From positions 64,001 through 128,000 of IMG/VR virus record IMGVR_UViG_3300037247_001890: a stretch of DNA of 64,000 nt. One strand, given 5' to 3'. How positions within the stretch are numbered: position 1 is the stretch's first letter; each line of letters starts with the position of its first letter. Shown piece after piece: positions 1 through 64,000 of the stretch. A program made the position numbers and the translations under genes. The notes under the pieces were generated by a model. The model was not told the origin of the DNA and searched no databases. It saw only the letters and a program-made list of their open reading frames with translations. The DNA is from a virus.

Positions 1-5
1 AAAAA

Positions 6-287
6 ATGGACCATGACGATAGACAACTTATAGTAGAATGCTTGTTATTCTCAGCATCAGTTCAAGTATGTGCGAATTGGGATGCTGAAAAGCAAGAAAG
101 GATGGTAGAATTAGCCAAAACACTAGGCATCAATCCGTCAGAAGATATTGAATTTTGGAAAGATGATATGGAATACGAAGAACCTTGGGCAGCACAAATA
201 CCAGAAAAATTTGAAATAAAACAAACTGGTGTAGATTCGAAACAAGATGAACCGACAAAAGAACAACCAGAAGAAGAAGGGGATTAA
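6..287 (+). CDS. hypothetical protein (acidic)
   Basis: 93-aa ORF followed by a hairpin terminator; no recognisable motif. Confidence 0.6.
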   Translation: MDHDDRQLIVECLLFSASVQVCANWDAEKQERMVELAKTLGINPSEDIEFWKDDMEYEEPWAAQIPEKFEIKQTGVDSKQDEPTKEQPEEEGD

Positions 288-302
288 TCTCCTTCTTTTT
301 TT
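274..302. terminator. bidirectional intrinsic terminator
   Basis: AGAAGGGGA-TTAA-TCTCCTTCT stem with a T run, between convergent genes. Confidence 0.7.
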
Positions 303-1074
303 ATTTCTTAAACACTTCTTTAAAGCCTTCGAGCAATTCTAGAAGTTTATTTCTCTCCAAATATTTATAAATAAAATTTACGCCTGATGTTTTTGGCACG
401 CCCCACCTATACCTGTATTGAAGTTTTCTAGCCTTATCAACATCTTTGTAAGTACGAACTAGTTCGTATATATCTCGTTCTATTTCTTTTAGCTTAGAAA
501 GTAATTGTTTCCCTTCTAAGTAAGTAATATCATGCAAATCAGACGTAAGCTCCGTCAATTTACTTCGAACTACTTGGGCATACAGACGGGCATATGGCTT
601 ATTTATCTCATAACGTTCTTCTGGATCTCGTATGTCCTCATAAGGAACAAAAGGTTTTTCCCAGATATCTTCTTCTCCGGTATCATAATTCTTTATTAGA
701 TAAACTGATGTTGTTTCATCTCCCCAATTAGGCTCCATTTCATGCTGAATAAAGTAAGTTATAGGATGAGTTGTCCCAGTGAGAAAATTCAACTGTTTAT
801 TATAAAATTTGAAATGTTGATGCCATTCTTCGAATTCGTCATCGTATTCTCTTCCCCAAGGAATACGAGACACCACGTTAATATCAATATCTGAAAATTT
901 ATTATATTGTAAACCAGCACTGCTACCAATAAACCACACAGATTTTATCAGGTTTCTTGGAATAAGAATATTAAGTTTATTAAGAATCTCGTCTTTCACA
1001 GGAGGGATAAGAGTATTATCTTCATTCCAAAGCAATGGATTTAAGCTTAGTTTTGGTTTATCTAATAGGCCCAT
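301..1074 (-). CDS. Pol-beta superfamily nucleotidyltransferase
   Basis: GSSAGLQYNKFSDIDINVV fits the GS-x(n)-DxD motif; start re-placed at MGLLDKPK (ATG 1074), just downstream of a promoter motif. Confidence 0.75.
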   Translation of the reverse strand: MGLLDKPKLSLNPLLWNEDNTLIPPVKDEILNKLNILIPRNLIKSVWFIGSSAGLQYNKFSDIDINVVSRIPWGREYDDEFEEWHQHFKFYNKQLNFLTGTTHPITYFIQHEMEPNWGDETTSVYLIKNYDTGEEDIWEKPFVPYEDIRDPEERYEINKPYARLYAQVVRSKLTELTSDLHDITYLEGKQLLSKLKEIERDIYELVRTYKDVDKARKLQYRYRWGVPKTSGVNFIYKYLERNKLLELLEGFKEVFKK

Positions 1075-1077
1075 GAA

Positions 1078-1109
1078 GAAATATAAAATATACAAGAACT
1101 AAAGTCAAG
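1078..1109 (-). promoter_or_regulatory. class A promoter CTTGA-N19-TATATTTC
   Basis: same motif and exact spacing as copies at 9423, 23852, 52612 and 59471. Confidence 0.65.
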
Positions 1110-1121
1110 GAAAAAAAATAG

Positions 1122-1661
1122 ATGGAATTAAGCCGGTTTTTCGAGAAGTTTCGACCACAAAAGGATTGGAAGCTTATACCTTCCGAAATGATACCATTGG
1201 AAATAGAACGATGGGAAACTTATAAAAAATTGATCACTAAAAGATCACGAAAGTATCTTAAAAAAGATAAAGCAAACCTACAAAAATATTTGGTAGGCAA
1301 TACTTTCCCATTAGGAGAGGTTTATGAAAATAACCCAAATAGGCTGGCAGAGTTGAATCCTTTATTTGATAAAGACACGAGAAGCTTTCCATTATGGGAA
1401 AAAATAAAAATTGCAGTAGATTGTATCGGTATAGATAATGAAAAGGGAAAAGAAATCCCAACTGTAAAAACTGTAATAAATGAAGCATTAAGAAATATGA
1501 TTGAAAAATTAAAGTCGCTCGATGTAGATGTATTAGATGCAGAAATAACTACGTTTGACTATCGTTTGGAAAAAGCAAGAAAAGACGCTGTAAGATCTGT
1601 AATTTCCAAAAAAATATTATTACCTTTTTACCCCCAACCGAAAGATATATATGTGGATTGA
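1122..1661 (+). CDS. hypothetical protein
   Basis: 179-aa ORF with AAGG RBS; overlaps the next gene. Confidence 0.6.
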   Translation: MELSRFFEKFRPQKDWKLIPSEMIPLEIERWETYKKLITKRSRKYLKKDKANLQKYLVGNTFPLGEVYENNPNRLAELNPLFDKDTRSFPLWEKIKIAVDCIGIDNEKGKEIPTVKTVINEALRNMIEKLKSLDVDVLDAEITTFDYRLEKARKDAVRSVISKKILLPFYPQPKDIYVD

Positions 1662-2250
1662 TATTTGGGAAAAAATGAAAAAATTAAATTCACGGATTCT
1701 TCGTGAAAGGCGTTACCTTAGTTATGACCAAATATGCGATGATACAAAACAAACGCCAACCAAAATTGATTGGACTTTGAATTATACTCGAGCACTTATT
1801 CATGAGGTAGCTGAGTATTTTGATGAAACAGATTCTCATAAAGAAAAAATTGAATTAATTGATATTTTATTTTTTCTGGTGAGTGTATTACAAGTCGCTG
1901 GCTGGGATGTGTTTACCTTCGAACAATTAATGCAAGAAGAACATACCCCTTATAAAAATTATGAATTCTACCCGGAAAACATGATATTTACTGCGATCGA
2001 AATTGAAAATTCAATTGCCTGGAAACATTGGAAATCTTACACATTTGGTATTCATCCGAATAAATTTCATGATGCAATATTAGATTTTGTGGAAGATTGG
2101 AAAGAGCATACATTTATAGTACACAAAATGACTCCAACACAAATACACCAGGCATTTTTAGATAAATTAGATGTGAACCACAAACGGCAAGATGGTGGTT
2201 ACACAAAGAAGAAAAAAGATGACGATATACATGTAAGGACATCGCAATGA
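1651..2250 (+). CDS. dimeric all-alpha dUTPase / NTP pyrophosphatase
   Basis: HEVAEY..ELIDILFF acidic helices, WKHWK motif and C-terminal KxxVNxxRQxxGY, as in dimeric dUTPases. Confidence 0.75.
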   Translation: MWIDIWEKMKKLNSRILRERRYLSYDQICDDTKQTPTKIDWTLNYTRALIHEVAEYFDETDSHKEKIELIDILFFLVSVLQVAGWDVFTFEQLMQEEHTPYKNYEFYPENMIFTAIEIENSIAWKHWKSYTFGIHPNKFHDAILDFVEDWKEHTFIVHKMTPTQIHQAFLDKLDVNHKRQDGGYTKKKKDDDIHVRTSQ

Positions 2251-2633
2251 AACTTACAAAGAATTATAGTGATGCATGCAATACCTTGATCGGAAAAATA
2301 TATTATTTATATAATCCGTTCGAATCTACAATATATGAGGTTTATATTCAGAGTATAATAGAGAATATGTTCGGAGAGCCAGATGAAATATATGTCAAAC
2401 TTCGACTATACGCTGATGAACAAGGCATAAAAGATATAAGTCGATCCTGGGATGACGTGAAATCAGTGGCATCATTTCCATATCTAGCAAATGAATTAAT
2501 AGAAAAGAAATTAGCAATAATTGCTTTTCATGCTGATTTAGTAATGAAACAGAGCAAGTTAGAGGAGGAATCGAAATCAATCGGAAACGCCCTGCAACAA
2601 CTACGCTCAGAGCTAACAGCGATATCTTCTTAA
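2247..2633 (+). CDS. hypothetical protein
   Basis: 128-aa ORF with ATGA overlap to the previous gene. Confidence 0.6.
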   Translation: MKLTKNYSDACNTLIGKIYYLYNPFESTIYEVYIQSIIENMFGEPDEIYVKLRLYADEQGIKDISRSWDDVKSVASFPYLANELIEKKLAIIAFHADLVMKQSKLEEESKSIGNALQQLRSELTAISS

Positions 2634-2734
2634 AAGATATAAATAAAAAATATAAAGTTAGAGTTAATAGATTAGTACGTATCAAAACACTGAGGAAATA
2701 TTCAGATAATTGGGGAAATGATCATATTCGTAAA

Positions 2735-2968
2735 TTGATAATATACAATTTAACAGATTTGAGCTTTATAGTAAGAGATGCCATAGAGCATAATATTACT
2801 CATTTATACATACCCGATATTTTTCCTTTATGTAACCATAAAAAATATGGTTATTTTTTAAAACAATACGAAGGGCTTGTATTGGGAATATTAGCACAAT
2901 TAAAAGGAACAAAATTAGAGATAATTTGGCATCCTAATAATGCGGATCGAATAGCAAAAATGGCATAA
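2735..2968 (+). CDS. hypothetical protein (start uncertain)
   Basis: TTG-start ORF; the frame stays open about 200 nt further upstream without an ATG. Confidence 0.4.
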   Translation: MIIYNLTDLSFIVRDAIEHNITHLYIPDIFPLCNHKKYGYFLKQYEGLVLGILAQLKGTKLEIIWHPNNADRIAKMA

Positions 2969-2970
2969 GA
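2961..2970 (+). promoter_or_regulatory. class B motif TGGCATAAGA (candidate early promoter)
   Basis: GG(A/C)ATAAGA recurs at 3051, 9397 and 59518, at starts of + strand units. Confidence 0.45.
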
Positions 2971-3003
2971 AAAATGTAATAACTCCACTTACCCGGAGAG
3001 AAG

Positions 3004-3039
3004 AAAAAAGTCGCGTGGAGAAATCCCGTGGCTTTTTTT
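3004..3039 (+). terminator. intrinsic terminator
   Basis: AAAAAAGTCGCG-TGGAGAAATCC-CGTGGCTTTTTTT hairpin with G-U pairs and a T7 run. Confidence 0.6.
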
Positions 3040-3050
3040 ACATTTAAAAC

Positions 3051-3060
3051 AGGCATAAGA
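3051..3060 (+). promoter_or_regulatory. class B motif AGGCATAAGA
   Basis: repeat of the motif, upstream of the small ORF at 3109. Confidence 0.45.
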
Positions 3061-3108
3061 GAAATGATAATAAACAATAATCTTTAAATTTTGAGAGGAT
3101 GGCATCTA

Positions 3109-3267
3109 ATGGCTAGAGTTAAAGTCTATCCTCTGGGTAAGAAAGGACCGAGAGAAATCAGTCCAGGAGAAATAAACGCTGAGCTTGCTAAGCGTTCCGA
3201 AATCACACTAAAATTTTTGCAAAGAAAAGGCAGGATAAAGAAAAGAGAATCAAATTTGGATGATTAA
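3109..3267 (+). CDS. small basic hypothetical protein (52 aa, MARVKVYPLGKKGPRE...)
   Basis: read by eye; GAGAGGA RBS upstream and terminator downstream; absent from the ORF track. Confidence 0.55.
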   Translation: MARVKVYPLGKKGPREISPGEINAELAKRSEITLKFLQRKGRIKKRESNLDD

Positions 3268-3294
3268 AGGAGCAGACAAAGATGACATAATTAT

Positions 3295-3325
3295 AAAAGA
3301 GGCCAGGAATCCAGCCTCTTTTTTT
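3295..3325. terminator. bidirectional terminator
   Basis: AAAAGAGGC...GCCTCTTTTTTT between convergent genes. Confidence 0.7.
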
Positions 3326-3328
3326 AGC

Positions 3329-6300
3329 TTAATAAGTATATCTGGGATCCTTAGCAAATTCCAAACCATACATATATGCTGGGAGTGGATTGTGACCATG
3401 TATATTTGATGCCATTCTAGTAGATGCCATATCTTTGATAGTGTTTTTTAAATGAACATTAGACAATCTATCTAACCAATCTTGCCCGTCGTCGGTAAGC
3501 ATCTCTATTGATTTGAAATATTCGTTGAATTGTGCAGGTGTTTTATTATCTCTGATCAATGCTTTATTTTTTTTCTTGATGTAGCTCGCTGATATTTTGT
3601 CTCCTATAAGCAAATCTGTATCCCCAGGATCTAAAATTTCAGCATTGTCTGTCACACCACGAATTGCTGTTTCAAAAGTTTTTTGGAAAAATTTATTTTC
3701 ATAAATATTATCCAGTTCTTTAACCATTTCTCGTTGGGCATATTTAAAACTCTTTAATTCAGCTAACTCTTGTGGCTTAATAACTCCTGTTGATATTTTG
3801 TCACCTTTAATTACTGATTGATACCTTTTTACTGTGGGTTCTAAATTTAATGGAACATAATGTGTTATTCCATTTATGAGTATATCTTTTCCACCAATAG
3901 GACTTTCTTTTATACTTTCAATTTGACCGTCAGTTTGTGCCAAGGTTGCTTTATTTGGCACAGTTTCAGGAACTTTGAATATTTGTTCTAATCTTTTAAA
4001 ACCGGCTAAAGCACTTCCACCTGAATCGACTGCCCCGCCTGTATGAAAAGTACGCATTGTAAGTTGAGTACTTCTTTCTGATATTGCTTGCCCATCTAAA
4101 ACCCCAACATTGGTACCAATAGGTGCAAAATCGCCACCTGGCATCAAACCATAGCATTTTTGACAAACACCCTGTGGAGTTTCACATGTCAAAGGACTTC
4201 TGACCACCACAATATTCATTTTAGCTTTTTTTAGCTTCTGTTGAATGTCTAGAGTTATAAGTTGTGCTGCTTCTACAATACCTTCTATATCGAGAGCAGA
4301 TGTGCGATCAAGAATATTTTTATCTGTAATATCAAATTCTATACCATCATTAGTGCCGCAATCTTCTTCTATTACTAATAATTTCCTTGTATTTGCAAGA
4401 AGTCTTTTATTCAATTCACCCGATTCTTGTGTGTTAACTGCACGATCAATAGTACCTTTTCGTACCCCATAAATACTGTTCCAATAATCAAAACTGTCCA
4501 AACCCTCACCATAACTTTTTGTTATAGGAATTGGTATTTCGTTTCCTTTAGTATCTTGAAGAATTCCAGGCATTCCTATCATTTGAATGACGCCTTCTTC
4601 ACTTTTAAGTGCACCTGATTTTAGCCATTCATAAAATTTGTTGGAATCTGAATATTTTTTATAAAGTTCTTTTTTTAATTCCACCTTAGCATTTTTATAA
4701 GCTTCGATTTTTTTCTCGTCAGACGAGTTTGGACCTAGTGTTGATTTCCATTTTTCTAGTATGTTTTCTCTTATAGAATGATCTACCTGCAAATCATTGA
4801 TGGAGACAGTACTCCCGCGAAGATGACCATAACGATTGCCAAGATCTTTTAATCCTGAAATAACCTGGTCAAAGTTTTCTGGAGTTTCATATGCTATTTT
4901 TTCTAATATAGAATTCACTTTTCTACTATCAAATAAGTTATCATAATCTCGAAATTGTTTTGGCAATATAGAATTCACTAGTTGAATACCTATAGTTGTT
5001 TTTTTACCATTTAAACTGAAAACATCTGTCATGCCAATACCAGCATTTTCTGCATCTACTACAGTCTTAAATCTTTTTTTGGTATCTTTACCAGGAACAG
5101 TTAAATAATATAAGCCTAGTTGATAATCTTTACTTATTGCGTGTACTACGGAGTTATCACCAGCTTTAAATACATTTTTAGATGGTAGCATACCCCATGC
5201 CTCATCTACAGCTTCATTTGTTACGGGAACATGGACGGCCATAGCATCGCCATCATAATCCAAATTAAAACCCGCATTGATTAATGGATTTGTTTTAATA
5301 TCTTTACCATCTACTAATATGGGCTTGAAGGCTTGTATTCCGTGTTTATGTAGAGTTGGTGCCCTGTTTAGCAATACGGGACGATTTTCCATTACTTTTA
5401 AGAGTGCTTTTCTTGAACCTATACCATTATCTTTTATATTTTCTAGAGCTTCCAAAGGTTTAAATCCCATTTGAAGCATTTCTTTGATAATAAAAGGTCT
5501 GTAAATAACTTTTGCCATTTCTACGGGAATTCCGGCTTGGTCCAGACCCAATGATGGGTCTACAGTAACAGTAGATCTTCCAGACACATCTTGCCTCTTA
5601 GTCCATACACTTCTTTGTGCAAAACCTTCTTTTGGAACAGATCCTGCAATTGTTTTTACTATACCTGCACTTCTTTTCATTTGTTGATGAAGTGGTTCTT
5701 GTAATCCAACAGCTTCTTTCAAAATACGGTACATATCTTTTCTAGCGGTTCTAGAGAGTTCTTCATCGAATCCCAAATCTTTATTTGTTTTTATGGCGTA
5801 TGCTGTTTGTGCAATTCTAGTGTAATGATGATTAATAGGACTTACTTGTAAATCTCCTGACGGTAATGGGTAAATGGGTCTAAATTTTGCTGGCATTACA
5901 GGAAATTTACTTATCATCAAATCAGTAGGTTTAAAACCAAAAGTTTTTAATGCTTCAAGATGCTTATACTTTTTGTTCAATAGATTACGTTTTGATTTTG
6001 GAGCTTCTTTTAATTCTGCTTTTGTTTTTTTAATTTCGCTTTTCAGATTTATTTCGTTTAATTTTTTTTGTATTAACTTATTACCAGTGACGCCATCCTC
6101 TGAATACGTTTCATTCATTATTTCATCAAATTTTGGACGGGTTAATCCTGTTATTTTTATTATAGCATCCTCAAATATTGGATGTGGCATTTTGGTGTTT
6201 AAATTAATATGTGACCACTTGCTGCCTTGCATACCTCCTACGACATCGGGATCGAACAAACCACCTTTGATTGGTGCTAGATTTTTACCACGTAATACAT

Positions 6301-9300
6301 CCCTGGCGTCTTTTATTTCCCCACCAGACAGTTTAGCAAGCTGCTTATCAGTAAATGGTGATGTAAGTAGATAATTACCGTTTTTAGTTACGTTTACACC
6401 AGCATTTTGTAAATGAGCTACAAGCTTATCAAATACAAAATTTGTTTTAGGAGTTGGCAATGGAAGTCCAACTTGTAATGCTTGCCATATTTCGTCATTC
6501 TTTTGACCTTTTATCAATGTTGCATCACGTAGATTTTTTGTAGCTCCATGTGCTATCATAGCATACATTGTCATTGGATCAATACTTTGACCACCAGTTT
6601 TTCCGGCTGCAGGCTGTAAATTCAAATCATACGAACTACGTTCTCGGGCTTTGTGTTTTTTTTCAACATCATGCATTAAACGTAAGATATATTGATTACC
6701 CGTGAAGATTTTATTTTCGAATGGTTTCCCATCTTTTCCGTCAAAAAGCTGTTCTTCTACCTCAATTTTCTCTTGTTTTAATTTAGCAGTTATATCGGCT
6801 AAAGAATTCTCTCCACTAAAATTTTTTACTATATATTTTTTACCAACTTTTTTGGCCCATTTACCAGCAGCAGTTTCAAGCAACTGACTGGGATTAATAC
6901 GGCCGGGCACACCGGCTGGGCTCATAATAAGATCTATACGTTTTCCGTCTTTATTATGTGGAGCATCACTATTAGGAATTATTTTTGTGATAATACCTTT
7001 ATTACCATATCTTCCAGATATTTTATCACCGACTACCATTGGATTTTCAACGACAATCCAGATATTTATACTTTTTCCTACACTTCTGACATATTTTACT
7101 ACACCTGTTTTATCTTGTGGCCACTCTAAACTTTTGTCGATGTGAGCAAGAAATGATGCTTTACCCATCTTTTTTACCATCATTTCAGTTAAAGTCATAT
7201 CACGTGGTTCCATATAAGAAATGAGGATATCACCTGATTCAACTTTTTCGCCTTCCTTTATAATTCCGTTTTCATCTAATTTAGAGAAATTTTTAGGGGT
7301 CAATTTATCAGGAAATATAATTCTAAATTTAGTTTTATCAGTCATACCATTTTTTGCTTGATACAAACTTTTTTTGACCATACTTGAAGAAGTGAATTTC
7401 TTAGCAAATGATTCAGTAACTACCACGCCATCTTCGAAATTAAAACCTTTCCATGGCATGTATGCCACATTGACATTTGATCCAACAGCCAGAATTGAGT
7501 TTCTTGAAAAATTATGATCAGCTAGGACTTGCCCCTTTGTAACTTTGTCCCCAACTTTTACCGAAGGTGTGGAGTGTAAGTAGGAATTTTGATTCAAAGG
7601 AAAATAATCATATAAACCAATTTTGACACTTTTTCCATTATTATTTTTTAATACTATATAATCTTTATCTATATATGTTATTTCGCCTGCTTGTTCTGCG
7701 TATGGTTGTAAATAAGAACCTGTGATGCCTTCCCACGTATTTTTATCATTAAAATGTGATTGAACAAGGGGTTCTTCACGATTAACAAGACTAACGGCTT
7801 GTGTCAACATTCGGGATCCCATACTAGCTCTGTTACCTTGGGTATTGGCTAAAAATGGAACTAGGTTGGATGTATAAGAGTATATACTGGCAGGATCGAT
7901 TAAAAAATATTCTACTTCACTTGGTTTGAATAGGGTTTGTTTTCCCTGATAATAACCTTTTACTACTCTGCCTTTTGGTTTTATGATTCCATTTACTATT
8001 TTATACTGATCAGGAAAACCTAATTTTATATTCCACACTTCCGCAGCCATCTTATCTTCATAGGACTTTGCTAAATGTTTTTCATCAACACTGGCACCAC
8101 TTTTCAATAAAGGTGTTAAAATATTTTTTTTCTTTTTTATAACTTCTGTAGCCAGTGGAAGTGTGATACCTACTTTGAAACTATCTGGTGTTGCAATCGG
8201 ATCTAAAAAACCTATGTGTGATGGATGAAGGTCACGTGCTTCGTTGGTGATTGCGTGTCTACTTTGAATACCTCCTGTACCCATGATAGTAGTCTTACGC
8301 CATTCATTTAACATTTCTAGGGGATTAGTTTGCGGCGTAGTCGAAGATAAATCAGCCTGTGGTCCAACAAAGAAATTTCTTATAGCATCACCATAATCGC
8401 TTGAACTAATTATTTCTCTTAATTTGTCTTTATTTTCTGAACTTCTGGCAATTCTGGCCACTATTTTTGGTGTATTTTTTTCAAAATATGCATTAAGTAG
8501 ATCATCGACTCCATACAGATCTTTAAAAGTTAAAGAATCTCTTTGATCTGGCTCCTCTTGACCTCTTCTTACTTTCAGAATTTTCTCTGAGGTTGCTAAT
8601 AAGGCTTCAGGTGTTACGCTTTCAAAACTTTTACCAAGGGTTAATTTGGTTGTGAATGGGCTAACTTTAGTATTATCAAAATATTCTTTTAAACCTTCTG
8701 CGGCTTTGTCGTAAGAAACTTCTTGATGTGTCAATTGCTTATAAAGATCAATTACTATTCTTTCTTGTTTTCCTATGGAGGTTCCTACATTTAATCTATA
8801 AACCTCTTCTCCCCAAGCCTTTTTCATTTCATTATCAGAAATGCCAAGAGCTTTCAAAATACCATATAGCTCATAATGTTTATTTTTTCTAGTAAGGAAA
8901 AAAATTCTTTTTTCTGGATCTAAATCCATTTCAAAGTTATAACCCTTTTCCAAATTAAATTGAGATACTATTTGTCCATTGTTTTTTACTCTTGTATAAA
9001 TTCCAGGTTTTAAGCGAAATTGATTCATTGTATGATATTCATTGCCATCTATGATAGTAGAAAATCTATTAGTCATCATTGGTATCGAACCAATTTTTAA
9101 TCTCGCAGAATCCAGAGTTTTGCCAGTCTCATTATCTATTAAACGCATAGTTGCATGTACAGGATAATCCCATGACTTGCCTGCTAGTTTTGCTTTTTTT
9201 TGATCTGGAAAATCGTCGGGAGTTATAGACTTATCAGCTACTTCTAGACTTTCTAATTCTATGGTTTTTTTGGAACCTTTAATTGGAAACTGAGATTTGA

Positions 9301-9376
9301 TCGAATTAGTAATAGAATTTCTAATTTCTTCATTTCTAATTTTAATGCTAAAAGCGTCTCTTACGCTATTTGCCAT
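3329..9376 (-). CDS. rpoBC: single-chain fused beta-beta' DNA-directed RNA polymerase
   Basis: beta motifs GDKISGRYGNKG and PGRINPSQLLE; beta' motifs NRAPTLHKHGIQAF, catalytic FNLDYDGD, TQLTMRTFHTGG (trigger loop) and Zn site C..C..CQKCYG; no stop between the halves. Confidence 0.95.
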   Translation of the reverse strand: MANSVRDAFSIKIRNEEIRNSITNSIKSQFPIKGSKKTIELESLEVADKSITPDDFPDQKKAKLAGKSWDYPVHATMRLIDNETGKTLDSARLKIGSIPMMTNRFSTIIDGNEYHTMNQFRLKPGIYTRVKNNGQIVSQFNLEKGYNFEMDLDPEKRIFFLTRKNKHYELYGILKALGISDNEMKKAWGEEVYRLNVGTSIGKQERIVIDLYKQLTHQEVSYDKAAEGLKEYFDNTKVSPFTTKLTLGKSFESVTPEALLATSEKILKVRRGQEEPDQRDSLTFKDLYGVDDLLNAYFEKNTPKIVARIARSSENKDKLREIISSSDYGDAIRNFFVGPQADLSSTTPQTNPLEMLNEWRKTTIMGTGGIQSRHAITNEARDLHPSHIGFLDPIATPDSFKVGITLPLATEVIKKKKNILTPLLKSGASVDEKHLAKSYEDKMAAEVWNIKLGFPDQYKIVNGIIKPKGRVVKGYYQGKQTLFKPSEVEYFLIDPASIYSYTSNLVPFLANTQGNRASMGSRMLTQAVSLVNREEPLVQSHFNDKNTWEGITGSYLQPYAEQAGEITYIDKDYIVLKNNNGKSVKIGLYDYFPLNQNSYLHSTPSVKVGDKVTKGQVLADHNFSRNSILAVGSNVNVAYMPWKGFNFEDGVVVTESFAKKFTSSSMVKKSLYQAKNGMTDKTKFRIIFPDKLTPKNFSKLDENGIIKEGEKVESGDILISYMEPRDMTLTEMMVKKMGKASFLAHIDKSLEWPQDKTGVVKYVRSVGKSINIWIVVENPMVVGDKISGRYGNKGIITKIIPNSDAPHNKDGKRIDLIMSPAGVPGRINPSQLLETAAGKWAKKVGKKYIVKNFSGENSLADITAKLKQEKIEVEEQLFDGKDGKPFENKIFTGNQYILRLMHDVEKKHKARERSSYDLNLQPAAGKTGGQSIDPMTMYAMIAHGATKNLRDATLIKGQKNDEIWQALQVGLPLPTPKTNFVFDKLVAHLQNAGVNVTKNGNYLLTSPFTDKQLAKLSGGEIKDARDVLRGKNLAPIKGGLFDPDVVGGMQGSKWSHINLNTKMPHPIFEDAIIKITGLTRPKFDEIMNETYSEDGVTGNKLIQKKLNEINLKSEIKKTKAELKEAPKSKRNLLNKKYKHLEALKTFGFKPTDLMISKFPVMPAKFRPIYPLPSGDLQVSPINHHYTRIAQTAYAIKTNKDLGFDEELSRTARKDMYRILKEAVGLQEPLHQQMKRSAGIVKTIAGSVPKEGFAQRSVWTKRQDVSGRSTVTVDPSLGLDQAGIPVEMAKVIYRPFIIKEMLQMGFKPLEALENIKDNGIGSRKALLKVMENRPVLLNRAPTLHKHGIQAFKPILVDGKDIKTNPLINAGFNLDYDGDAMAVHVPVTNEAVDEAWGMLPSKNVFKAGDNSVVHAISKDYQLGLYYLTVPGKDTKKRFKTVVDAENAGIGMTDVFSLNGKKTTIGIQLVNSILPKQFRDYDNLFDSRKVNSILEKIAYETPENFDQVISGLKDLGNRYGHLRGSTVSINDLQVDHSIRENILEKWKSTLGPNSSDEKKIEAYKNAKVELKKELYKKYSDSNKFYEWLKSGALKSEEGVIQMIGMPGILQDTKGNEIPIPITKSYGEGLDSFDYWNSIYGVRKGTIDRAVNTQESGELNKRLLANTRKLLVIEEDCGTNDGIEFDITDKNILDRTSALDIEGIVEAAQLITLDIQQKLKKAKMNIVVVRSPLTCETPQGVCQKCYGLMPGGDFAPIGTNVGVLDGQAISERSTQLTMRTFHTGGAVDSGGSALAGFKRLEQIFKVPETVPNKATLAQTDGQIESIKESPIGGKDILINGITHYVPLNLEPTVKRYQSVIKGDKISTGVIKPQELAELKSFKYAQREMVKELDNIYENKFFQKTFETAIRGVTDNAEILDPGDTDLLIGDKISASYIKKKNKALIRDNKTPAQFNEYFKSIEMLTDDGQDWLDRLSNVHLKNTIKDMASTRMASNIHGHNPLPAYMYGLEFAKDPRYTY

Positions 9377-9396
9377 CTACATTTATCCTTATTTTT

Positions 9397-9406
9397 TGGA
9401 ATAAGA
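9397..9406 (+). promoter_or_regulatory. class B motif TGGAATAAGA
   Basis: at the divergence point, heading the + strand accessory block. Confidence 0.5.
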
Positions 9407-9422
9407 TGATTGTGTACTATTC

Positions 9423-9454
9423 TAAATATACTGAAGAAGGTACATGAAATCAAG
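9423..9454 (-). promoter_or_regulatory. class A promoter CTTGA-N19-TATATTTA for the RNAP gene
   Basis: exact consensus, ending about 47 nt upstream of the RNAP start. Confidence 0.7.
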
Positions 9455-9539
9455 TATTATCTACTTTTACCCTCCTAACAATGGAATATATTGCCTAACA
9501 AAATATTCGCCCCAAGGAAACAAACAGATAATGCTATAA
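9444..9539 (+). CDS. 31-aa small ORF (MKSSIIYFYPPNNGIYCLTKYSPQGNKQIML)
   Basis: GAAGG RBS; short, could be a leader peptide or spurious. Confidence 0.3.
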   Translation: MKSSIIYFYPPNNGIYCLTKYSPQGNKQIML

Positions 9540-9650
9540 CGGGGAGTGAAAACCGTAGAAGGTCTTCAAAGAAGACCGTACCAAAAAATATAAACTGCCA
9601 AAGTTCCGTTAATCACAAGGTGCTGACCAAAAGATAAAAACAGTTTAATG

Positions 9651-9687
9651 GGGTCTTTTGATAATCAAAAGACCCTTTTATTTTTTT
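9651..9687 (+). terminator. intrinsic terminator
   Basis: GGGTCTTTTGA-TAA-TCAAAAGACCC followed by a T-rich tail. Confidence 0.75.
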
Positions 9688-9715
9688 ATTAAAAGTAGGA
9701 GTTGATAATCTAAAA

Positions 9716-10312
9716 ATGTTATGTAGCTATTGTCAGCAAGTAGAGCTGACTCTCGAAGAAGCCAAGTCCGCAAAAAAAGGATGCATGTTTTGTGCAATAG
9801 ACACATCAATAACAATGGCGCGGGCAACTGGACTTAAGGTAGCAATGCCAAAACCGATCGAATATGGACGTACACAACAAGAATATGACGACTATATGCG
9901 AAGAATAAGTAAAAAGGCATCTCATACCGATTTGAAACAAAAGATGCAAGATGCAGCTGATACTCTTGAGCCACCCGGCCAAGATACAGACACAGATACA
10001 AAACAAAAACAATACGTACAAAGACCCGGACAACCATATGACTTTTCGAATGATCACATAGGGCAATTATTAAAAGATTTTGATCCAAATGATCCTCCTC
10101 ACGAATATGAAGAAATGCTAAGTGATGATTTTTTTATTAAAGCATCAGTGCCAGGTCCATTAAATGATAAAATGGATGCAATGATCGCTAAAGAGATCAA
10201 AAGATTATTTACAACAATTGTTTATTTAAAAACTCAAGGATCAGCGTGGGAAAGATATTTCCGTGATCCTGAGGAACCAACTGGACCACAAGGCGTGTTT
10301 CCACCGACGTAA
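9716..10312 (+). CDS. hypothetical protein with N-terminal CxxC...CxxC Zn ribbon
   Basis: CSYC...CMFC; AGGAG RBS. Confidence 0.6.
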   Translation: MLCSYCQQVELTLEEAKSAKKGCMFCAIDTSITMARATGLKVAMPKPIEYGRTQQEYDDYMRRISKKASHTDLKQKMQDAADTLEPPGQDTDTDTKQKQYVQRPGQPYDFSNDHIGQLLKDFDPNDPPHEYEEMLSDDFFIKASVPGPLNDKMDAMIAKEIKRLFTTIVYLKTQGSAWERYFRDPEEPTGPQGVFPPT

Positions 10313-10323
10313 AGGAGAATTAA

Positions 10324-11481
10324 TTGAACGAATTACGCGACAGAATTCTGTCTGTTCGCCAAGAACTCAACGGAATCACCGTTGAAAGAACCGAAGAAAC
10401 ACACGGGCTTATTACTGCTGTATTAACTAACCTTAATATTTTATTTTTAGGTCCTCCTGGGGTAGCAAAATCATTGCTTGCTTCCAGATTTATCAAACAC
10501 ATACAGGGTGGAAAATATTTCCATCGACTTTTGACAGCTTATTCTACTCCAGAAGAGTTGTTTGGACCGTTCTCTATGAGAGAGCTTAAGAATGATAAAT
10601 ACTTAAGGGTAATTGAAGGAATGCTTCCTGAAGCTCACATTGCTGTAATCGACGAGGTTTTTAAAGCAAACGCAGGTATTTTAAACAGTTTGCTTGAATT
10701 ATTGAATGAGCGAGAATTTTCGAATGGCAGGGAAAGAATCAAAGTTCCTTTGCTTACAGTGATTGGCGCGTCGAATGAAATACCAGAAAATGATGAGGGT
10801 TTAGGAGCAGTATACGACAGATTTCATTTGAAGTATCTTACCGAACCTATTCGTGAGCCAGGAAATTTCATGAAGATGCTCGAAATGCCTAATCCTGAAG
10901 ATTTACCTGATCCTGAAGTTACCATAACATTAGATGAACTAGCAGAAACACGAAAATTGGTAAAACAGGTGGCAATTCCAGATGGTGTAATACAAAAATT
11001 GACAAAACTTCGCCATGAACTTACGATTGGCGGCTATATAGTCACTGACAGAACATATAAAGCTTCCATGAAGGTATTAAAAGCAGAAGCATGGCTAAAA
11101 GGTAGAGATATCATTGAAGAAGATGACATGGACGTTTTACGTCATATGTTCTGGGCTGATCCTACGAAAGCACGCGGCGTATATCTGAAAATTTTGGAAA
11201 TGGTTAATCCTGAGAAAAACCTTATCTTGGAAAAATACGAAGAATGTATGCGTATTACGAAAGATGTTTTTGCAGAAAAAGATCCAAAAGTTCAGATGGA
11301 AAATGGTATCGAAGCTGCATCAAAACTAAAGCAGGCTAAATCCGATATCAATAAGCTGATGAAAGAAATGATGAAGAAACAAAAAAACGTCGATGAAATA
11401 AAAACTATGCTTGTCGATATAGATGAGCAAGTTAAAAAGATTTTCGTTGACGCATGCAATATTAAATTGGATGAGGTTTAA
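10324..11481 (+). CDS. ravA: MoxR-family AAA+ ATPase, RavA-like
   Basis: Walker A GPPGVAKS, STPEELFGP, Walker B IAVIDEVFKA, GASNE and arginine finger YDRF follow RavA signatures; no LARA domain evident. Confidence 0.85.
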   Translation: MNELRDRILSVRQELNGITVERTEETHGLITAVLTNLNILFLGPPGVAKSLLASRFIKHIQGGKYFHRLLTAYSTPEELFGPFSMRELKNDKYLRVIEGMLPEAHIAVIDEVFKANAGILNSLLELLNEREFSNGRERIKVPLLTVIGASNEIPENDEGLGAVYDRFHLKYLTEPIREPGNFMKMLEMPNPEDLPDPEVTITLDELAETRKLVKQVAIPDGVIQKLTKLRHELTIGGYIVTDRTYKASMKVLKAEAWLKGRDIIEEDDMDVLRHMFWADPTKARGVYLKILEMVNPEKNLILEKYEECMRITKDVFAEKDPKVQMENGIEAASKLKQAKSDINKLMKEMMKKQKNVDEIKTMLVDIDEQVKKIFVDACNIKLDEV

Positions 11482-13049
11482 TGTCTTACAGACAAATAGG
11501 GAAGACTCCCCTTAGTAATAGAAAGAAAGTCACAGACGACATTCATAATTCTAAGCATTCGATAAAGCATGATAAGTTTGATTTGGAAGCTTTTGAGAGA
11601 ACATTAACACAAAGCAAAGTACTTACAGAAAACCGGCGTGCTGGTAAAAAAGAATACAAAGAATTCGCAGAACTCTTACAAGACACATTCTCAGCCTTAT
11701 TCAAATATAATCCGGAACTTTTAAAAGATTACATGATGAATCCGGAATTTTTGCTAAATCGAGAAATAATGAAACAAGTGTTTGAAGCTCCAAAATACAA
11801 GGAGCTTCGAGCACTGACAAGACTTGATGAAGTAAATGCAACTATAGGTACTGAGATTCTTTCTGATGAATTAAAAGAATTTGTAAAGCAGATAAAAGAA
11901 CAACAAGCAGCTTTACAAAAACTTATGGAAGCGATGGAGAAAGAAGCACAAGCACAAGCTGCTGAAAAGAAAGACGAAGAAGGAGAAGGGGAAGAGGTTG
12001 GATCAGCTAAGATATCTGAGCGTTTGTCTCTTAAAGAAGCAAAAAAGAGATTGGAAGAAGCGCGAAAAGATTTCCAAGATTCAGTAGAGAAAAAAGAATT
12101 TCAGCAAAATGTGCATGGTCTGGTAAGTCAAGCACAAAATGTTACTCAAGAAACGAATGACTTTATTGAGGCGTGGGGTTTGGGCAGTGATAATAACTAT
12201 AATAAAAGATCTTATAAAGAAAAGATGGATCTTTTGCACAGATTGCGTAATTCTCCCAAACTTCGTATGATAGCCAAGTTGGCAGGCCGCTATAAAAAGA
12301 TAGCGATGCAACGGCAACACCAAAAAATAAAGAAGGGAACAAACGAGATTTATTCCATTAAACAAGGGAAAGATCTTGGCAAAGTACTACCTTCTGAGTT
12401 AATGAAGCTCAGTGATCCTGTGACTGAAACATTATTTTTTAAAGATTACGTTGAAGGAAAAATTCTTCAATATGAAACAAGAAGTAAAGCTAAGCAAGTC
12501 AAAGGCCCCATTGTAGTAGCAATGGATGAATCATATTCAATGGATGGTCAACCAGAAATATGGGCTAAGGCCGTAGCATTGGGTATACTTGAAATAGCGA
12601 TTGCACAAAAGCGAGATTTCGCAGCAATTCACTTTTCAGGTGATGACAACCCAAAGAGACTGAAAGTAGATTACTTCTACAAAGAACAACCATACAACAT
12701 CGAAAAGATTCTCGAGTTCGCCGAATATTTTGACGGCGGGGGAACTTTTTTCGAAGCACCTCTTGCGAGAGCAAGGACGATAATCAGCGAACACGCGAAA
12801 TTTACGACCGCTGACTTGATATTTATTACGGATGGTGAAGCCCCTATTGGGGATAAATTCCGTGATAAATTCAATGAATGGGTGAAAGAGAGTAAAGTTT
12901 CCATATATTCGATCTTGATCAACCAGGGAGGATATTCTTCGACAGCATCACTTAAAGAATTCACAAAGAAAGAGAATATCTTCAAATTAACAGAGTTATC
13001 GCAAGACGATCAAGATACTCTCGCGATCACCATATTCGATTCGATATAA
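11481..13049 (+). CDS. viaA: VWA-domain protein, ViaA-like
   Basis: GPIVVAMDESYSM (MIDAS DxSxS), GGGT and ITDG; coupled to the ATPase by a TAATG overlap. Confidence 0.8.
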   Translation: MSYRQIGKTPLSNRKKVTDDIHNSKHSIKHDKFDLEAFERTLTQSKVLTENRRAGKKEYKEFAELLQDTFSALFKYNPELLKDYMMNPEFLLNREIMKQVFEAPKYKELRALTRLDEVNATIGTEILSDELKEFVKQIKEQQAALQKLMEAMEKEAQAQAAEKKDEEGEGEEVGSAKISERLSLKEAKKRLEEARKDFQDSVEKKEFQQNVHGLVSQAQNVTQETNDFIEAWGLGSDNNYNKRSYKEKMDLLHRLRNSPKLRMIAKLAGRYKKIAMQRQHQKIKKGTNEIYSIKQGKDLGKVLPSELMKLSDPVTETLFFKDYVEGKILQYETRSKAKQVKGPIVVAMDESYSMDGQPEIWAKAVALGILEIAIAQKRDFAAIHFSGDDNPKRLKVDYFYKEQPYNIEKILEFAEYFDGGGTFFEAPLARARTIISEHAKFTTADLIFITDGEAPIGDKFRDKFNEWVKESKVSIYSILINQGGYSSTASLKEFTKKENIFKLTELSQDDQDTLAITIFDSI

Positions 13050-13059
13050 CAACTGTTAT

Positions 13060-13460
13060 TCGATAAATGATGATAGCAGAAAATTCAGAATTAGGGAGGG
13101 CGTTTGAGTCCTCCTTATTTCTGTAAGTTTGTTGCAACGACAAATAATCTGACGTATGTAAGTGGCACAATGATACTGACTGATCTCTACCTTGAGACAA
13201 GTGCTATTATAAAAAAAATTAACTATAGATTCCTGCCTCCACGCGTTTGATGCAACGTCAAACACTTATGATGAAATTAGGACGCATAACGAGCAGAAGG
13301 CGTCATTGTATAGGAAATTTTAGCCTTTCCAGTAGGTCCCTTCGGGGACTGAATGATGAAGCGTCATTCGCTTTACAATAAAAAATAAGAGGGCAGCAAG
13401 TTTTCCCTCTTATAGTGGAAAGCACCCCGTGTCCTTTTATAAGGCGCGGGGTTTTATTTA
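13060..13460 (+). ncRNA. structured non-coding RNA, candidate retron msr-msd
   Basis: 436-nt gap lacking a + strand ORF directly 5' of a retron-type RT; at least 7 hairpins, G-U wobbles on the + strand, a cUUCGg tetraloop (13336-13349) and a repeated hairpin with compensatory changes; boundaries approximate. Confidence 0.7.
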
Positions 13461-13462
13461 TT
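13424..13462 (+). terminator. terminator-like hairpin between the ncRNA and the RT
   Basis: ACCCCGTGTCCTT-TTAT-AAGGCGCGGGGT followed by TTTATTTATT. Confidence 0.55.
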
Positions 13463-13485
13463 CAATTAGTATATAAAAGAAAAAA

Positions 13486-14415
13486 ATGACTATTTACGAA
13501 TTATTAAACGAAGATCCGGATACGGTAAAGCATATTATAGAAAATATTGATAGATATTATCTGTCTTACGGAATCAAAAAAAGACGCGGACGATCTCGAA
13601 GAATAGATGCGCCCCAAGACAAACTAATCGAAATACAAAGAAAAATATTATATAAAATTTTATATAGGTATAAACCCCATCCAATTGCACATGGCTTTGT
13701 GAAAAAAAGGGGACCAAAAACAAATGCAGAAGAACATGTAGGCGCTGATCTTCTTATTACAATAGATATAAAGAATTTTTTCAATTCAATTACTGAGAAA
13801 CAAGTTTATTCTACTTTTGAGTATCTTTTTGATAGAAGATTGCCGTACGAAAAAGCAACTTCTAACGATATTAATATCATAGTCAAACTATTGACATATA
13901 GAGGCCGAGTACCACAGGGAGCAATTACAAGTCCAGCAGTCTCTAACTTATTCATGCTTCCATATGATAAAAAATTAAAAAAACTCCAACCAAAATATAA
14001 AATTAAAATAACACGATATTGTGATGATATTGCAATAAGCTCAAAAAAGAGTAAGGGATTAAAAGTACATGATATTCTAGATGATGTCAGAGAGATTTTA
14101 AGACCTGCAGGATTAAGAATGAATAAAACAAAAACAAAAGTAAGAAAACGATATCACAGAATGAAAGTTACAGGTATAATAGTAAACGAAAAGACTAATA
14201 TACCAAGAGAGAATTGGAGAAATTTCAGAGCATGCCTACACAATATCAAAGTAAAACAACCTATGGAAGAAGTTTCAGAGCTAGATCTGCAAAAGATGAG
14301 AGGGTACATAGAGTGGGTCAAGGTAATAAACCCTATACGTGGGAAACAGTTCTTGACAGAATTCGAGGAAATCTTAAATATGCAAAAGAAATTTTTCACA
14401 ATCATATTGACGTAA
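13486..14415 (+). CDS. retron-type reverse transcriptase
   Basis: 309 aa; RRIDAP, AHGF, retron region-X NAEEH (NAxxH), DIKNFF, PQGAITSP, catalytic YCDD, region-Y VTG and C-terminal RACLHN...GYIEWV..INP.RG. Confidence 0.92.
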   Translation: MTIYELLNEDPDTVKHIIENIDRYYLSYGIKKRRGRSRRIDAPQDKLIEIQRKILYKILYRYKPHPIAHGFVKKRGPKTNAEEHVGADLLITIDIKNFFNSITEKQVYSTFEYLFDRRLPYEKATSNDINIIVKLLTYRGRVPQGAITSPAVSNLFMLPYDKKLKKLQPKYKIKITRYCDDIAISSKKSKGLKVHDILDDVREILRPAGLRMNKTKTKVRKRYHRMKVTGIIVNEKTNIPRENWRNFRACLHNIKVKQPMEEVSELDLQKMRGYIEWVKVINPIRGKQFLTEFEEILNMQKKFFTIILT

Positions 14416-14432
14416 AAAACATAGAAATAAAC

Positions 14433-14762
14433 GTGCCTATAGGGATTGTTCGAGGAAATCGGATAAATAAAGTAGGCTGGGTCAATGAAGGAACAGAAGG
14501 AATATACATTTATCCTTTGGCAAGGATAATAATTAGGAATAAAATGCAAGGAAGGCAACCCAGAACTACCCAAACACTTGAACTTCGAGTTGGAACTCTT
14601 ATAGAAGATCGATTCCGACGTAAAAAGAAATTCAAGTACTACATTGATAACAAAAAACGAGTTGTGGTTTGTTATCAGATAATCTCCGATAACCACCTAG
14701 AACGGCAAATAAAAGATTACATAAAGGAATGCAATAACATTAAATTCCTCTACTGTGATTAA
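14433..14762 (+). CDS. basic hypothetical protein directly downstream of the RT
   Basis: 3' part of track ORF 14214..14762; in-frame GTG at 14433 avoids overlap with the RT. Confidence 0.5.
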   Translation: MPIGIVRGNRINKVGWVNEGTEGIYIYPLARIIIRNKMQGRQPRTTQTLELRVGTLIEDRFRRKKKFKYYIDNKKRVVVCYQIISDNHLERQIKDYIKECNNIKFLYCD

Positions 14763-14782
14763 GTCTAGACCATCTATTTTCA

Positions 14783-14938
14783 ATGACGAAAATAAAAGAA
14801 TCTGCTAAGAAAGTATACAACCGTATACCGCAGAAATACAAAGATGACGTGAAGGAAGTCTGTAGATCAACTTTTAAATATGCTAGAACAGCAGCTATTG
14901 TTAAAGTTGTAGAAAGACTTGCCGAATTGAAAAAATAG
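14783..14938 (+). CDS. small basic hypothetical protein (51 aa, MTKIKESAKK...)
   Basis: read by eye; fills a gap in the + strand block. Confidence 0.45.
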   Translation: MTKIKESAKKVYNRIPQKYKDDVKEVCRSTFKYARTAAIVKVVERLAELKK

Positions 14939-14974
14939 AAACTGGCAGACAAAAAGTAAAGAATTGAAAATTAA

Positions 14975-15160
14975 TTGAAAAACTATAAAGCAAACGTAAT
15001 AATAAAGAAAGGGAAAAAAGAAGAGGAAAGGATCCTATGGATACGACGTGATCATATCGTAGATGCCCTTAATGTTACACATAAAGTTAAAGCGATAAAG
15101 ATAAATTATATACAACAAATTTCTGAAGAAGAATACATGAAAGGGGTTGCTCATGCTTAG
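14975..15160 (+). CDS. hypothetical protein
   Basis: 61-aa ORF coupled to the next gene. Confidence 0.5.
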   Translation: MKNYKANVIIKKGKKEEERILWIRRDHIVDALNVTHKVKAIKINYIQQISEEEYMKGVAHA

Positions 15161-15753
15161 TGGATATCATAAGCATCAGCAAGGGAAACAAAAAACTTAA
15201 AGATATAGCAAGTTTTAGTTTACCACCAATTTTTTCTTGTCCATTTCATAAATATTGTTCAGATAAATGTTACGCTAGAAAATCATATAGAGCATATCCG
15301 AATACAAAAAATGCATATGACAGAAATTTTAGAATAGCAAAAGAAAATCCTGAAAACTTGAAAGAACAATTGATGGAAAATTTACGCTCTTATGAGAGTG
15401 AATATTTTCGTATCCATGTTTCGGGCGATTTCTATTCACAAGAATATTTAAATATGTGGATAGAAACTTGCAAACAATTCCCCGATAAACATTTCATGGC
15501 ATTCACGAAGTGTTACAGTTCCGATTACGAAGAAAAACCTGATAACATGGAAGTTATATTTAGTACTTTCGACAACATGCCAGCGGGAACATCAGACAAA
15601 ATACGAAATAAATACAATCGACCGATAGCACATGCAGGAGAATCCAATCCTGATAAATCCTATTATAACGATTGTCCTGATGATTGCTCGCAATGCAAAG
15701 TTTGTTGGCATTTGAGCGATGAAAGTAAGGGCGTATTTTTCCACTATCACTAG
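15160..15753 (+). CDS. phage GP88-like Cys-rich protein
   Basis: GNKKL..FSLPP..SCP...CSDKCYA, FRIHVSGDFYS, FMAFTK and C-terminal CPDDCSQCKVCW pattern. Confidence 0.7.
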   Translation: MDIISISKGNKKLKDIASFSLPPIFSCPFHKYCSDKCYARKSYRAYPNTKNAYDRNFRIAKENPENLKEQLMENLRSYESEYFRIHVSGDFYSQEYLNMWIETCKQFPDKHFMAFTKCYSSDYEEKPDNMEVIFSTFDNMPAGTSDKIRNKYNRPIAHAGESNPDKSYYNDCPDDCSQCKVCWHLSDESKGVFFHYH

Positions 15754-15773
15754 CCTCTTTCTATAGGGGGCAT

Positions 15774-15806
15774 TAAAGGGGCAATATATTTGCCCCTTTA
15801 TTTTTA
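15774..15806 (+). terminator. hairpin terminator
   Basis: TAAAGGGGCAA-TATAT-TTGCCCCTTTA followed by a T run. Confidence 0.6.
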
Positions 15807-15819
15807 TATAGGAGGTACA

Positions 15820-17130
15820 ATGCATTTAGAACGACAATTATATCGTGAGTCTCGAACAGGAGCTATACTCTCGTGGAGAATAACAGTAGAAGACAGCGAT
15901 AACAAAATCAAAAGAACATTTGGACACAAAGAAGGCAAACAGCAGCACACAGAAGAAATTGTTGAGGGAAAAAACATTGGAAAATCCAACGAAACCACTC
16001 CTCATGAGCAAGCTGTAAAAGAAGCACAATCTATCATAGTTAAAAAACTAAAAGAAGGTTTCAGAGACAAGCTTACGACGCAAATTTTTACATTTGACCC
16101 CCTCCCAGAAGGATTTACTCCTAGTAAACCAATTTCGGCACCGCCAGAGGGAACATCAATGAGTGTGGGGTTGGAAAAGTTTTACGCTGAAAGGAAATAC
16201 AATGGAGTCAACCTACTTTTGGTTGTGGATCTTAAGAATGCGAAGCACCTATACACCAGAGGCATCGAAGAAATAACGCACTTAATTGCAGACATACCAG
16301 AGATAAAAAAACTGTGTGAATACGAAGTTCCGGCCGGCAGTATCACCAGTTTTGAATTTATTTACTTTAACTCTGATGGTGTGGAAATGCCCAAGGATTT
16401 GAGAGCATTTACTGAAGTTAGATCCACCAAGGAAAAAACAGAAGCAAGATATCTTCACCTAAAAGAAGTCGGCGGACACCTGGAAATTAAAATTTTTGAT
16501 ATGCTTTTCTATGACAAAACGGATATTACAAAAACAGATTTTTCTGATAGAAGAGCGATTATTAAGAAGACATATTACGATAAAGATGCCACATATGAAC
16601 CATGGTCTATACAGTTGCTGACAAAAGAACACGTTGACATGGCACTTGAACAAGGATGGGAAGGTTTTGTCTTAAGACATTTGACAGGTGAGTCCAGTTA
16701 TATTGAGTATACGATGAACGGAAAAGCATATCGAAAGGGCTCCTGGAAATTAAAATTCCAATGGACGGAAGATTTCTATATTTTTGAGTTCATGACTAGC
16801 AATGCTGGAAAATTAAAAGGACTTCCTGCAAGATTCCATCTTGGAAAACTAGATGCTTTTGGAGAAAGGGTTGAGTGCGGGTGGTGTGGTCCGGGAACGC
16901 TAGGAATGGATGGTGTGAAAGTAATGGCAAAGAAATTGGGTTGGAGCAGTGTGGAAAAACTTCCATACAAAACTGCTTTTCCAGTTTCGAATCCACTCAC
17001 AGTAGAGATAAAATACCGTTCCAGGCAGCCAGATAGTAATGCACTGGAGCATCCAGTAATATTGGAAACACGTGAGGATAAGCCATGGAAAGAATGCCTG
17101 ATAAGCGATGAGCCTGTGCTATTCGAATGA
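15820..17130 (+). CDS. ATP-dependent DNA ligase with N-terminal WGR-like domain
   Basis: motif I ERKYNG, IFDML, EGFVLR, WKLK and OB-fold VEIKY...HPV...REDK; start at ATG 15820 after GGAGG. Confidence 0.85.
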   Translation: MHLERQLYRESRTGAILSWRITVEDSDNKIKRTFGHKEGKQQHTEEIVEGKNIGKSNETTPHEQAVKEAQSIIVKKLKEGFRDKLTTQIFTFDPLPEGFTPSKPISAPPEGTSMSVGLEKFYAERKYNGVNLLLVVDLKNAKHLYTRGIEEITHLIADIPEIKKLCEYEVPAGSITSFEFIYFNSDGVEMPKDLRAFTEVRSTKEKTEARYLHLKEVGGHLEIKIFDMLFYDKTDITKTDFSDRRAIIKKTYYDKDATYEPWSIQLLTKEHVDMALEQGWEGFVLRHLTGESSYIEYTMNGKAYRKGSWKLKFQWTEDFYIFEFMTSNAGKLKGLPARFHLGKLDAFGERVECGWCGPGTLGMDGVKVMAKKLGWSSVEKLPYKTAFPVSNPLTVEIKYRSRQPDSNALEHPVILETREDKPWKECLISDEPVLFE

Positions 17131-17315
17131 AAGTAAATATCATTAATGGTTCTTTTGTTGAATTCAGAATGGTAGTAAAACTAATGCATACACATGGAGA
17201 ATCCAAGATAGTTAGGATAGAAACCATGAAGGAACTTACTGCAGAAGTAAGAAAGTTTAAAGCAGTAAAAGTAGAAACACAAGAGTATGCTTGTGTATTC
17301 AAAGAGGGTATATAA
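17127..17315 (+). CDS. hypothetical protein
   Basis: 62 aa with ATGA overlap. Confidence 0.5.
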   Translation: MKVNIINGSFVEFRMVVKLMHTHGESKIVRIETMKELTAEVRKFKAVKVETQEYACVFKEGI

Positions 17316-17329
17316 TATACCCTCTTTTT
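17301..17329 (+). terminator. intrinsic terminator
   Basis: AAAGAGGGTATA-TAA-TATACCCTCTTTTT. Confidence 0.7.
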
Positions 17330-17331
17330 AT

Positions 17332-17360
17332 TTGCATTAGACGCTAAAATTTTTTAAATT
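17332..17360 (+). promoter_or_regulatory. sigma70-like promoter TTGCAT-N17-TAAATT
   Basis: variant of the class A motif, upstream of the glycosyltransferase. Confidence 0.45.
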
Positions 17361-17385
17361 AAGGTATACTTAACCAAAAAAATAA

Positions 17386-18696
17386 ATGGACAAACCAAAA
17401 TTACTCATCTGGTGTGACGCGCCAGTTGTTCCGACCGGATTTGGAAACGTTGCCAAGAACCTATTTTGTGAGCTTTACAAAGATTTCGATGTAGATATTG
17501 TCGGAATAAATTACACGGGCCTAACGAAATACGATCGCAATCTTTGGTACATTTATCCTGTTCAACAGACAGCACCGCTGGGGGATAACGTTTTGCGTAC
17601 TGTGCTAATGCAGGAGAAATTTGATATCATGTTTATGTTTCAAGATGTGTTTCATATAAGCCAAATGCTTGCTCCGATCAAACAAAAATTTCCTGATATG
17701 AAATACATTTGCTATTTCCCTATTGATGGGGGTCCCTTATATGGTGACTGGCGTAATGTCTTTGAGTTATCTGATAAAGCGATTACTTACACAAAATTTG
17801 CAAAGAACATGATTGCCGAAGCTTATCCAAGTGTAGATATTAATAAAGTAGACTACTTGTATCATGGAGTTGAACCAGTTTTTGCACTATTAAGCAGGCA
17901 AGAAAGAAAAAGAATTAAGGCAGAACTAAAGTGGGTTGACAAGTTCGTCGCGGTAAACATTAACAGATATCAGCCTAGAAAAAACATATCCGCCACAATT
18001 AGATCCTGGTCATTGTTCTCTATTGGATATAAATTGTGTGAATGTGGAAATGCATATCCCAAATATTTAAATTTCTGTGACGCAAATCGATGCCCGGCAT
18101 CTAAAGTAGTTAAAGAAACAGAAGGGCACGATGATGTGACATTATATTTGCACATGAGGCCTTACGAAAAAGTTAATGGTCCGGGAGCAGGAAATGCTTT
18201 GCAAGCCTTAATAAAACAAGCAGGATTTGATGACGGAGATATCAGATCTGGAAAAATAATGCTTCAAGAGAGAGACCTCTATGCACAACCTTATACCGTG
18301 GAGCAAATGAATCAAGTGTATAACGGAGCTGATATTAATATTTCCACAGCGGTCGGAGAAGGTGTTGGACTATCTCTTATAGAAGCATGTGGAAGTGGAA
18401 CAACATCTATAGCTCCAAGAAACTCGGCTATTTTAGAAATGCTGGAAGGACACGGAATTATTGTTGACAATGTTCCGAACGGAATGTATACACAACCTTT
18501 GGATAATAGTTTTAAAAGACCTAACGTTGACACATTAAAATTTGCTGAGGCAATAGAGGAACAATATCAACTGTGGGTTGAAAATGGACGTAGAAAAATA
18601 ATAAATCAAGCTGCCATGGATGCTGTTAAAACAAAGTTCGACTGGGACGAAAAAAGAAGTTATATAAGAGACCAGTTGTTAAAATTGCTTGCATGA
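17386..18696 (+). CDS. GT-B (GT4-like) glycosyltransferase
   Basis: DAPVVPTGFG N-terminus, YHGV, NRYQPRKN and YNGADINISTAVGEGVGLSLIEA (EX7E); Cys-rich insert. Confidence 0.85.
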   Translation: MDKPKLLIWCDAPVVPTGFGNVAKNLFCELYKDFDVDIVGINYTGLTKYDRNLWYIYPVQQTAPLGDNVLRTVLMQEKFDIMFMFQDVFHISQMLAPIKQKFPDMKYICYFPIDGGPLYGDWRNVFELSDKAITYTKFAKNMIAEAYPSVDINKVDYLYHGVEPVFALLSRQERKRIKAELKWVDKFVAVNINRYQPRKNISATIRSWSLFSIGYKLCECGNAYPKYLNFCDANRCPASKVVKETEGHDDVTLYLHMRPYEKVNGPGAGNALQALIKQAGFDDGDIRSGKIMLQERDLYAQPYTVEQMNQVYNGADINISTAVGEGVGLSLIEACGSGTTSIAPRNSAILEMLEGHGIIVDNVPNGMYTQPLDNSFKRPNVDTLKFAEAIEEQYQLWVENGRRKIINQAAMDAVKTKFDWDEKRSYIRDQLLKLLA

Positions 18697-19034
18697 GAAT
18701 AAGACTAACTAATGGTATTTGGATAGGATCAGCAGTGAGCATACTAAAAGGAAGCATCATTTTTGGTATGCTTATTGCGGCCACTATCGAAGTAATAACA
18801 GTATTTTTAATAAATATTCTTTGGTTTGCAAAAGGATATAAACCGTTGGTTCCTGGAAGTTTTATGGCATCAATAATTTTACCAAACACTTCTCCAAAAA
18901 AAGATAGTTTTTCATATCAAGAAGTTTTATTTAGAATATATCTAAGAGCAATTGCTCTTATTTTTATGGCCTTATGGCCAAGTGCTTGGCCAATCTTTTT
19001 AATTATTTTTACCTTAACCTTATTATATAAATGA
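18693..19034 (+). CDS. membrane protein
   Basis: several hydrophobic segments; ATGA overlap. Confidence 0.55.
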   Translation: MRIRLTNGIWIGSAVSILKGSIIFGMLIAATIEVITVFLINILWFAKGYKPLVPGSFMASIILPNTSPKKDSFSYQEVLFRIYLRAIALIFMALWPSAWPIFLIIFTLTLLYK

Positions 19035-19210
19035 TGGATATAGACGGAACAAAAAAAGTAGATGTATTTGATTTAAAATTAGATAAAGAGAAAAAACAAT
19101 ACGAGGACCTGTTAAATAACCCGAGTGTTAATATTGTACGAGAAGAGTTTAGTTATGTTAGAACGGGCAATCCAGCCATAACAGTTTGGTATATTTTGGA
19201 CGAAATATAA
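19031..19210 (+). CDS. small hypothetical protein (59 aa, MMDIDGTKKV...)
   Basis: read by eye; ATGA overlap with the previous gene. Confidence 0.55.
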   Translation: MMDIDGTKKVDVFDLKLDKEKKQYEDLLNNPSVNIVREEFSYVRTGNPAITVWYILDEI

Positions 19211-19212
19211 GA

Positions 19213-19392
19213 TTACATGGTTGGCACGACCTCTGCCAGGGGATCTTTTACAATTCCTTCTTCTTTCTCCATAGATATTCTTCGTATCCAGGTATGACCT
19301 TCCGGTAGGATGTCTCTATTGTGAAGTGGTAATCTATAGATAGCCTCGCATTTCTCACATTTATAAATCTCATAGGTGTTATATTTTTTCAT
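19213..19392 (-). CDS. small hypothetical protein (59 aa, MKKYNTYEIYKCEKCE...)
   Basis: read by eye; TAATG overlap with the portal stop. Confidence 0.5.
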   Translation of the reverse strand: MKKYNTYEIYKCEKCEAIYRLPLHNRDILPEGHTWIRRISMEKEEGIVKDPLAEVVPTM

Positions 19393-21290
19393 TACTTCGG
19401 ACCTGCTTTTGGATGTCCGGCTTTTTTCTTTGCACCCTCGTCTTTTGTTCCATCCGCTTTCGTGCCAGCCTTTTTACTCGTTTGTGATTTTTTTGCAGGT
19501 GTAGTAGGTTCTTCTGGTTCTTCTGGCATTGCCATCTCTTGCAGCATAATTTTCTCTTCTATTCTTTTAGCTACAAGTGCTGCATGATAAGGCATCTTAC
19601 TTTCTAATTTAGTTAAGGCTGCTACTTGTCCCGCAGGATCCATGAGCATTATTTCTTCTGCATATTTATCTATCGCGGCGGATAAGTCCATTTCACTAGG
19701 ATCGCCTTGAGTTTCTTCTGTAAGCTCTTCTTTAAATTTAGCTTCTCTAATTCTTGCTTGCTCATCTATAGCTGCTTGTTGGGCACGAACTTGATATTTA
19801 GCAGATATTTCGAGAGCTTGTCCTTGAGCTTCCGCTTCCTTCATAGCAGTATCTAAAGCCAAGCTAACCTCAAATTCTTTAGACATCTTAATGTTCTCTT
19901 TTTCTTCTTCGAAGGAAATACCAAACTCTTCAAGAACTTTGGATAGACTTATTTTGTTTGTAGCCGCTAATTCAAGTATCAGTCGTTTAGTTTCTGAATC
20001 GTCGGCCATTCTCAGACGTTTGAAGTGAACTGTTACAGAAGGAAATTTTATTAATTCAGTTGCCTTCCTAATAATAAAATGATTAACAAAATCTTCTAGT
20101 TGTCCTCTGTATGTCAAGAAATGATTCTCTACTATACGCAAAGAAATAGATGAACCTGTCCATGTTGCCCCACCTTTTATAAATTCTATAGGAACTCCCA
20201 AAGAATTTATAATAGTTTCCTCTAAAAATTTTAGCTCGGCAGTAACAAGCAACATCTTAGCATCCCCACCAATATTTTCTGACCCTATGGCTATAGGGAA
20301 GATACCAATGTGATTAGGATCTATTTTCCACGCTCTTACATCTTCTTCTAATTTGCTTCGCCATGTACGAAGGTTCATTTGAGAAAACGGATCTATTGCG
20401 TTGGTAGGAGCAGGAAACAAAGTTCTGAATGGAATAATGTGCTCTGCGGCGATTGCCTCATTACCACGTCTAAGAGTCTGCATGTACCAGATGTCTGCCA
20501 GAGCACTTAAAATAATAGGTTTTCCCCAACCCATGTCTTCTTCTGCTAAAGTATTTCTTTTGAAATGGTACAGATTACCAGAATCTAATTCTATTTTTTT
20601 CTTTTCTCTTAGAGCAGTAATAAATAATTCGGGCGTAGTTTTTAATGTCTTTTTATTGCCTTTAATTATTTTGGCTTTTATTGAGGCTGGCATGGAGTAA
20701 TAATAAATGGTATCGCCAGTTAAAGGATCGTATTCAAGGTCTATATTTTCAGGACTCCATCTAACGAACCTCAAATAGTGAGGATTTCCCAGATATCTGT
20801 CATCTATGTCATAAATCCCGTGTGCATTGCATTTGGGACATTGACCATGGTATTGGAAATTTCGCCATTGGTATTTTACCTCGTCTATTGGAATCGATTG
20901 CTTACAGGATTTGCATTTTAAATATCTGTCGAACTTCATGTTCGCTGAAATGAAACTATTACCGTAAGTAAAATAATCCAGACCCACCTGAATTAGCATG
21001 GCCTTTATTTTTATATCAAAATTAAAAAATCTCTTATAAAGCTTTCTAACTTTGAGGTCTGTATCTCTGTCAAATAAAATATCTGTAATCGGGTATTCAG
21101 TTAGTTTAGTTATAACAGAATTAATAAAACCGTTTCTGTAAAAAAAGGTCCGGCAATGCTTAAACAGCATCTTGATTGATCTAGGCATGTAGGACCTAGA
21201 AATGTCGAACCAGGGAGATGGATAGTCAAGCCTAGTCAGGTTCTTACTTTTAACATAATATTTATCGCTGTACGGAGGAATATTGACCAT
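19392..21290 (-). CDS. portal protein (putative) with Zn-ribbon insertion
   Basis: 632 aa; portal-like succession NSVITKL/YP, YFTYGNSF, LYHFK, WGKPII, IINSLGVP and a charged C-terminal tail; head-block position. Confidence 0.65.
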   Translation of the reverse strand: MVNIPPYSDKYYVKSKNLTRLDYPSPWFDISRSYMPRSIKMLFKHCRTFFYRNGFINSVITKLTEYPITDILFDRDTDLKVRKLYKRFFNFDIKIKAMLIQVGLDYFTYGNSFISANMKFDRYLKCKSCKQSIPIDEVKYQWRNFQYHGQCPKCNAHGIYDIDDRYLGNPHYLRFVRWSPENIDLEYDPLTGDTIYYYSMPASIKAKIIKGNKKTLKTTPELFITALREKKKIELDSGNLYHFKRNTLAEEDMGWGKPIILSALADIWYMQTLRRGNEAIAAEHIIPFRTLFPAPTNAIDPFSQMNLRTWRSKLEEDVRAWKIDPNHIGIFPIAIGSENIGGDAKMLLVTAELKFLEETIINSLGVPIEFIKGGATWTGSSISLRIVENHFLTYRGQLEDFVNHFIIRKATELIKFPSVTVHFKRLRMADDSETKRLILELAATNKISLSKVLEEFGISFEEEKENIKMSKEFEVSLALDTAMKEAEAQGQALEISAKYQVRAQQAAIDEQARIREAKFKEELTEETQGDPSEMDLSAAIDKYAEEIMLMDPAGQVAALTKLESKMPYHAALVAKRIEEKIMLQEMAMPEEPEEPTTPAKKSQTSKKAGTKADGTKDEGAKKKAGHPKAGPK

Positions 21291-21293
21291 AAT

Positions 21294-21896
21294 TTATATT
21301 GTTGTTATTATTTCTTTGTGGTTTTGAGTTCTATAATCGATCTGGTTAGTATGCTTAGAACTATTACAAGATCTACATAATGCTTGTATGTTTTCTTTGA
21401 TAAAATCTCCGCCTTTGCTTGCAGGGTAGATATGATCACGTGCAGGCTTTAATTCATCAGTAAAAGTTTCACCACAGCATGCACATTTGTTATTTTGCAA
21501 AAGTATAATATAGTTAAATTCTTTTTCATCTAAAGTATTTAGAGTCTTAGATTTCCAATATCTGCTGTTGTGATGTCCTCGAGCTATTGCCGCTCTACCT
21601 TTTTCAGATTTTCTATATTGGGCTTGTGCTGCTTTACCTTTATCAGTTTTTCTATATTCAACATCTGCTAATTTACCTTTATCAGACTTATTATATCTAG
21701 CTATTGTTGCTTTACCTTTATCGGATTTAATGTATTCAGCTCGTATTAATTTACCTTTTTCAGACTTATTATATTCTTTTTGTCTAGCATTACGACAACT
21801 TTTGCACTCCGATCGTTTTCCATCTTTGTGTCTATTATTGTTATAATATTCTTCTAAAGCTTTATTCATTCCGCATTTAGTGCATATCTTATTCAT
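21294..21896 (-). CDS. HNH endonuclease with Zn finger and 13-aa repeats
   Basis: CTKC..CKSC; five YxKSxKGK repeats; CACC..RDHIYPASKGG....NIQALCRSCNSSK; start placed at MNKICTKC. Confidence 0.85.
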   Translation of the reverse strand: MNKICTKCGMNKALEEYYNNNRHKDGKRSECKSCRNARQKEYNKSEKGKLIRAEYIKSDKGKATIARYNKSDKGKLADVEYRKTDKGKAAQAQYRKSEKGRAAIARGHHNSRYWKSKTLNTLDEKEFNYIILLQNNKCACCGETFTDELKPARDHIYPASKGGDFIKENIQALCRSCNSSKHTNQIDYRTQNHKEIITTI

Positions 21897-21906
21897 AATC
21901 AACAAT

Positions 21907-22452
21907 TTACACAATTTCTAACTGTTTAGCAAGAAAATCAACATTTTTTCCGGATTCGATATCATGATATAATTCTATTGCCATCAAATGAGATGCTTGT
22001 ATATCAAGGATGCTGTCATCTCTCAAAGGAAAAGGTCCGGATTCCATTTTGTCTCTAACCTCTTTTAACATGGCTTTGTTATCTTCTGTGTTATCAATTA
22101 CTTCAGGATAAATATATACACCGCCATCATTAAACACTCTCTTTGCATAAATTCTAACCTCAAAACTAAACGGGAGCCTCGGCATTATCTTAGCCATCAA
22201 TAAAATTCCGTGCCATAACTGCTCTGCATTTGGTGGTTCCAGCACGGTGAAATCAGGGACTTCATAATTTAAAGCGGTAATTATATTCTCAAAAATATAA
22301 AAATCCTCATAAGGCCGAGGATCCTTTTTTAAAGTTAAGATTGATTGTATAAAACTCCAACGGCCCTCATCTATATCTGCAAAGTCTTCTCGGAGTATTT
22401 CCGTATCCGGATATTCTATTCGATCCAAAGTGATTATATCTTTAATCTGCAT
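21907..22452 (-). CDS. hypothetical protein (head block)
   Basis: 181-aa ORF in the late operon. Confidence 0.65.
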   Translation of the reverse strand: MQIKDIITLDRIEYPDTEILREDFADIDEGRWSFIQSILTLKKDPRPYEDFYIFENIITALNYEVPDFTVLEPPNAEQLWHGILLMAKIMPRLPFSFEVRIYAKRVFNDGGVYIYPEVIDNTEDNKAMLKEVRDKMESGPFPLRDDSILDIQASHLMAIELYHDIESGKNVDFLAKQLEIV

Positions 22453-22747
22453 CTAGCATCTTTTTGATTTGCCCATAAGTAGCAAAGCTAATACCAGCAG
22501 CAAGACTGCCTTTTAGAGCTCTCCAACCGCTGCCTTTCCATTTATGTAGGAATCTTTTTAGAGTCGTTGAATTGGCAGGTAATGGTTCTATTATTTTTTT
22601 AGTGGCTATCTGCTCTAATGGGTGGGTTCCAAAAACCGCAGTAGCGCCGGCAACACCACCGGCTAACAAGTCATCGAAACCTTTTTCTCTAGAGACCTTT
22701 TCAAAATATTTCATTTGACTCTCCACAGTCCTATCAAAATATTTCAT
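22442..22747 (-). CDS. small membrane protein resembling one mitochondrial-carrier (Solcar) repeat
   Basis: LLAGGVAGATAVFGTHPLEQIATK ... WKG...LKGSLAAGISFATYGQIKKML. Confidence 0.5.
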   Translation of the reverse strand: MKYFDRTVESQMKYFEKVSREKGFDDLLAGGVAGATAVFGTHPLEQIATKKIIEPLPANSTTLKRFLHKWKGSGWRALKGSLAAGISFATYGQIKKMLDAD

Positions 22748-23829
22748 TACTGCTCGAGTTCGCTAAGAATGCCTTCTCTAATTGGGGATGGTAAACTTCT
22801 GAATATGTCTGGGCCATCATCGGTCTTTAGTGCTTCCTGAGTTTCCTTGTCAATCCAATCTGATAAATCTCCGCCAACTAATGTATTGTATTCTGTCTCA
22901 GAGAGAATTCTATCATCTATTTCATACAGAGCTTCTTTTTTCATACCAAGTGTAGCACTTACTGGTTCTTCGATTTTTCTGTCATAATGATAGTGTAAAT
23001 TGGCATTTTTATCTATTTTATTTAACGCACTGGCCACTTCTATCGGTGTCCACTCTGCAGTCTTTTCTAATAAAGCTTTATAAGCAGAGCGTGTTGGCTC
23101 ATCGTGAGTCATTGTAGCGCGACTTCTTATGTGATGTACGAAGTCAGGATTGAACGACTTAGCATCAATATGTGCCAATTTATCAATTAGTGCTGTTGGT
23201 TCTATCTTGAACTGGCCCAATTTAGGAAACAGATTTTTAGCATATTCTATTCTGTCCTGAACCTCTAATTCTCGTGCATAATTTTTGAAATATGCGAAAG
23301 CTTTTTTAGTCAGTTCTTCTGTGTGAATAGGATACTTTTCCTCTTTCGGAAGTGCGTATTCTATTTCAGTTGGTTTCTCTTTGTTCTTTTCCAATTTCTG
23401 ATAAAATGCTTTTTTATCAACTCCATTGTTGACATCTATAATATTTGAATCGACAAAGTCATTAACAAAAGGTTCCAGGTCTTCTGGGAAGTCTACTTTA
23501 AAATGTACTGCAGCTTTTTTCAAATGTGTAGCTGCAATCTTAATCAATTCATCAGGAATTTCTTTAATTTTTTGTGAGAGCAATTGTGTATTTAAAGCCG
23601 TCAATTCCTTATTGTAGTATGCATATTTATGTCTAAACCCATTTCTTTTATCAAAAAGAACAAGGGCGAAGTCATCTTCATTCCTTTCGGCTGCCTCTTC
23701 AATCGAAGGTACGAAAGCTTGTTTGATTGAGTCATCCATGGAAGAAACTAATTCGGCAACCTTCTCCACATTTCCAGAAGTCACTTCATCAGTTATATCG
23801 TAGTTTTTGGTTAATAATTTAAAGCTCAT
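22747..23829 (-). CDS. hypothetical head-associated protein rich in K-x-A motifs
   Basis: 360 aa; first gene after a class A promoter; AAGGA RBS. Confidence 0.65.
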   Translation of the reverse strand: MSFKLLTKNYDITDEVTSGNVEKVAELVSSMDDSIKQAFVPSIEEAAERNEDDFALVLFDKRNGFRHKYAYYNKELTALNTQLLSQKIKEIPDELIKIAATHLKKAAVHFKVDFPEDLEPFVNDFVDSNIIDVNNGVDKKAFYQKLEKNKEKPTEIEYALPKEEKYPIHTEELTKKAFAYFKNYARELEVQDRIEYAKNLFPKLGQFKIEPTALIDKLAHIDAKSFNPDFVHHIRSRATMTHDEPTRSAYKALLEKTAEWTPIEVASALNKIDKNANLHYHYDRKIEEPVSATLGMKKEALYEIDDRILSETEYNTLVGGDLSDWIDKETQEALKTDDGPDIFRSLPSPIREGILSELEQ

Positions 23830-23851
23830 TGCTTGTCCTTTAATATTTAAA

Positions 23852-23883
23852 TAAATATAAGAAAATTTTCGTACAGGATCAAG
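23852..23883 (-). promoter_or_regulatory. class A promoter CTTGA-N19-TATATTTA
   Basis: exact consensus, upstream of the head/portal operon. Confidence 0.7.
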
Positions 23884-24451
23884 CCCTATACGCGTTTTTG
23901 ATTGTGTTCATTATGTCTGTTCCGGGACATGATTTTTTACGACCTGATTTCACTTCGCAGTGTCCTATAACATTTTTTTCTTGGATGTCCCATATATTAG
24001 AAACCATTAAATGGTCTGTTAATTCTATTAAAGCTTTTAGTTGTGCTTTGGTTGGTTTCTCTTTACCTTCATGATCAGGTCCGGAGAAATCGCCCAAAAT
24101 ACAAATACCTAAGCTTTTTTTATTCATACGATTTGAACCAGCATGCCAAACGATATCCCAGTGATAATTGCACTTGTATATAGTCCCGCTACGCTCGATG
24201 GTGTAATGGTATGCTATCGCGGGTGCTCCTTTAGCTGATAAATGATTCCTCTCCCAGTCCTCAACTATACCATCCATATTTCTGTCACCAGTAGGAGTAA
24301 CATGATACTTGGCAATACCACGTGTGGTACAACCTTTGCAAGCAGCTTGATGGACAACTATAGTAGTTATCTTATGACTCTTACGAAATTTCCAGATTCG
24401 ATTGACATCCGGATTCCTAGGCAGTTCTTCTGCAACATCAACTATTTTCAT
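23879..24451 (-). CDS. N-acetylmuramoyl-L-alanine amidase (Amidase_2) endolysin
   Basis: IVVHQ, IAYHYTI, WHAG..N..SLGIC..GDF, Q..AL, GH.E....KSCPG Zn ligands. Confidence 0.9.
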   Translation of the reverse strand: MKIVDVAEELPRNPDVNRIWKFRKSHKITTIVVHQAACKGCTTRGIAKYHVTPTGDRNMDGIVEDWERNHLSAKGAPAIAYHYTIERSGTIYKCNYHWDIVWHAGSNRMNKKSLGICILGDFSGPDHEGKEKPTKAQLKALIELTDHLMVSNIWDIQEKNVIGHCEVKSGRKKSCPGTDIMNTIKNAYRA

Positions 24452-24689
24452 TGTTTTCGTTATCTCTTCTTGCTGTTACGACCTTTATATCTGCTTTTTT
24501 AAATAATTCTTTTCCGAAGTACGCAGCGAAAACACCACCGATAATCATGTATTGAGTTGGATCCAGAGCACCACTAGTTGTAATCATAGTGTAAATACAA
24601 CTAGCAAAAAATACAACTCCGGAACCATATGCTAAAAATCTTCTTACAGATTTCGTTGTCTCTCCACCTAAAAATTTTAAAAACTCCAT
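24438..24689 (-). CDS. holin (putative)
   Basis: two hydrophobic helices and a charged C-terminus, adjacent to the endolysin; start at MEFLKF. Confidence 0.6.
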   Translation of the reverse strand: MEFLKFLGGETTKSVRRFLAYGSGVVFFASCIYTMITTSGALDPTQYMIIGGVFAAYFGKELFKKADIKVVTARRDNENNENS

Positions 24690-24699
24690 AATAAATCCT

Positions 24700-25176
24700 T
24701 TATTTTCCCAGCAGTTGTCCAGCTGCATACACAAGGGCTAAAGTTCCAACAGTGCCTATTATGATACCCGTTGTCCTAGTCTCATACCAGGCAGGTTTAA
24801 TTACTACAGTCTTAATTTTCTCTATAGTGATAATCTCTTTTTCAATAATTACTTTCATTGGTTTTATATTCAATAACTCAACTTCAAATAATTCAACAGC
24901 ACATTCTGCCCAAGCTTCCACACGTACATCGAAGTTTTCCATCTCAAATGTCTTTGTGGATTTTATTAAACCAGAATCAACTGTCTCAACAACATCTGGT
25001 GCCGATTCCATTACCACCGGTTTTATTGGATCAATCCATATTGTATCTGGTACGAAGACAGTATCTATACCTACTGTGGTTGTTTCCTCAATTATATCTG
25101 GCGAAGGTGATAGTAAGTATCCTAAGATAGCTCCTACTACTAATGCTACTATTAATAGCGTTGCGTTAATCTTCAT
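24700..25176 (-). CDS. membrane protein, spanin-like position
   Basis: N- and C-terminal hydrophobic segments; start at MKINATLL after AAGGA. Confidence 0.45.
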   Translation of the reverse strand: MKINATLLIVALVVGAILGYLLSPSPDIIEETTTVGIDTVFVPDTIWIDPIKPVVMESAPDVVETVDSGLIKSTKTFEMENFDVRVEAWAECAVELFEVELLNIKPMKVIIEKEIITIEKIKTVVIKPAWYETRTTGIIIGTVGTLALVYAAGQLLGK

Positions 25177-25197
25177 AATATTTTTTTCCTTAATACC

Positions 25198-25229
25198 AAA
25201 ATATAAGAATAAAAAAACCAAAAGTCCAG
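25198..25229 (-). promoter_or_regulatory. class A variant CTGGA-N19-TATATTTT for the lysis cassette
   Basis: same spacing with one mismatch in each box. Confidence 0.5.
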
Positions 25230-25248
25230 TCATAAGTCACTCAATAAA

Positions 25249-28200
25249 TTATACATCTATACGATAAATAGTTCCTGTTGAAGAATAAGCTATTCCTGCG
25301 CCGATTCTAACGTGAAAATACATAGCGGTTTCACCGTCATTATTATCAGTACTAGAAGTTACAACTACTCTACCATTAACATCTGTTGTAGCAACATTTC
25401 GTGCTGTTTCATCTACAACACCATGTCCAGTTCCAGTTGATACTGAAAAAGTTATTGTTCGTTCACCAGTTATATCTGTTGGTGCACCAAATTGGGTTTC
25501 ACTTACCCACCATTCTACAACACCACGAGTATTAGCACCGTCAATACCATCACCATTACCAATCCTATCAGTAACTACTCCATTCATATCACAAACATCA
25601 ACTGTAAAAGTTCTTGCTGAATCACTACCACCGACAGTTATTTCGGGATATAAAATATCTTTATGTATTAGATTTCCATCATGCGTAAGTTCCATTTTAA
25701 CGCTTCTAGTATCGTCTTCTGTATAAAAACCTATGCCTTGTTGGTTGCTTGCTGCCCCATTAATACCAAATATACCAGCGTATGCAGACGGAGAACTAAA
25801 ATGTATTCCACATTGAGTACCAGTAGTCGTAGAAGCGTTATGAATTCTCATCCCAGGTAAATTAGATAAAGTTGTGCCAGCATATACTGTGTCATCATCA
25901 AATTGAATGAGAAACATACTTGAGCCTAGTGCTCCACGCATTGATATACTACCACCATCAGCAGAATTCGGAGTTATAGTTAGATAACTATCATCCCCTA
26001 TAGTATTTACTTTAAAGTCTGCATAATGAGTTGCATCATATTCCAGTCTAACTGCAATATCTGTTGATTCAAATCTACCACCAATTGCTATACCATTTCC
26101 TTCATTAGTTCCCCAACCATGAATACCTATTGCATCCAATCTAGTATTTGAAATATTTACATCAGACCACGCTCTAAGGGCAACTCGTTCACCAGTATAG
26201 TCATAATTCGGATCATCTTTTATATATACATCCAATGCTAGACCATCTATAGTATCTGCAAATATTGGAAAGTCATGTTGTACATTAAGTAATTGAATTA
26301 TACTTGGAGTGGTAGTGGTGTAATTATTAACAGATAATCTATTATGTTTTAATGATGATGAATCAAAACCATCAGGATTACTTGCGAAAAAAATACCATT
26401 AAAGACTTTTATACCAGCAAGTTCCCCTGAAATACTATCATCTATAAAAACCCTGAGATCATTTGATGAGTCATAAAAACTTATAGTGTTTTCAATACCA
26501 TCAATTTCTAATCTTTGTCCAGATTCAGACGATTTTATACTAACTGAACCAGTGAGTGAATCTATTAAAAATGTATTAACGTTATTACCAAATGCACGAA
26601 GCCCATATGCATCCATTTGAACATAGTTACCACCAGCGTAATTACCACCACGAATAGTAGGGGAACTTAGAAGATATCTACTAATACTAGTAGTATGTTC
26701 TACATTCCAGGCCATGTTTAGGGAATTTCCAAGTACAGCAGACAGTGAAGGCTCACTGCCGTCTACAACATGCACGGCAGGAGAATATAAAAGTAGTTTA
26801 TTTTCCTCCTCATCATTGGAATTCTTTTGAAAACATCTAAAACCTTGGACTGTAGTAGCATCTAAACTTTTATAATCTATGCCGGAATAAGTAGGAGGAG
26901 AGTACCCCGATTTGTAGTGATATAAACCGCCCCAGCTATCTGTCCCCACATAATCATCTGGGTGAACAAAACCAGTTAATAAATACCAAGGAGTTTCTTG
27001 AAATTCTACGTCGTCAATATATATAGCTGCACTTCCACTAACACTGATATTAGTAACTGATAAATATCCTTCTTCGGTATTATTTTCTGCTTCGAAATCT
27101 AGCATGTAATTGGTCCAAATGCCACTTGGAACTAATACAGGTGTATTGTCTGTTTCTAAAAAGTCATAATCTGAAATACCGTCACTTACTTTAGCTTCCC
27201 ATTCTGTTACAGCATCACCATATAGCCATATTGATGCTCTATATTGGTATCCTGCCATTATTTTTAGATAACTTTTGTTGCTATTTATTAAATAACCATT
27301 AAAATCTTCAAATATATCATCATAAACAGAAAGTTCTGTTTCGGTATTAACTGCTGTTACATAAGTTCCTTCTCCTTTTGACATATTGTATACTAAATCA
27401 TTTATGGCAACTCCGGCACTAATAAAATTAGCACCAGAATCTACTAATTTTCCAGCTAAAGTTTCTGTACAACCACCTCTAGCAGTAGTATATTTATCTG
27501 TTTTTAGACCGTCACCGGAAGCCTCTGCTACAACTTTTCTTGAATACGTACCACTATGTGCTTGTTCACTAGAAGTATCATGAGAAGAAGGATTACCAAC
27601 ATAAGTCCATCCGGTAAGACGTGTGCCAGTAAAGGCTCCGTCATCCATACTACCATTAACAATTAATTGAGTACTAACTTCTACAGCATCTATATACACT
27701 CCAGCTGATGTATCCACTTCAGAGGCAATTACATAAATTCTATTAGTTGTAGATCTTTCAGCGGTTTGAAAAGTTACAACATGGTTAGTCCAGTCATCAT
27801 ATGTTATATAAGAATTTTCATAACCAAGTTCTTTAATCCAATATCTTTGTTCGCCATTATCTATATAAATTTGCCATTTTGTTGTTTTACTAACTGAATC
27901 TAGCCAAATAGAAAATCTATATGTTTGATAACCTTCCAACGTGAATTCATCACTCTTAACACCCGACCCAACATCCGCTTCCCATAAATCACAATACCAC
28001 GAATAAGTACCATCAAGTTTAGAGGCCGCAGATCTTTGAGAAGAGATAGGGTTACCATAAGCATTCCAGTTTGCGTCTAACTCCATGCTAGGATTTGCTA
28101 CAGGATTATCATTAAAATGAATTGCATTAGGTAGTTCTAATCCAGATGCAAAATACGGATTATTATTAACAGAATCAGAATCATCAAAGGTTAAATCAGA

Positions 28201-28893
28201 GGTATGTCCTGTATTTCCACAACCAAAGAACATATCTCGCCCAATACCTCCTATAAACTTCGCCCAAATAGTGTGTCTATATCTTAAAGTCTTGTCTATA
28301 TCATAGGTATTATATGCCCAGCCTCCTGCTTCTTCACCACCTGATACTACATTGCATTCCCATACCAAATCTTGGTAACCGAAAGGATTTAGAGTACTAA
28401 TAATAGAATTATTCTCTTCACCAGACCCATATGGATCATACCCATATGGATTAGAACCCTCAGTCCAGTATCCTATGCCGCTAGGGACTGTTGTTTCATG
28501 CCACAATCTCACATCGGGAGATAGAATATTTGCTCCAGGAATTATTCGTGTACCGAATATTAATTGTGAATCGCCTCCTATAAGAAGTGTAGAACCATTC
28601 CATTGGATTGCCCCGTCTACACCGCCCAGATAAAAATGTCCGTCGATACTCATGTAAGACATCCACTCAGCACCATTGTAATATCCTAAATAAGTCTGCG
28701 TTAAGTTAAGGCCTGATTGAACAGATGGATCTGCTCCAGGCAAAACAGATGTTATAATAGTACTGTTGGCATCAAAACCAGTATAAGCTCTCGCAGCACC
28801 GGTTTTTTCGTCCTGTGTGGTTTTATAAAATGTATCACCGTCTTGTACAATATCCAAGGTTCTTACTTGGACGCCCGAATGGGTTATACTCAT
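25249..28893 (-). CDS. tail fibre / receptor-binding protein with carbohydrate-binding-like domains
   Basis: 1214 aa, G/S/T/D-rich beta composition; two CBM-like units (NPSME..W...YRFSIW...YIDAVE; NGSMD...YRASIW...YIDDVE). Confidence 0.65.
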   Translation of the reverse strand: MSITHSGVQVRTLDIVQDGDTFYKTTQDEKTGAARAYTGFDANSTIITSVLPGADPSVQSGLNLTQTYLGYYNGAEWMSYMSIDGHFYLGGVDGAIQWNGSTLLIGGDSQLIFGTRIIPGANILSPDVRLWHETTVPSGIGYWTEGSNPYGYDPYGSGEENNSIISTLNPFGYQDLVWECNVVSGGEEAGGWAYNTYDIDKTLRYRHTIWAKFIGGIGRDMFFGCGNTGHTSDLTFDDSDSVNNNPYFASGLELPNAIHFNDNPVANPSMELDANWNAYGNPISSQRSAASKLDGTYSWYCDLWEADVGSGVKSDEFTLEGYQTYRFSIWLDSVSKTTKWQIYIDNGEQRYWIKELGYENSYITYDDWTNHVVTFQTAERSTTNRIYVIASEVDTSAGVYIDAVEVSTQLIVNGSMDDGAFTGTRLTGWTYVGNPSSHDTSSEQAHSGTYSRKVVAEASGDGLKTDKYTTARGGCTETLAGKLVDSGANFISAGVAINDLVYNMSKGEGTYVTAVNTETELSVYDDIFEDFNGYLINSNKSYLKIMAGYQYRASIWLYGDAVTEWEAKVSDGISDYDFLETDNTPVLVPSGIWTNYMLDFEAENNTEEGYLSVTNISVSGSAAIYIDDVEFQETPWYLLTGFVHPDDYVGTDSWGGLYHYKSGYSPPTYSGIDYKSLDATTVQGFRCFQKNSNDEEENKLLLYSPAVHVVDGSEPSLSAVLGNSLNMAWNVEHTTSISRYLLSSPTIRGGNYAGGNYVQMDAYGLRAFGNNVNTFLIDSLTGSVSIKSSESGQRLEIDGIENTISFYDSSNDLRVFIDDSISGELAGIKVFNGIFFASNPDGFDSSSLKHNRLSVNNYTTTTPSIIQLLNVQHDFPIFADTIDGLALDVYIKDDPNYDYTGERVALRAWSDVNISNTRLDAIGIHGWGTNEGNGIAIGGRFESTDIAVRLEYDATHYADFKVNTIGDDSYLTITPNSADGGSISMRGALGSSMFLIQFDDDTVYAGTTLSNLPGMRIHNASTTTGTQCGIHFSSPSAYAGIFGINGAASNQQGIGFYTEDDTRSVKMELTHDGNLIHKDILYPEITVGGSDSARTFTVDVCDMNGVVTDRIGNGDGIDGANTRGVVEWWVSETQFGAPTDITGERTITFSVSTGTGHGVVDETARNVATTDVNGRVVVTSSTDNNDGETAMYFHVRIGAGIAYSSTGTIYRIDV

Positions 28894-28926
28894 GGTATTA
28901 TCTTTATCCTTTTAATTTTGCCATAG

Positions 28927-30405
28927 TTATATTATCCTAGTCACACTTGATATCCAGAATTGGTGCCATTTAACTATCTCGTCTTCCGGTACCTCATAAG
29001 TGAATGCTCCAGCAGTCCCACTAAATAATTCGATGCCGCTACCTTCCATCAAGTCCCCAAGATTATTGGCAGCATGATGAACTATGCTGACCCCAGCCAA
29101 TATTCGACTAATATCATTAGTCCAAGATAATGATATTTGATTTAATGCAACAGATGTGTCCAAATTAGTAGGATCGGGAACGGAATATGTTAAAGCAATT
29201 CCACTTTCTATAGGATCACTATAATGGCCCACTGATTTGTGATAAATCTTATAATATATAGTACCTATTGCATCATAACTTTTGTCAACAATAGTAACAC
29301 TCTCTGAGCCGCTAGGAATTTCTACATTGCTAATAGTTGCTATAAGATTATAATTATTCTGATCTCCTATTGAGGACCATATTTCATACTCAGATGATTG
29401 TCCAGATGAAACCACATTCCATGTAATTTCAACGGTGTCTCCCACTTCTATAAAATCTGCTCCGGTAATAGGGTCTGGATACAAAGGCTGCCAGAACAAT
29501 CCTATAAAGCCTGGAGTTCCTGGGAATCTCTCAAAAACATTAGGATCAAACCCACTGGCTACTACCGTAATAGGAGAAGGAGTGGCAGTAGTCGATCCAA
29601 AGAAGAGAGTAGGATCTACTCCATCGGATACTACCGTAATAGGAGGAGGAGTAAAGTTAATATCCCCAAAGGGTATTACAAAAGGATCTACTCCACTTGC
29701 CACTACCGTAATAGGAGAAGGAGTAAGACTAAGTGCTCCCTCAATTACAATAGGATCCACTCCGCTAGCAACCACAGTGATAGCAGAAGGCGTGTATATA
29801 ATATCCTGACCTACTACAAAAGGATCTACTCCGCTAGCTACTACAGTAATAGGGGAAGGAGTAAATTCTATTCCAGAAAGAATTACAGTAGGATCTATTC
29901 CTTCAGCTACTACTGTAATAGGGGAAGGGGTGAAAGTAAGTGCCCCTTCTACTACTATAGGATCTATTCCACTAGATACTACCGTTATCTCAACGGGCGT
30001 AAAACTAATCGACGCAAGGACTACACCAGGATCTACTCCACTTGCCACTACCGTAATAGGAGAAGGAGTAAATTCTATTCCAGAAAGAATTACAGTAGGA
30101 TCTATTCCTTCAGATACTACAGTAATAGGGGAAGGAGTAAAACTAATTCCCCCCTCAATTACAAAAGGATCTACTCCACTAGCTACTACAGTAATAGGGG
30201 AAGGAGTAAATTCTATTCCAGAAAGAATTACAGTAGGATCTATTCCTTCAGATACTACAGTAATAGGGGAAGGCGTGAATTCTATTCCAGATTGGATTAC
30301 AAAAGGATCTATTCCACTAGATACTACAGTAATAGGGGAAGGAGTAAATTCTATTCCAGAAAATGCCTCTTCAAAATATTCATGGGCACCTACATCCCAA
30401 GCCAT
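28927..30405 (-). CDS. virion protein with 12 x 23-aa repeats and C-terminal FN3-like domains
   Basis: FTPSPITVVxSGxDP repeats; ITW..YEIW and ISLSW motifs. Confidence 0.7.
   Translation of the reverse strand: MAWDVGAHEYFEEAFSGIEFTPSPITVVSSGIDPFVIQSGIEFTPSPITVVSEGIDPTVILSGIEFTPSPITVVASGVDPFVIEGGISFTPSPITVVSEGIDPTVILSGIEFTPSPITVVASGVDPGVVLASISFTPVEITVVSSGIDPIVVEGALTFTPSPITVVAEGIDPTVILSGIEFTPSPITVVASGVDPFVVGQDIIYTPSAITVVASGVDPIVIEGALSLTPSPITVVASGVDPFVIPFGDINFTPPPITVVSDGVDPTLFFGSTTATPSPITVVASGFDPNVFERFPGTPGFIGLFWQPLYPDPITGADFIEVGDTVEITWNVVSSGQSSEYEIWSSIGDQNNYNLIATISNVEIPSGSESVTIVDKSYDAIGTIYYKIYHKSVGHYSDPIESGIALTYSVPDPTNLDTSVALNQISLSWTNDISRILAGVSIVHHAANNLGDLMEGSGIELFSGTAGAFTYEVPEDEIVKWHQFWISSVTRII
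29536..30348 (-). repeat. coding tandem repeat, 12 x 69 bp
   Basis: visible at both DNA and protein level. Confidence 0.9.
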
Positions 30406-33400
30406 TACGACCTCGTTGTTCCAATTATATCATCATCATATAACCCAGAGCCTGGATTTGTCAAACCACTTTCTCTTAAATCAGAATCTGTGGATTTTAA
30501 TCTATAATCATTACTCGTCCAATCTTCAAAGACATCAGCCCAGTTGGCTGGGGTGATTGGATTATCGCCATCGCCATCATCAGTTGCACAAGTATCAATC
30601 GTTGAGCTAGAAGCAGCACCAACATCAATATCATCATTATTGTTCCATATTGCACAATTCTTAATAATAATATCACCGGAATTAGCAAAGACTCCATCTA
30701 CAGTATTTGATCCTTCGATAGTACAATTATATAAATCTAAAATTGACCCATTAAACTCAATCCCTCGCCGTGGACAACCATATATAATTGTATTCCAAAC
30801 TGTTAAATTTGTATCATCATCACCAATATCAATACCCATATATCTTACAGTTGCTCCGGGGACACACCTAATAATACTATTTGATATTCTAATGTCATTA
30901 CTACTAGTAGTTTGGCCATTAATACCCAAACAAGCAGAAAATGTATCTAATGAGGAATAAATTTTGCTGAATTGAACAGCATCTAACCGGACATAATCTT
31001 CACTAATATCAAATGGATCATCATCAGTTATTTCTATTCTCCATTTGGATGAATCCCAAGATGCACCAGTAGGTCTTTCTCCCTGAACTTTGACATAATT
31101 AACAGACTCTGTTGTCCATCCATTAATATTAACCTTACTACTATCATTGCCACCGCTACTAGATCTGCAAACAGCAACACATGCTTTTCCAATTGTCGCA
31201 GTTGTTAAATCGCCCTGCTCAGTTGATTCCCACGTATTAAGAGAAGTATAATCAAACCCTGCACCACTATCAGGATCGACTACCTTACCGTATTCTAAGC
31301 TGTGATGTGCTCCTACATCATAAGAGTCAGTCGCTGCAGAACCCCTTGAATTTCCTAATACGTCGTCAGTAACAGGAAGATCAGAGTCTGCATAAAGATT
31401 TGTTCCTTTAAATATTGCTACTTCATCAAAATAATTAAGAGTAAAATCATCGCTTCCCTCATCTTGAAAAGTTACTGATCCGAACATATTTGTCTTAACT
31501 GTATAAGTTTCATTGCCAGTATCAAATATATCATCGTTCAAAGTCAATTGCGTATCGCTGTCAACCACCGTAACATAAGAATATGTACTGTCAGTATCAT
31601 TCTCAACTATAGAGCCTACCTGTGCCGCAGATAGTCCACCACCCGAGTCATTAAGCTTATTAGCCCCATAGGATGTCGCAGTACCAGTTGCGTGATTTGC
31701 ACCAAATATAATGAAAGAAGCAGGTGTTGTATCTGTTATATTGTGAGTCGAAGCCGAATCAAACGTTCCATCATAATCTGTAATACAATCATTCACTATA
31801 TTATTTTTAGCAACCATAGTACCTGAACCCCGCCTTATTCCAATATCACAATTATGAACAGTATTATTATATAAATAAGTAGATTCATTTGACTCAATTC
31901 CTCTAGAAGTAGTTCCAGTGAAATCATAAACTATATTATTCCATATATAAGCGGTAGGATTCGCATTAGGGCCGACAAAAATTCCAGTATTATTATCAGC
32001 TGGATTGCTATTTCTTACTATACAATAAGAGATAAAAATCTCACTGGCCTCTGTATTACTCCACGGTATGGTAATAGGTTCCCTAAATGTTGCTGAACTG
32101 CTTGGAGATGAATCTATTTGCAATCCTTCAATTCTAATACATGCTTCCAAAATATTTATTACATCACTATTTGCCTCTATTCTAAATTTATTTCCAGTTT
32201 GCCATGTGCCATTATGTCGATAAGATTCAGTAGGGTCAGTCCACATTTTTATGTAATTAGTAGTAGTAGATGTCCATCCGTCCAAAGTAAATGCAGTAGA
32301 ATCAGCCGTCCCACCAGTACATCTACAAGTTGCAATTGAAGCTTTATATAAACCAGTAGCATCTAAATCAGCTTGCTCAGTTGATTCCCATGTATTTAAA
32401 TCAGTATAATCATAGCCTGCTCCTGAATCCGGATCAATAACATGTGCTACAGAATCTGAATAGAAAGCACCGATATCAAAATTATCAGTAGTAGACGCTC
32501 CTCTCGATACACCCTTGACATCATCTGTAATAGCTATATTAGAATCAGTATAAAGATTTGTCCCATACAAAAGACCACCATCATCCTTCGGGTCTAGCTC
32601 ATAATTTTCAATACCAGAATCAACAAATGTAAAAGTCTGGCTTGCCCTATTTCCAGTTCCACCATGAGCAGTGGCGGTTGTATCTTCAGACGCACAATAA
32701 TTTAAATCTAAAGTACCAGCAGTTTCAACAAAAGCAGTTCCAGAATTTTGATCATTACATAATATATTTTTACAATAAGTAGTTCCCGTACCAATCGCTC
32801 TACGAATACCATAATAGCTTCCTATAATAGTAGTATTATGAATATACCACGATTCATCTGATTCGACTCTAATGGCAACATTTTGATTACTAGCATTTTT
32901 ATGTCCATCAAAAAATAAACAATTACTAACATAAGCCTTGGAATCAAGATCCATTGATCTAAGTGAATATTGCCAATAAGAAATATTTGAATTACATTTA
33001 AATACACAATTTTTTATTTCTATTTTATTGTCACTATTTACAGTCCGAATTTCTATAAGTCCTTTTCCATTAGATACAGGAATATTACTTAATTGTATTC
33101 CATCAAACACAATATAATCCTCATCAGTAGTTAAAGCATGTGCATCTCCAGATATTCTTCTATAATAATCAGTATTCCAAATCCCTGAATGTCTATAACT
33201 TTCAGCCGGATCTGTCCAAATTTTAATATAATTTGCAGAGGATGTCGTCCATCCCTGAATTACAGTTCCAGTAGAAGTATCATCAGCCCCGCCACTCGTT
33301 GCTCTACAACAAGCAACTGAAGCTTTATATAAACCAGTGGTACCTAAATCGCCTTGTTCAGTTGATTCCCATGTATTTAAATCAGTATAGTCATAACCAG

Positions 33401-36400
33401 CTCCTGAATCGGGATCGACTACCTTACCATATTCTAAAGAGTGATGTGCTCCTACATCATAAAAGTCAGTCGTTGATGCTCCTCTTGAATTACTAAGAAT
33501 ATCGTCTATAATTGGATGGTTACTATCTGTATAAAGATTAGTACCTTCAAATATTGCTACTTCATCTAGATAATTAAGAAGGTATGTACTCCCTTCAAAA
33601 TCTACAGTACCCACTTTATTTGTAAAAATAGAATAATCCTCAGTTCCAGCAAATATATTATCATTCAAGGATAATTGGATATCACTATCAACTGCTGTTA
33701 CATAAGAATAAGCAGTGTCTGATGTATCTTTGACAACTGAACCAATCGGAATTGATGATAACCCTCCCCCAGAATCAATTAATTTATCAGTGGCACCTGA
33801 AGTTACAGTTCCAGTTTTCCATGTTGAACCATAAGCAGTTCTAGTATCTGCCTCTTCAACAATATTAAAACCGGTATTAGAGGTTGTTTGTCCAAAAAAA
33901 CTTCTGGTTCCAGCACCATCACATATATTATTTATAAGAGTTGAAGAAGATGTTCCACGAATAGTATATAGTCCACCTATACATGTATTATTATAAATAT
34001 AACCCGACCCATCATCCAAAATACAATAATTTGCGACAGTCCCATTTATATCATAAATAATATTATTCCCAATTTTTACAATAGCATCTGCATCAGCAAC
34101 ACTTATTCCATTTTGAGTATAAGTACCATTATTAGCACCTCTAATAATACATTTTTCAATCCTTATATCATTACTAACATCAATAATAGCAACTCGAATA
34201 ACATGATCGCTATTATCATTAATAGATGGTGTTCTTATTTGTAACCCTTTTAATCTAACATAATTTTCTCTAATATTTAAACCAGCTATACCAGCATCAG
34301 TTATTTCATATCTATAATAATTTCCAGTTAGCCACGTTCCATTATGTCTATAGCTTTCAGTAGGATCAGTCCAGATTTTTATATAATTTGCTGCCTCGGT
34401 AGTCCATCCATCAACACTTGTAACAGTTGTATCTGCTGTACCGCCCGTACATCTGCATACTGCAACAGAAGCTTTATTTAATGCTGAAACCTGTAAATCA
34501 GCTTCCTCGTTTGATTCCCAAGTATTAAGAGAAGTATAATCAAACCCTGCACCACTATCAGGATCAATAACGTTGCCATATTCAAGGGAATGATGTGCTC
34601 CTACATCAAAGTTATCCGTGTCAACAGAACCTCTTGAGTTTCCTAGTATATCATCTGTTATTGGGAGTTCAGTACCTGAGTAAAGATTAGTTCCTTTAAA
34701 AATTGCCACTGTGTCTAAATAATTAAGAGTAAAATCATTACCAGCTTCATCATTGAATACTGGGTTGCCATACATATTTTCTTTTATTGTATATGCTTCA
34801 CTCGTACTAAAATGATCATCATTAATTGATAGTTGAATATCAGAATCAATAGCAGTAACATATGTCCAATCAACACCAGCATTTACTAATGATCCAATTC
34901 TGATTGATGCTAATCCACCGCCAGAATCAATTAATTTATTTGTTGCTTGACCAGTGGTTGTTCCGGTTTTTTGATCTGCTCCAAAATTACCATCACTGGT
35001 AGCATCAGGATCTAAATCAGTAATATTCCAACCTGAAAGAGAATTATATGTACTTCCATAAAAATTATCCGCTCCACCAACCGATATATTATTTATAACA
35101 ATACCCCAATCACCAGTAAGGCGAAATCCCCTTGTACAATCCACCATTGTATTATTATAACATCTTACACTACCAGCATCTCCAGCATTTATTCTAACTC
35201 CATAAAAACAATCATAAGTGATGTTGTTAGAAAAATAGATTTTTTCACCCGCACTTAATGAGTCATTAAACCATGCATAGCATTCTTCTGCTCCACCACC
35301 ATCTTTAAGAATACATTTCTCAATTCTTAAATCAACTGTCCCTGTTAAAGCCATCAGCGACTGAGTAGCGGTATCTAGGGTAGTAGAAAAAGCAATACCC
35401 TCAAAACGAACATGGTCTTCTTGAATTATGACTGACTCAGCAGAACCAGTATACTCAAATCTATACTTATTTCCAGTTGGGTAAACTCCAGCATGTCTGT
35501 AGCTTTCAGTAGGATCAGTCCATATTTTTATGTAATTAGCAGATTCTGTAGTCCAACCAGCTATGCTAAAAGTATCCGTATCTGCAGTACCACCAGTACA
35601 TCTACAAGTAGCAACAGAAGCCTTATACAATCCTACTGCAGTTAAATCAGTTTCCTCGTTTGATTCCCATACATTTAATGAACTATAATCAAATCCTGCA
35701 CCTGAATCAGGATCAACTATTCTATTGTATTCTAGAGAATGATGAGCACCAATATCAAAATTATCAGTAGATGAAGACCCGCGAGAATTTCCTAGAACAT
35801 CATCTGTAACAGGAGAGTTAGCGTCTGCATAAAGATTAGTACCATGGAACATGGCTAAAGTATCTTCAGCAGTTAAAAAATAATTTCCAGGTTGAAAATC
35901 AGGAGTTCCAAAAATATTAGAGGTTACACGATAGGCTTCATTACCTGTATCAAATGCGTCAGAACTTAAAGTTAATTGAGTGTCTGAATCAACCACCGTC
36001 ACATAAGCATAACTTGAATCAGTTGTATTAGCTACAACGGAACCAACTATTGCAGCACTTAACCCACCACCAGAATCATTTAATTGATTTGCACCGTAAG
36101 AAGTTGCTGTACCAGTCGTTAAATCAGTATTAATCCCACCTAAAGAATTTGCAACTAGTGTTCCGTCTTCAATTATATTATAGCCAGTGTCGTCATTTGT
36201 TGAATCAGTTGCTCTATCAGTTTGATCTTGATATATATTATTGATTTGTATTGTAGTTCCGGCATTTCTATCAACTCCAAGATTTCCTCCAATAAGGACA
36301 TTATTATAGACATAAACCGTTCCAGATGAAGTCATATAAATACATAATGCCGATGCATGTGCAGAAATATCATAAAATATATTATTATGTATTTTAACGA

Positions 36401-38084
36401 CTTGATTTGTAAGACCACCACCCTCAATATCAATACCAGTTTGATAATAAGTAGAACCACCGTTTCCTCTAATTAAATTATGGGAAAATATAAACTCACC
36501 AGTATCATCAGCCTGGCTATTCATGTTGATAATATGCCTATTATCCGTAGTTTGATTTCCTAAGAGTTGTATTCCAATAACTCTAAAATGTTCAACGGTA
36601 GTGGCAAGGGTGGAAGAACCAGCAGTTCCCTCAAGCCTGTATTCGTTAGTATCCCATGAACCTCTGTGGCCATAATCTGGATCTAGCAATCCATTGACTT
36701 CAACATAATTATCAGGATCAGTAGTCCATCCATCAAAAGCCATAGTACCATCAGCGGTTCCTGCTGTAGCATAGCATTCTACAATTGCTGTTTTATACAA
36801 TCCTGTAGCAGTTAAATCAGCTTGTTCAGTCGATTCATAACTACTTAAAGAAGTGTAATCATATCCCGGGTATGAAGAATCCGTATCGACTACCTTACCA
36901 TATTCTAGACTGTGATGTGCTCCTACATCAAAGAAATCTGTAGTTGATGCTCCTCTTGAATTTCCTAATACGTCGTCAGTAACAGGAAGATCAGAGTCTG
37001 CATAAAGATTTGTTCCTTTAAATATTGCTACTTCATCAAAATAATTAAGAGTAAAATCATCGCTTTCTTCTGCATTAAAATCAACCGTACCATACATATT
37101 AGTATATACAAAATAATCTTCATTACCGGTATCAAAAATATCATCAGCTAAAGTCAATTGAGTATCTGAATCAACAACAGTTACATAAGAATAAGTTGAA
37201 TCAGTATCATTTTCTACTATACTTCCTACTTGAGCCGCAGATAAACCACCACCCGAATCATTTAATTTGTTAGCACCATAAGATGTTGCAGTTCCCGTAG
37301 CATGGGTAGAACCAAACGTCCCCAAGGCACTAGTTGTATTAATTACATTATATCCTGCTTCAGAACCAAAATTACCATCAAAATCATCAGTACAATTATT
37401 AACTATATTATTTATAGCGATAGTATCACCAGCGGAAGTATCTATTCCCGTGTAACAATTAACTATTGTATTATTATAAAAATAAGCTTTACCACTTGTA
37501 CTATCCTCACCATGCATTCCATTATTATCACCATCATCTCCTATATCATATATTATATTATTAGAAGCATAATTATTACCAGACCCCGTATTATTAGACA
37601 TGTAAATACCCGTCCCACCTCCACCAGCCGTATCATGTCTAACTATACATTTTTCAATTCTATTCTCTCTAGAAGCTCTACATCTAATATTAATAGCACT
37701 TGCTACATTTACCGCAGTAATTTGTAAACCGATTATCCGAGTATAATTTTGTTCAACGGTGACTGTATTAGAGCCTGCATTTATAGAAGTTATCCTATAC
37801 TCACTATCATCCCACTTACCGCGATGTCCATAAGAAGAATCTAATAGACAATTAACTTCAACATAATTTCCGTCCTCTGTTGTCCATCCATCTATAGTTG
37901 TTCCACTACCCTGTGAATCAATAGTACCAGATGTAGCATAACATTCAAAAACTACGTACTCGTCCGAACCAGAAGTGAGAGTTATATCACCCTGTTCAGT
38001 TGATTCAGCGGTAGCAAGATTATTATAATCATATCCCGGGTATGAAGAATCCGTATCAACTATAATTTGTCTTAAAGTTGCCAA
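30405..38084 (-). CDS. giant repetitive virion/adhesin protein with seven pectin-lyase-like beta-helix modules
   Basis: 2559 aa; seven modules starting VDxDSxxx(Y/F)DY, with NNIIYD/YNNT beta-helix stacks, most ending DVGAHH. Confidence 0.75.
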   Translation of the reverse strand: MATLRQIIVDTDSSYPGYDYNNLATAESTEQGDITLTSGSDEYVVFECYATSGTIDSQGSGTTIDGWTTEDGNYVEVNCLLDSSYGHRGKWDDSEYRITSINAGSNTVTVEQNYTRIIGLQITAVNVASAINIRCRASRENRIEKCIVRHDTAGGGGTGIYMSNNTGSGNNYASNNIIYDIGDDGDNNGMHGEDSTSGKAYFYNNTIVNCYTGIDTSAGDTIAINNIVNNCTDDFDGNFGSEAGYNVINTTSALGTFGSTHATGTATSYGANKLNDSGGGLSAAQVGSIVENDTDSTYSYVTVVDSDTQLTLADDIFDTGNEDYFVYTNMYGTVDFNAEESDDFTLNYFDEVAIFKGTNLYADSDLPVTDDVLGNSRGASTTDFFDVGAHHSLEYGKVVDTDSSYPGYDYTSLSSYESTEQADLTATGLYKTAIVECYATAGTADGTMAFDGWTTDPDNYVEVNGLLDPDYGHRGSWDTNEYRLEGTAGSSTLATTVEHFRVIGIQLLGNQTTDNRHIINMNSQADDTGEFIFSHNLIRGNGGSTYYQTGIDIEGGGLTNQVVKIHNNIFYDISAHASALCIYMTSSGTVYVYNNVLIGGNLGVDRNAGTTIQINNIYQDQTDRATDSTNDDTGYNIIEDGTLVANSLGGINTDLTTGTATSYGANQLNDSGGGLSAAIVGSVVANTTDSSYAYVTVVDSDTQLTLSSDAFDTGNEAYRVTSNIFGTPDFQPGNYFLTAEDTLAMFHGTNLYADANSPVTDDVLGNSRGSSSTDNFDIGAHHSLEYNRIVDPDSGAGFDYSSLNVWESNEETDLTAVGLYKASVATCRCTGGTADTDTFSIAGWTTESANYIKIWTDPTESYRHAGVYPTGNKYRFEYTGSAESVIIQEDHVRFEGIAFSTTLDTATQSLMALTGTVDLRIEKCILKDGGGAEECYAWFNDSLSAGEKIYFSNNITYDCFYGVRINAGDAGSVRCYNNTMVDCTRGFRLTGDWGIVINNISVGGADNFYGSTYNSLSGWNITDLDPDATSDGNFGADQKTGTTTGQATNKLIDSGGGLASIRIGSLVNAGVDWTYVTAIDSDIQLSINDDHFSTSEAYTIKENMYGNPVFNDEAGNDFTLNYLDTVAIFKGTNLYSGTELPITDDILGNSRGSVDTDNFDVGAHHSLEYGNVIDPDSGAGFDYTSLNTWESNEEADLQVSALNKASVAVCRCTGGTADTTVTSVDGWTTEAANYIKIWTDPTESYRHNGTWLTGNYYRYEITDAGIAGLNIRENYVRLKGLQIRTPSINDNSDHVIRVAIIDVSNDIRIEKCIIRGANNGTYTQNGISVADADAIVKIGNNIIYDINGTVANYCILDDGSGYIYNNTCIGGLYTIRGTSSSTLINNICDGAGTRSFFGQTTSNTGFNIVEEADTRTAYGSTWKTGTVTSGATDKLIDSGGGLSSIPIGSVVKDTSDTAYSYVTAVDSDIQLSLNDNIFAGTEDYSIFTNKVGTVDFEGSTYLLNYLDEVAIFEGTNLYTDSNHPIIDDILSNSRGASTTDFYDVGAHHSLEYGKVVDPDSGAGYDYTDLNTWESTEQGDLGTTGLYKASVACCRATSGGADDTSTGTVIQGWTTSSANYIKIWTDPAESYRHSGIWNTDYYRRISGDAHALTTDEDYIVFDGIQLSNIPVSNGKGLIEIRTVNSDNKIEIKNCVFKCNSNISYWQYSLRSMDLDSKAYVSNCLFFDGHKNASNQNVAIRVESDESWYIHNTTIIGSYYGIRRAIGTGTTYCKNILCNDQNSGTAFVETAGTLDLNYCASEDTTATAHGGTGNRASQTFTFVDSGIENYELDPKDDGGLLYGTNLYTDSNIAITDDVKGVSRGASTTDNFDIGAFYSDSVAHVIDPDSGAGYDYTDLNTWESTEQADLDATGLYKASIATCRCTGGTADSTAFTLDGWTSTTTNYIKMWTDPTESYRHNGTWQTGNKFRIEANSDVINILEACIRIEGLQIDSSPSSSATFREPITIPWSNTEASEIFISYCIVRNSNPADNNTGIFVGPNANPTAYIWNNIVYDFTGTTSRGIESNESTYLYNNTVHNCDIGIRRGSGTMVAKNNIVNDCITDYDGTFDSASTHNITDTTPASFIIFGANHATGTATSYGANKLNDSGGGLSAAQVGSIVENDTDSTYSYVTVVDSDTQLTLNDDIFDTGNETYTVKTNMFGSVTFQDEGSDDFTLNYFDEVAIFKGTNLYADSDLPVTDDVLGNSRGSAATDSYDVGAHHSLEYGKVVDPDSGAGFDYTSLNTWESTEQGDLTTATIGKACVAVCRSSSGGNDSSKVNINGWTTESVNYVKVQGERPTGASWDSSKWRIEITDDDPFDISEDYVRLDAVQFSKIYSSLDTFSACLGINGQTTSSNDIRISNSIIRCVPGATVRYMGIDIGDDDTNLTVWNTIIYGCPRRGIEFNGSILDLYNCTIEGSNTVDGVFANSGDIIIKNCAIWNNNDDIDVGAASSSTIDTCATDDGDGDNPITPANWADVFEDWTSNDYRLKSTDSDLRESGLTNPGSGLYDDDIIGTTRS
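31345..31455. repeat. 111-bp exact direct repeat, copy 1
   Basis: identical to 36955-37065. Confidence 0.9.
36955..37065. repeat. 111-bp exact direct repeat, copy 2
   Basis: identical to 31345-31455. Confidence 0.9.
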
Positions 38085-38111
38085 TTACAATCCCCAATTT
38101 ATTGTAGTTGT

Positions 38112-39053
38112 TTATAGAATTTCGTCGAGTCTGTTAATTAAAAAAGCCTCAACTTGTGCTAAAGTTCTGTCTAGAACTCTATATTCAACCTGTCCTCTAA
38201 ATTGAGTTTGTTCGACATCCTTATAATGATCAACTAATATTTGAGTTCCGGTGGAAATTATATTGTCTACAGTAGCTTCAGGAATTCTGAACTGTCTACG
38301 ATACATTGTATTTTCAAGGGCATCTCTTACCTCTCCTTGAAACCATTGAAAAACATCAGTTCTATTTATAGTGAATGTAACTACATCGCCAACATCAGAA
38401 GAAATAGACCCGCCTCGATCTTCAATACGATCAAGAATTTGTTCAGGATCAAACGTAGAAAGTGAATAATCGGCTTCAATAGTATGCACACCAGTTCCTT
38501 CTACATAAGAAGTTTCGTTAAAAGAAACGTCAGTGGGAACAACACCCCAGAAGCCTTCAGATTGTAATGCCCCGGGGACCTGTGATCCATCTTCGTAAAT
38601 AGCAACATCAAAAACAACTTCATTTGTTGTAGTAGAATAAACGTCTCCATTCCACTTAGTCAAATAATTCTCTACCATTACTTGAGTAATGCCAGCAAAA
38701 TTATTGGCTCCAGGATTTGTAGTAAAAACTCTAATTCTCCAGCCATCAATTGATGTATTATTATTAACAGTAGCAAAATCAATTTTCCGATCCCAAGTCT
38801 GATTAAGATCAATTCCAGAAAAAGTAGTAGCAATCATTGCATCTACTTCTGCTACACCAGCATCTGTCACATTTATAGCACATGAATAAGGTAACCCTTC
38901 TTTAAATCCCCTGTGTACTCTGGGGGAATCAAACATACTAACCGGATATCCTTTTTTATACACACCCCTTTTATCCTTTTCAGAATCGGGGTGTGTATAA
39001 TCTACTCTTCCGCCGCTGTGAACGTTAGTTCTTATTAAAATTTCACAAGCCAT
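38112..39053 (-). CDS. hypothetical virion protein
   Basis: 313-aa ORF in the tail block. Confidence 0.65.
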   Translation of the reverse strand: MACEILIRTNVHSGGRVDYTHPDSEKDKRGVYKKGYPVSMFDSPRVHRGFKEGLPYSCAINVTDAGVAEVDAMIATTFSGIDLNQTWDRKIDFATVNNNTSIDGWRIRVFTTNPGANNFAGITQVMVENYLTKWNGDVYSTTTNEVVFDVAIYEDGSQVPGALQSEGFWGVVPTDVSFNETSYVEGTGVHTIEADYSLSTFDPEQILDRIEDRGGSISSDVGDVVTFTINRTDVFQWFQGEVRDALENTMYRRQFRIPEATVDNIISTGTQILVDHYKDVEQTQFRGQVEYRVLDRTLAQVEAFLINRLDEIL

Positions 39054-39056
39054 CTA

Positions 39057-39515
39057 TTATGTCTCCTGTAATCTTATCTCCAGATCCTGGAGCGTTAAAT
39101 CTTGACCGTTAGACACGGTGCGGTCTGATTCCAGATCCCACCATCCTAGGACTTCACGATCGGCTACTACGCCGTCATCATCTATTAGAACAGCATATCT
39201 GGCGCCATCTCCGGAATCCGGAATACTTCCGCCGGCAGCAGACCATGTAACATCTTTAATCTGCATATCGGCGCGGTCAGATGCATCAACTTCCGTGAGA
39301 ACGTCAAAATCAGTATCGTTTGGTGTTAATTGATAGCCGCCGGTTGTGTAACCATTTCCGGCCGCTATTTCGGTTAATTGACCAAATGTATTTGTATCGG
39401 GATCAGGTGCCACTGCACTAGTAACTAATGCTACATACAAATTAGTAGGCGTACTTGCAGTTCGAAAGCACCAATCTAGGGTATTATATTTACCCTTATT
39501 TGTTAATCCAGCCAT
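39057..39515 (-). CDS. tail-fibre-associated structural protein
   Basis: LYVALVT...EIAAGNGYTTGG...W.A.GG.I pattern common in phage tail proteins; AGGAG RBS. Confidence 0.6.
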   Translation of the reverse strand: MAGLTNKGKYNTLDWCFRTASTPTNLYVALVTSAVAPDPDTNTFGQLTEIAAGNGYTTGGYQLTPNDTDFDVLTEVDASDRADMQIKDVTWSAAGGSIPDSGDGARYAVLIDDDGVVADREVLGWWDLESDRTVSNGQDLTLQDLEIRLQET

Positions 39516-39572
39516 TTTTTATTGTCTCCTTATTTTTAGCTGTGTGTTTTATTTTTTAATTATGTTTATTTT

Positions 39573-40502
39573 TTAGCTTTTTGCATATAAATTGTACTTA
39601 GCTTTTTCAATTATGTCAGTATCAGATTCGCCACTAGTAAGCCGAATAACAGCTCCAACCCAAAAACAGATCTTGTCTGCTTTAGGGCAGTCAACTTCTG
39701 AAAAACTATCCTGTGTTTCGCCAACTAAGTACCAAGTACCATTAGCTGGATCTTCATTTGGATCCGGAAATTCACTGTCCGGAATCGACCCAGTAACTGG
39801 TACAGCAATGTACATAAATACTTTGTAACCTACAATATTTTTCCATTGCTCTACTGTAACAGTATCAGTACTTCCATCTGCAAACGGATGGATTGCTATA
39901 TCTACCGCTTGAGTCTTCATATCTTTCCATGACAACCGAATAATACCATTTCCTGGTATTACGGCCGGGCTTGCAAATGTACCTCCTTCCGTAGAGGAAG
40001 CGTTGTCTGCTACCAGATTAAGAACCGAAGGATATTCAGCAAGGTCATCAAATCCATTAAAATCTACAATGGTATCTTCTACAAAGACGTCTATACCAAT
40101 AACTTGATCATCGGAGTCTTGTATCGCTAGTTGCCCATCAGCGTTTTGGAAGTATGCTCTGAAATCATGTTCAATACCACTTATACTCCAAGAGACTGGA
40201 CCGAAAACAAATTTATCAGTATTGTCAAGACCATACCATTGAACATTATAAGAACCAACATTATCATATGCACTCACTGGATCTGTTACTAACCTGTGTT
40301 GAATTACAACCTCTGTAATTGCTGCTCCACTGGTAAGAATATCCACATTACTTATATCTATAATAGCATTAGAAGTTGTACCTGTTGCATTTTGTACAGC
40401 ATCTTCCAATACTTCCATTGTCATATTGGAGGCATCATTGGTGTAAGGAATTATTGCCCCAGCTTCTGGAACTCTAAACATCCCTATATAGCCATCACCC
40501 AT
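39573..40502 (-). CDS. virion protein, paralog of 42282..43424
   Basis: shares IIxLSWxD, VFMY and FWVG blocks. Confidence 0.65.
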   Translation of the reverse strand: MGDGYIGMFRVPEAGAIIPYTNDASNMTMEVLEDAVQNATGTTSNAIIDISNVDILTSGAAITEVVIQHRLVTDPVSAYDNVGSYNVQWYGLDNTDKFVFGPVSWSISGIEHDFRAYFQNADGQLAIQDSDDQVIGIDVFVEDTIVDFNGFDDLAEYPSVLNLVADNASSTEGGTFASPAVIPGNGIIRLSWKDMKTQAVDIAIHPFADGSTDTVTVEQWKNIVGYKVFMYIAVPVTGSIPDSEFPDPNEDPANGTWYLVGETQDSFSEVDCPKADKICFWVGAVIRLTSGESDTDIIEKAKYNLYAKS

Positions 40503-40545
40503 TTTTTATTATCTCCTTGTTAATTTTTTAATTTTGTTTTGGATC

Positions 40546-41445
40546 TTAGCTCTCATCCGAGACCTCTGCTATAATAAATAGATTAATAGTAACCGGATTA
40601 GAAACATCTAAATTAATTATGCGAATATGAAGTTCTGAAGTCCAATCTAAGTCCTCATAGTAAAAACTACTTTGTTCTCGATTTACTGCTACGGCTTTAT
40701 AACTCGTATCATATGTATTTTCCAAGTTATCATAGGCTTCAAGCCTATCTCCTGCCACTATACTTTCTACCATTGCAAATTCGTCTGGACCTGTATCTTC
40801 GTCTGTTATATACACCATCTCTTCAGTTGAAAAACCAACAGTAGAGGTGATATAAATGTTTTTTTGACCAGATCCCGAACTCTGATCCACATCAGATTCC
40901 GTCCCGCTTAATTGTAAAGTTTCAAATAATCGTTCTTTACCTTTAAACAAATTAGTACTATATAATTCTATTTTAAAAGCAGTACTACCATCTGTAGCAA
41001 TGATTCTAAAATCATGAATCAACGCTCTTGATACAAACCCAGTTATATCTTGATTATCGACTGTATCAGCAGCTACCTGAGCACATGATAAACTATATTC
41101 TTTTCTTTTTTTAACGGCTGTCATAAGAGCATTAAATGCACCCGCATTTATACGTTGTTCAACTCCAGCACCGGCATCATGTGAAGCTGCTACGCTATCA
41201 TCTGTTCCACGTGTTACAGGATTTGAACCATCCCCTAATGCTTGTGAACCAGAATCTATAAAATCATAATAAATATGTTCTGTATCAACTGAAATCCAAC
41301 CTTTTTCTGATAATTCATTGACAGAAGCTAAAGAAATAATTTGTGCTCCTGAAGTTATATCACTGGTTAAACTAGTATTCCAATTATTTTTTGCCGTATA
41401 ATAATCTTGGAAATCAGTGGAGTGCGTAAAATCTATGATGGCCAT
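40546..41445 (-). CDS. hypothetical virion protein
   Basis: VDTEHIYY...VTRGTDDSVAASHDAGAGV pattern typical of tail proteins. Confidence 0.6.
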   Translation of the reverse strand: MAIIDFTHSTDFQDYYTAKNNWNTSLTSDITSGAQIISLASVNELSEKGWISVDTEHIYYDFIDSGSQALGDGSNPVTRGTDDSVAASHDAGAGVEQRINAGAFNALMTAVKKRKEYSLSCAQVAADTVDNQDITGFVSRALIHDFRIIATDGSTAFKIELYSTNLFKGKERLFETLQLSGTESDVDQSSGSGQKNIYITSTVGFSTEEMVYITDEDTGPDEFAMVESIVAGDRLEAYDNLENTYDTSYKAVAVNREQSSFYYEDLDWTSELHIRIINLDVSNPVTINLFIIAEVSDES

Positions 41446-41454
41446 CTAGTTTTC

Positions 41455-41673
41455 CTATATTTTTGTTTTATCCCAGGGAATGATGTTATAATCTACAACA
41501 TCGCCTTTCGTTATTCTGTCCACTGCTTTATTATAAGCAGCTATTTTTGCTACATTAGCATCTTTAGCAAAGAAACCGTGAGTTAGAAAACTACGATTTT
41601 CTTTTCTAATAGTATCTATCTCCAAAGGAGATATATCAATTTCTACTTCAAATGTTACTTTAAATTTTTTCAT
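41455..41673 (-). CDS. hypothetical protein
   Basis: 72-aa ORF in the operon. Confidence 0.5.
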   Translation of the reverse strand: MKKFKVTFEVEIDISPLEIDTIRKENRSFLTHGFFAKDANVAKIAAYNKAVDRITKGDVVDYNIIPWDKTKI

Positions 41674-41675
41674 TT

Positions 41676-42005
41676 TTATTTATTGGTTAAGTTACTCATA
41701 GCTAAAATAATTAATGCTGAATACGCAGTTAACAACATAAAGATAATTGCAATAGTCCATTTAAGATTATTAGACAATTTTTCTTGAACTTTATCAATGA
41801 AATTGTCAAACTTTTCGCCGAGAGAGTTTATATCATTATTCTGTTGCTCGACTTTATTTTGTACAATCTTCATATCACTGCTAAATTCAATAAGACCTTT
41901 ATCTGCGTGTCTGGCTAAAATTGAAGCCTCACTAGCTATCTTGGTTGTGTCGTCCAACTTCTTCCACAGGGCATCCAGTTGTCTCTGTGTTTCTTTTTGA
42001 TCCAT
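41676..42005 (-). CDS. coiled-coil protein with C-terminal TM helix (XhlA/holin-like architecture)
   Basis: heptad-rich N-terminus and hydrophobic WTIAIIFMLLTAYSALIILAM. Confidence 0.5.
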   Translation of the reverse strand: MDQKETQRQLDALWKKLDDTTKIASEASILARHADKGLIEFSSDMKIVQNKVEQQNNDINSLGEKFDNFIDKVQEKLSNNLKWTIAIIFMLLTAYSALIILAMSNLTNK

Positions 42006-42270
42006 TATTTACTTTATCTGATAAATCGTTCAGATCTCCTCTTAGTATAGTTACGGTGTTGATGAAAAATTGTTCTGCTTTTATTCTTTGGTCCGAAAAC
42101 TTGCTGAATTTTGATTTCAATACATTTTGATTTTGATCTAATTTATCTAAATGACTGTGAATTTCCTTCAAACTAGATTTCATATATCCAGAAGATGTTT
42201 TTAATTCCTCTATAGAGTCTTTTATTGATATTAGGACTGCAAAGCTATCTTCTTCATTTTTTTCTGTCAT
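41932..42270 (-). CDS. coiled-coil hypothetical protein
   Basis: AAGGA RBS; 112 aa. Confidence 0.5.
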   Translation of the reverse strand: MTEKNEEDSFAVLISIKDSIEELKTSSGYMKSSLKEIHSHLDKLDQNQNVLKSKFSKFSDQRIKAEQFFINTVTILRGDLNDLSDKVNNGSKRNTETTGCPVEEVGRHNQDS

Positions 42271-42281
42271 TTTTTTCCTTA

Positions 42282-43424
42282 TTAGTAAACATATTTCTCC
42301 AATGGAATTTGTGAGTTAGTTTTATAAGTCTTGAAGCCGACCCAAAAAGCTACCCAAACATCTCTTGGTAAGGTAAATTCCGAACTACCTGTAGCAAAAT
42401 CACCCATGTAGACCCACTTCTTACCAGCAATTGGTTGTTGTATATCTTTGAAAGCCCATTGTAGAGTTCCAAATGGTATTGCTCCATACAAGGCTGTTAA
42501 TCCTGGATATTGTCTTATAGGCCCATCCTCGGTATCTGACACATACATAAAAACAACATAGGTTATTATACGTTGTGCCATTTCGTACGTAACTGTAATA
42601 TTTCTACCAAAAGCATCCTTACTCTCTATAGGAAATGCCGTTTTACTCAATTCTCTTAAATCAGTCCATGATAATTTTATGATATCCCCTGTTATCACTC
42701 CACTTTCTGGGTTCGGAGTATTCGTGGCTTCAAGATCAATTCCTTCAACATACTCATAAACATCCGGAACACCATCTAATTTAACATTGGTGTCATATGC
42801 AGAATATACTACACCAGCCTCTTTATAAGGAATGCTTAAACCATCAAAAAATATAGCTTGAAAATCAAAATAGTCTGGTTTCGCTTCCAAATCTATTTCT
42901 GCTCTCACATTTAAAGCTGATATTTCATCATCGGCTATGGCTATTGATTTGAAGGGCGCATAATCAACGGCGTCTTCTGTCCTCTTAGAATAAACTTCTA
43001 TACTCCTTAAATCTCCTATATCCGGAGTTAAATTAGAAAATGCTATTTGTATGACCGCTTTTTCAGCTCTATTGATATCTACCTTACTGGTCAATTCATT
43101 GATAGATATAATAGGCTGAATAGAATACTCAAGTGGATTATAATCTGTGCCCGCAGCAGAATATTCCAGATCAATTATATTTATAAAATTTTCTGGAATA
43201 GCCCCGCCACCGTAAAATTTTACAGTGTAAAAACCACTTTCTGTTATACCAAATTCCCAGCTACCATCTTTATCAGTAGTATCATAATCTATCTGAGCAA
43301 GTAAAGTTCCGTTTGCTGCGACTTTCCATAGCACAACACCCATGCCAGCTATTTTGATACCTTTGGTGGAAGCTACCGCCCCATAAAGTTTATTGTCGTT
43401 ATATATCCAAGGAAATATTGCCAT
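42282..43424 (-). CDS. virion protein with prealbumin/Cna-B-like N-terminus
   Basis: GVVLWK...TTDKDGSWEF...GFYTVKF; paralog of 39573..40502. Confidence 0.6.
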   Translation of the reverse strand: MAIFPWIYNDNKLYGAVASTKGIKIAGMGVVLWKVAANGTLLAQIDYDTTDKDGSWEFGITESGFYTVKFYGGGAIPENFINIIDLEYSAAGTDYNPLEYSIQPIISINELTSKVDINRAEKAVIQIAFSNLTPDIGDLRSIEVYSKRTEDAVDYAPFKSIAIADDEISALNVRAEIDLEAKPDYFDFQAIFFDGLSIPYKEAGVVYSAYDTNVKLDGVPDVYEYVEGIDLEATNTPNPESGVITGDIIKLSWTDLRELSKTAFPIESKDAFGRNITVTYEMAQRIITYVVFMYVSDTEDGPIRQYPGLTALYGAIPFGTLQWAFKDIQQPIAGKKWVYMGDFATGSSEFTLPRDVWVAFWVGFKTYKTNSQIPLEKYVY

Positions 43425-43426
43425 TT

Positions 43427-45751
43427 TTAACTGCTTGGTGGATAATAAATATCTCTATAGTGAATTGTTAAAATACCACTTACGTGCTTGAAATTTCCAA
43501 TTCCAGCTGGATCCCAAGTATCTACGACTAATCGTCTTGCACCTCTGGAACTTAAAATAGACAGATTAATTATCTGGTCTGCAAAGAAATAATCAGATGC
43601 TGTTACTTCTACTTCTTTTCCCAAAGACTCATTACTATATTGATAAAATCTTAATATAGCAGGTTCTTGATCTGTGCCGTCAGTAATATCACAGTCGAAA
43701 TCAATACGGGTTATTATTACATCCTGACTAAAATTATGTTGATAAATGAATTTTTGTCGTTTGAGATATTCATCCATAGCAGCTAACTCTGTAATTCCAG
43801 AAACATTAGGTGCAACATTCCCAAGATAAACCGTAGCTGATACATCTATATCGGCTATATCCCAAGTTGTTGAAAGCTGGTAAAGTATAGCCCTATCATC
43901 TTGTGTTCTTATTTCAATCATTTTATATTTATTTCTATTAGGAGAATCCGAATCCAAAATATTTTTTCCCTGTAATCTCATAGGAAATTGCAATCCTGAA
44001 TATGCATAATCCACTACAGCAAAGCCTGGTGCGTCAACATATATTAAATCCATGCCTGTAACAGCTTCACCATAAATATCAACAGTTACATAAGGTAATA
44101 ATTTTTCGTTAGGCAATGCACCACCGGCACCACCAACAATGCTTGTTTCTACATAAGGTACTCCTGATGTAGAAGCAACCCAGCCACCACGTAAAGGTCT
44201 AACTTTTATATTGTATTCACGAATTCCTAAAGCTGATACATTTACAACACGATCATTAGTTACAATTCTTTGGTGATTTGCATTAGTAAAATCCGCTCCA
44301 GTGTTGTCAGTTGTGTAAACAATTTCGAAGTCGGTTGCGTCGTCCATTCCAATAATAGTAATTTTAAAACCAGCATCATCAGCTGTCGCTGTTACAGCAG
44401 CCCCAGTCATATCAATTTCTGGTATTACTACTATAAAAGGCGAAGCATAAGTTTCTTCATTAACACCAAGATCCATATATTTTCCAACAGGCATCGTTAT
44501 TATGGGCGATTTTTCTTCATCATTTGATGCTTGAACTCTGAAGTCGTATTTCCAGCCAAGGTTAAGTAATAATGCAACACTTTGTTCCGGAGGAGTGGCT
44601 CCTAAGCCAACTTCTGTTTGCACGGATCCATATGCTCTCATCATACCACCACCAGCACCTATATGTTGTGCTTTTACTTTATATTTATCTGCATTATGAT
44701 GAAGTTTGGCCGGATTAGATGAATTCGCATCTGGGACAGTTCCGGCACCAGCACCGTTAGGAAGTGTCAAATCAAGTCGCGTATAATTACTACCATCTGT
44801 GACATCATTAGAAACAATCAAATAATCAACGCTGTCTACTCGGAAGTAATAACCTATTAATTCGTCCACACTAAATTGAATAGTATCTGTGTGTACAGTT
44901 GAGTCATAACCTTCCATAGTAAATTCGCTGCTCCCACCAGTTCCTGTTACATAATCAAAACCCCATTCAAATTCTACCTTTGCTTGTGGAACCCTGTAAC
45001 TTTTGCGTAAATAAAAAGGAATATAATTTTGTGCTGAAACTTCTACATCATCCCATAAGCTAACCGGTGATATGTCTTTAATTCTTATTCTTATCGGATC
45101 TAGTGGCGTTTCTGGTACTAGTTTAACTGACAGTCCAAGACCGTTTCCATAATCTTCATGACCTACCCCAACTTTAAAATCTATGTTAGTAGTATACCAA
45201 TCAGTGTTTTGGAAGTGAGATAGTTGGTCATAGAACTCTAATTTATTTTCACCTCTGAGATCAGTTATGTATACGTTTGATCCATCGCGATGCACAGTTG
45301 CCAATTCTATTCCGGAATTTCCTGGATCGTTTACAGTCAAACCATAGTAAGGAAATTGCATACTATCCTCGAATTGTGTTCCGGAAGCTAGCCAGGCAAA
45401 TCCATCCAAAATTTGAACAGGATCTGTTGTAAAAGGAATATATGAAATCCACGCACTACCGCTGTAGCCATCAGTTATTGTTAATCGCCTATCTTGTACA
45501 GGATCATTGCTAGACACCACAATAGGATGGCCAGCTGGTACGATAGCTATTCCAGGACTTACTTCAATACTATCAGTAGAATATTGGGATATTTCCATAT
45601 TCGTGTCAGTTACACCAGAATAGAGAACACCAAACGTTTTGAAGATTGAATCCATAAAGTCCTTTGTATTATTGGAAGCAACGTTTTGTATACTGTCTAT
45701 TAATACAGAGAGATCAACTTTAGATCCTTTTGGAGCTATAATTTTTTCCAT
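43427..45751 (-). CDS. tail/baseplate-associated protein with FN3-like domains
   Basis: 774 aa; FGVL...IEVSPGIAI..GHPIVV N-terminus; KYDFRVQA and YNIKVRP strands. Confidence 0.6.
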   Translation of the reverse strand: MEKIIAPKGSKVDLSVLIDSIQNVASNNTKDFMDSIFKTFGVLYSGVTDTNMEISQYSTDSIEVSPGIAIVPAGHPIVVSSNDPVQDRRLTITDGYSGSAWISYIPFTTDPVQILDGFAWLASGTQFEDSMQFPYYGLTVNDPGNSGIELATVHRDGSNVYITDLRGENKLEFYDQLSHFQNTDWYTTNIDFKVGVGHEDYGNGLGLSVKLVPETPLDPIRIRIKDISPVSLWDDVEVSAQNYIPFYLRKSYRVPQAKVEFEWGFDYVTGTGGSSEFTMEGYDSTVHTDTIQFSVDELIGYYFRVDSVDYLIVSNDVTDGSNYTRLDLTLPNGAGAGTVPDANSSNPAKLHHNADKYKVKAQHIGAGGGMMRAYGSVQTEVGLGATPPEQSVALLLNLGWKYDFRVQASNDEEKSPIITMPVGKYMDLGVNEETYASPFIVVIPEIDMTGAAVTATADDAGFKITIIGMDDATDFEIVYTTDNTGADFTNANHQRIVTNDRVVNVSALGIREYNIKVRPLRGGWVASTSGVPYVETSIVGGAGGALPNEKLLPYVTVDIYGEAVTGMDLIYVDAPGFAVVDYAYSGLQFPMRLQGKNILDSDSPNRNKYKMIEIRTQDDRAILYQLSTTWDIADIDVSATVYLGNVAPNVSGITELAAMDEYLKRQKFIYQHNFSQDVIITRIDFDCDITDGTDQEPAILRFYQYSNESLGKEVEVTASDYFFADQIINLSILSSRGARRLVVDTWDPAGIGNFKHVSGILTIHYRDIYYPPSS

Positions 45752-45776
45752 CTTTTATTTTTCTTTCAAATTTTAA

Positions 45777-45808
45777 TAAATTTAACGAATTTTTTTGTTT
45801 AAAGCAAG
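45777..45808 (-). promoter_or_regulatory. class A variant CTTGC-N19-TAAATTTA
   Basis: same spacing; intergenic, upstream of 45751. Confidence 0.55.
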
Positions 45809-46833
45809 GTTGTTGTCTTATTAAATGCTTTATCTATGAAGTCATCTTCATAATTATTTATAAAATCATTGTTATAATTACTTCTAGCAGAAGCAGTAAC
45901 TTCCAATATGAAAGCATTTGCATCCTTTAATGTTCCAAATTCGGTTTCAATATCTGCAGGATCCGTTAGTCTGTCTTTTATTTCTATGCCATCAGTCAAT
46001 GGTTGGAATCTGTTAACCTCAACACCGTCGCCTATACTCCAGTTCTCACCGCCAGGCAAGTAATAAGTATAATCCCCTATCATGCATTCTTGTCCGGAAA
46101 TACTAGAGGTTCCTGCCTCATATGCAAAAGGAAGATTATACAAAATATTGTATAAATATTCTAAATTACCGATAGAGGGCATTTGTATTCTATAATAAAA
46201 TACTCCCCAAGTCATATATTTTAGTAACTTCGCCTGTTCCACTAAATATGTATGATCTGTCTCTAACCCGGAGGCATATACACCATCATAAGTAAACGGA
46301 AAATAAATCTCTTGTCCAGGCACTAATATATCTGTATCTGCCATTGTACGCATTAAATGAAAAGTCATAGGATCTATTCGGTACAAATTATCAGCAAACA
46401 TTGAAACTTTTTTTTGCTCGATGTATCTTGTATCCGGATCTAATCCTGATGAAATGTCATAAACGTATAATTTGTTTGCGTCAACTATTTCAAAATCCGT
46501 TCCCTGTGTCAACACTTGTCCAGTATTGATGCCACTTAGAACGGGTATTGAGAATGCGCCAACATATTCATCTGGTAAAGAGAAATAATTGGTTTCATTT
46601 ATTCTATTATCTTCTACACCAGACCACACCAAATCAATACTAACGTATTGATGATTCCACACATCTGGGCTATGTTCCGGAAATTTTCCTATCGCAACTT
46701 TATATAAATTTTTGTGACTTTCTTTTAAAGCTGTTAGCATTCCATCCCAAAATGCTTCCAAATCTGACCTATTTTCGAAATGCAGCCAGAAACTGCCAAG
46801 TCCTTTCCAAAAATCTTGTGCTGTATTAAACAA
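45799..46833 (-). CDS. baseplate wedge protein (putative)
   Basis: position after the baseplate J-like genes. Confidence 0.5.
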   Translation of the reverse strand: MFNTAQDFWKGLGSFWLHFENRSDLEAFWDGMLTALKESHKNLYKVAIGKFPEHSPDVWNHQYVSIDLVWSGVEDNRINETNYFSLPDEYVGAFSIPVLSGINTGQVLTQGTDFEIVDANKLYVYDISSGLDPDTRYIEQKKVSMFADNLYRIDPMTFHLMRTMADTDILVPGQEIYFPFTYDGVYASGLETDHTYLVEQAKLLKYMTWGVFYYRIQMPSIGNLEYLYNILYNLPFAYEAGTSSISGQECMIGDYTYYLPGGENWSIGDGVEVNRFQPLTDGIEIKDRLTDPADIETEFGTLKDANAFILEVTASARSNYNNDFINNYEDDFIDKAFNKTTTLL

Positions 46834-48538
46834 CCTTAGTCACTCCAAGTAAGTCGTTGTTATGTGTATAAAAACTTCCAATACCAGAAAAAGAATAAGA
46901 ACTAGACACCGCGATACCACTTCCGCTTGTTCTAATATTTTTATAATTATAAGATCTTATTTTTATATCAAGCGTATTTAAATTGACATAAGTAACACCT
47001 TGCGTATATATGTATGATAGTAGATCAGTTACTTCAAAGACCGAATCTGTTATACTATGAACAAAATCTTTTATATGTTCAATTACTTGAGCTTCCGTTA
47101 ACAATCCCCTAAATTCCAAATTATCTATTTGTATTACATGAGGAGGTTTTATTTTCACAGTATTAACCGCCCCGGGTGCTCTATACTCATTAGAATTTAA
47201 CAAGGTTTGCACAGCAACGCCATCTTGGTAATATCTAGATCTAATGGTGAAGGTTTCACTAACACCGGTATAGGAACCACCTAAAGTTATATATTGCAAC
47301 GGCTCCGTAGAGAAAGCTGACCATACCACAGTAGTCATAGTCCAATCTGAATAATCTAATGAAGAATCTCCGGAATCTACTATTTCTGCTATTTCTTGTA
47401 TTGGTACACTAAAATCAACATCTGTAACATTAATAATACCATCAACTGAGTCTATTTCAAATTCTTCTTCAACTATCTTTTCAGGCGAATCTACCCATAC
47501 ATCAATCATGTTTCCAGTATGAATTCCGGATGGCATTACGTTTTCTAAGGAGGTATAATAACTATTTAAATTCTTTTCACCTACGGTACCATCTGGTCTT
47601 GCCGCAGCATACACGTATCCGTCTGCATTTCTATAAGTACCTATATCCTCTATCTCATACATAATTTCTGTATCTTCTACTTGCGTAGCTCCTGTAGAAG
47701 TATTGGTTCCAGCTACTACCCATTGCTCTCCGGAAGTCAATAAAAAAGAAGTTAAGCCGTAGTTTGTATCTTGATCATAAGCATATCCGTAATATTTAAA
47801 TGTGGCCGGTCCGGTAAATGAACTTGGTGTAGCTTTGAATTTAAATAGCGAATAAGGATATGCGGAATCTATGGCTAATATTTGAAGATCATCAAAGAAC
47901 CATTCCCCACCATTTGTATTATGTACTCCTATTCCAAATTGGTAATCTTCTTCTGTGCCATCTCTAAATGTTCCTGTCATAGCACCACTTTTTACTATAA
48001 CATAAGCCGCGCCAGGCCCATCATCATCACCAGGTTCTCCACTTCCATTGTTCCAAACTTTGACTATAATCGAATTATCACTTTTTATTTTTAATGAAAA
48101 TTCATACCAAGTGTCTATTAAAATTTCCTTTTTACCAGCAGCAATAAATTTATTTATACCTAAATCTTCCCTAACAATACTATTTCCTATATTGATTTCG
48201 TCACTTAACACATCATTGTCCACAATATAAACATTATAGGTATTTTCGTCACCTTTTATCCACGCCATTCCCACACCATCATGAGGAATTGCGTAATTTT
48301 CGCTTCTCCAAAAAGTAGTATAACACATATTTCCGTTGTCACTGGGATCACTTGTTTTAAATTTTCCATTAAATTTGACACCTGTGTGTATCCCCATATA
48401 CCGATGCAATATGGGGGAAAAATTATAAGCTACGTCGGTGCTAATCAAATCTTCGAAAATTGCTCTTACATCATTCAATAATTTATTTTTTAGATTGTAC
48501 CAACTATCAAATACATCACCTTTAAAATTTCTTGCCAT
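46826..48538 (-). CDS. baseplate J-like C-terminal part with a lectin/ConA-like insert
   Basis: HTGNMIDVWV motif; WYEFSL...IVKVW...FDDLQI ConA-like strands. Confidence 0.5.
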   Translation of the reverse strand: MARNFKGDVFDSWYNLKNKLLNDVRAIFEDLISTDVAYNFSPILHRYMGIHTGVKFNGKFKTSDPSDNGNMCYTTFWRSENYAIPHDGVGMAWIKGDENTYNVYIVDNDVLSDEINIGNSIVREDLGINKFIAAGKKEILIDTWYEFSLKIKSDNSIIVKVWNNGSGEPGDDDGPGAAYVIVKSGAMTGTFRDGTEEDYQFGIGVHNTNGGEWFFDDLQILAIDSAYPYSLFKFKATPSSFTGPATFKYYGYAYDQDTNYGLTSFLLTSGEQWVVAGTNTSTGATQVEDTEIMYEIEDIGTYRNADGYVYAAARPDGTVGEKNLNSYYTSLENVMPSGIHTGNMIDVWVDSPEKIVEEEFEIDSVDGIINVTDVDFSVPIQEIAEIVDSGDSSLDYSDWTMTTVVWSAFSTEPLQYITLGGSYTGVSETFTIRSRYYQDGVAVQTLLNSNEYRAPGAVNTVKIKPPHVIQIDNLEFRGLLTEAQVIEHIKDFVHSITDSVFEVTDLLSYIYTQGVTYVNLNTLDIKIRSYNYKNIRTSGSGIAVSSSYSFSGIGSFYTHNNDLLGVTKVV

Positions 48539-49710
48539 TATGAAATTCCTTGTCCTAATGATTGAATAACACGAGTTATCTGAGCTATTATTTCATCAAG
48601 TTTTTTCTGATTTAATACTACTTGAATATCAGGTTCTGTGTCTTCCGCAATTCCAAGCCTAACTGTACTACTTATTACAGTTATTTCTTCCGGAACTTTT
48701 AATTTAGAATACCCGAGTTCTCCATCAGATGTAAGCCAATTACTACTTAACGTTGCTTCACTAAAAGTCTCATTTAACAAATTTGTAGAAACCGTATTAG
48801 CATATAATGCATCATCTAGTCTATATAAACCCTCGTATTGTACATCGTCAAATTCATTCAAAGAAATATTTTGGAAGTCCGGTGGTTGTTGCCCACTCAA
48901 TATAAAAGCACCACCTATATTTCGATTATATGGTAAAGAGTCGTATCCCTGCAATTTGCCAAAAAAATCTAAGATTTTATAATCATCAAAATCGAAACCT
49001 TCATAATTGATATCTCTAACCATTTCCACATCTCCAAAACCTCTTACATCAAGATCTTTGATATCATAATGATCACTAATTATTTTTTTGAAGCTCAGCT
49101 TAGATAATGATGTGTCTGAAGTTACTGAGTTAACTAATCTTTCGTAGAAGTCTTCGTTAGTCTCATCATCCACGCCTCTAGAAAAACTATTAGAATTAAA
49201 AACTTTCAAATAAACAAAGGGAGCATTAACTATTTCATTGATTTCATCAGGACCGATCGTGTAGTCATCGCCAGGTTGCATTGACTCAACAGGAATGGCA
49301 CCAGTAAGAAAATAAGCATTTTCTGGATTTAAACTCATTTGGGAAGAAGTAATTGAGTATTGCCTTGTCGCTTGAAATATTTTGCCGTCACTTGTTTGAA
49401 ATTGTAATCCTTTTTGAATTGTCAAGTTTACAGCGGAAGAAAAGCCTATCTTAACATATCCTGTTGCTAGTGCACCGGATCGCCTAGTTAAAAGGAAAGT
49501 TGATGCGATCGCATCTAAATCTCCCTGAGACAACGCAGTCAAATCAACTACAGATAGAAAATTTTCTAACTCTTGTAAAACAGTCTGATAATATTCTAAT
49601 ACATTACTCAAAGGATTTATTAATATATCAGTCACCCCAGAACCTTCGGATACGTCAACATCCGGATCATTCTGTGTAATTATATTTTTTACTAATTGCT
49701 TAATATCCAT
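48538..49710 (-). CDS. baseplate J/gp47-like protein
   Basis: DVSEGS..DILINP, LDAIA..F..R..G..ATG.V, G..FQT..G..F and GVDDETNEDFYERL. Confidence 0.8.
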   Translation of the reverse strand: MDIKQLVKNIITQNDPDVDVSEGSGVTDILINPLSNVLEYYQTVLQELENFLSVVDLTALSQGDLDAIASTFLLTRRSGALATGYVKIGFSSAVNLTIQKGLQFQTSDGKIFQATRQYSITSSQMSLNPENAYFLTGAIPVESMQPGDDYTIGPDEINEIVNAPFVYLKVFNSNSFSRGVDDETNEDFYERLVNSVTSDTSLSKLSFKKIISDHYDIKDLDVRGFGDVEMVRDINYEGFDFDDYKILDFFGKLQGYDSLPYNRNIGGAFILSGQQPPDFQNISLNEFDDVQYEGLYRLDDALYANTVSTNLLNETFSEATLSSNWLTSDGELGYSKLKVPEEITVISSTVRLGIAEDTEPDIQVVLNQKKLDEIIAQITRVIQSLGQGIS

Positions 49711-49711
49711 T

Positions 49712-50128
49712 CTATATCCTTAAAAGATAAGTTTCATTACTTGCCGTCTGAACAAATATTTCTATTTCCCAGTCATTGCCACCAATTTTGTTTACTGATT
49801 GTAACATTAAGTCTATTAACCTTTCTGAATCATCCAAATCTTTATCTAATTGATCTGTAATTATTAAATCTTCTGCTTGACTCACAGCCATGCTTACATA
49901 TGAAGACATCTCCTGCTCATGTTGTGGACCATACGAAAGAAAAACTTGTAAATTACTTCCATAATTTGGATTGTATAAATCACTGCCAAGGACTGTAAAA
50001 AGTATTTTTGATATCTTTTGTAATAAAGTTTCTATTCCTCTTACTATCCCGGAATTTTTCGACCCGAAACCTCTATAGGTTCTGTCATCAAGATCATTGA
50101 CGTACAAAAGTTTTATATCTTTTTTCAT
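49712..50128 (-). CDS. gp25/GpW-like baseplate protein
   Basis: GIETLLQKISKILFTVLGSDLYNPNYGSNL pattern; adjacent to baseplate J. Confidence 0.7.
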   Translation of the reverse strand: MKKDIKLLYVNDLDDRTYRGFGSKNSGIVRGIETLLQKISKILFTVLGSDLYNPNYGSNLQVFLSYGPQHEQEMSSYVSMAVSQAEDLIITDQLDKDLDDSERLIDLMLQSVNKIGGNDWEIEIFVQTASNETYLLRI

Positions 50129-51883
50129 TTATGCGCCCAACACGTCTATACCAAAATTATCTTTGATTGCTTTTTTTGGATCTTCTATCACAGCCATTTT
50201 TTTAATTAATGCTTTTGTATAATTTATTTTTCTCTGATTTTGGCTTAGATCCATTTCGGATCTACTTTCTGCTAATTCACCTATTGCCACTTTTCCTGCA
50301 CATCTATCATCAGTTCTTTTTGGCCAGAGAATATCTTTGAGTCCTGTAAAATCTAATCCAATCAAAGCATTCAATGCTGGTGTATTTCCTACTTGCTCAA
50401 GTAAATTGATGACGTTTCCAATATTATTATTATAAATTTTTAAGGCTTCCGAAACAAGAGCATTGTCCCAAACATCAAATTGGTTGCAAATGTCTATTAA
50501 ATATTGATCATTTCGTAAAGCTACATTTATTCTTCTTCTGATGTTCCCTATCTTTATTAGGGCTTGTCTAGATCCGCCTTCAGAAAAGAAACCAAAAATA
50601 ATTGCTTCATAACTTTCCAATATAAGATCTGGAACTGTTTCAGCAGGGTGTTCTCCCGAATCGGGATATTGCCTTGCTTCGGTGACTAGTATTTCTAATC
50701 CTACAAAGTCACTTAAAATATCATCATATTCAGTAACAATCTCTTTTTTTACAAGCAACTTTGTATATAAAGCGCGTAGTTGTATTAAATACATTGCATT
50801 TTTTGCCGCTAATTTAACTTCAGACGGAACAGTTATATAAGCATCGGTTTCCATCTGTTCTTGTATTGTGCTTATTTCATTCAAAGAATCTTCAAGATCT
50901 GTAGATAAAATACCTGCAAATTTTTTCATGCCTTCCCAGGTAGTGTCAAGATCCCTAATTTCTTCAAGACTTTTTCTTATAAGTCTATTTACCGGAATTA
51001 GTTCTTTACCTTTAAATATCCTGTTAATTTCTTTTCTTGCAAAATCTTGCAACCAAGTGGCACTAATTCCTTCATTTGGTTTTTCTGTAATAAAACGCAA
51101 GGACATTAAAGTATATATAGAAACCCACTCAGGAAAAATATCATCCAATATTTTTTTGTCTGCTGGTATTAAACTTAATACATCCAACGAAGTTTCGGCA
51201 AATTTTATCAAATCATCTTCTACCTTATCCCACCATTTTTTCCAGTAAACAAATAAATCAGGACGATTTATGTCTACATATCTGGTCTCTAAAACATCTC
51301 CTGCAGATTTAACATCTTCAGTAGATGCTCTATATGATGTAGAAGAAAAACTTTGAAAAGTTTTAAACATTTTATAAGCTCTTTTCATCTTTGCCTTAGC
51401 TCCTTTCATATATCTTTCTGATGCTCTCAGTTTTCTTAACTCAAAGTTTGCCACTTCATAGTAATCCCATGCGCGTATAAAGATAGTCATGTCTGCAAGT
51501 TTATCATATAATGTGTTTAAAACATTTATTCTGCTTTGTAAATCAGTTTTTAAATTTTGTACCAAAAGATAAGTAACTGCCAATTTCATTTGTGGTGCAC
51601 TGGTCAAAGTTATAGAGATATAATCTTGTGCCCTTTCTATAACTTCTGATACTATATCATTTTCCAATAGACCTTCTACCAAACCAGTACTAAAGAGAGT
51701 AGTAGCAGCACCTAAAATTTGAGAAATACCAGCAGTAATAAGAGGGTTTCCCCAAATTCTACTGTTTTTCAATGTATTGCTGAATTCACCAAGTTCTCGT
51801 TCAAGATCTTTTTCCAACTTACTTATGAGATCTGTAGGATCACAAGGAACATCAACATTTATTTCTGGTAAATATACCGGCAT
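50129..51883 (-). CDS. hypothetical helical protein
   Basis: 584-aa ORF coupled to the sigma gene. Confidence 0.65.
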   Translation of the reverse strand: MPVYLPEINVDVPCDPTDLISKLEKDLERELGEFSNTLKNSRIWGNPLITAGISQILGAATTLFSTGLVEGLLENDIVSEVIERAQDYISITLTSAPQMKLAVTYLLVQNLKTDLQSRINVLNTLYDKLADMTIFIRAWDYYEVANFELRKLRASERYMKGAKAKMKRAYKMFKTFQSFSSTSYRASTEDVKSAGDVLETRYVDINRPDLFVYWKKWWDKVEDDLIKFAETSLDVLSLIPADKKILDDIFPEWVSIYTLMSLRFITEKPNEGISATWLQDFARKEINRIFKGKELIPVNRLIRKSLEEIRDLDTTWEGMKKFAGILSTDLEDSLNEISTIQEQMETDAYITVPSEVKLAAKNAMYLIQLRALYTKLLVKKEIVTEYDDILSDFVGLEILVTEARQYPDSGEHPAETVPDLILESYEAIIFGFFSEGGSRQALIKIGNIRRRINVALRNDQYLIDICNQFDVWDNALVSEALKIYNNNIGNVINLLEQVGNTPALNALIGLDFTGLKDILWPKRTDDRCAGKVAIGELAESRSEMDLSQNQRKINYTKALIKKMAVIEDPKKAIKDNFGIDVLGA

Positions 51884-52605
51884 TATATAATACCCATTCT
51901 TTTAGCTTTATTTACTTTTTCTGCAAATTTTATTCTTTTCCTGCGTACATAAACTTCCGGTTTTCCTATACGTAATGCTATATCTTTTACATCCAATTTA
52001 GGTTTTCCACCCCAACCAAAAGAATATTCAAAGATTAATTTTTCTTCTTGATCCGCTTCATAATAAGCAAAGAAAAGTATTTCTGATGTGGTATCCGTAC
52101 TGAACATTATGTTTTCAAAGAATGCTTCTTCTTCGCCACCAGTAGTTATTGCTAAATCTTTTCTCAATTCATTTTCCATACGCTCAACTTCTCTTGGAGC
52201 CCATGTCAAAGAGTCTGCTAACTCTACTGTATTAGGTTCCCTACCTAAATCTTCCATTAAATTCTGTTTTATTTTTTGAAATTTTCCAACAGCCAATGCA
52301 CGATTTTCTGGTATTTTTCCTATGTTAACATAATTCAAAACATACCTTTGCAGATGTTTCTGATGATTTGTCACATGTGTCCCAAGTTGTGCTTTGGAGG
52401 GATCATATGTTTTGAAAGCTTCTAAAGCCAGTTTACGAGCCTCTGCTTCCAAAGCAGACCGAGGAATGCTTGGATGTTGATAACGGTTGATTTGACTCTG
52501 TAATAAAGGGTCTAAACTTTTTATAAGTTTATTTTGTGCTACTTTGCTTCCTAATTTCCAGTCTCCCCAAAGCTTTAGTTCCTCTTCTTTTGAATACGTT
52601 TTCAT
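51883..52605 (-). CDS. sigma70-family RNA polymerase sigma factor
   Basis: region 2 (AQNKLI...ALEAFKTYDPSKAQLGTHV), region 3 LGREPNTVELA and region 4 HTH DVKDIALRIG. Confidence 0.85.
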   Translation of the reverse strand: MKTYSKEEELKLWGDWKLGSKVAQNKLIKSLDPLLQSQINRYQHPSIPRSALEAEARKLALEAFKTYDPSKAQLGTHVTNHQKHLQRYVLNYVNIGKIPENRALAVGKFQKIKQNLMEDLGREPNTVELADSLTWAPREVERMENELRKDLAITTGGEEEAFFENIMFSTDTTSEILFFAYYEADQEEKLIFEYSFGWGGKPKLDVKDIALRIGKPEVYVRRKRIKFAEKVNKAKRMGII

Positions 52606-52611
52606 ATGTTT

Positions 52612-52643
52612 TAAATATAAATAAAATTAACAGTTATATCAAG
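52612..52643 (-). promoter_or_regulatory. class A promoter CTTGA-N19-TATATTTA for the sigma gene
   Basis: exact consensus; ATG only 6 nt downstream of the motif. Confidence 0.7.
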
Positions 52644-53563
52644 CGTGTACTTGTTGGAAATGCTATTGCTGATTGTACTAATTGTAAAACATTTAAATAA
52701 GTAGTTTCTGTATCAGCATATTTTTTGCTTATTTTTGTTTCCAGATCTGCTAAATCATCCTTGCTTAGACCTGAAACAACTCCTTTTTCATACTGATCAT
52801 GTAGTATTTTCAAAGAATTTTCCTGATCTTGAAGAGATTTCATTCCTATATCAAACAATTCTCTTTGTTTTTTGGTCATAAATAATTTAATATTAAGAAA
52901 GGTATTACTTACACCTTCGAGTTTGTGTTTTTTAACAATCATATTAAAAGAAAAGGCGGCTGTAAAAGGTTGACGAGAATCTGTTTGAATTGACAAATTC
53001 ACCGGATAACCATATATAATGGTCTTTTTGAAAGCTATTGCAGCTATCTTATTATTTTCTATTAGCTTCGTACCTCTGATTTCAGTTTCCCATAATTGCC
53101 TAAATTCATTTGCCCAACTGGTTTTATCATCAGGCTCAACTCCTGGACGAGTCTCATCTTTGTGCTCGGAATCAATTAAAAAACCTGAAAAACTGTATAT
53201 AGGAGTTTTTTTGTCGAAAAAAAATAGGGCAGGATCCCCAAAAGTCTCAAATATTTGAAACTTCTCTCTTCGATCTTCCTGAACACTGGTCAATATAAAG
53301 TTAGTAAAAGATTGAGGTATAGCTTTTTCTGTATTACCTTCCGTAATGTTAGGTAATATGAAAATAGTCGCCGGCAATTCATTGTCAAAATCAAAACTGT
53401 GAATTCTATTCCTCTGCAATTTATTGAGTGACACCATACCCAAAAATTCCTGCATTCTTGATGTATGGCTTTCATAGGAAGTGATATCAGTCCCTATTGG
53501 AATATTCGGATTTTTCTCTAAGTCTGCCAGTTCTTCTGGATTTAATTCATTCCCGTTTGGCAT
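52634..53563 (-). CDS. tail/baseplate structural protein (tube-initiator-like, putative)
   Basis: position after the hub gene; beta-rich core. Confidence 0.45.
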   Translation of the reverse strand: MPNGNELNPEELADLEKNPNIPIGTDITSYESHTSRMQEFLGMVSLNKLQRNRIHSFDFDNELPATIFILPNITEGNTEKAIPQSFTNFILTSVQEDRREKFQIFETFGDPALFFFDKKTPIYSFSGFLIDSEHKDETRPGVEPDDKTSWANEFRQLWETEIRGTKLIENNKIAAIAFKKTIIYGYPVNLSIQTDSRQPFTAAFSFNMIVKKHKLEGVSNTFLNIKLFMTKKQRELFDIGMKSLQDQENSLKILHDQYEKGVVSGLSKDDLADLETKISKKYADTETTYLNVLQLVQSAIAFPTSTRLI

Positions 53564-53564
53564 A

Positions 53565-55601
53565 TTATTTAGCCTCTAATACTTTCTGTCTTCTTTCTTT
53601 GACAAATACTTTTGGGATATATGTTAGTTTTCTCTCGATATGGTTATACGTAATATCATCAGTGGTATAAGATTTGTAATCTTTATCTTCAAAATAATTA
53701 GGTTTATCTGAGTCAATTAAAAATTTCCAAAAATCTGTTTCCGTCATCAAATTTCGTCTAGTTTCTTTTTCAATGAATGGATGCTTTTCTTGATACATGT
53801 TATATTTCTTTTTTAAATTATAAATCGATTTAGCTATGATATTTACATTTGTTTTAGAAATATTGGTCTCATCCATTGGAAGATCTCCTGCATGAAAATC
53901 AACTGTGACCTTATCAGTTTTATCTCCCTGGCCTGTGGCTACAGCTTTAACTGCAGGTTTAAGCGTATGACCAATTTGATCTGCTCCATATGTTTCATCT
54001 ATCCAAAAAGGAGTTCCAGGCCATTCATCTACCATTTCATCAAATATGCCCTCTGCTCCCCATGGGTCTACATTTGTTGAGAAATCATATTCCTTATATG
54101 ATCTTGGTGCCATAAACTGTACTGTGGATGTTCCATTACCATTAGCATCTAAACTGGAATTTATGGACACAATTTTCCCAACCACAGAAGGTAGTTCTTT
54201 ATCAAGCACCAAGCCTGGAAATCCAACTAATCTATGTGGTGTATAAGTAGTAGTCACTGAAAAATTTCGCACTGAATATTTCCTTTTCAAGTATTGCCAC
54301 ATATTAACTGCTAAAATATATTGACCCAGCTCATGTGTACGAAACTTATTAAAAAATGCTTTATAAGCCTCATCTGGATTAGTTATATTTCCATTATCAT
54401 TTTTATTAATATATGTACTCCAAAAACTAGTATAAGCTTTTTGTGCATCATTAAATGTATGCATATAAGGATTAATTCCTCGAAGTTTTTCTTCTGGCAT
54501 CATTCCTACAGCAGGAATTAAATTTTTTTCAAACTTTATTTCAAAGAAATCTTTTTGAGGTGCAATAAATTTGGCCTGCATAGTATAAGCAGATACTGAT
54601 TCCGAATGGGGAAGAGCTATTGGTGGAGTACTTGTTACTAATCTTGTAATCTCATTGCTATAATCATGTGAATAACTAGACTGCAAAATCTGATCCGGAA
54701 ATATAGTATTACAACGAAGAGGCATGAAAAACATCGTTTGAGGTACAAACATTATAGAGCGTGGATGATTATTCTCATCCTTAGTAGGGGCTGACGGTTC
54801 TAAATATTCATACTCTATTTTATTCAATAATGTGGCGACTATTTGAGAACCATCTACCGTATTATTTAATTGGTCCAAACTTCTTAATATAATCTCACTA
54901 ACGACTTCGCCTCTTAAAGTAGACAATGCTTTAGTATTATTAAATGCATACATTCTTTCATTTATCCTTAATATATCATGTATCATTCCGTAGTAAGGGT
55001 TAGAATCACTTAAATTATTAACCAATGCTTTAAAAGTTCTGTCTAAAGCCTTGTCTGGCTCATCTCCTAAATCATCTTTTGTAAATATTTGAACAGCTTG
55101 TTTAAGTCTTGCTGTAATATTAGTTCCCGGGAATGTAGATATTAGAAAATTTGCATGATCTTTTGCAGTAGGATCTTCATCATGAACTTGGTATTTCTTT
55201 GATTGTGTCGCTTCTGCACTAGCGCCTACAAGAAGAAAATGCCCTTTCATAAAAGAATCCATGGAAAAATCCACAATACCTTTATAAGTATTTTTCCAAT
55301 TATTTGTTAAACCAACAAACGTTAGTTGACACCCAGCACCAGTTTGACTACGTCCAAAATTAATGGTAGTAAGTTCACCTTCAAAAATTAAATAATAATC
55401 TTCTTCTTCTACTTGTGGTGGTTTCATTTTATAAAATACATGAGCTAAAGTTTTAGGCATCAATCTGCTGAATTCCGCTTTAGGTGGTATGTTTACCATT
55501 GCAATTGGCGCAGAACCTAAACTTTCCTGAATATTTATTGATATAAAATTAACAGGAACGCCTTCTAAATATAATTTTAACTCTATTGATTGGGTTTTCA
55601 T
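53565..55601 (-). CDS. baseplate hub-like protein (putative)
   Basis: 678 aa immediately downstream of the tape measure; LYLEGVPV..., IFEGEL. Confidence 0.5.
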   Translation of the reverse strand: MKTQSIELKLYLEGVPVNFISINIQESLGSAPIAMVNIPPKAEFSRLMPKTLAHVFYKMKPPQVEEEDYYLIFEGELTTINFGRSQTGAGCQLTFVGLTNNWKNTYKGIVDFSMDSFMKGHFLLVGASAEATQSKKYQVHDEDPTAKDHANFLISTFPGTNITARLKQAVQIFTKDDLGDEPDKALDRTFKALVNNLSDSNPYYGMIHDILRINERMYAFNNTKALSTLRGEVVSEIILRSLDQLNNTVDGSQIVATLLNKIEYEYLEPSAPTKDENNHPRSIMFVPQTMFFMPLRCNTIFPDQILQSSYSHDYSNEITRLVTSTPPIALPHSESVSAYTMQAKFIAPQKDFFEIKFEKNLIPAVGMMPEEKLRGINPYMHTFNDAQKAYTSFWSTYINKNDNGNITNPDEAYKAFFNKFRTHELGQYILAVNMWQYLKRKYSVRNFSVTTTYTPHRLVGFPGLVLDKELPSVVGKIVSINSSLDANGNGTSTVQFMAPRSYKEYDFSTNVDPWGAEGIFDEMVDEWPGTPFWIDETYGADQIGHTLKPAVKAVATGQGDKTDKVTVDFHAGDLPMDETNISKTNVNIIAKSIYNLKKKYNMYQEKHPFIEKETRRNLMTETDFWKFLIDSDKPNYFEDKDYKSYTTDDITYNHIERKLTYIPKVFVKERRQKVLEAK

Positions 55602-55602
55602 T

Positions 55603-58600
55603 TTATCCTACTGATTCACCCTCTTCATTTACTTGAAGTACTCTCATATAGGAATTAGTACCAGCGTTTATAACACTTGTGATTGCTTCCGACATAAGTA
55701 CGATACTCTTGTCAGCGGCTACTCTCATAGATGCTTCGTCAAAAACAGTACCTCCCGCTTCATTTGTTCTTTCGAATCCTTTAAATCTAGTGTCCATACT
55801 TTTGGCAAAAAATTCCCCGTATTTTTGTCCTGCTTTTTGTCGGGCTAGCATTTCTTCTTTAGTAGTTTCTAATAGATAGGCTGTCACATCAGCAGGTCCT
55901 ACATCTGCCAGTTCTAGGTCTCCTTCATCTGCAATTTTTTGCCGCATTGTCTCATAATCTTCTCCTTCTTCTCTTTTCAAGCCCATACCTTGACCAATTA
56001 TTGCAGATATAGCTTCCTCAGGCATACCCATTATCGCCACTTCTAGTTGTTTTTGTCCCTCTTTTCCGTATACTTTTTTCCATGGTTTAGTCCATTCTAA
56101 AACCCTTCTCTTAACGAATACATCTCGAGTTTCTCCGGGTCTTTTCCTTTCTGTATATTCTCCCGCAGCCATATAAGCTAATCTTGCTAAATTAGCTTGA
56201 ACTCCTTCTCTGGTCACATCAGGACCAAGAGCTTGAGCAATTTCTGTTATAGCCCCACTTGCCTCAGATTCAAATCCAAGCCAGTCTAAAATGTTTTTAC
56301 CTGTACCTACAAGAGGAGCTAGTGGTCCTAAAAGAGTCTTTGTAATAAAACTTCCTGGATCAAACATTTCACCTATATCGAATGATTCTCTTCCCATATT
56401 TTCTAAATATTCTTCTACTCGTATCCTTCCTTCCTTAACATCTAATTCGCTAATTCCAACTTGTTCTAATATACGTTTTCTGTCCGCGCCTAAAGATCCT
56501 ATACCACCAGCGGCTAATCCACGTTGTCTCCTTTCTTCTTCAGTACGTGCAATAAATCTATATTTTCCTACTTTTAATTGTGAATCTCCCATGTCTTTAA
56601 TAATTTGTGCATCAACTTGTGCTAATTGTTCCTCATTCATAGTCATCAAAACATTATGTCGTTCGGCATAATCACCACTAAGTTGATATGCAAGTTCTAA
56701 TCCCGCTAATTTAGTAGTTCTCATAGCAAATGCTCCCTGGGTTATATCATATGTGAACCTTCCAAATGCTTCTCCACCAACTCTCATTCCTTGTTCAATT
56801 CCTGTATACAGTTTTTCAGCTCTTCCTGTAATTGGTTTCCATACTTCACTTTCAACCAATGCTCCGACTTCTCGCAGCCACTTACCGGCGGGAGTTTCTC
56901 CTTCTTCTGCCCGTTGGCGTAGTGCCTCTGCTGCTACAGCATTATTTTTATCGGCCATGCTAGTGAGATTATTTGCCCAGTAATCGCGAGTTGCAACTAA
57001 TCCCTTGGCCTCCTGCATACCAAGTCCTTGTGTAATATAAAAATCAAGCAAATCTTCACTACCAATTTTTTGCCCACCTACCATCTGTGCCCGTTGTAAC
57101 CACATTTTTGCTCTCTCTGCATTCAGTAACTCTGGGCCCATTGCATCTACGAAACGTCGTTGTCCCCCAACTAACCGAATAAGATCCATTGGAGTCCTGA
57201 TTGCGCCAGCAGTAGCAGCAAGTTGTTCACCTATTCCCATTCCAGCTACTCCTTCTACTCCCCCACCGCCAAGTTGTGCTGCCATTAATGCCCCATGACC
57301 AACAATACCAATAGGACTACCAGCATAATTCATCGCAGATCGCGCCATATTTAAACTAATATTCTCAGCTCCGCCAAACTGTCTCAAATCTTCATCAGAA
57401 ATAATTCCTGCTCCTGCCATATTCCTAACATCTTGTAGCAGTCTTCCAGCACCATAAGCAAAACCTTTCAATTCATATCCAGTGCCTTTTACCATTTCTG
57501 CAGATTTCATCATAAAACTTGCAGCCTCTGTACGGGTTAATCCGGCACGTTCAGATAGTACCCCCACCTCTGCAGAAAATGCTCTGTAATCTTCTACTCC
57601 GAGATCTCTCGACAATTGACCCATTAATGCTACCGCTTCTTTAGAACTAACGTGCAATGTATGCATCAATTCTCTATGGCCCTCAAAAAGCTGTTTGGTT
57701 TTTTCTTTGTAGTCTTGTGCAGTTCTTACATAATCAAATCCTCCAGCCTCAGTAAATGTGCCCAGCATTTCATCTATTTCTGAACGACCATAGCCTCTAG
57801 CAGCAATATCTGGTTGATCAGGAAGTTCTCTTAAATATTCTCCCAATCCTTCGGCATCTTCTCTATTAAATTGACCGCTCAAGAATCTCCAACTGGTACC
57901 GCGCACATATTTTTCTAAAGCTCTTTGATGTCGTAGTTCAGATGTAAATGGATATAAAGCTGCTTTGGCACCTAATGCTACAGCAGGTATGGCAGCTGCT
58001 GTCCACCCAATCGGGCCAGCTCCAAATGCTGCAGCCGCGGCAAAGCCAAGCGCGACTCCACCAGCCTCACCCCAACTAGGTTCCATGAAATCTTCCATAG
58101 CTTGATTTCTATAAGCCCTGGTATATTCTTTTTTGGACATTGGCATCGTGGGGGAATATCCTACACCCATTCCTCCTGTAATATCGCCTAGCCAATCATC
58201 CTGCTTTATTTGTTGCATGAGTTCGCCATATGCCATAGGTTGTGGAGCCCCACGCATGCCGCCGGTCATAAGACCAGCCATTTCTAAATCACGTGTAAAT
58301 TTAGAATACCCTAATCGGCCTGTTTCACGAATACTATTGAATATATTTTGAACATCACCAAAAGTACTTCGAGCCATCTGCACGCCTTCCCGGGCAGATG
58401 TCATGGCCGTAGTGAGGCTTTCAGGAACTCCAAAGCTTATTGGTGCAGCGCCTGTAAGATTTGTCAAAGCAGAACTTTGAAATAATTCTCTGAAAGGATA
58501 AATATCTGGTCCTGCCGCATTAAAAGCTTGCGCCCCAAATGCCACATCCATTGCGTTTTTTACTTCCGAAAGCTTTTGAGCCACTTCGGAAGTATCAAAC

Positions 58601-58632
58601 GTGACTTTATATTCTAAAGGCTCTGTTGCCAT
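55603..58632 (-). CDS. tape measure protein
   Basis: 1009 aa, A/G/M-rich and helical with a hydrophobic segment; follows the chaperone pair. Confidence 0.7.
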   Translation of the reverse strand: MATEPLEYKVTFDTSEVAQKLSEVKNAMDVAFGAQAFNAAGPDIYPFRELFQSSALTNLTGAAPISFGVPESLTTAMTSAREGVQMARSTFGDVQNIFNSIRETGRLGYSKFTRDLEMAGLMTGGMRGAPQPMAYGELMQQIKQDDWLGDITGGMGVGYSPTMPMSKKEYTRAYRNQAMEDFMEPSWGEAGGVALGFAAAAAFGAGPIGWTAAAIPAVALGAKAALYPFTSELRHQRALEKYVRGTSWRFLSGQFNREDAEGLGEYLRELPDQPDIAARGYGRSEIDEMLGTFTEAGGFDYVRTAQDYKEKTKQLFEGHRELMHTLHVSSKEAVALMGQLSRDLGVEDYRAFSAEVGVLSERAGLTRTEAASFMMKSAEMVKGTGYELKGFAYGAGRLLQDVRNMAGAGIISDEDLRQFGGAENISLNMARSAMNYAGSPIGIVGHGALMAAQLGGGGVEGVAGMGIGEQLAATAGAIRTPMDLIRLVGGQRRFVDAMGPELLNAERAKMWLQRAQMVGGQKIGSEDLLDFYITQGLGMQEAKGLVATRDYWANNLTSMADKNNAVAAEALRQRAEEGETPAGKWLREVGALVESEVWKPITGRAEKLYTGIEQGMRVGGEAFGRFTYDITQGAFAMRTTKLAGLELAYQLSGDYAERHNVLMTMNEEQLAQVDAQIIKDMGDSQLKVGKYRFIARTEEERRQRGLAAGGIGSLGADRKRILEQVGISELDVKEGRIRVEEYLENMGRESFDIGEMFDPGSFITKTLLGPLAPLVGTGKNILDWLGFESEASGAITEIAQALGPDVTREGVQANLARLAYMAAGEYTERKRPGETRDVFVKRRVLEWTKPWKKVYGKEGQKQLEVAIMGMPEEAISAIIGQGMGLKREEGEDYETMRQKIADEGDLELADVGPADVTAYLLETTKEEMLARQKAGQKYGEFFAKSMDTRFKGFERTNEAGGTVFDEASMRVAADKSIVLMSEAITSVINAGTNSYMRVLQVNEEGESVG

Positions 58633-59042
58633 TAATTAATTTTACCCCAGTTTTTTGTTGTAAGTGTTTTGGAGATGTTGTCTTTATATTTTCTTCCAAG
58701 CTGTAATTTTTTACCACCAAGTAAATCATCCATCGTCTTCCCACTCAAATCCTTTGCTTGTTTTTTGAACGAACGTTCAAATTTCTTTCTATCAGCGATT
58801 TTAGTAGGGTTGATGAGGTTTTGGTATTCACCTAAAAGGTTATTGTACTCATTTACCTGGCTTCTTTTATCTTCCGGATTTTCTGTGCTAGAGGCAAACA
58901 AGGCTTTTGAAATAAGAAAAGTTTCCATGGATCGAATTTTATTTGCCCTATCTTTCATAAAAATAAGAGCCATTTCCTTAGCACTTCCAATCTCTACCTC
59001 TCGCGGACTCCCGGGCGACGAGAGATTTATCCCATCCAACAT
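58632..59042 (-). CDS. tail assembly chaperone, frameshift (GT-like) part
   Basis: frame is open upstream to the slippery site; precedes the tape measure. Confidence 0.6.
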   Translation of the reverse strand: MLDGINLSSPGSPREVEIGSAKEMALIFMKDRANKIRSMETFLISKALFASSTENPEDKRSQVNEYNNLLGEYQNLINPTKIADRKKFERSFKKQAKDLSGKTMDDLLGGKKLQLGRKYKDNISKTLTTKNWGKIN

Positions 59043-59047
59043 TAATT

Positions 59048-59437
59048 CTAGTCGGAGTCTGCTGACTGGGTCTCCGGTAAATTTTCTAATTCTTCCGGAT
59101 TTACACTATCTTTACACTGTTTGTAAAAATCTTTCTGTGACTCAGCAATGAGATCTATAATAGTTGTATCCAGATTTTCTATAAATTCTAATTTTTCTTC
59201 TGGACTTTTGTCTTTAAATTTGTTATCTTGATATGATACCAAACCATAAGCGAGCATGCGTAGAGTAAAATTATGTACCACAAACACAGGAGTTCCTGTA
59301 ACATCCTGCATCCATTTTTCTATAATAAGTTGTTCTTTTCCACTAAGAGTCTTCAGAGTGAATTTAAGTTTACCTTTCAGCAAGTCAAGATCTTTCTGTG
59401 CCACTCCGTTTAAAATCAGTTGTTCTAATATTTCCAT
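59048..59437 (-). CDS. tail assembly chaperone (G-like)
   Basis: 129 aa; first of two ORFs before the tape measure; carries a slippery heptamer near its 3' end. Confidence 0.65.
   Translation of the reverse strand: MEILEQLILNGVAQKDLDLLKGKLKFTLKTLSGKEQLIIEKWMQDVTGTPVFVVHNFTLRMLAYGLVSYQDNKFKDKSPEEKLEFIENLDTTIIDLIAESQKDFYKQCKDSVNPEELENLPETQSADSD
59078..59084 (-). other. -1 programmed frameshift heptamer A-AAT-TTA
   Basis: in-frame X-XXY-YYZ; the -1 frame runs without a stop into 58632..59042. Confidence 0.7.
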
Positions 59438-59470
59438 AATATTCTATTGGTTTTATGTTTACGTTATAAC

Positions 59471-59502
59471 TAAATATACAAATATATCAAACACATGTCA
59501 AG
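59471..59502 (-). promoter_or_regulatory. class A promoter CTTGA-N19-TATATTTA for the tail operon
   Basis: exact consensus (TTGACA -35). Confidence 0.75.
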
Positions 59503-59517
59503 ATATCACTCTTATTA

Positions 59518-59527
59518 TGGAATAAGA
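59518..59527 (+). promoter_or_regulatory. class B motif TGGAATAAGA
   Basis: at the divergence point, heading the replication block. Confidence 0.5.
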
Positions 59528-59574
59528 ATTCAGGATTATAGATATATCCCCAACATTTTATATAAGGAATAAAA

Positions 59575-59958
59575 ATGATAGTAATATATTCAGATGGTGG
59601 TTCTTATAACAATCAACATGGAGATAAAAGAGACGCATACGGATCTTTTATGGTTGAAACCGAGAAAAAACAACACCGTTTTAAGTACGGCAATAAAACA
59701 AACAACGAGGCAGAATATTTAACTCTGATAAAAGCATTATATTATATAAAGAATAAAAGAACTGAGAAAGAATTTGTATTATTTACGGATTCTCAGTTGA
59801 TAACAAAACAATTAGATGATACGTGGAGATGTAAAAATGAGAAATTACAGCCATTGTATCAAGAAGCGAAAGATTTAATCAATTCTATAAATAGCGGAAA
59901 ACAAATTGTAATTGCTTGGACAAACAATAAAAAAATGAAAAAAATATTAGGTCACTAA
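59575..59958 (+). CDS. rnhA: ribonuclease HI
   Basis: YSDGG, TNNEAEY and TDSQL catalytic residues; short C-terminus ending LGH. Confidence 0.85.
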   Translation: MIVIYSDGGSYNNQHGDKRDAYGSFMVETEKKQHRFKYGNKTNNEAEYLTLIKALYYIKNKRTEKEFVLFTDSQLITKQLDDTWRCKNEKLQPLYQEAKDLINSINSGKQIVIAWTNNKKMKKILGH

Positions 59959-59960
59959 AG

Positions 59961-61358
59961 ATGCCTTTAATAGTAATAAAAAATCAAGCAACTGTGGCTG
60001 GAATTAACGATACACAAAAAAGCATCATCAAAGAAAAATTGACGATACCAAATCCCAGATATGTACAAGTAATTAATCTTGGGAAATCATCATTTGGCAT
60101 AGCTAAGGACATTACTTTTTATGATAAACGTCCCGATAGTCTAATTGTCCCTGTAGGATTCGTGCCAACGCTTTTAAAATTTATCCCGATAAAACCGGGA
60201 GATTTAATAGATGCTAGATTTGAAGCTCCTCCTATTGTCAATTGGAAGTTTAAAGGTAAATTATTAGCCTATCAAGAAAAAGCTGTGACTGCTATGACTG
60301 ACAAAACTATAGGCGTAATACAAGCGCCGACTGGGTCAGGCAAGACGGTAATGATTGTTAATCATGTCATACGCAGAAAACAACCTACTTTGGTCATGGT
60401 TAACACAATAGAGTTGGCTAATCAAATGATTAAAAATTTCGCCAAGTTTACTAATAAGAAAGAAGACGATATAGGTTTCATCGGGAGCGGAATATGGAAA
60501 ATAAGAGGAGTGACTATCACAATATTGCAAACCATGATTCGCCTTAGTAAAACAGAATTTCGTTTTCTTAATAACAGTTTTGGACAAGTTATAGTTGATG
60601 AAGTTCACATTATACCGGCAGTTACTTTCTATGACGTGATAACGAGATTAGATGCTAAATATAAATTTGGGTTTAGCGCGACGCCCGAAAGAGATGATGG
60701 CCTGACAGATGTGATTCATTTTGCCACAGGACCACAAATACACGAACTTTCATTAAATGATGTAAAAGACAAAATACTTATACCAACAGTAAGAAAAATA
60801 AGTACTAGTTATTATTTCCCCTTATGGAATAGCGATGAATATGCAGCCATGGTGGATGATCTGATAGAAGATGGGCAAAGGAATTCGCTCATACTGGACA
60901 CTGTAAATGAGTACAAAGGAAAACAAATGGTAGTGCTTACAACAAGAGTTAAACATGCTACCTTTCTAACAGAACAACTTAACAAAAGAGGTCACAAAGC
61001 AGAATACCTGGTATCAAGATTACCGCATCCTACAAAGCATGGTAAGTTTAAAGCTATGCCTAAAAAGCAACGAGCGGCCGTAATAGAAAATTTAAACAGC
61101 GGTAAAACAAAAATAGTGGTTTCCACTTTCAGTTTATTTTCAACCGGCATTGATATCATTAATTTAGAAGTATTGTTTCTAGCTGGTCCTACACGGTCCA
61201 AAATTAAACTTAAACAATCAATAGGGCGCATTATGAGAAAGGCAACTATTAAAAAAACCCCAGAGATCGTTGACTTTCAAGACAAGCAAATTGATTTATT
61301 AAAGCATCAAGCCTATGCCAGAAATAAAATTTATAAATATTTGAAGAATGTGGAATAA
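59961..61358 (+). CDS. superfamily 2 helicase (DEVH; UvsW/XPB-like)
   Basis: APTGSGKT, DEVH, SAT, TGID and QSIGRIMR. Confidence 0.9.
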   Translation: MPLIVIKNQATVAGINDTQKSIIKEKLTIPNPRYVQVINLGKSSFGIAKDITFYDKRPDSLIVPVGFVPTLLKFIPIKPGDLIDARFEAPPIVNWKFKGKLLAYQEKAVTAMTDKTIGVIQAPTGSGKTVMIVNHVIRRKQPTLVMVNTIELANQMIKNFAKFTNKKEDDIGFIGSGIWKIRGVTITILQTMIRLSKTEFRFLNNSFGQVIVDEVHIIPAVTFYDVITRLDAKYKFGFSATPERDDGLTDVIHFATGPQIHELSLNDVKDKILIPTVRKISTSYYFPLWNSDEYAAMVDDLIEDGQRNSLILDTVNEYKGKQMVVLTTRVKHATFLTEQLNKRGHKAEYLVSRLPHPTKHGKFKAMPKKQRAAVIENLNSGKTKIVVSTFSLFSTGIDIINLEVLFLAGPTRSKIKLKQSIGRIMRKATIKKTPEIVDFQDKQIDLLKHQAYARNKIYKYLKNVE

Positions 61359-61373
61359 GAGGAGTATAGAAGC

Positions 61374-61832
61374 ATGATTTTAGAATTCAACCAAATTTCG
61401 AATCCCGAAGAGAGGAAAATTTTAAAAACTCCTGCTGTAAACATTGACGAGGTCACATTATTTTTATTAATTATGGAAGATCTTAGACACACAGCAGAAG
61501 CTAACCAGGGTAAATGCGTCGGTATTGCAGCTAATCAAATATGGAAAGAAGATACTCCTCCACCTGCCATTTTTATTGCAGGATTACATCAAGTAGGCGA
61601 ATGGAAAATATTTATTAATCCCAAAATTAGGGGAACTGGTAAAAAAGTAAAAATGTATGAAAGCTGCATGTCTCTGGCTGGGAGAAAACCTAAACTAAAA
61701 AGAAGGGATAAAAATGTAATAATTACATATATCGATCCAGTAGATCAAACGGAAAAAACAGAGAAATATTTTAGTTCTGATGCTAGAATTATTCAACACG
61801 AATGTGATCATTTAAAAGGTATTTTAATATGA
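61374..61832 (+). CDS. def: peptide deformylase
   Basis: GIAANQ, ESCMS and QHECDHLKG. Confidence 0.92.
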   Translation: MILEFNQISNPEERKILKTPAVNIDEVTLFLLIMEDLRHTAEANQGKCVGIAANQIWKEDTPPPAIFIAGLHQVGEWKIFINPKIRGTGKKVKMYESCMSLAGRKPKLKRRDKNVIITYIDPVDQTEKTEKYFSSDARIIQHECDHLKGILI

Positions 61833-62095
61833 TCGAAGAAGAAAAAAGACTCATGCACAGGCAAGTTAAATGCTGTGGTAATTGCTGGTATTTTAGTTAT
61901 TATAGAGGCAAACAACGTCGCGGTGTTTGTTGGCATGGGGAGAAAAAACCGAAAGTCTTTTATTCAAAGGATCTTTATGAAAAATTAGATCCAACACATG
62001 TAACATGTGTGTGTGATAATCATAAGTTTAAATCCAGAAAAGCACTGGAAAAAGTAAGAAATTGGTGTGGGGCTACATATATAGAAGATCTCTAA
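61829..62095 (+). CDS. Cys-rich hypothetical protein
   Basis: CCGNC..C..CVCDNH. Confidence 0.55.
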   Translation: MIEEEKRLMHRQVKCCGNCWYFSYYRGKQRRGVCWHGEKKPKVFYSKDLYEKLDPTHVTCVCDNHKFKSRKALEKVRNWCGATYIEDL

Positions 62096-62107
62096 AAGGA
62101 GGTTAGG

Positions 62108-62530
62108 TTGGAGAAAAGGAACTTGCGCGGCAATTCCATAAGTATGGAAGTAAGGCACCATATAAATAGTTTCTGTAGCATTCGTGATCCCAAGAAAAAA
62201 CTTTACATTATCCAGAAATTATCCAGAACATTAACCAATACGGCGAAAGCAGAACTTGGAAGAAAACCGGAACAAATAAGTTTTTCATCCGTTTTAGGTT
62301 TAGTAAAAGAATATCTTTCCCGGTTACGTATAGGTTTTTGCATACACGATAAAAGACAAGATGGATATGTCCTACTTAATAGCGAGCTATTAACAATGCA
62401 AAAAAATAAAAATTTTCCACAGGATCTGTGTGAAAAGTGCATAACCCCTCGCGTATGCAAACTAAGGTCGACTATAATAAATGAAAAGCAAATAGCAGGG
62501 CTTTTCATAAACGTAAAGAGATTCGCATAA
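62108..62530 (+). CDS. hypothetical protein
   Basis: GGAGG RBS, TTG start; Cys cluster. Confidence 0.55.
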   Translation: MEKRNLRGNSISMEVRHHINSFCSIRDPKKKLYIIQKLSRTLTNTAKAELGRKPEQISFSSVLGLVKEYLSRLRIGFCIHDKRQDGYVLLNSELLTMQKNKNFPQDLCEKCITPRVCKLRSTIINEKQIAGLFINVKRFA

Positions 62531-62913
62531 TGCACATTGAAATAGGTTTGGCAGTCATTACTTTAATGGCTGCCTTTTTCTACATTAAGCTTTATAAACA
62601 TACAAAGCAATTAAAATTAGATTTAAATATATCGATAGAAGCACGAACCAAATTAATGTTTCAGAAGAAACAATCAGAGATTGTTACTGGGCAGGTAGCA
62701 GAAAAACTAGCCCCATTTTTAAAAGATTTCAAACATGATCCACAAAATATTCAATTTCTAGGGAATCCAATAGATTTTATAGCTTTTGAAGAAAAAGGAA
62801 TTACTCTTATTGAAATTAAATCAGCCAATTCTCGACTGACACAAAAACAAAAAGACATAAAAAATCAGGTAAAAAATAAAAAAATTTTTTGGGAGGAATT
62901 TAGAATTAAATAA
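62530..62913 (+). CDS. Holliday-junction-resolvase-like PD-(D/E)xK endonuclease with N-terminal TM helix
   Basis: GQVAEKLAPF, FLGNPIDFIAF, IEIKS..S.L...Q. Confidence 0.8.
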   Translation: MHIEIGLAVITLMAAFFYIKLYKHTKQLKLDLNISIEARTKLMFQKKQSEIVTGQVAEKLAPFLKDFKHDPQNIQFLGNPIDFIAFEEKGITLIEIKSANSRLTQKQKDIKNQVKNKKIFWEEFRIK

Positions 62914-62945
62914 CTTGATTTGTCTAAAAAATTTTCGTAAATTTA
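62914..62945 (+). promoter_or_regulatory. class A variant CTTGA-N19-TAAATTTA
   Basis: same spacing; upstream of the primase. Confidence 0.6.
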
Positions 62946-62979
62946 ATCTCCCACCAACCTCAAAACTCAAGGAGAATAA

Positions 62980-64000
62980 ATGGATATAGAAACACTTAAC
63001 AAATTATTTGTTAATCGCAAAGACGTATATGCTATTCAGAAACCAGACGGCAGTTATTTCCAAAGTGGTACGCCGCTAAGCGACGCGATTTTAGCCACAC
63101 ATTTAAAAGGAAAGCAAACTGTAGGAGTCTATCATTTAGATAAACAAGATGCGGTAAAATTTTCTTGTATAGATATTGATATTAATAAAACAGTCTGGAG
63201 CAAAAAAGATTATGACTTCGATGATTGGAAAGATTTAATATATAAACAAATTAGTGTTATAAAGAATAGATTAGCAAAATATGGAATCACGGGTTATGCA
63301 GAAATATCTGGTATGAAAGGCGCCCACGTATGGTATTTTTTTAGCAATCCTATACCGGCTGGTACCGCAAGAGACGTCAATCAAGTTATTTTCAGTAATG
63401 TTCCTATAGTCGATAAGAATCTTCATCTTGAGCTTTTTCCCAAACAAGATAGCATTGGAGATGGAGGTTACGGAAATCTGATTAAATTGCCATGTGGTAT
63501 GCATCAATTATCGAAAAATTTTTCTCATTTTATGGATGATGTCTTAAAAGATATCAATTATGTAGATCACGCTACTATACAAAAAGTAGTTAATCCTATA
63601 GATGCTATTTTTTTAAATTGTGCTGTAATGGGTGATATAAAAAAACAAGCCGCACTCGGGCATTTGAATCACAGCCAAAGATTAACATTGGGATATATAT
63701 TATTAAATGTTCCTGGTGGAGAGGTGGAGCTGAGAAATCTCATAAAACTACAAGATGATTATGATGAAGGAAGAACAAACTATTTTATAGGAAAATTAAA
63801 ACAACGACATTACAAAGCTATAAATTGTCAAAAACTACAATCTGCAGAGATGGATTATATGTGCCCGGGCCCATGTACGAAGATACGAGGAGGCAAAAAT
63901 CCTACTGTATTTTTTCATCGACATTCAGGAGGATCAGGAAACATTGGTAATGGTGCCAATAACCTGTTAGATTATAAATCTAGAATAGAAATTTATGAAA
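62980..64000 (+). CDS. archaeo-eukaryotic primase (TOTE-type AEP) with PriL-like Fe-S domain; partial
   Basis: translated by eye, open to the window end: CIDID, EISGMKGAHVW, ELFPKQ, GNLIKLP, then C..HLNHSQRL...NCQKLQ...CPGPC; AGGAG RBS. Confidence 0.85.
   Translation, partial: MDIETLNKLFVNRKDVYAIQKPDGSYFQSGTPLSDAILATHLKGKQTVGVYHLDKQDAVKFSCIDIDINKTVWSKKDYDFDDWKDLIYKQISVIKNRLAKYGITGYAEISGMKGAHVWYFFSNPIPAGTARDVNQVIFSNVPIVDKNLHLELFPKQDSIGDGGYGNLIKLPCGMHQLSKNFSHFMDDVLKDINYVDHATIQKVVNPIDAIFLNCAVMGDIKKQAALGHLNHSQRLTLGYILLNVPGGEVELRNLIKLQDDYDEGRTNYFIGKLKQRHYKAINCQKLQSAEMDYMCPGPCTKIRGGKNPTVFFHRHSGGSGNIGNGANNLLDYKSRIEIYE

What the first reader, a model, noticed from the sequence alone, without database searches (positions are those of the whole stretch)
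3329..9376. Streamlined single-chain beta-beta' RNA polymerase with a variant active-site motif
Seen: the beta C-terminal helix (FDKLVAHLQNAGVNV) runs straight into the beta' N-terminus near 6385. At 2015 aa it is far shorter than bacterial beta plus beta'. The catalytic loop reads NLDYDGD rather than NADFDGD. The N-terminal beta' Zn ribbon is missing (GGLFDPDVVGGMQGSKWSHI), while the second Zn site is kept. No alpha subunit was seen in the window. Established: phiKZ-like phages use split subunits, and rpoBC fusions are known from Helicobacter and Wolbachia. Inference: an alpha-independent, possibly virion-packaged RNAP of a little-studied phage group.
Basis: partly seen in the sequence, partly recalled or inferred. 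Interest (0 to 1): 0.8.

Follow-up and report, generated by a model that had tools for sequence, protein, structure and literature searches.

The report
Single-chain beta-beta' phage RNA polymerase
One 2,015-codon gene of an uncultured, roughly 170-200 kb tailed phage encodes both large subunits of a bacterial-type RNA polymerase as one slimmed-down protein; hundreds of related phages share this design, and I found no paper that describes it as a fusion.

Summary
Every sequence observation is confirmed. Window 3329-9376 (-) is one open 2,015-aa frame (225.6 kDa): a complete beta module joined directly to a complete beta' module.

- The catalytic loop reads NLDYDGD.
- The beta' N-terminal zinc ribbon is cleanly excised.
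- The four cysteines of the second zinc site are the protein's only cysteines.
- The whole 169-kb phage record has no alpha or omega gene.

The fusion is not an assembly artefact. At least 120 clusters from independent assemblies share it, and about 950 representatives at 50% identity match a query spanning the junction. The family includes Salmonella phage Arash and Vibrio phage D69. It forms one clade outside all 22 sampled bacteria and is about 27% identical to each phylum.

NLDYDGD is one of many variants in this family, (N/G)xDxDGD, with the three aspartates invariant.

Alpha-independence and virion packaging remain inferences. In Arash the homologue is the protein with most spectra in virion mass spectrometry.

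The phage sigma resembles the primary sigma of Bacteroidota. All sigma-docking surfaces of the polymerase have diverged, so which polymerase that sigma serves is open.

This scan found the same family before on other DNA, with the same conclusion. I rate it a new variant of a known kind.

The parts
3329..9376 (-). Whole gene: 2,015-aa single-chain beta-beta' RNA polymerase (225.6 kDa, pI 9.2), stop codon at 3329-3331
6389..9376 (-). Beta module (aa 1-996). It lacks the E. coli-type inserts bi4, bi9 and bi11. The fold matches bacterial and plastid beta.
   Evidence: Pfam Rpb2_2/3/6; map to Salmonella rpoB; model pLDDT 85.6 with best Foldseek hits 8gzh_C and 9ujk_C
8279..8356 (-). Equivalent of the rifampicin-binding segment (aa 341-366). 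E. coli positions Q513, F514, D516, H526 and S531 read S, T, P, E and T.
   Evidence: alignment with bacterial beta; the effect on the drug is an inference
7151..7201 (-). Flap-tip helix region (aa 726-742). It is present but diverges from the sequence that is invariant in the sampled bacteria.
6995..7030 (-). Beta catalytic barrel motif GDKISGRYGNKG, with the two active-site lysines K785 and K793
   Evidence: invariant in 43 of 43 homologues; shared with bacteria
6356..6391 (-). Fusion joint (aa 996-1007). The last beta strand, a turn K-N-G and the first beta' strand are predicted to form a beta-hairpin.
   Evidence: gap-free and conserved in 43 homologues; alignment with bacteria; model strands 994-999 and 1002-1007 with pLDDT above 90
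3332..6355 (-). Beta' module (aa 1008-2015). It lacks the zinc ribbon, SI3 and the C-terminal tail.
   Evidence: Pfam Rpb1_1/2/3/5; map; model pLDDT 88.6, pTM 0.85; Foldseek TM 0.80-0.85 to bacterial beta'
6206..6265 (-). Scar of the deleted beta' zinc ribbon (aa 1038-1057)
   Evidence: 32 residues with the four Cys of bacterial beta' 64-95 are absent in all family members
5699..5842 (-). Clamp helices (aa 1179-1226). The coiled coil is kept, but the basic residues that are invariant in the sampled bacteria are replaced.
5246..5266 (-). Catalytic loop NLDYDGD (aa 1371-1377). D1373, D1375 and D1377 are invariant in the family.
4382..4489 (-). Bridge helix (aa 1630-1665)
4154..4363 (-). Second zinc site: C1673, C1731, C1738 and C1741, the only cysteines of the protein
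3977..4096 (-). Trigger loop (aa 1761-1800) with TQLTMRTFHTGG and no SI3 insert
9377..9715 (.). Divergent intergenic region upstream of the gene. AAGGA lies about 10 nt before the ATG. One sigma-70-like match at 9453-9425 (-) is no better than chance. A 12-bp hairpin with a T-run lies at 9650-9676 (+).
3145..3164 (-). Terminator-like hairpin 165 nt downstream of the stop codon (a candidate only)

Best explanation
The gene encodes a working catalytic core of a bacterial-type (two-barrel, beta/beta') RNA polymerase made as one polypeptide.

Shown:
- The C-terminal strand of beta is joined through a three-residue turn to about residue 18 of beta'.
- All catalytic elements are intact: the two beta lysines, the DxDxD triad, the bridge helix, the trigger loop and the second zinc site.
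- The lineage-specific inserts, the beta' zinc ribbon and the beta' C-terminal tail are gone.
- The design is conserved in a large monophyletic phage family that branches outside the sampled bacteria.

Inferred:
- The covalent tether replaces the alpha dimer as the means of bringing beta and beta' together, so the enzyme needs no alpha or omega (my odds about 0.6).
- The enzyme transcribes phage genes independently of the host polymerase and is probably insensitive to rifampicin, because the drug pocket is rebuilt.
- It may be packaged in the virion and delivered with the DNA (about 0.5).
- Promoter choice comes either from the phage's own sigma-70-family factor (about 0.5) or from a factor not yet recognised.
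For: - Open frame and domain order.
- Junction conserved without gaps in 43 homologues of 35-91% identity, from NCBI, JGI, ENA and Logan assemblies.
- A 161-aa junction-spanning query found 957 representatives at E<=1e-10, and the best 150 each match in one stretch across the joint.
- Catalytic motifs conserved with bacteria.
- Confident folds (pLDDT 88.6 and 85.6) whose best structural matches are bacterial beta' and beta.
- IQ-TREE places the family (20 rows) and the bacteria (22 rows, including a Bacteroidales and Salmonella) on opposite sides of one branch, SH-aLRT 100. Identity to every phylum is 26.8-27.5%.
- G+C of the gene (0.34-0.35) matches the surrounding genome.
- No alpha or omega in this record, and no alpha in the complete genomes of Arash and D69.
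- A sigma gene is present in all four related phage genomes examined.
- In Arash the homologue gp206 has the most spectra in virion mass spectrometry (3,516; 128 unique peptides). gp216 and sigma gp10 were also detected: PMC10585845.
- Alpha-less phage polymerases have a precedent in phiKZ and AR9: PMC7598289.
Against: - No experiment exists for any full-length member.
- Absence of an alpha gene does not exclude use of host alpha. By my own knowledge, cellular RpoBC fusions still use alpha.
- The record is only 85% complete.
- The Arash 'virion' proteome lists 116 of 272 proteins, including ribonucleotide reductases, so carry-over of abundant cytoplasmic proteins is possible.
- In this window the gene is a stand-alone unit among DNA-metabolism genes and is not inside the structural block.
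- The surfaces that dock sigma in bacteria (flap tip, clamp helices, zipper, zinc ribbon, lid) have all diverged. The phage sigma is 45-47% identical to Bacteroidota primary sigma, which fits a sigma aimed at the host enzyme just as well.
- No promoter motif could be defined.
Confidence: 0.75

Rival explanations
1. The single chain is a non-virion (middle or late) polymerase that still assembles on the host's alpha dimer, and perhaps omega. The fusion only ensures 1:1 stoichiometry, as in Helicobacter and Wolbachia.
For: The fold and domain set are fully bacterial-like. By my own knowledge, cellular RpoBC fusions keep alpha. In this window the gene is not in the structural block. The Arash virion preparation looks permissive.
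Against: The enzyme is only about 27% identical to any bacterial beta/beta'. Relatives infect hosts as different as Salmonella, Vibrio and probably Bacteroidota, so a conserved fit to host alpha would be demanding. The conserved beta' C-terminal motif (E. coli-type 1346-1359, which I recall as lying near the omega site) is lost. Alpha-less phiKZ and AR9 enzymes exist.
Confidence: 0.25
2. The phage sigma does not work with this enzyme. It redirects the host polymerase, as in T4-like or SPO1-like phages, while the single-chain enzyme starts transcription with an unrecognised phage factor or on its own.
For: The sigma is 45-47% identical over its full length to Bacteroidota RpoD. That is as close as or closer than to the sigma of another fused-polymerase phage (41%) and far closer than to the D69 sigma (24%). 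All bacterial sigma-docking elements of the polymerase have diverged. Sigma and polymerase genes lie about 80 kb apart.
Against: Sigma genes co-occur with the fused polymerase in all four genomes examined. Arash sigma gp10 was detected together with the polymerase in virions. In the separate phage lineage of Cobetia phage Carin-5, sigma sits directly upstream of beta' and beta. The Bacteroidota -7 motif TAnnTTTG is not enriched upstream of phage genes.
Confidence: 0.4
3. A recently captured or contaminating cellular rpoB-rpoC, that is, a host gene rather than a phage lineage.
For: Sequence and fold are closest to bacterial beta and beta'.
Against: The family is monophyletic, outside all 22 sampled bacteria and equidistant from them. 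G+C matches the phage genome. The surrounding genes are phage genes, including a portal. Homologues sit on 100-230 kb phage contigs and in cultured phages.
Confidence: 0.02
4. An assembly artefact or a dead gene: two genes joined by a sequencing error.
For: None found. Reads could not be consulted.
Against: The same uninterrupted 2,014-2,015-aa frame occurs at 80-91% identity in four independent sources. The joint is conserved in hundreds of clusters. Catalytic residues are invariant.
Confidence: 0.01

Closest known systems
RNA polymerase of Salmonella phage Arash (gp206 + gp216) and of Vibrio phages D69, D148 and D181
   Same: They fall in the same clade at about 31% identity. They share the beta-to-beta' joint, the loss of the zinc ribbon, a sigma gene and the absence of alpha. 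The Arash proteins are abundant in virion mass spectrometry.
   Different: In those phages beta' is cut after the catalytic domain, at about aa 1442-1464 of this protein, into a 1,525-aa chain (beta plus N-terminal beta') and a chain of about 606 aa. Other genes or a homing endonuclease lie between them. Here everything is one chain. The paper annotates gp206 as 'beta' and does not mention a fusion.
mReC, the multi-subunit-RNAP-encoding Caudovirales (Weinheimer and Aylward 2020, PMC7481178)
   Same: They are uncultured tailed phages with recognisably bacterial-type beta and beta' that branch outside cellular clades.
   Different: Every phage row in the two parts of their Supplementary Data 2 that I read lists two different genes for beta and beta', and some contigs carry two sets. 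Their filter required NADxDGD, which NLDYDGD fails. I did not test whether the two groups are sister lineages.
phiKZ / AR9-type jumbo-phage multisubunit RNA polymerases
   Same: They are phage-encoded beta/beta'-type enzymes without alpha and omega. One set is virion-packaged, and infection is rifampicin-resistant (PMC7598289).
   Different: They are split into four or five polypeptides, come in two sets per genome, have no sigma homologue and are much more divergent. PHROG matches are only 1e-8 to 1e-26, against 1e-100 to 1e-116 for the two nearest PHROGs, both of unknown function.
Cellular RpoBC fusions (Helicobacter, Wolbachia)
   Same: The beta C-terminus is tethered to the beta' N-terminus in one polypeptide.
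   Different: By my own knowledge these are full-size host enzymes with a zinc ribbon, alpha and omega, and they sit within their own bacterial lineages. The phage family lies outside all sampled bacteria.
Single-chain two-barrel phage polymerases (crAss-like gp66, YonO, the P23-45 tape-measure-fused RNAP)
   Same: One polypeptide carries both catalytic barrels, and some are virion-delivered.
   Different: Those are minimal, RdRp-like enzymes that COG and Pfam models of beta/beta' do not recognise (PMC7481178). This protein matches four Pfam beta/beta' domain models above their thresholds and superposes on whole bacterial beta and beta'.

Membership tests
Cellular-type beta/beta' RNA polymerase superfamily | Beta barrel with the two active-site lysines (GDK..GR.GNKG) | tested here: met
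   aa 783-794; K785 and K793 are invariant
Cellular-type beta/beta' RNA polymerase superfamily | Beta' barrel with three aspartates (DxDGD), a bridge helix and a trigger loop | tested here: met
   D1373, D1375 and D1377 are invariant; bridge helix at 1630-1665; trigger loop with TQLTMRTFHTGG
Cellular-type beta/beta' RNA polymerase superfamily | Pfam Rpb2 and Rpb1 domains above gathering score | tested here: met
   Rpb2_6 225 bits, Rpb1_2 93.5, Rpb1_5 87.7, Rpb2_3 42.6. Rpb1_1, Rpb1_3 and Rpb2_2 fall below their cut-offs.
Bacterial RNA polymerase core (alpha2-beta-beta'-omega) | Strict NADFDGD catalytic loop | tested here: not met
   The loop reads NLDYDGD. The family as a whole shows (N/G)xDxDGD.
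Bacterial RNA polymerase core (alpha2-beta-beta'-omega) | Beta' N-terminal zinc ribbon (four Cys) | tested here: not met
   It is deleted in all 43 aligned members.
Bacterial RNA polymerase core (alpha2-beta-beta'-omega) | Alpha dimer and omega as partners | tested here: inconclusive
   There are no alpha or omega genes in the phage record and no alpha in Arash or D69. Use of the host subunits could not be tested.
Bacterial RNA polymerase core (alpha2-beta-beta'-omega) | Placement within the bacterial beta/beta' clade | tested here: not met
   The family lies outside a clade of 22 bacteria, SH-aLRT 100. Archaea and eukaryotes were not sampled.
Fused beta-beta' polymerase family of large tailed phages (Arash-like plus metagenomic) | Continuous, conserved beta-to-beta' joint | tested here: met
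Fused beta-beta' polymerase family of large tailed phages (Arash-like plus metagenomic) | Monophyly with the other members | tested here: met
   Support of 100 in FastTree and IQ-TREE
Fused beta-beta' polymerase family of large tailed phages (Arash-like plus metagenomic) | Presence in the virion | not testable with these tools
   Only the Arash proteome bears on this.
mReC (Weinheimer and Aylward 2020) | Separate beta and beta' genes that pass an NADxDGD filter | tested here: not met
   Here there is one gene with NLDYDGD. The mReC rows I read in Supplementary Data 2 all have two genes.
mReC (Weinheimer and Aylward 2020) | Phylogenetic membership in their clade | not tested
   Their sequences were not at hand.
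phiKZ / AR9-type jumbo-phage RNAPs | Beta and beta' each split into several polypeptides, two sets per genome, no sigma | tested here: not met
   There is one chain, one copy in the record, and a sigma is present.
crAss / YonO / P23-45-type single-chain two-barrel RNAPs | Minimal RdRp-like architecture not recognised by beta/beta' models | tested here: not met
   Full beta and beta' architecture

The most novel reading that the evidence does not exclude
The 225-kDa chain is a complete, self-folding RNA polymerase core that needs neither alpha nor omega. It would be packed in the capsid and injected to start rifampicin-insensitive transcription. If so, a large and so far undescribed phage lineage would show that a covalent beta-beta' tether can replace the universal alpha assembly platform. 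It would also show that the 'invariant' NADFDGD loop and the beta' zinc ribbon are dispensable for a bacterial-type enzyme.
Probability: 0.35. Interest if true: 0.8.

Novelty: new variant of a known kind. Interest (0 to 1): 0.62.

Why it matters
Every characterised cellular-type RNA polymerase is built on an alpha (or Rpb3/11) platform. The only known exceptions are the heavily split phiKZ and AR9 enzymes.

A natural one-gene enzyme without alpha or omega that still has the full bacterial architecture would be useful in three ways:
- It would be the simplest system for studying assembly, zinc-ribbon function and the tolerance of the catalytic loop.
- It would be a handy one-gene 'multisubunit' polymerase for biotechnology.
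- It would be a good marker for a widespread group of 150-230 kb phages.

Cultured relatives exist (Arash on Salmonella, D69 on Vibrio), so the key questions can be tested directly.

Tried and rejected
- Complex prediction of the phage sigma region 1.2-2 with the clamp segment (aa 930-1345) gave no verdict. I do not use it either way.
- The search for related loci with the single protein in viral contigs found nothing.
- Promoter search: no k-mer beyond the Shine-Dalgarno sequence is enriched in 91 upstream regions. Sigma-70-like matches around the gene equal the shuffled expectation, 31 against 30.7. The Bacteroidota -7 motif TAnnTTTG is not enriched, 3 against 4.6.
- Rfam found nothing in the window.
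- Accessory subunit next to the gene: there is no co-directional small ORF upstream.
- Conserved neighbours in two relatives are a reverse transcriptase and a glycosyltransferase, not a sigma or an alpha-like gene.
- SF2 helicase lead: Arash gp217, next to gp216 and detected in virions, shares only generic helicase similarity with window 59961-61358 (E 1e-4). D69 gp266 shows none. No orthology is claimed.
- An apparent 2,598-aa 'fused' frame in an Acidimicrobiaceae MAG turned out to be rpoB and rpoC separated by one in-frame stop.
- Literature: searches and five papers gave no description of this fused family.
Full report
**Observation.** The minus-strand ORF 3329-9376 is open for 2,015 codons under the standard bacterial code. 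It encodes a 225.6-kDa basic protein with only four cysteines. Pfam places Rpb2 domains at aa 123-927 and Rpb1 domains at aa 1102-1896, so beta comes first and beta' second.
- FDKLVAHLQNAGVNV at aa 982-996
- GGLFDPDVVGGMQGSKWSHI at aa 1038-1057
- NLDYDGD at aa 1371-1377
- the four-Cys site at C1673, C1731, C1738 and C1741

The window lies in a 169,274-bp IMG/VR virus record estimated 85% complete. That record has one polymerase gene. It has no alpha (PF01000, PF01193) and no omega (PF01192). It has one sigma-70-family gene about 80 kb away, with regions 1.2, 2 and 4.

**Is the fusion real?**
- A word-indexed search returned at least 120 clusters of about 2,000-2,090-aa proteins with the same domain order, at 35-91% identity, on contigs up to 228 kb. 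Four near relatives of 2,014-2,015 aa come from NCBI, Logan, JGI and ENA.
- In an alignment of 43 intein-free members, the stretch aa 960-1075 has no length variation at the joint.
- A 161-aa junction-spanning query against 1.84 billion representatives gave 957 hits at E<=1e-10. The best 150 all match as a single stretch across the joint.
- Reads could not be consulted. Independent assemblies make an artefact very unlikely.

**Anatomy.** I aligned the protein to Salmonella rpoB and rpoC, which I take to share E. coli numbering, together with 21 other bacteria. The protein lacks the following segments:
- bi4 (beta 225-342)
- bi9 (beta 937-1048)
- bi11 (beta 1123-1176)
- SI3 (beta' 943-1129)
- beta' 146-176
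- the beta' C-terminal tail
- the 32 residues of beta' 64-95 that carry the zinc-ribbon cysteines

The flanking strands on either side of the zinc ribbon are retained, so this is a clean excision.

The joint connects the equivalent of the bacterial beta C-terminus (...GINIEL) through K-N-G to about beta' residue 18. AlphaFold models built from the family alignment are confident. The beta' half with the joint has pLDDT 88.6 and pTM 0.85. The beta half has pLDDT 85.6 and pTM 0.77. Foldseek finds only bacterial (and, for the beta half, one plastid) beta' and beta chains among the 50 best hits for each half (TM 0.80-0.85 and about 0.70). No phage polymerase appears among them.

The catalytic elements are shared with bacteria: GDKxxGRxGNKG, the three aspartates, the bridge helix and the trigger loop.

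The segments that are invariant in the 22 bacteria but not shared by the phage family are these:
- the beta flap and flap-tip helix
- beta 1262-1281
- the beta' zipper, zinc ribbon, lid and clamp helices
- the end of the bridge helix
- the beta' C-terminal motif

By my own knowledge, the flap tip, zipper, zinc ribbon, lid and clamp helices are where sigma docks, and the beta' C-terminal motif lies near the omega site.

The rifampicin pocket is rebuilt. The equivalents of Q513, F514, D516, H526 and S531 read S, T, P, E and T. From this I infer insensitivity to the drug.

**The catalytic loop.** The family consensus is NADFDGD. NLDYDGD marks the subclade of this protein, found in 9 of the 43 aligned members. 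Among the 150 representatives, more than 20 variants of (N/G)xDxDGD occur, and the aspartates never change. It is one instance of a family-wide relaxation.

**Relatives and phylogeny.** The nearest cultured phages are Vibrio phages D69, D148 and D181 and Salmonella phage Arash, at about 31% identity. Beta and the N-terminal, catalytic part of beta' form one protein of about 1,525 aa in these phages. The rest of beta' is a second gene.

FastTree and IQ-TREE (LG+G4, about 1,940 columns) give the same picture:
- The fused family, including the Arash type, falls on one side of a branch.
- All 22 bacteria fall on the other side, with SH-aLRT 100. The sample includes Patescibacteria, Actinomycetota, Bacillota, Gammaproteobacteria, a Bacteroidales, Margulisiibacteriota and others.
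- Identity to each phylum is 26.8-27.5%.
- Cobetia phage Carin-5 and a Rhizobium phage have unfused beta and beta' on separate long branches.

Archaea and eukaryotes were not sampled, and the root is unknown.

The published mReC lineage (PMC7481178) is the nearest concept. In the two parts of its Supplementary Data 2 that I read, every phage row lists separate beta and beta' genes. Its filter demanded NADxDGD. I found no paper that describes the fused family. The Arash paper calls gp206 'beta'.

**How it probably works.** The shown facts support a catalytically competent single-chain core. Three further points are inferred.

1. Alpha-independence. It rests on gene absence in this record and in two complete relatives, on the tether, and on the precedent of alpha-less phiKZ and AR9 enzymes.
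2. Packaging. It rests on Arash. There gp206 has the most spectra of all virion proteins, and gp216 and sigma gp10 were also found. That preparation contained 116 of 272 proteins. In Arash and D69 the gene follows the portal gene. Here it is a stand-alone unit between DNA-metabolism genes, about 10 kb from the portal gene.
3. Initiation. The phage sigma is 45-47% identical over its full length to the short primary sigma of Bacteroidota. It is 41% identical to the sigma of another fused-polymerase phage and 24% to that of D69. It therefore looks host-derived and points to a Bacteroidota host. Given the diverged docking surfaces, it may serve the host enzyme instead. I put this at even odds.

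**Verdict.** This is a genuine, widespread and, in the library I searched, undescribed single-chain variant of the phage-encoded bacterial-type polymerase.

Earlier follow-ups of this scan reached the same conclusion on other genomes. My checks were made independently of them. What this window adds:
- the NLDYDGD subclade
- the exact map of what was deleted
- the sigma-surface divergence
- the Bacteroidota-like sigma

Noticed in passing
homologues of window 3329-9376 (for example P0004, P0010, P0034, L005:9001-17553): 78 longer homologues carry 109 insertions of at least 120 aa. The insertions cluster at the most conserved sites: just after the catalytic loop (about aa 1378, n=30), in the trigger loop (about aa 1777, n=27) and before GDK (about aa 782, n=19). 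Pfam flags intein splicing, LAGLIDADG and Hom_end domains in many of them. This polymerase family is an intein hot-spot; the window's own copy has none.
   Followed up: partly
G000 146883-147665 (+), outside the window (L004:1393-2175): The phage sigma (260 aa) is 45-47% identical over its full length to the primary sigma RpoD/SigA of Bacteroidota (Prolixibacter, Maribellus, Marinilabiliales, Bacteroidales), with a shorter region 3. This points to a Bacteroidota host and a host-derived sigma. Positions aligned to sigma-70 residues 403, 406 and 413 differ consistently from those of Bacteroidota sigma. By my recollection these residues contact the clamp helices.
   Followed up: partly
window 13486-14415 (+); L108:4997-5968: A reverse transcriptase gene of about 300 aa and a glycosyltransferase gene lie within a few kb of the polymerase gene, divergently oriented. 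The same holds on two related contigs whose polymerases are 44-47% identical, so this neighbourhood is conserved.
   Followed up: partly
window 9650-9676 (+): A perfect 12-bp hairpin is followed by TTTATTTTTT, in the divergent intergenic region between the polymerase gene and the gene at 9716. It looks like a terminator, but no upstream plus-strand gene would need one.
   Followed up: no
window 3329-9376 (-): The 2,015-aa protein has exactly four cysteines, all of them ligands of the retained zinc site.
   Followed up: yes
L086 (Cobetia phage Carin-5, PV155638.1): A different phage lineage has an operon in the order sigma, beta' (1,083 aa), beta (927 aa). The order is reversed relative to bacteria, and both large genes are annotated 'beta'.
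   Followed up: no
L005, L006; proteins P0032, P0110, P0127: Phage contigs carrying this polymerase or its sigma are binned into MAGs labelled Bacteroidales, Acidimicrobiaceae, Brocadiales, Halobacteriota and Thermoplasmatales. These taxonomic labels should not be read as hosts.
   Followed up: partly
L109:2262-3680 (Arash gp217); contig of P0052: An SF2/SNF2-type helicase gene directly follows the polymerase gene in Arash, where it is abundant in the virion proteome. One also lies about 700 nt downstream on the P0052 contig. It could be a RapA-like partner. Orthology with window 59961-61358 is not established.
   Followed up: partly

Follow-up and report, generated by a model that had tools for sequence, protein, structure and literature searches.

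Profile comparisons show that P0001, a 101-residue protein of a large uncultured tailed bacteriophage from marine sediment, is a true stand-alone single Solcar repeat, homologous to one third of a mitochondrial carrier. By this homology it belongs to the carrier superfamily, yet to judge from its sequence it lies outside the family proper, which is defined by three repeats and by gate motifs. The virus record (IMGVR_UViG_3300037247_001890) is linear, 169,274 bp long and an estimated 85% complete, and its best DNA match is a marine sediment metagenome, possibly its own source sample. The window, that is the whole 64,000-nt stretch of this record that was analysed, has a G+C content of ~35%. Among the products of the phage are a baseplate wedge protein, an ATP-dependent DNA ligase, HNH endonucleases and an Amidase_2 endolysin. 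The span 22442-22747, picked out in the earlier note as a carrier-like gene, corresponds to exactly one minus-strand open reading frame of 101 aa, and both of the helices quoted there are present: LLAGGVAGATAVFGTHPL at 22616-22669 and WKG...KKML at 22454-22540. The gene and its parts are as follows.

22442-22747, minus strand: stand-alone Solcar (mitochondrial-carrier) repeat gene encoding P0001; 101-aa open reading frame with a match to PF00153.
22670-22747, minus strand: N-terminal tail, residues 1-26, with the KYFEK motif and a duplicated start, as read from the sequence.
22616-22669, minus strand: odd-numbered-type helix, residues 27-44, with G30xxxG34 and the kink proline P43 at its end.
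22595-22621, minus strand: degenerate matrix-gate signature PLEQIATKK, where the canonical form is P-x-[DE]-x-x-[KR]-x-[KR].
22541-22594, minus strand: basic loop and short 'matrix-helix'-type segment, residues 52-69, from charge and predicted helix.
22454-22540, minus strand: W-K-G turn and even-numbered-type helix, residues 70-98.

We compared P0001 and its relatives with carrier profiles, structures and individual repeats. Comparison with the Pfam Mito_carr profile (PF00153), which the earlier note had proposed as a check, gave an E-value of 1.4e-7 and 31.6 bits, over the curated cut-off of 22.3 bits, and the match runs from position 6 to position 92 of the 96 in the profile, nearly the whole repeat. 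All 16 close homologues (88-108 aa) match PF00153 at E 1 or better, and for the distant short members P0040, P0061, P0062 and P0064 the score exceeds the cut-off. When 1.84 billion representatives were searched with phmmer, the short proteins recovered were a single close cluster and four distant sequences of 101-122 aa; ~40 true three-repeat carriers also came up, and the best identities to any carrier are only ~30-37%. Several top phmmer matches (P0017-P0020, P0022, P0023 and others) were rejected as carriers, being Gly/Ala-rich low-complexity proteins.

The relationship extends to carriers of known structure. A family profile made from an alignment of 21 short proteins (A3) matched eight chains in the PDB, all of them carriers (E 6.8e-10 to 6.9e-7): the ADP/ATP carriers (AAC) 6gci (6.8e-10), 1okc (1.7e-9), 4c9g and 4c9j, and UCP2, UCP1 and GGC1. 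The first match after the carriers reached only E 0.08. This profile aligns individually to carrier repeats 1, 2 and 3; the close-family profile (A1) alone reached no carrier in the PDB. Alignment of the 21-member profile with 54 eukaryotic repeats, cut from 18 eukaryote-type carriers, gave a probability of 99.3% and an E-value of 1e-20 in hhalign, and an HMM built from eukaryotic repeats only selects the P0001 reading frame in a six-frame translation of the phage (E 1e-13). Since the similarity spans both helices and the intervening turn, it is more than that of a glycine-zipper helix, and we rejected the reading of P0001 as such a helix only. With matches in Pfam, among PDB carriers and by hhalign, the one-repeat SLC25/Solcar homologue described in the earlier note stands, and the prospect that no profile would match, which it had named as fatal to the idea, did not materialize.

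The repeat is also the only one in the genome. PF00153 has one match in the whole 169-kb phage genome, the family HMM and the carrier-repeat HMM likewise find one when run unfiltered over the six-frame translation, and a second phage record contains exactly one match. No relation of the neighbouring genes to the repeat was found. Carriers proper have three tandem repeats in a chain of ~300 aa, with six TM helices; P0001 has one repeat in 101 aa. A length-agnostic search found no fused two- or three-repeat phage form, and a search restricted to longer proteins returned only eukaryotic carriers. There were no relatives in prokaryotes at one genome per species (185,579 species), no match to the protein by tblastn against GenBank phages, no further viral contigs in scans with P0061, P0062 and P0064, and no RNA data set among the sequencing runs listed as matches. 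PHROGs holds no family for the protein, and thus no holin family. Three contigs, L007, L014 and L015, were discarded as sources of family members because their proteins are eukaryotic or giant-virus multi-repeat carriers. The carrier of L007 (IMGVR_UViG_2778261144_000003, positions 5030-5704) has 224 aa and two or more repeats and is unrelated to the phage single-repeat group; the contig is giant-virus-like, with Hsp70, two FtsH-type AAA proteases and a cysteine protease.

Comparison of the conserved positions indicates which parts of the repeat the phage family has kept. In a joint alignment of eight diverse phage members with the 54 carrier repeats, the common positions are A29, G30, G34, P43, L44, G72, F88, Y91 and K95. 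The conservation profiles of the two groups correlate (Spearman 0.39, p 3e-4), and none of 77 circular shifts reaches this value. Across the phage family G30, G34, P43, G72 and F88 never vary and Y91 is found in 88%; the same residues occur in 81-100% of the 54 carrier repeats (Tyr in 57%), with G30, G34 and P43 at 98-100%. In the W-K-G turn and the even helix, the phage family keeps G72, K79, F88 and K95 without exception. P0001 therefore has each element by which we defined the structural core, namely GxxxG, the kink proline, [YWF]xG and the even-helix Phe and Tyr. K79 is aligned, in helices 2 and 6 of AAC, with the Arg that precedes the conserved Pro by three residues; these arginines we take to be R79 and R279 of the substrate site.

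The gates are different. The displacement of the basic residue in the P-motif, remarked on before, is real: PLEQIATKK keeps the Pro and Glu of the matrix-gate signature and has Ala at +5 from the Pro, with lysines at +7 and +8. The +5 basic residue is missing in 21 of 21 family members, and in many of them His or Gln replaces the acid of the motif. At the position of the cytoplasmic-gate motif, [FY]-[DE]-x-x-[KR], P0001 has YGQIK, with the Tyr and Lys kept and Gly in place of the acid; YExxK is found in only two of the 21 (P0061 and P0064). P0001 has also lost the Gln 'brace' position and the even-helix proline, the latter retained only in the 122-aa sub-family. On the evidence of these alignments, the structural core of the repeat is retained and both salt-bridge gates of alternating access are incomplete.

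Next, we examined the surroundings of the gene, which include the following features.

22747-23829, minus strand: 360-aa acidic protein, upstream; conserved partner in 6 loci.
21907-22452, minus strand: 181-aa protein, downstream; conserved partner.
21294-21914, minus strand: HNH homing-endonuclease-type gene; an insertion here, located elsewhere in relatives.
19392-21290, minus strand: probable portal protein, 632 aa; phrog_16240, E 1.5e-6, collinear.
23879-24451, minus strand: Amidase_2 endolysin; PHROG endolysin/amidase families at E 1e-17, PF01510 in relatives.
24438-24734, minus strand: small two-TM holin-like protein, directly upstream of the endolysin; Kyte-Doolittle peak 1.68.

The ATG of the carrier-repeat gene overlaps the stop of the 360-aa gene (TAATG), and its 3' end overlaps the start of the 181-aa gene by 11 nt. 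The order tail fibre, two small TM proteins, Amidase_2, 360 aa, carrier repeat, 181 aa and probable portal recurs in contigs of 139 kb, 72 kb, 28 kb and 17 kb. The portion from endolysin to portal is also found in a distant lineage (L008/L009), whose five shared proteins are 32-51% identical, and in all the synteny around the repeat is conserved at six loci. The neighbours in another distant relative, L005, are unrelated to the 360-aa and 181-aa proteins by hhalign, so this partnership is not universal and the repeat is not tied to one context. Against four relatives the carrier-repeat gene has a dN/dS of 0.18-0.19, compared with 0.17-0.19 for the endolysin and 0.03-0.09 for the portal and two flanking genes. 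Because of this ratio, the overlaps with its neighbours and the kept gene order, we regard the reading frame as a genuine gene under purifying selection.

The 5' end of the gene has undergone a tandem duplication. The 14-nt repeat ATGAAATATTTTGA occurs at 22734-22747 and at 22701-22714, a spacing of 33 nt, which creates two in-frame starts, each followed by KYF(D/E). The second ATG is preceded by GGAG, 6 nt upstream, and two isoforms of 101 and 90 aa are possible. Homologues have one or two copies of the start region, with a spacer of variable length. Within the KYFEK tail, the close family shows no variation at F15, E16 and K17, and over the alignment of all 21 members F15 and K17 hardly vary.

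Few of the neighbours have recognizable relatives. For the helical, acidic 360-aa protein, searches of Pfam, PHROG and the PDB were negative, and the Atlas gave weak leads to phage DUF6582/DUF2213 clusters. The 181-aa protein had no family match in Pfam, PHROG or PDB profiles, the probable portal had no match in the PDB by sequence, and no family match was found for the holin-like protein. The 'head operon' of the earlier note fits only roughly: the gene does lie in a long minus-strand run of late and structural genes beside the probable portal, but a lysis cassette is on the other side, and no capsid or terminase families (Pfam) were detected in the phage genome, where the PF07068 model matched no control genome either.

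Several other loci were noted in passing. HNH genes sit at differing intergenic spots of the block (21294-21914, minus strand, in the window; 5656-6300 and 12781-13461 in L001; 3655-4302 in L012; and a further site in L010), as expected of mobile homing endonucleases. Upstream of the endolysin, 24438-25233 (minus strand) encodes two small membrane proteins with no family match, one of 177 aa with N- and C-terminal hydrophobic segments and the other a two-TM protein of ~81-98 aa, which look like a holin/spanin-type lysis set. A 2015-aa reading frame at 3329-9376 (minus strand) matches several PHROG RNA polymerase beta-type subunit families along its length and may be a fused multisubunit-type (beta/beta'-like) phage RNA polymerase. 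A 240-aa protein at 51883-52605 (minus strand), within the structural run, matches the PHROG 'RNA polymerase sigma factor' at E 6e-8. The structural run also contains a 2559-aa reading frame with no PHROG match (30405-38084, minus strand), and a 1214-aa reading frame of tail-fibre size at 25249-28893 has no Pfam match. In L008/L009, a phage with a 122-aa single-repeat protein, an RVT_1 reverse transcriptase at 14836-15762 adjoins a VWA-domain gene and may belong to a diversity-generating retroelement.

Turning to the protein itself, we considered where it is likely to reside. The 19-residue Kyte-Doolittle maxima of its two helices are 0.97 and 0.56, and helix hydrophobicity (0.5-1.3) lies in a range shared with true carrier repeats (0.5-1.7). 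The inter-helix loop (residues 45-74) has a net charge of +4 and both tails have a net charge of 0, which by the positive-inside rule would place the loop on the cytoplasmic side, the topological equivalent of the matrix. Hydrophobicity and charge are thus consistent with a membrane location; since the helices fall below the usual threshold for autonomous bacterial membrane insertion, homology is the one positive argument for it. AF2 monomer models from the A1 and A3 alignments had pLDDT values of 51.3 and 54.8 and, at this low confidence, contained helices at residues 23-41 and ~60-99 and no compact fold. Foldseek found no match to these models in the PDB, and the VIA wide search returned generic long-helix/coiled-coil rows at Z <= 6, which are not meaningful.

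We propose that P0001 is most likely embedded in the cytoplasmic membrane of the host, its basic loop facing the cytoplasm, and that it would form a homo-oligomer, most likely a trimer, to give a carrier-like six-helix bundle. A trimer is suggested because one repeat contributes two of the six helices of the carrier barrel, so that three are needed, because the phage encodes no second repeat, and because the GxxxG used in helix packing never varies. Three copies of the invariant K79 would line its perfectly threefold-symmetric cavity. Given this triple lining and the two incomplete gates, we would expect passage of a channel-like or leak type, or a small symmetric anion carrier, and not a strict nucleotide exchanger. 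The gene would be made late, in translational coupling with the 360-aa and 181-aa proteins, and by reason of this coupling P0001 probably acts with them. We give an even chance to a homotrimeric carrier-like assembly in the inner membrane, without canonical gates and acting as a channel or as a small-symmetric-anion carrier. The gate motifs that define the carrier mechanism speak against it, as they are incomplete here, and so do the late-operon site by lysis and portal genes, which is unusual for a metabolite transporter, the low-confidence monomer models with no meaningful fold match, and the partners that L005 does without. On the suggestion that the protein is ejected from the virion, we found nothing for or against.

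The main rivals to this assembly are roles in lysis timing and in portal assembly. P0001 could be a holin-, antiholin- or pinholin-like protein, a late oligomer of which depolarises or perforates the inner membrane, with dual-start isoforms as in dual-start holins. In four lineages the gene indeed follows the Amidase_2 endolysin by ~1.1 kb in the late minus-strand run, and its product is small, with two helices and basic ends. The two in-frame ATG-KYFEK starts, with GGAG 6 nt before the second, would fit such a role, and the absence of carrier gates would suit an open pore. However, the gene directly before the endolysin encodes a better holin candidate, with two TM segments, a peak of 1.68 and a charged C-terminus, while P0001 is separated from the endolysin by the 360-aa gene and a ~50-nt gap that follows the endolysin gene. 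At 0.97 and 0.56, its helices are far less hydrophobic than typical holin TM segments, several family members have one start only, and no lysis gene was recognised beside the L005 homologue. We consider a lysis-timing role unlikely, if the best placed of the alternatives.

A role in morphogenesis is a little less likely again. Here the small P0001 would associate with the membrane and, together with the 360-aa and 181-aa proteins, help to start or anchor portal or prohead assembly there, and gp40 of T4 has a role analogous to that of such a membrane-side factor. At six loci the probable portal gene is directly preceded by the translationally coupled trio, and the acidic, helical character of the 360-aa protein and its weak DUF6582/DUF2213 leads are in keeping with the idea. 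The portal assignment is nonetheless a single PHROG match, the neighbours belong to no recognised family, those of L005 are not related to them, and no capsid or scaffold family was recognised.

We then asked how a phage came to have such a gene, using a maximum-likelihood tree of 12 phage proteins and the 54 carrier repeats. In it the phage proteins come out as a single group (support 89/73, recovered in 88% of bootstrap trees), which falls outside the supported repeat-1 and repeat-2 clusters and in an unresolved polytomy with repeat-3 sequences; with only 104 columns, the tree does not distinguish a basal from a derived position. The nearest three-repeat matches are diverse eukaryotic nucleotide-type carriers (SLC25A42, SCaMC, fungal and algal), a diversity that indicates no single donor. 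One repeat, for example one exon, might have been captured recently from a three-repeat carrier of a eukaryote, a giant virus or a bacterium, leaving a remnant with little or a different function. Three-repeat carriers do exist in giant viruses (L007), the nearest matches are of the eukaryotic nucleotide type, and the tree is compatible with a position among repeat-3 sequences. Yet the phage group nests in no particular carrier subfamily, its sub-lineages differ in ~70% of their sequence at the same length and with the same motifs, purifying selection is clear, and identity to carriers is as low as given above. Taken together, these points make recent capture improbable.

Alternatively, the phage proteins may be living descendants of the one-repeat gene that preceded the triplication, or of its sister lineage. 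Such an ancestor has been postulated since Saraste and Walker (1982), as cited in PMC13385207. We hold this origin to be a touch more doubtful than capture.

It is very improbable that P0001 is a soluble helical hairpin, virion-internal or cytoplasmic, which retains only the sequence features of a carrier repeat: its hydrophobicity is low by the bacterial TM standard and AF2 gives long helices with no compact fold, but that hydrophobicity equals that of genuine carrier repeats, and helices that pack within a membrane typically have small-residue faces and a GxxxG like the invariant one here.

The carrier-like assembly that we favour can be set beside known systems. With SLC25 proteins (PF00153; AAC structures 1okc and 6gci; UCP1 and UCP2), P0001 shares the full repeat architecture with GxxxG, the kink Pro, [YW]xG and F..Y..K, and a basic residue where AAC has Arg, and the profile matches are significant in both directions. 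It differs in having one repeat in place of three, in lacking the +5 base, the acid of the cytoplasmic motif and the Q-brace, in its extra conserved N-terminal KYFEK tail, and in being encoded by a tailed phage. SemiSWEET and SWEET offer a parallel, in which small subunits oligomerise into the fold of their fused relative. P0001 would resemble SemiSWEET as a single unit of the prokaryote world that oligomerises into a fold which eukaryotes encode as one chain; its fold is unrelated, and the oligomer is here a proposed one, whereas that of SemiSWEET has been solved.

Carriers and their derivatives are known from other unusual settings. Mimivirus VMC1 and Legionella LncP are three-repeat carriers found outside eukaryotic nuclei, as cited in PMC13385207 too. 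Like these two and the L007 carrier, P0001 is a carrier fold encoded by a virus or bacterium; unlike P0001, which falls in a phage-only group, they are multi-repeat proteins thought to have been acquired from eukaryotes. The MTCH2 family comprises outer-membrane insertases that derive from SLC25 and depart from its canonical architecture, according to PMC13274618. P0001 is comparable in being SLC25-related and non-canonical, and may likewise have a membrane function other than transport, but MTCH2 is eukaryotic and keeps most of the three-repeat body, with one helix lost. Full-text searches of the literature turned up neither a report of a stand-alone carrier repeat nor one of carriers in tailed phages. 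A 'mitochondrial carrier homolog 2' in the paper on Fusobacterium phage FNU1 was set aside, as it is a BLAST match at E 8.5.

In recent papers SLC25 is described as having no known prokaryotic ancestry, and how mitochondrial carriers arose still counts there as an unsolved question. With a conserved repeat that stands alone in nature, the hypothesis that carriers arose by the tripling of one repeat becomes directly testable. Does one repeat trimerise into a carrier barrel, what could a perfectly symmetric carrier without salt-bridge gates transport, and could tandem fusion of the phage repeat recapitulate the triplication? If the phage proteins do descend from the one-repeat gene or its sister lineage, the SLC25 repeat would exist in the prokaryotic virus world in homotrimeric form, as a source of the eukaryotic three-repeat carriers or a relic that predates them. 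P0001 is also a candidate for a small membrane protein of a kind new among the late genes of large marine phages.
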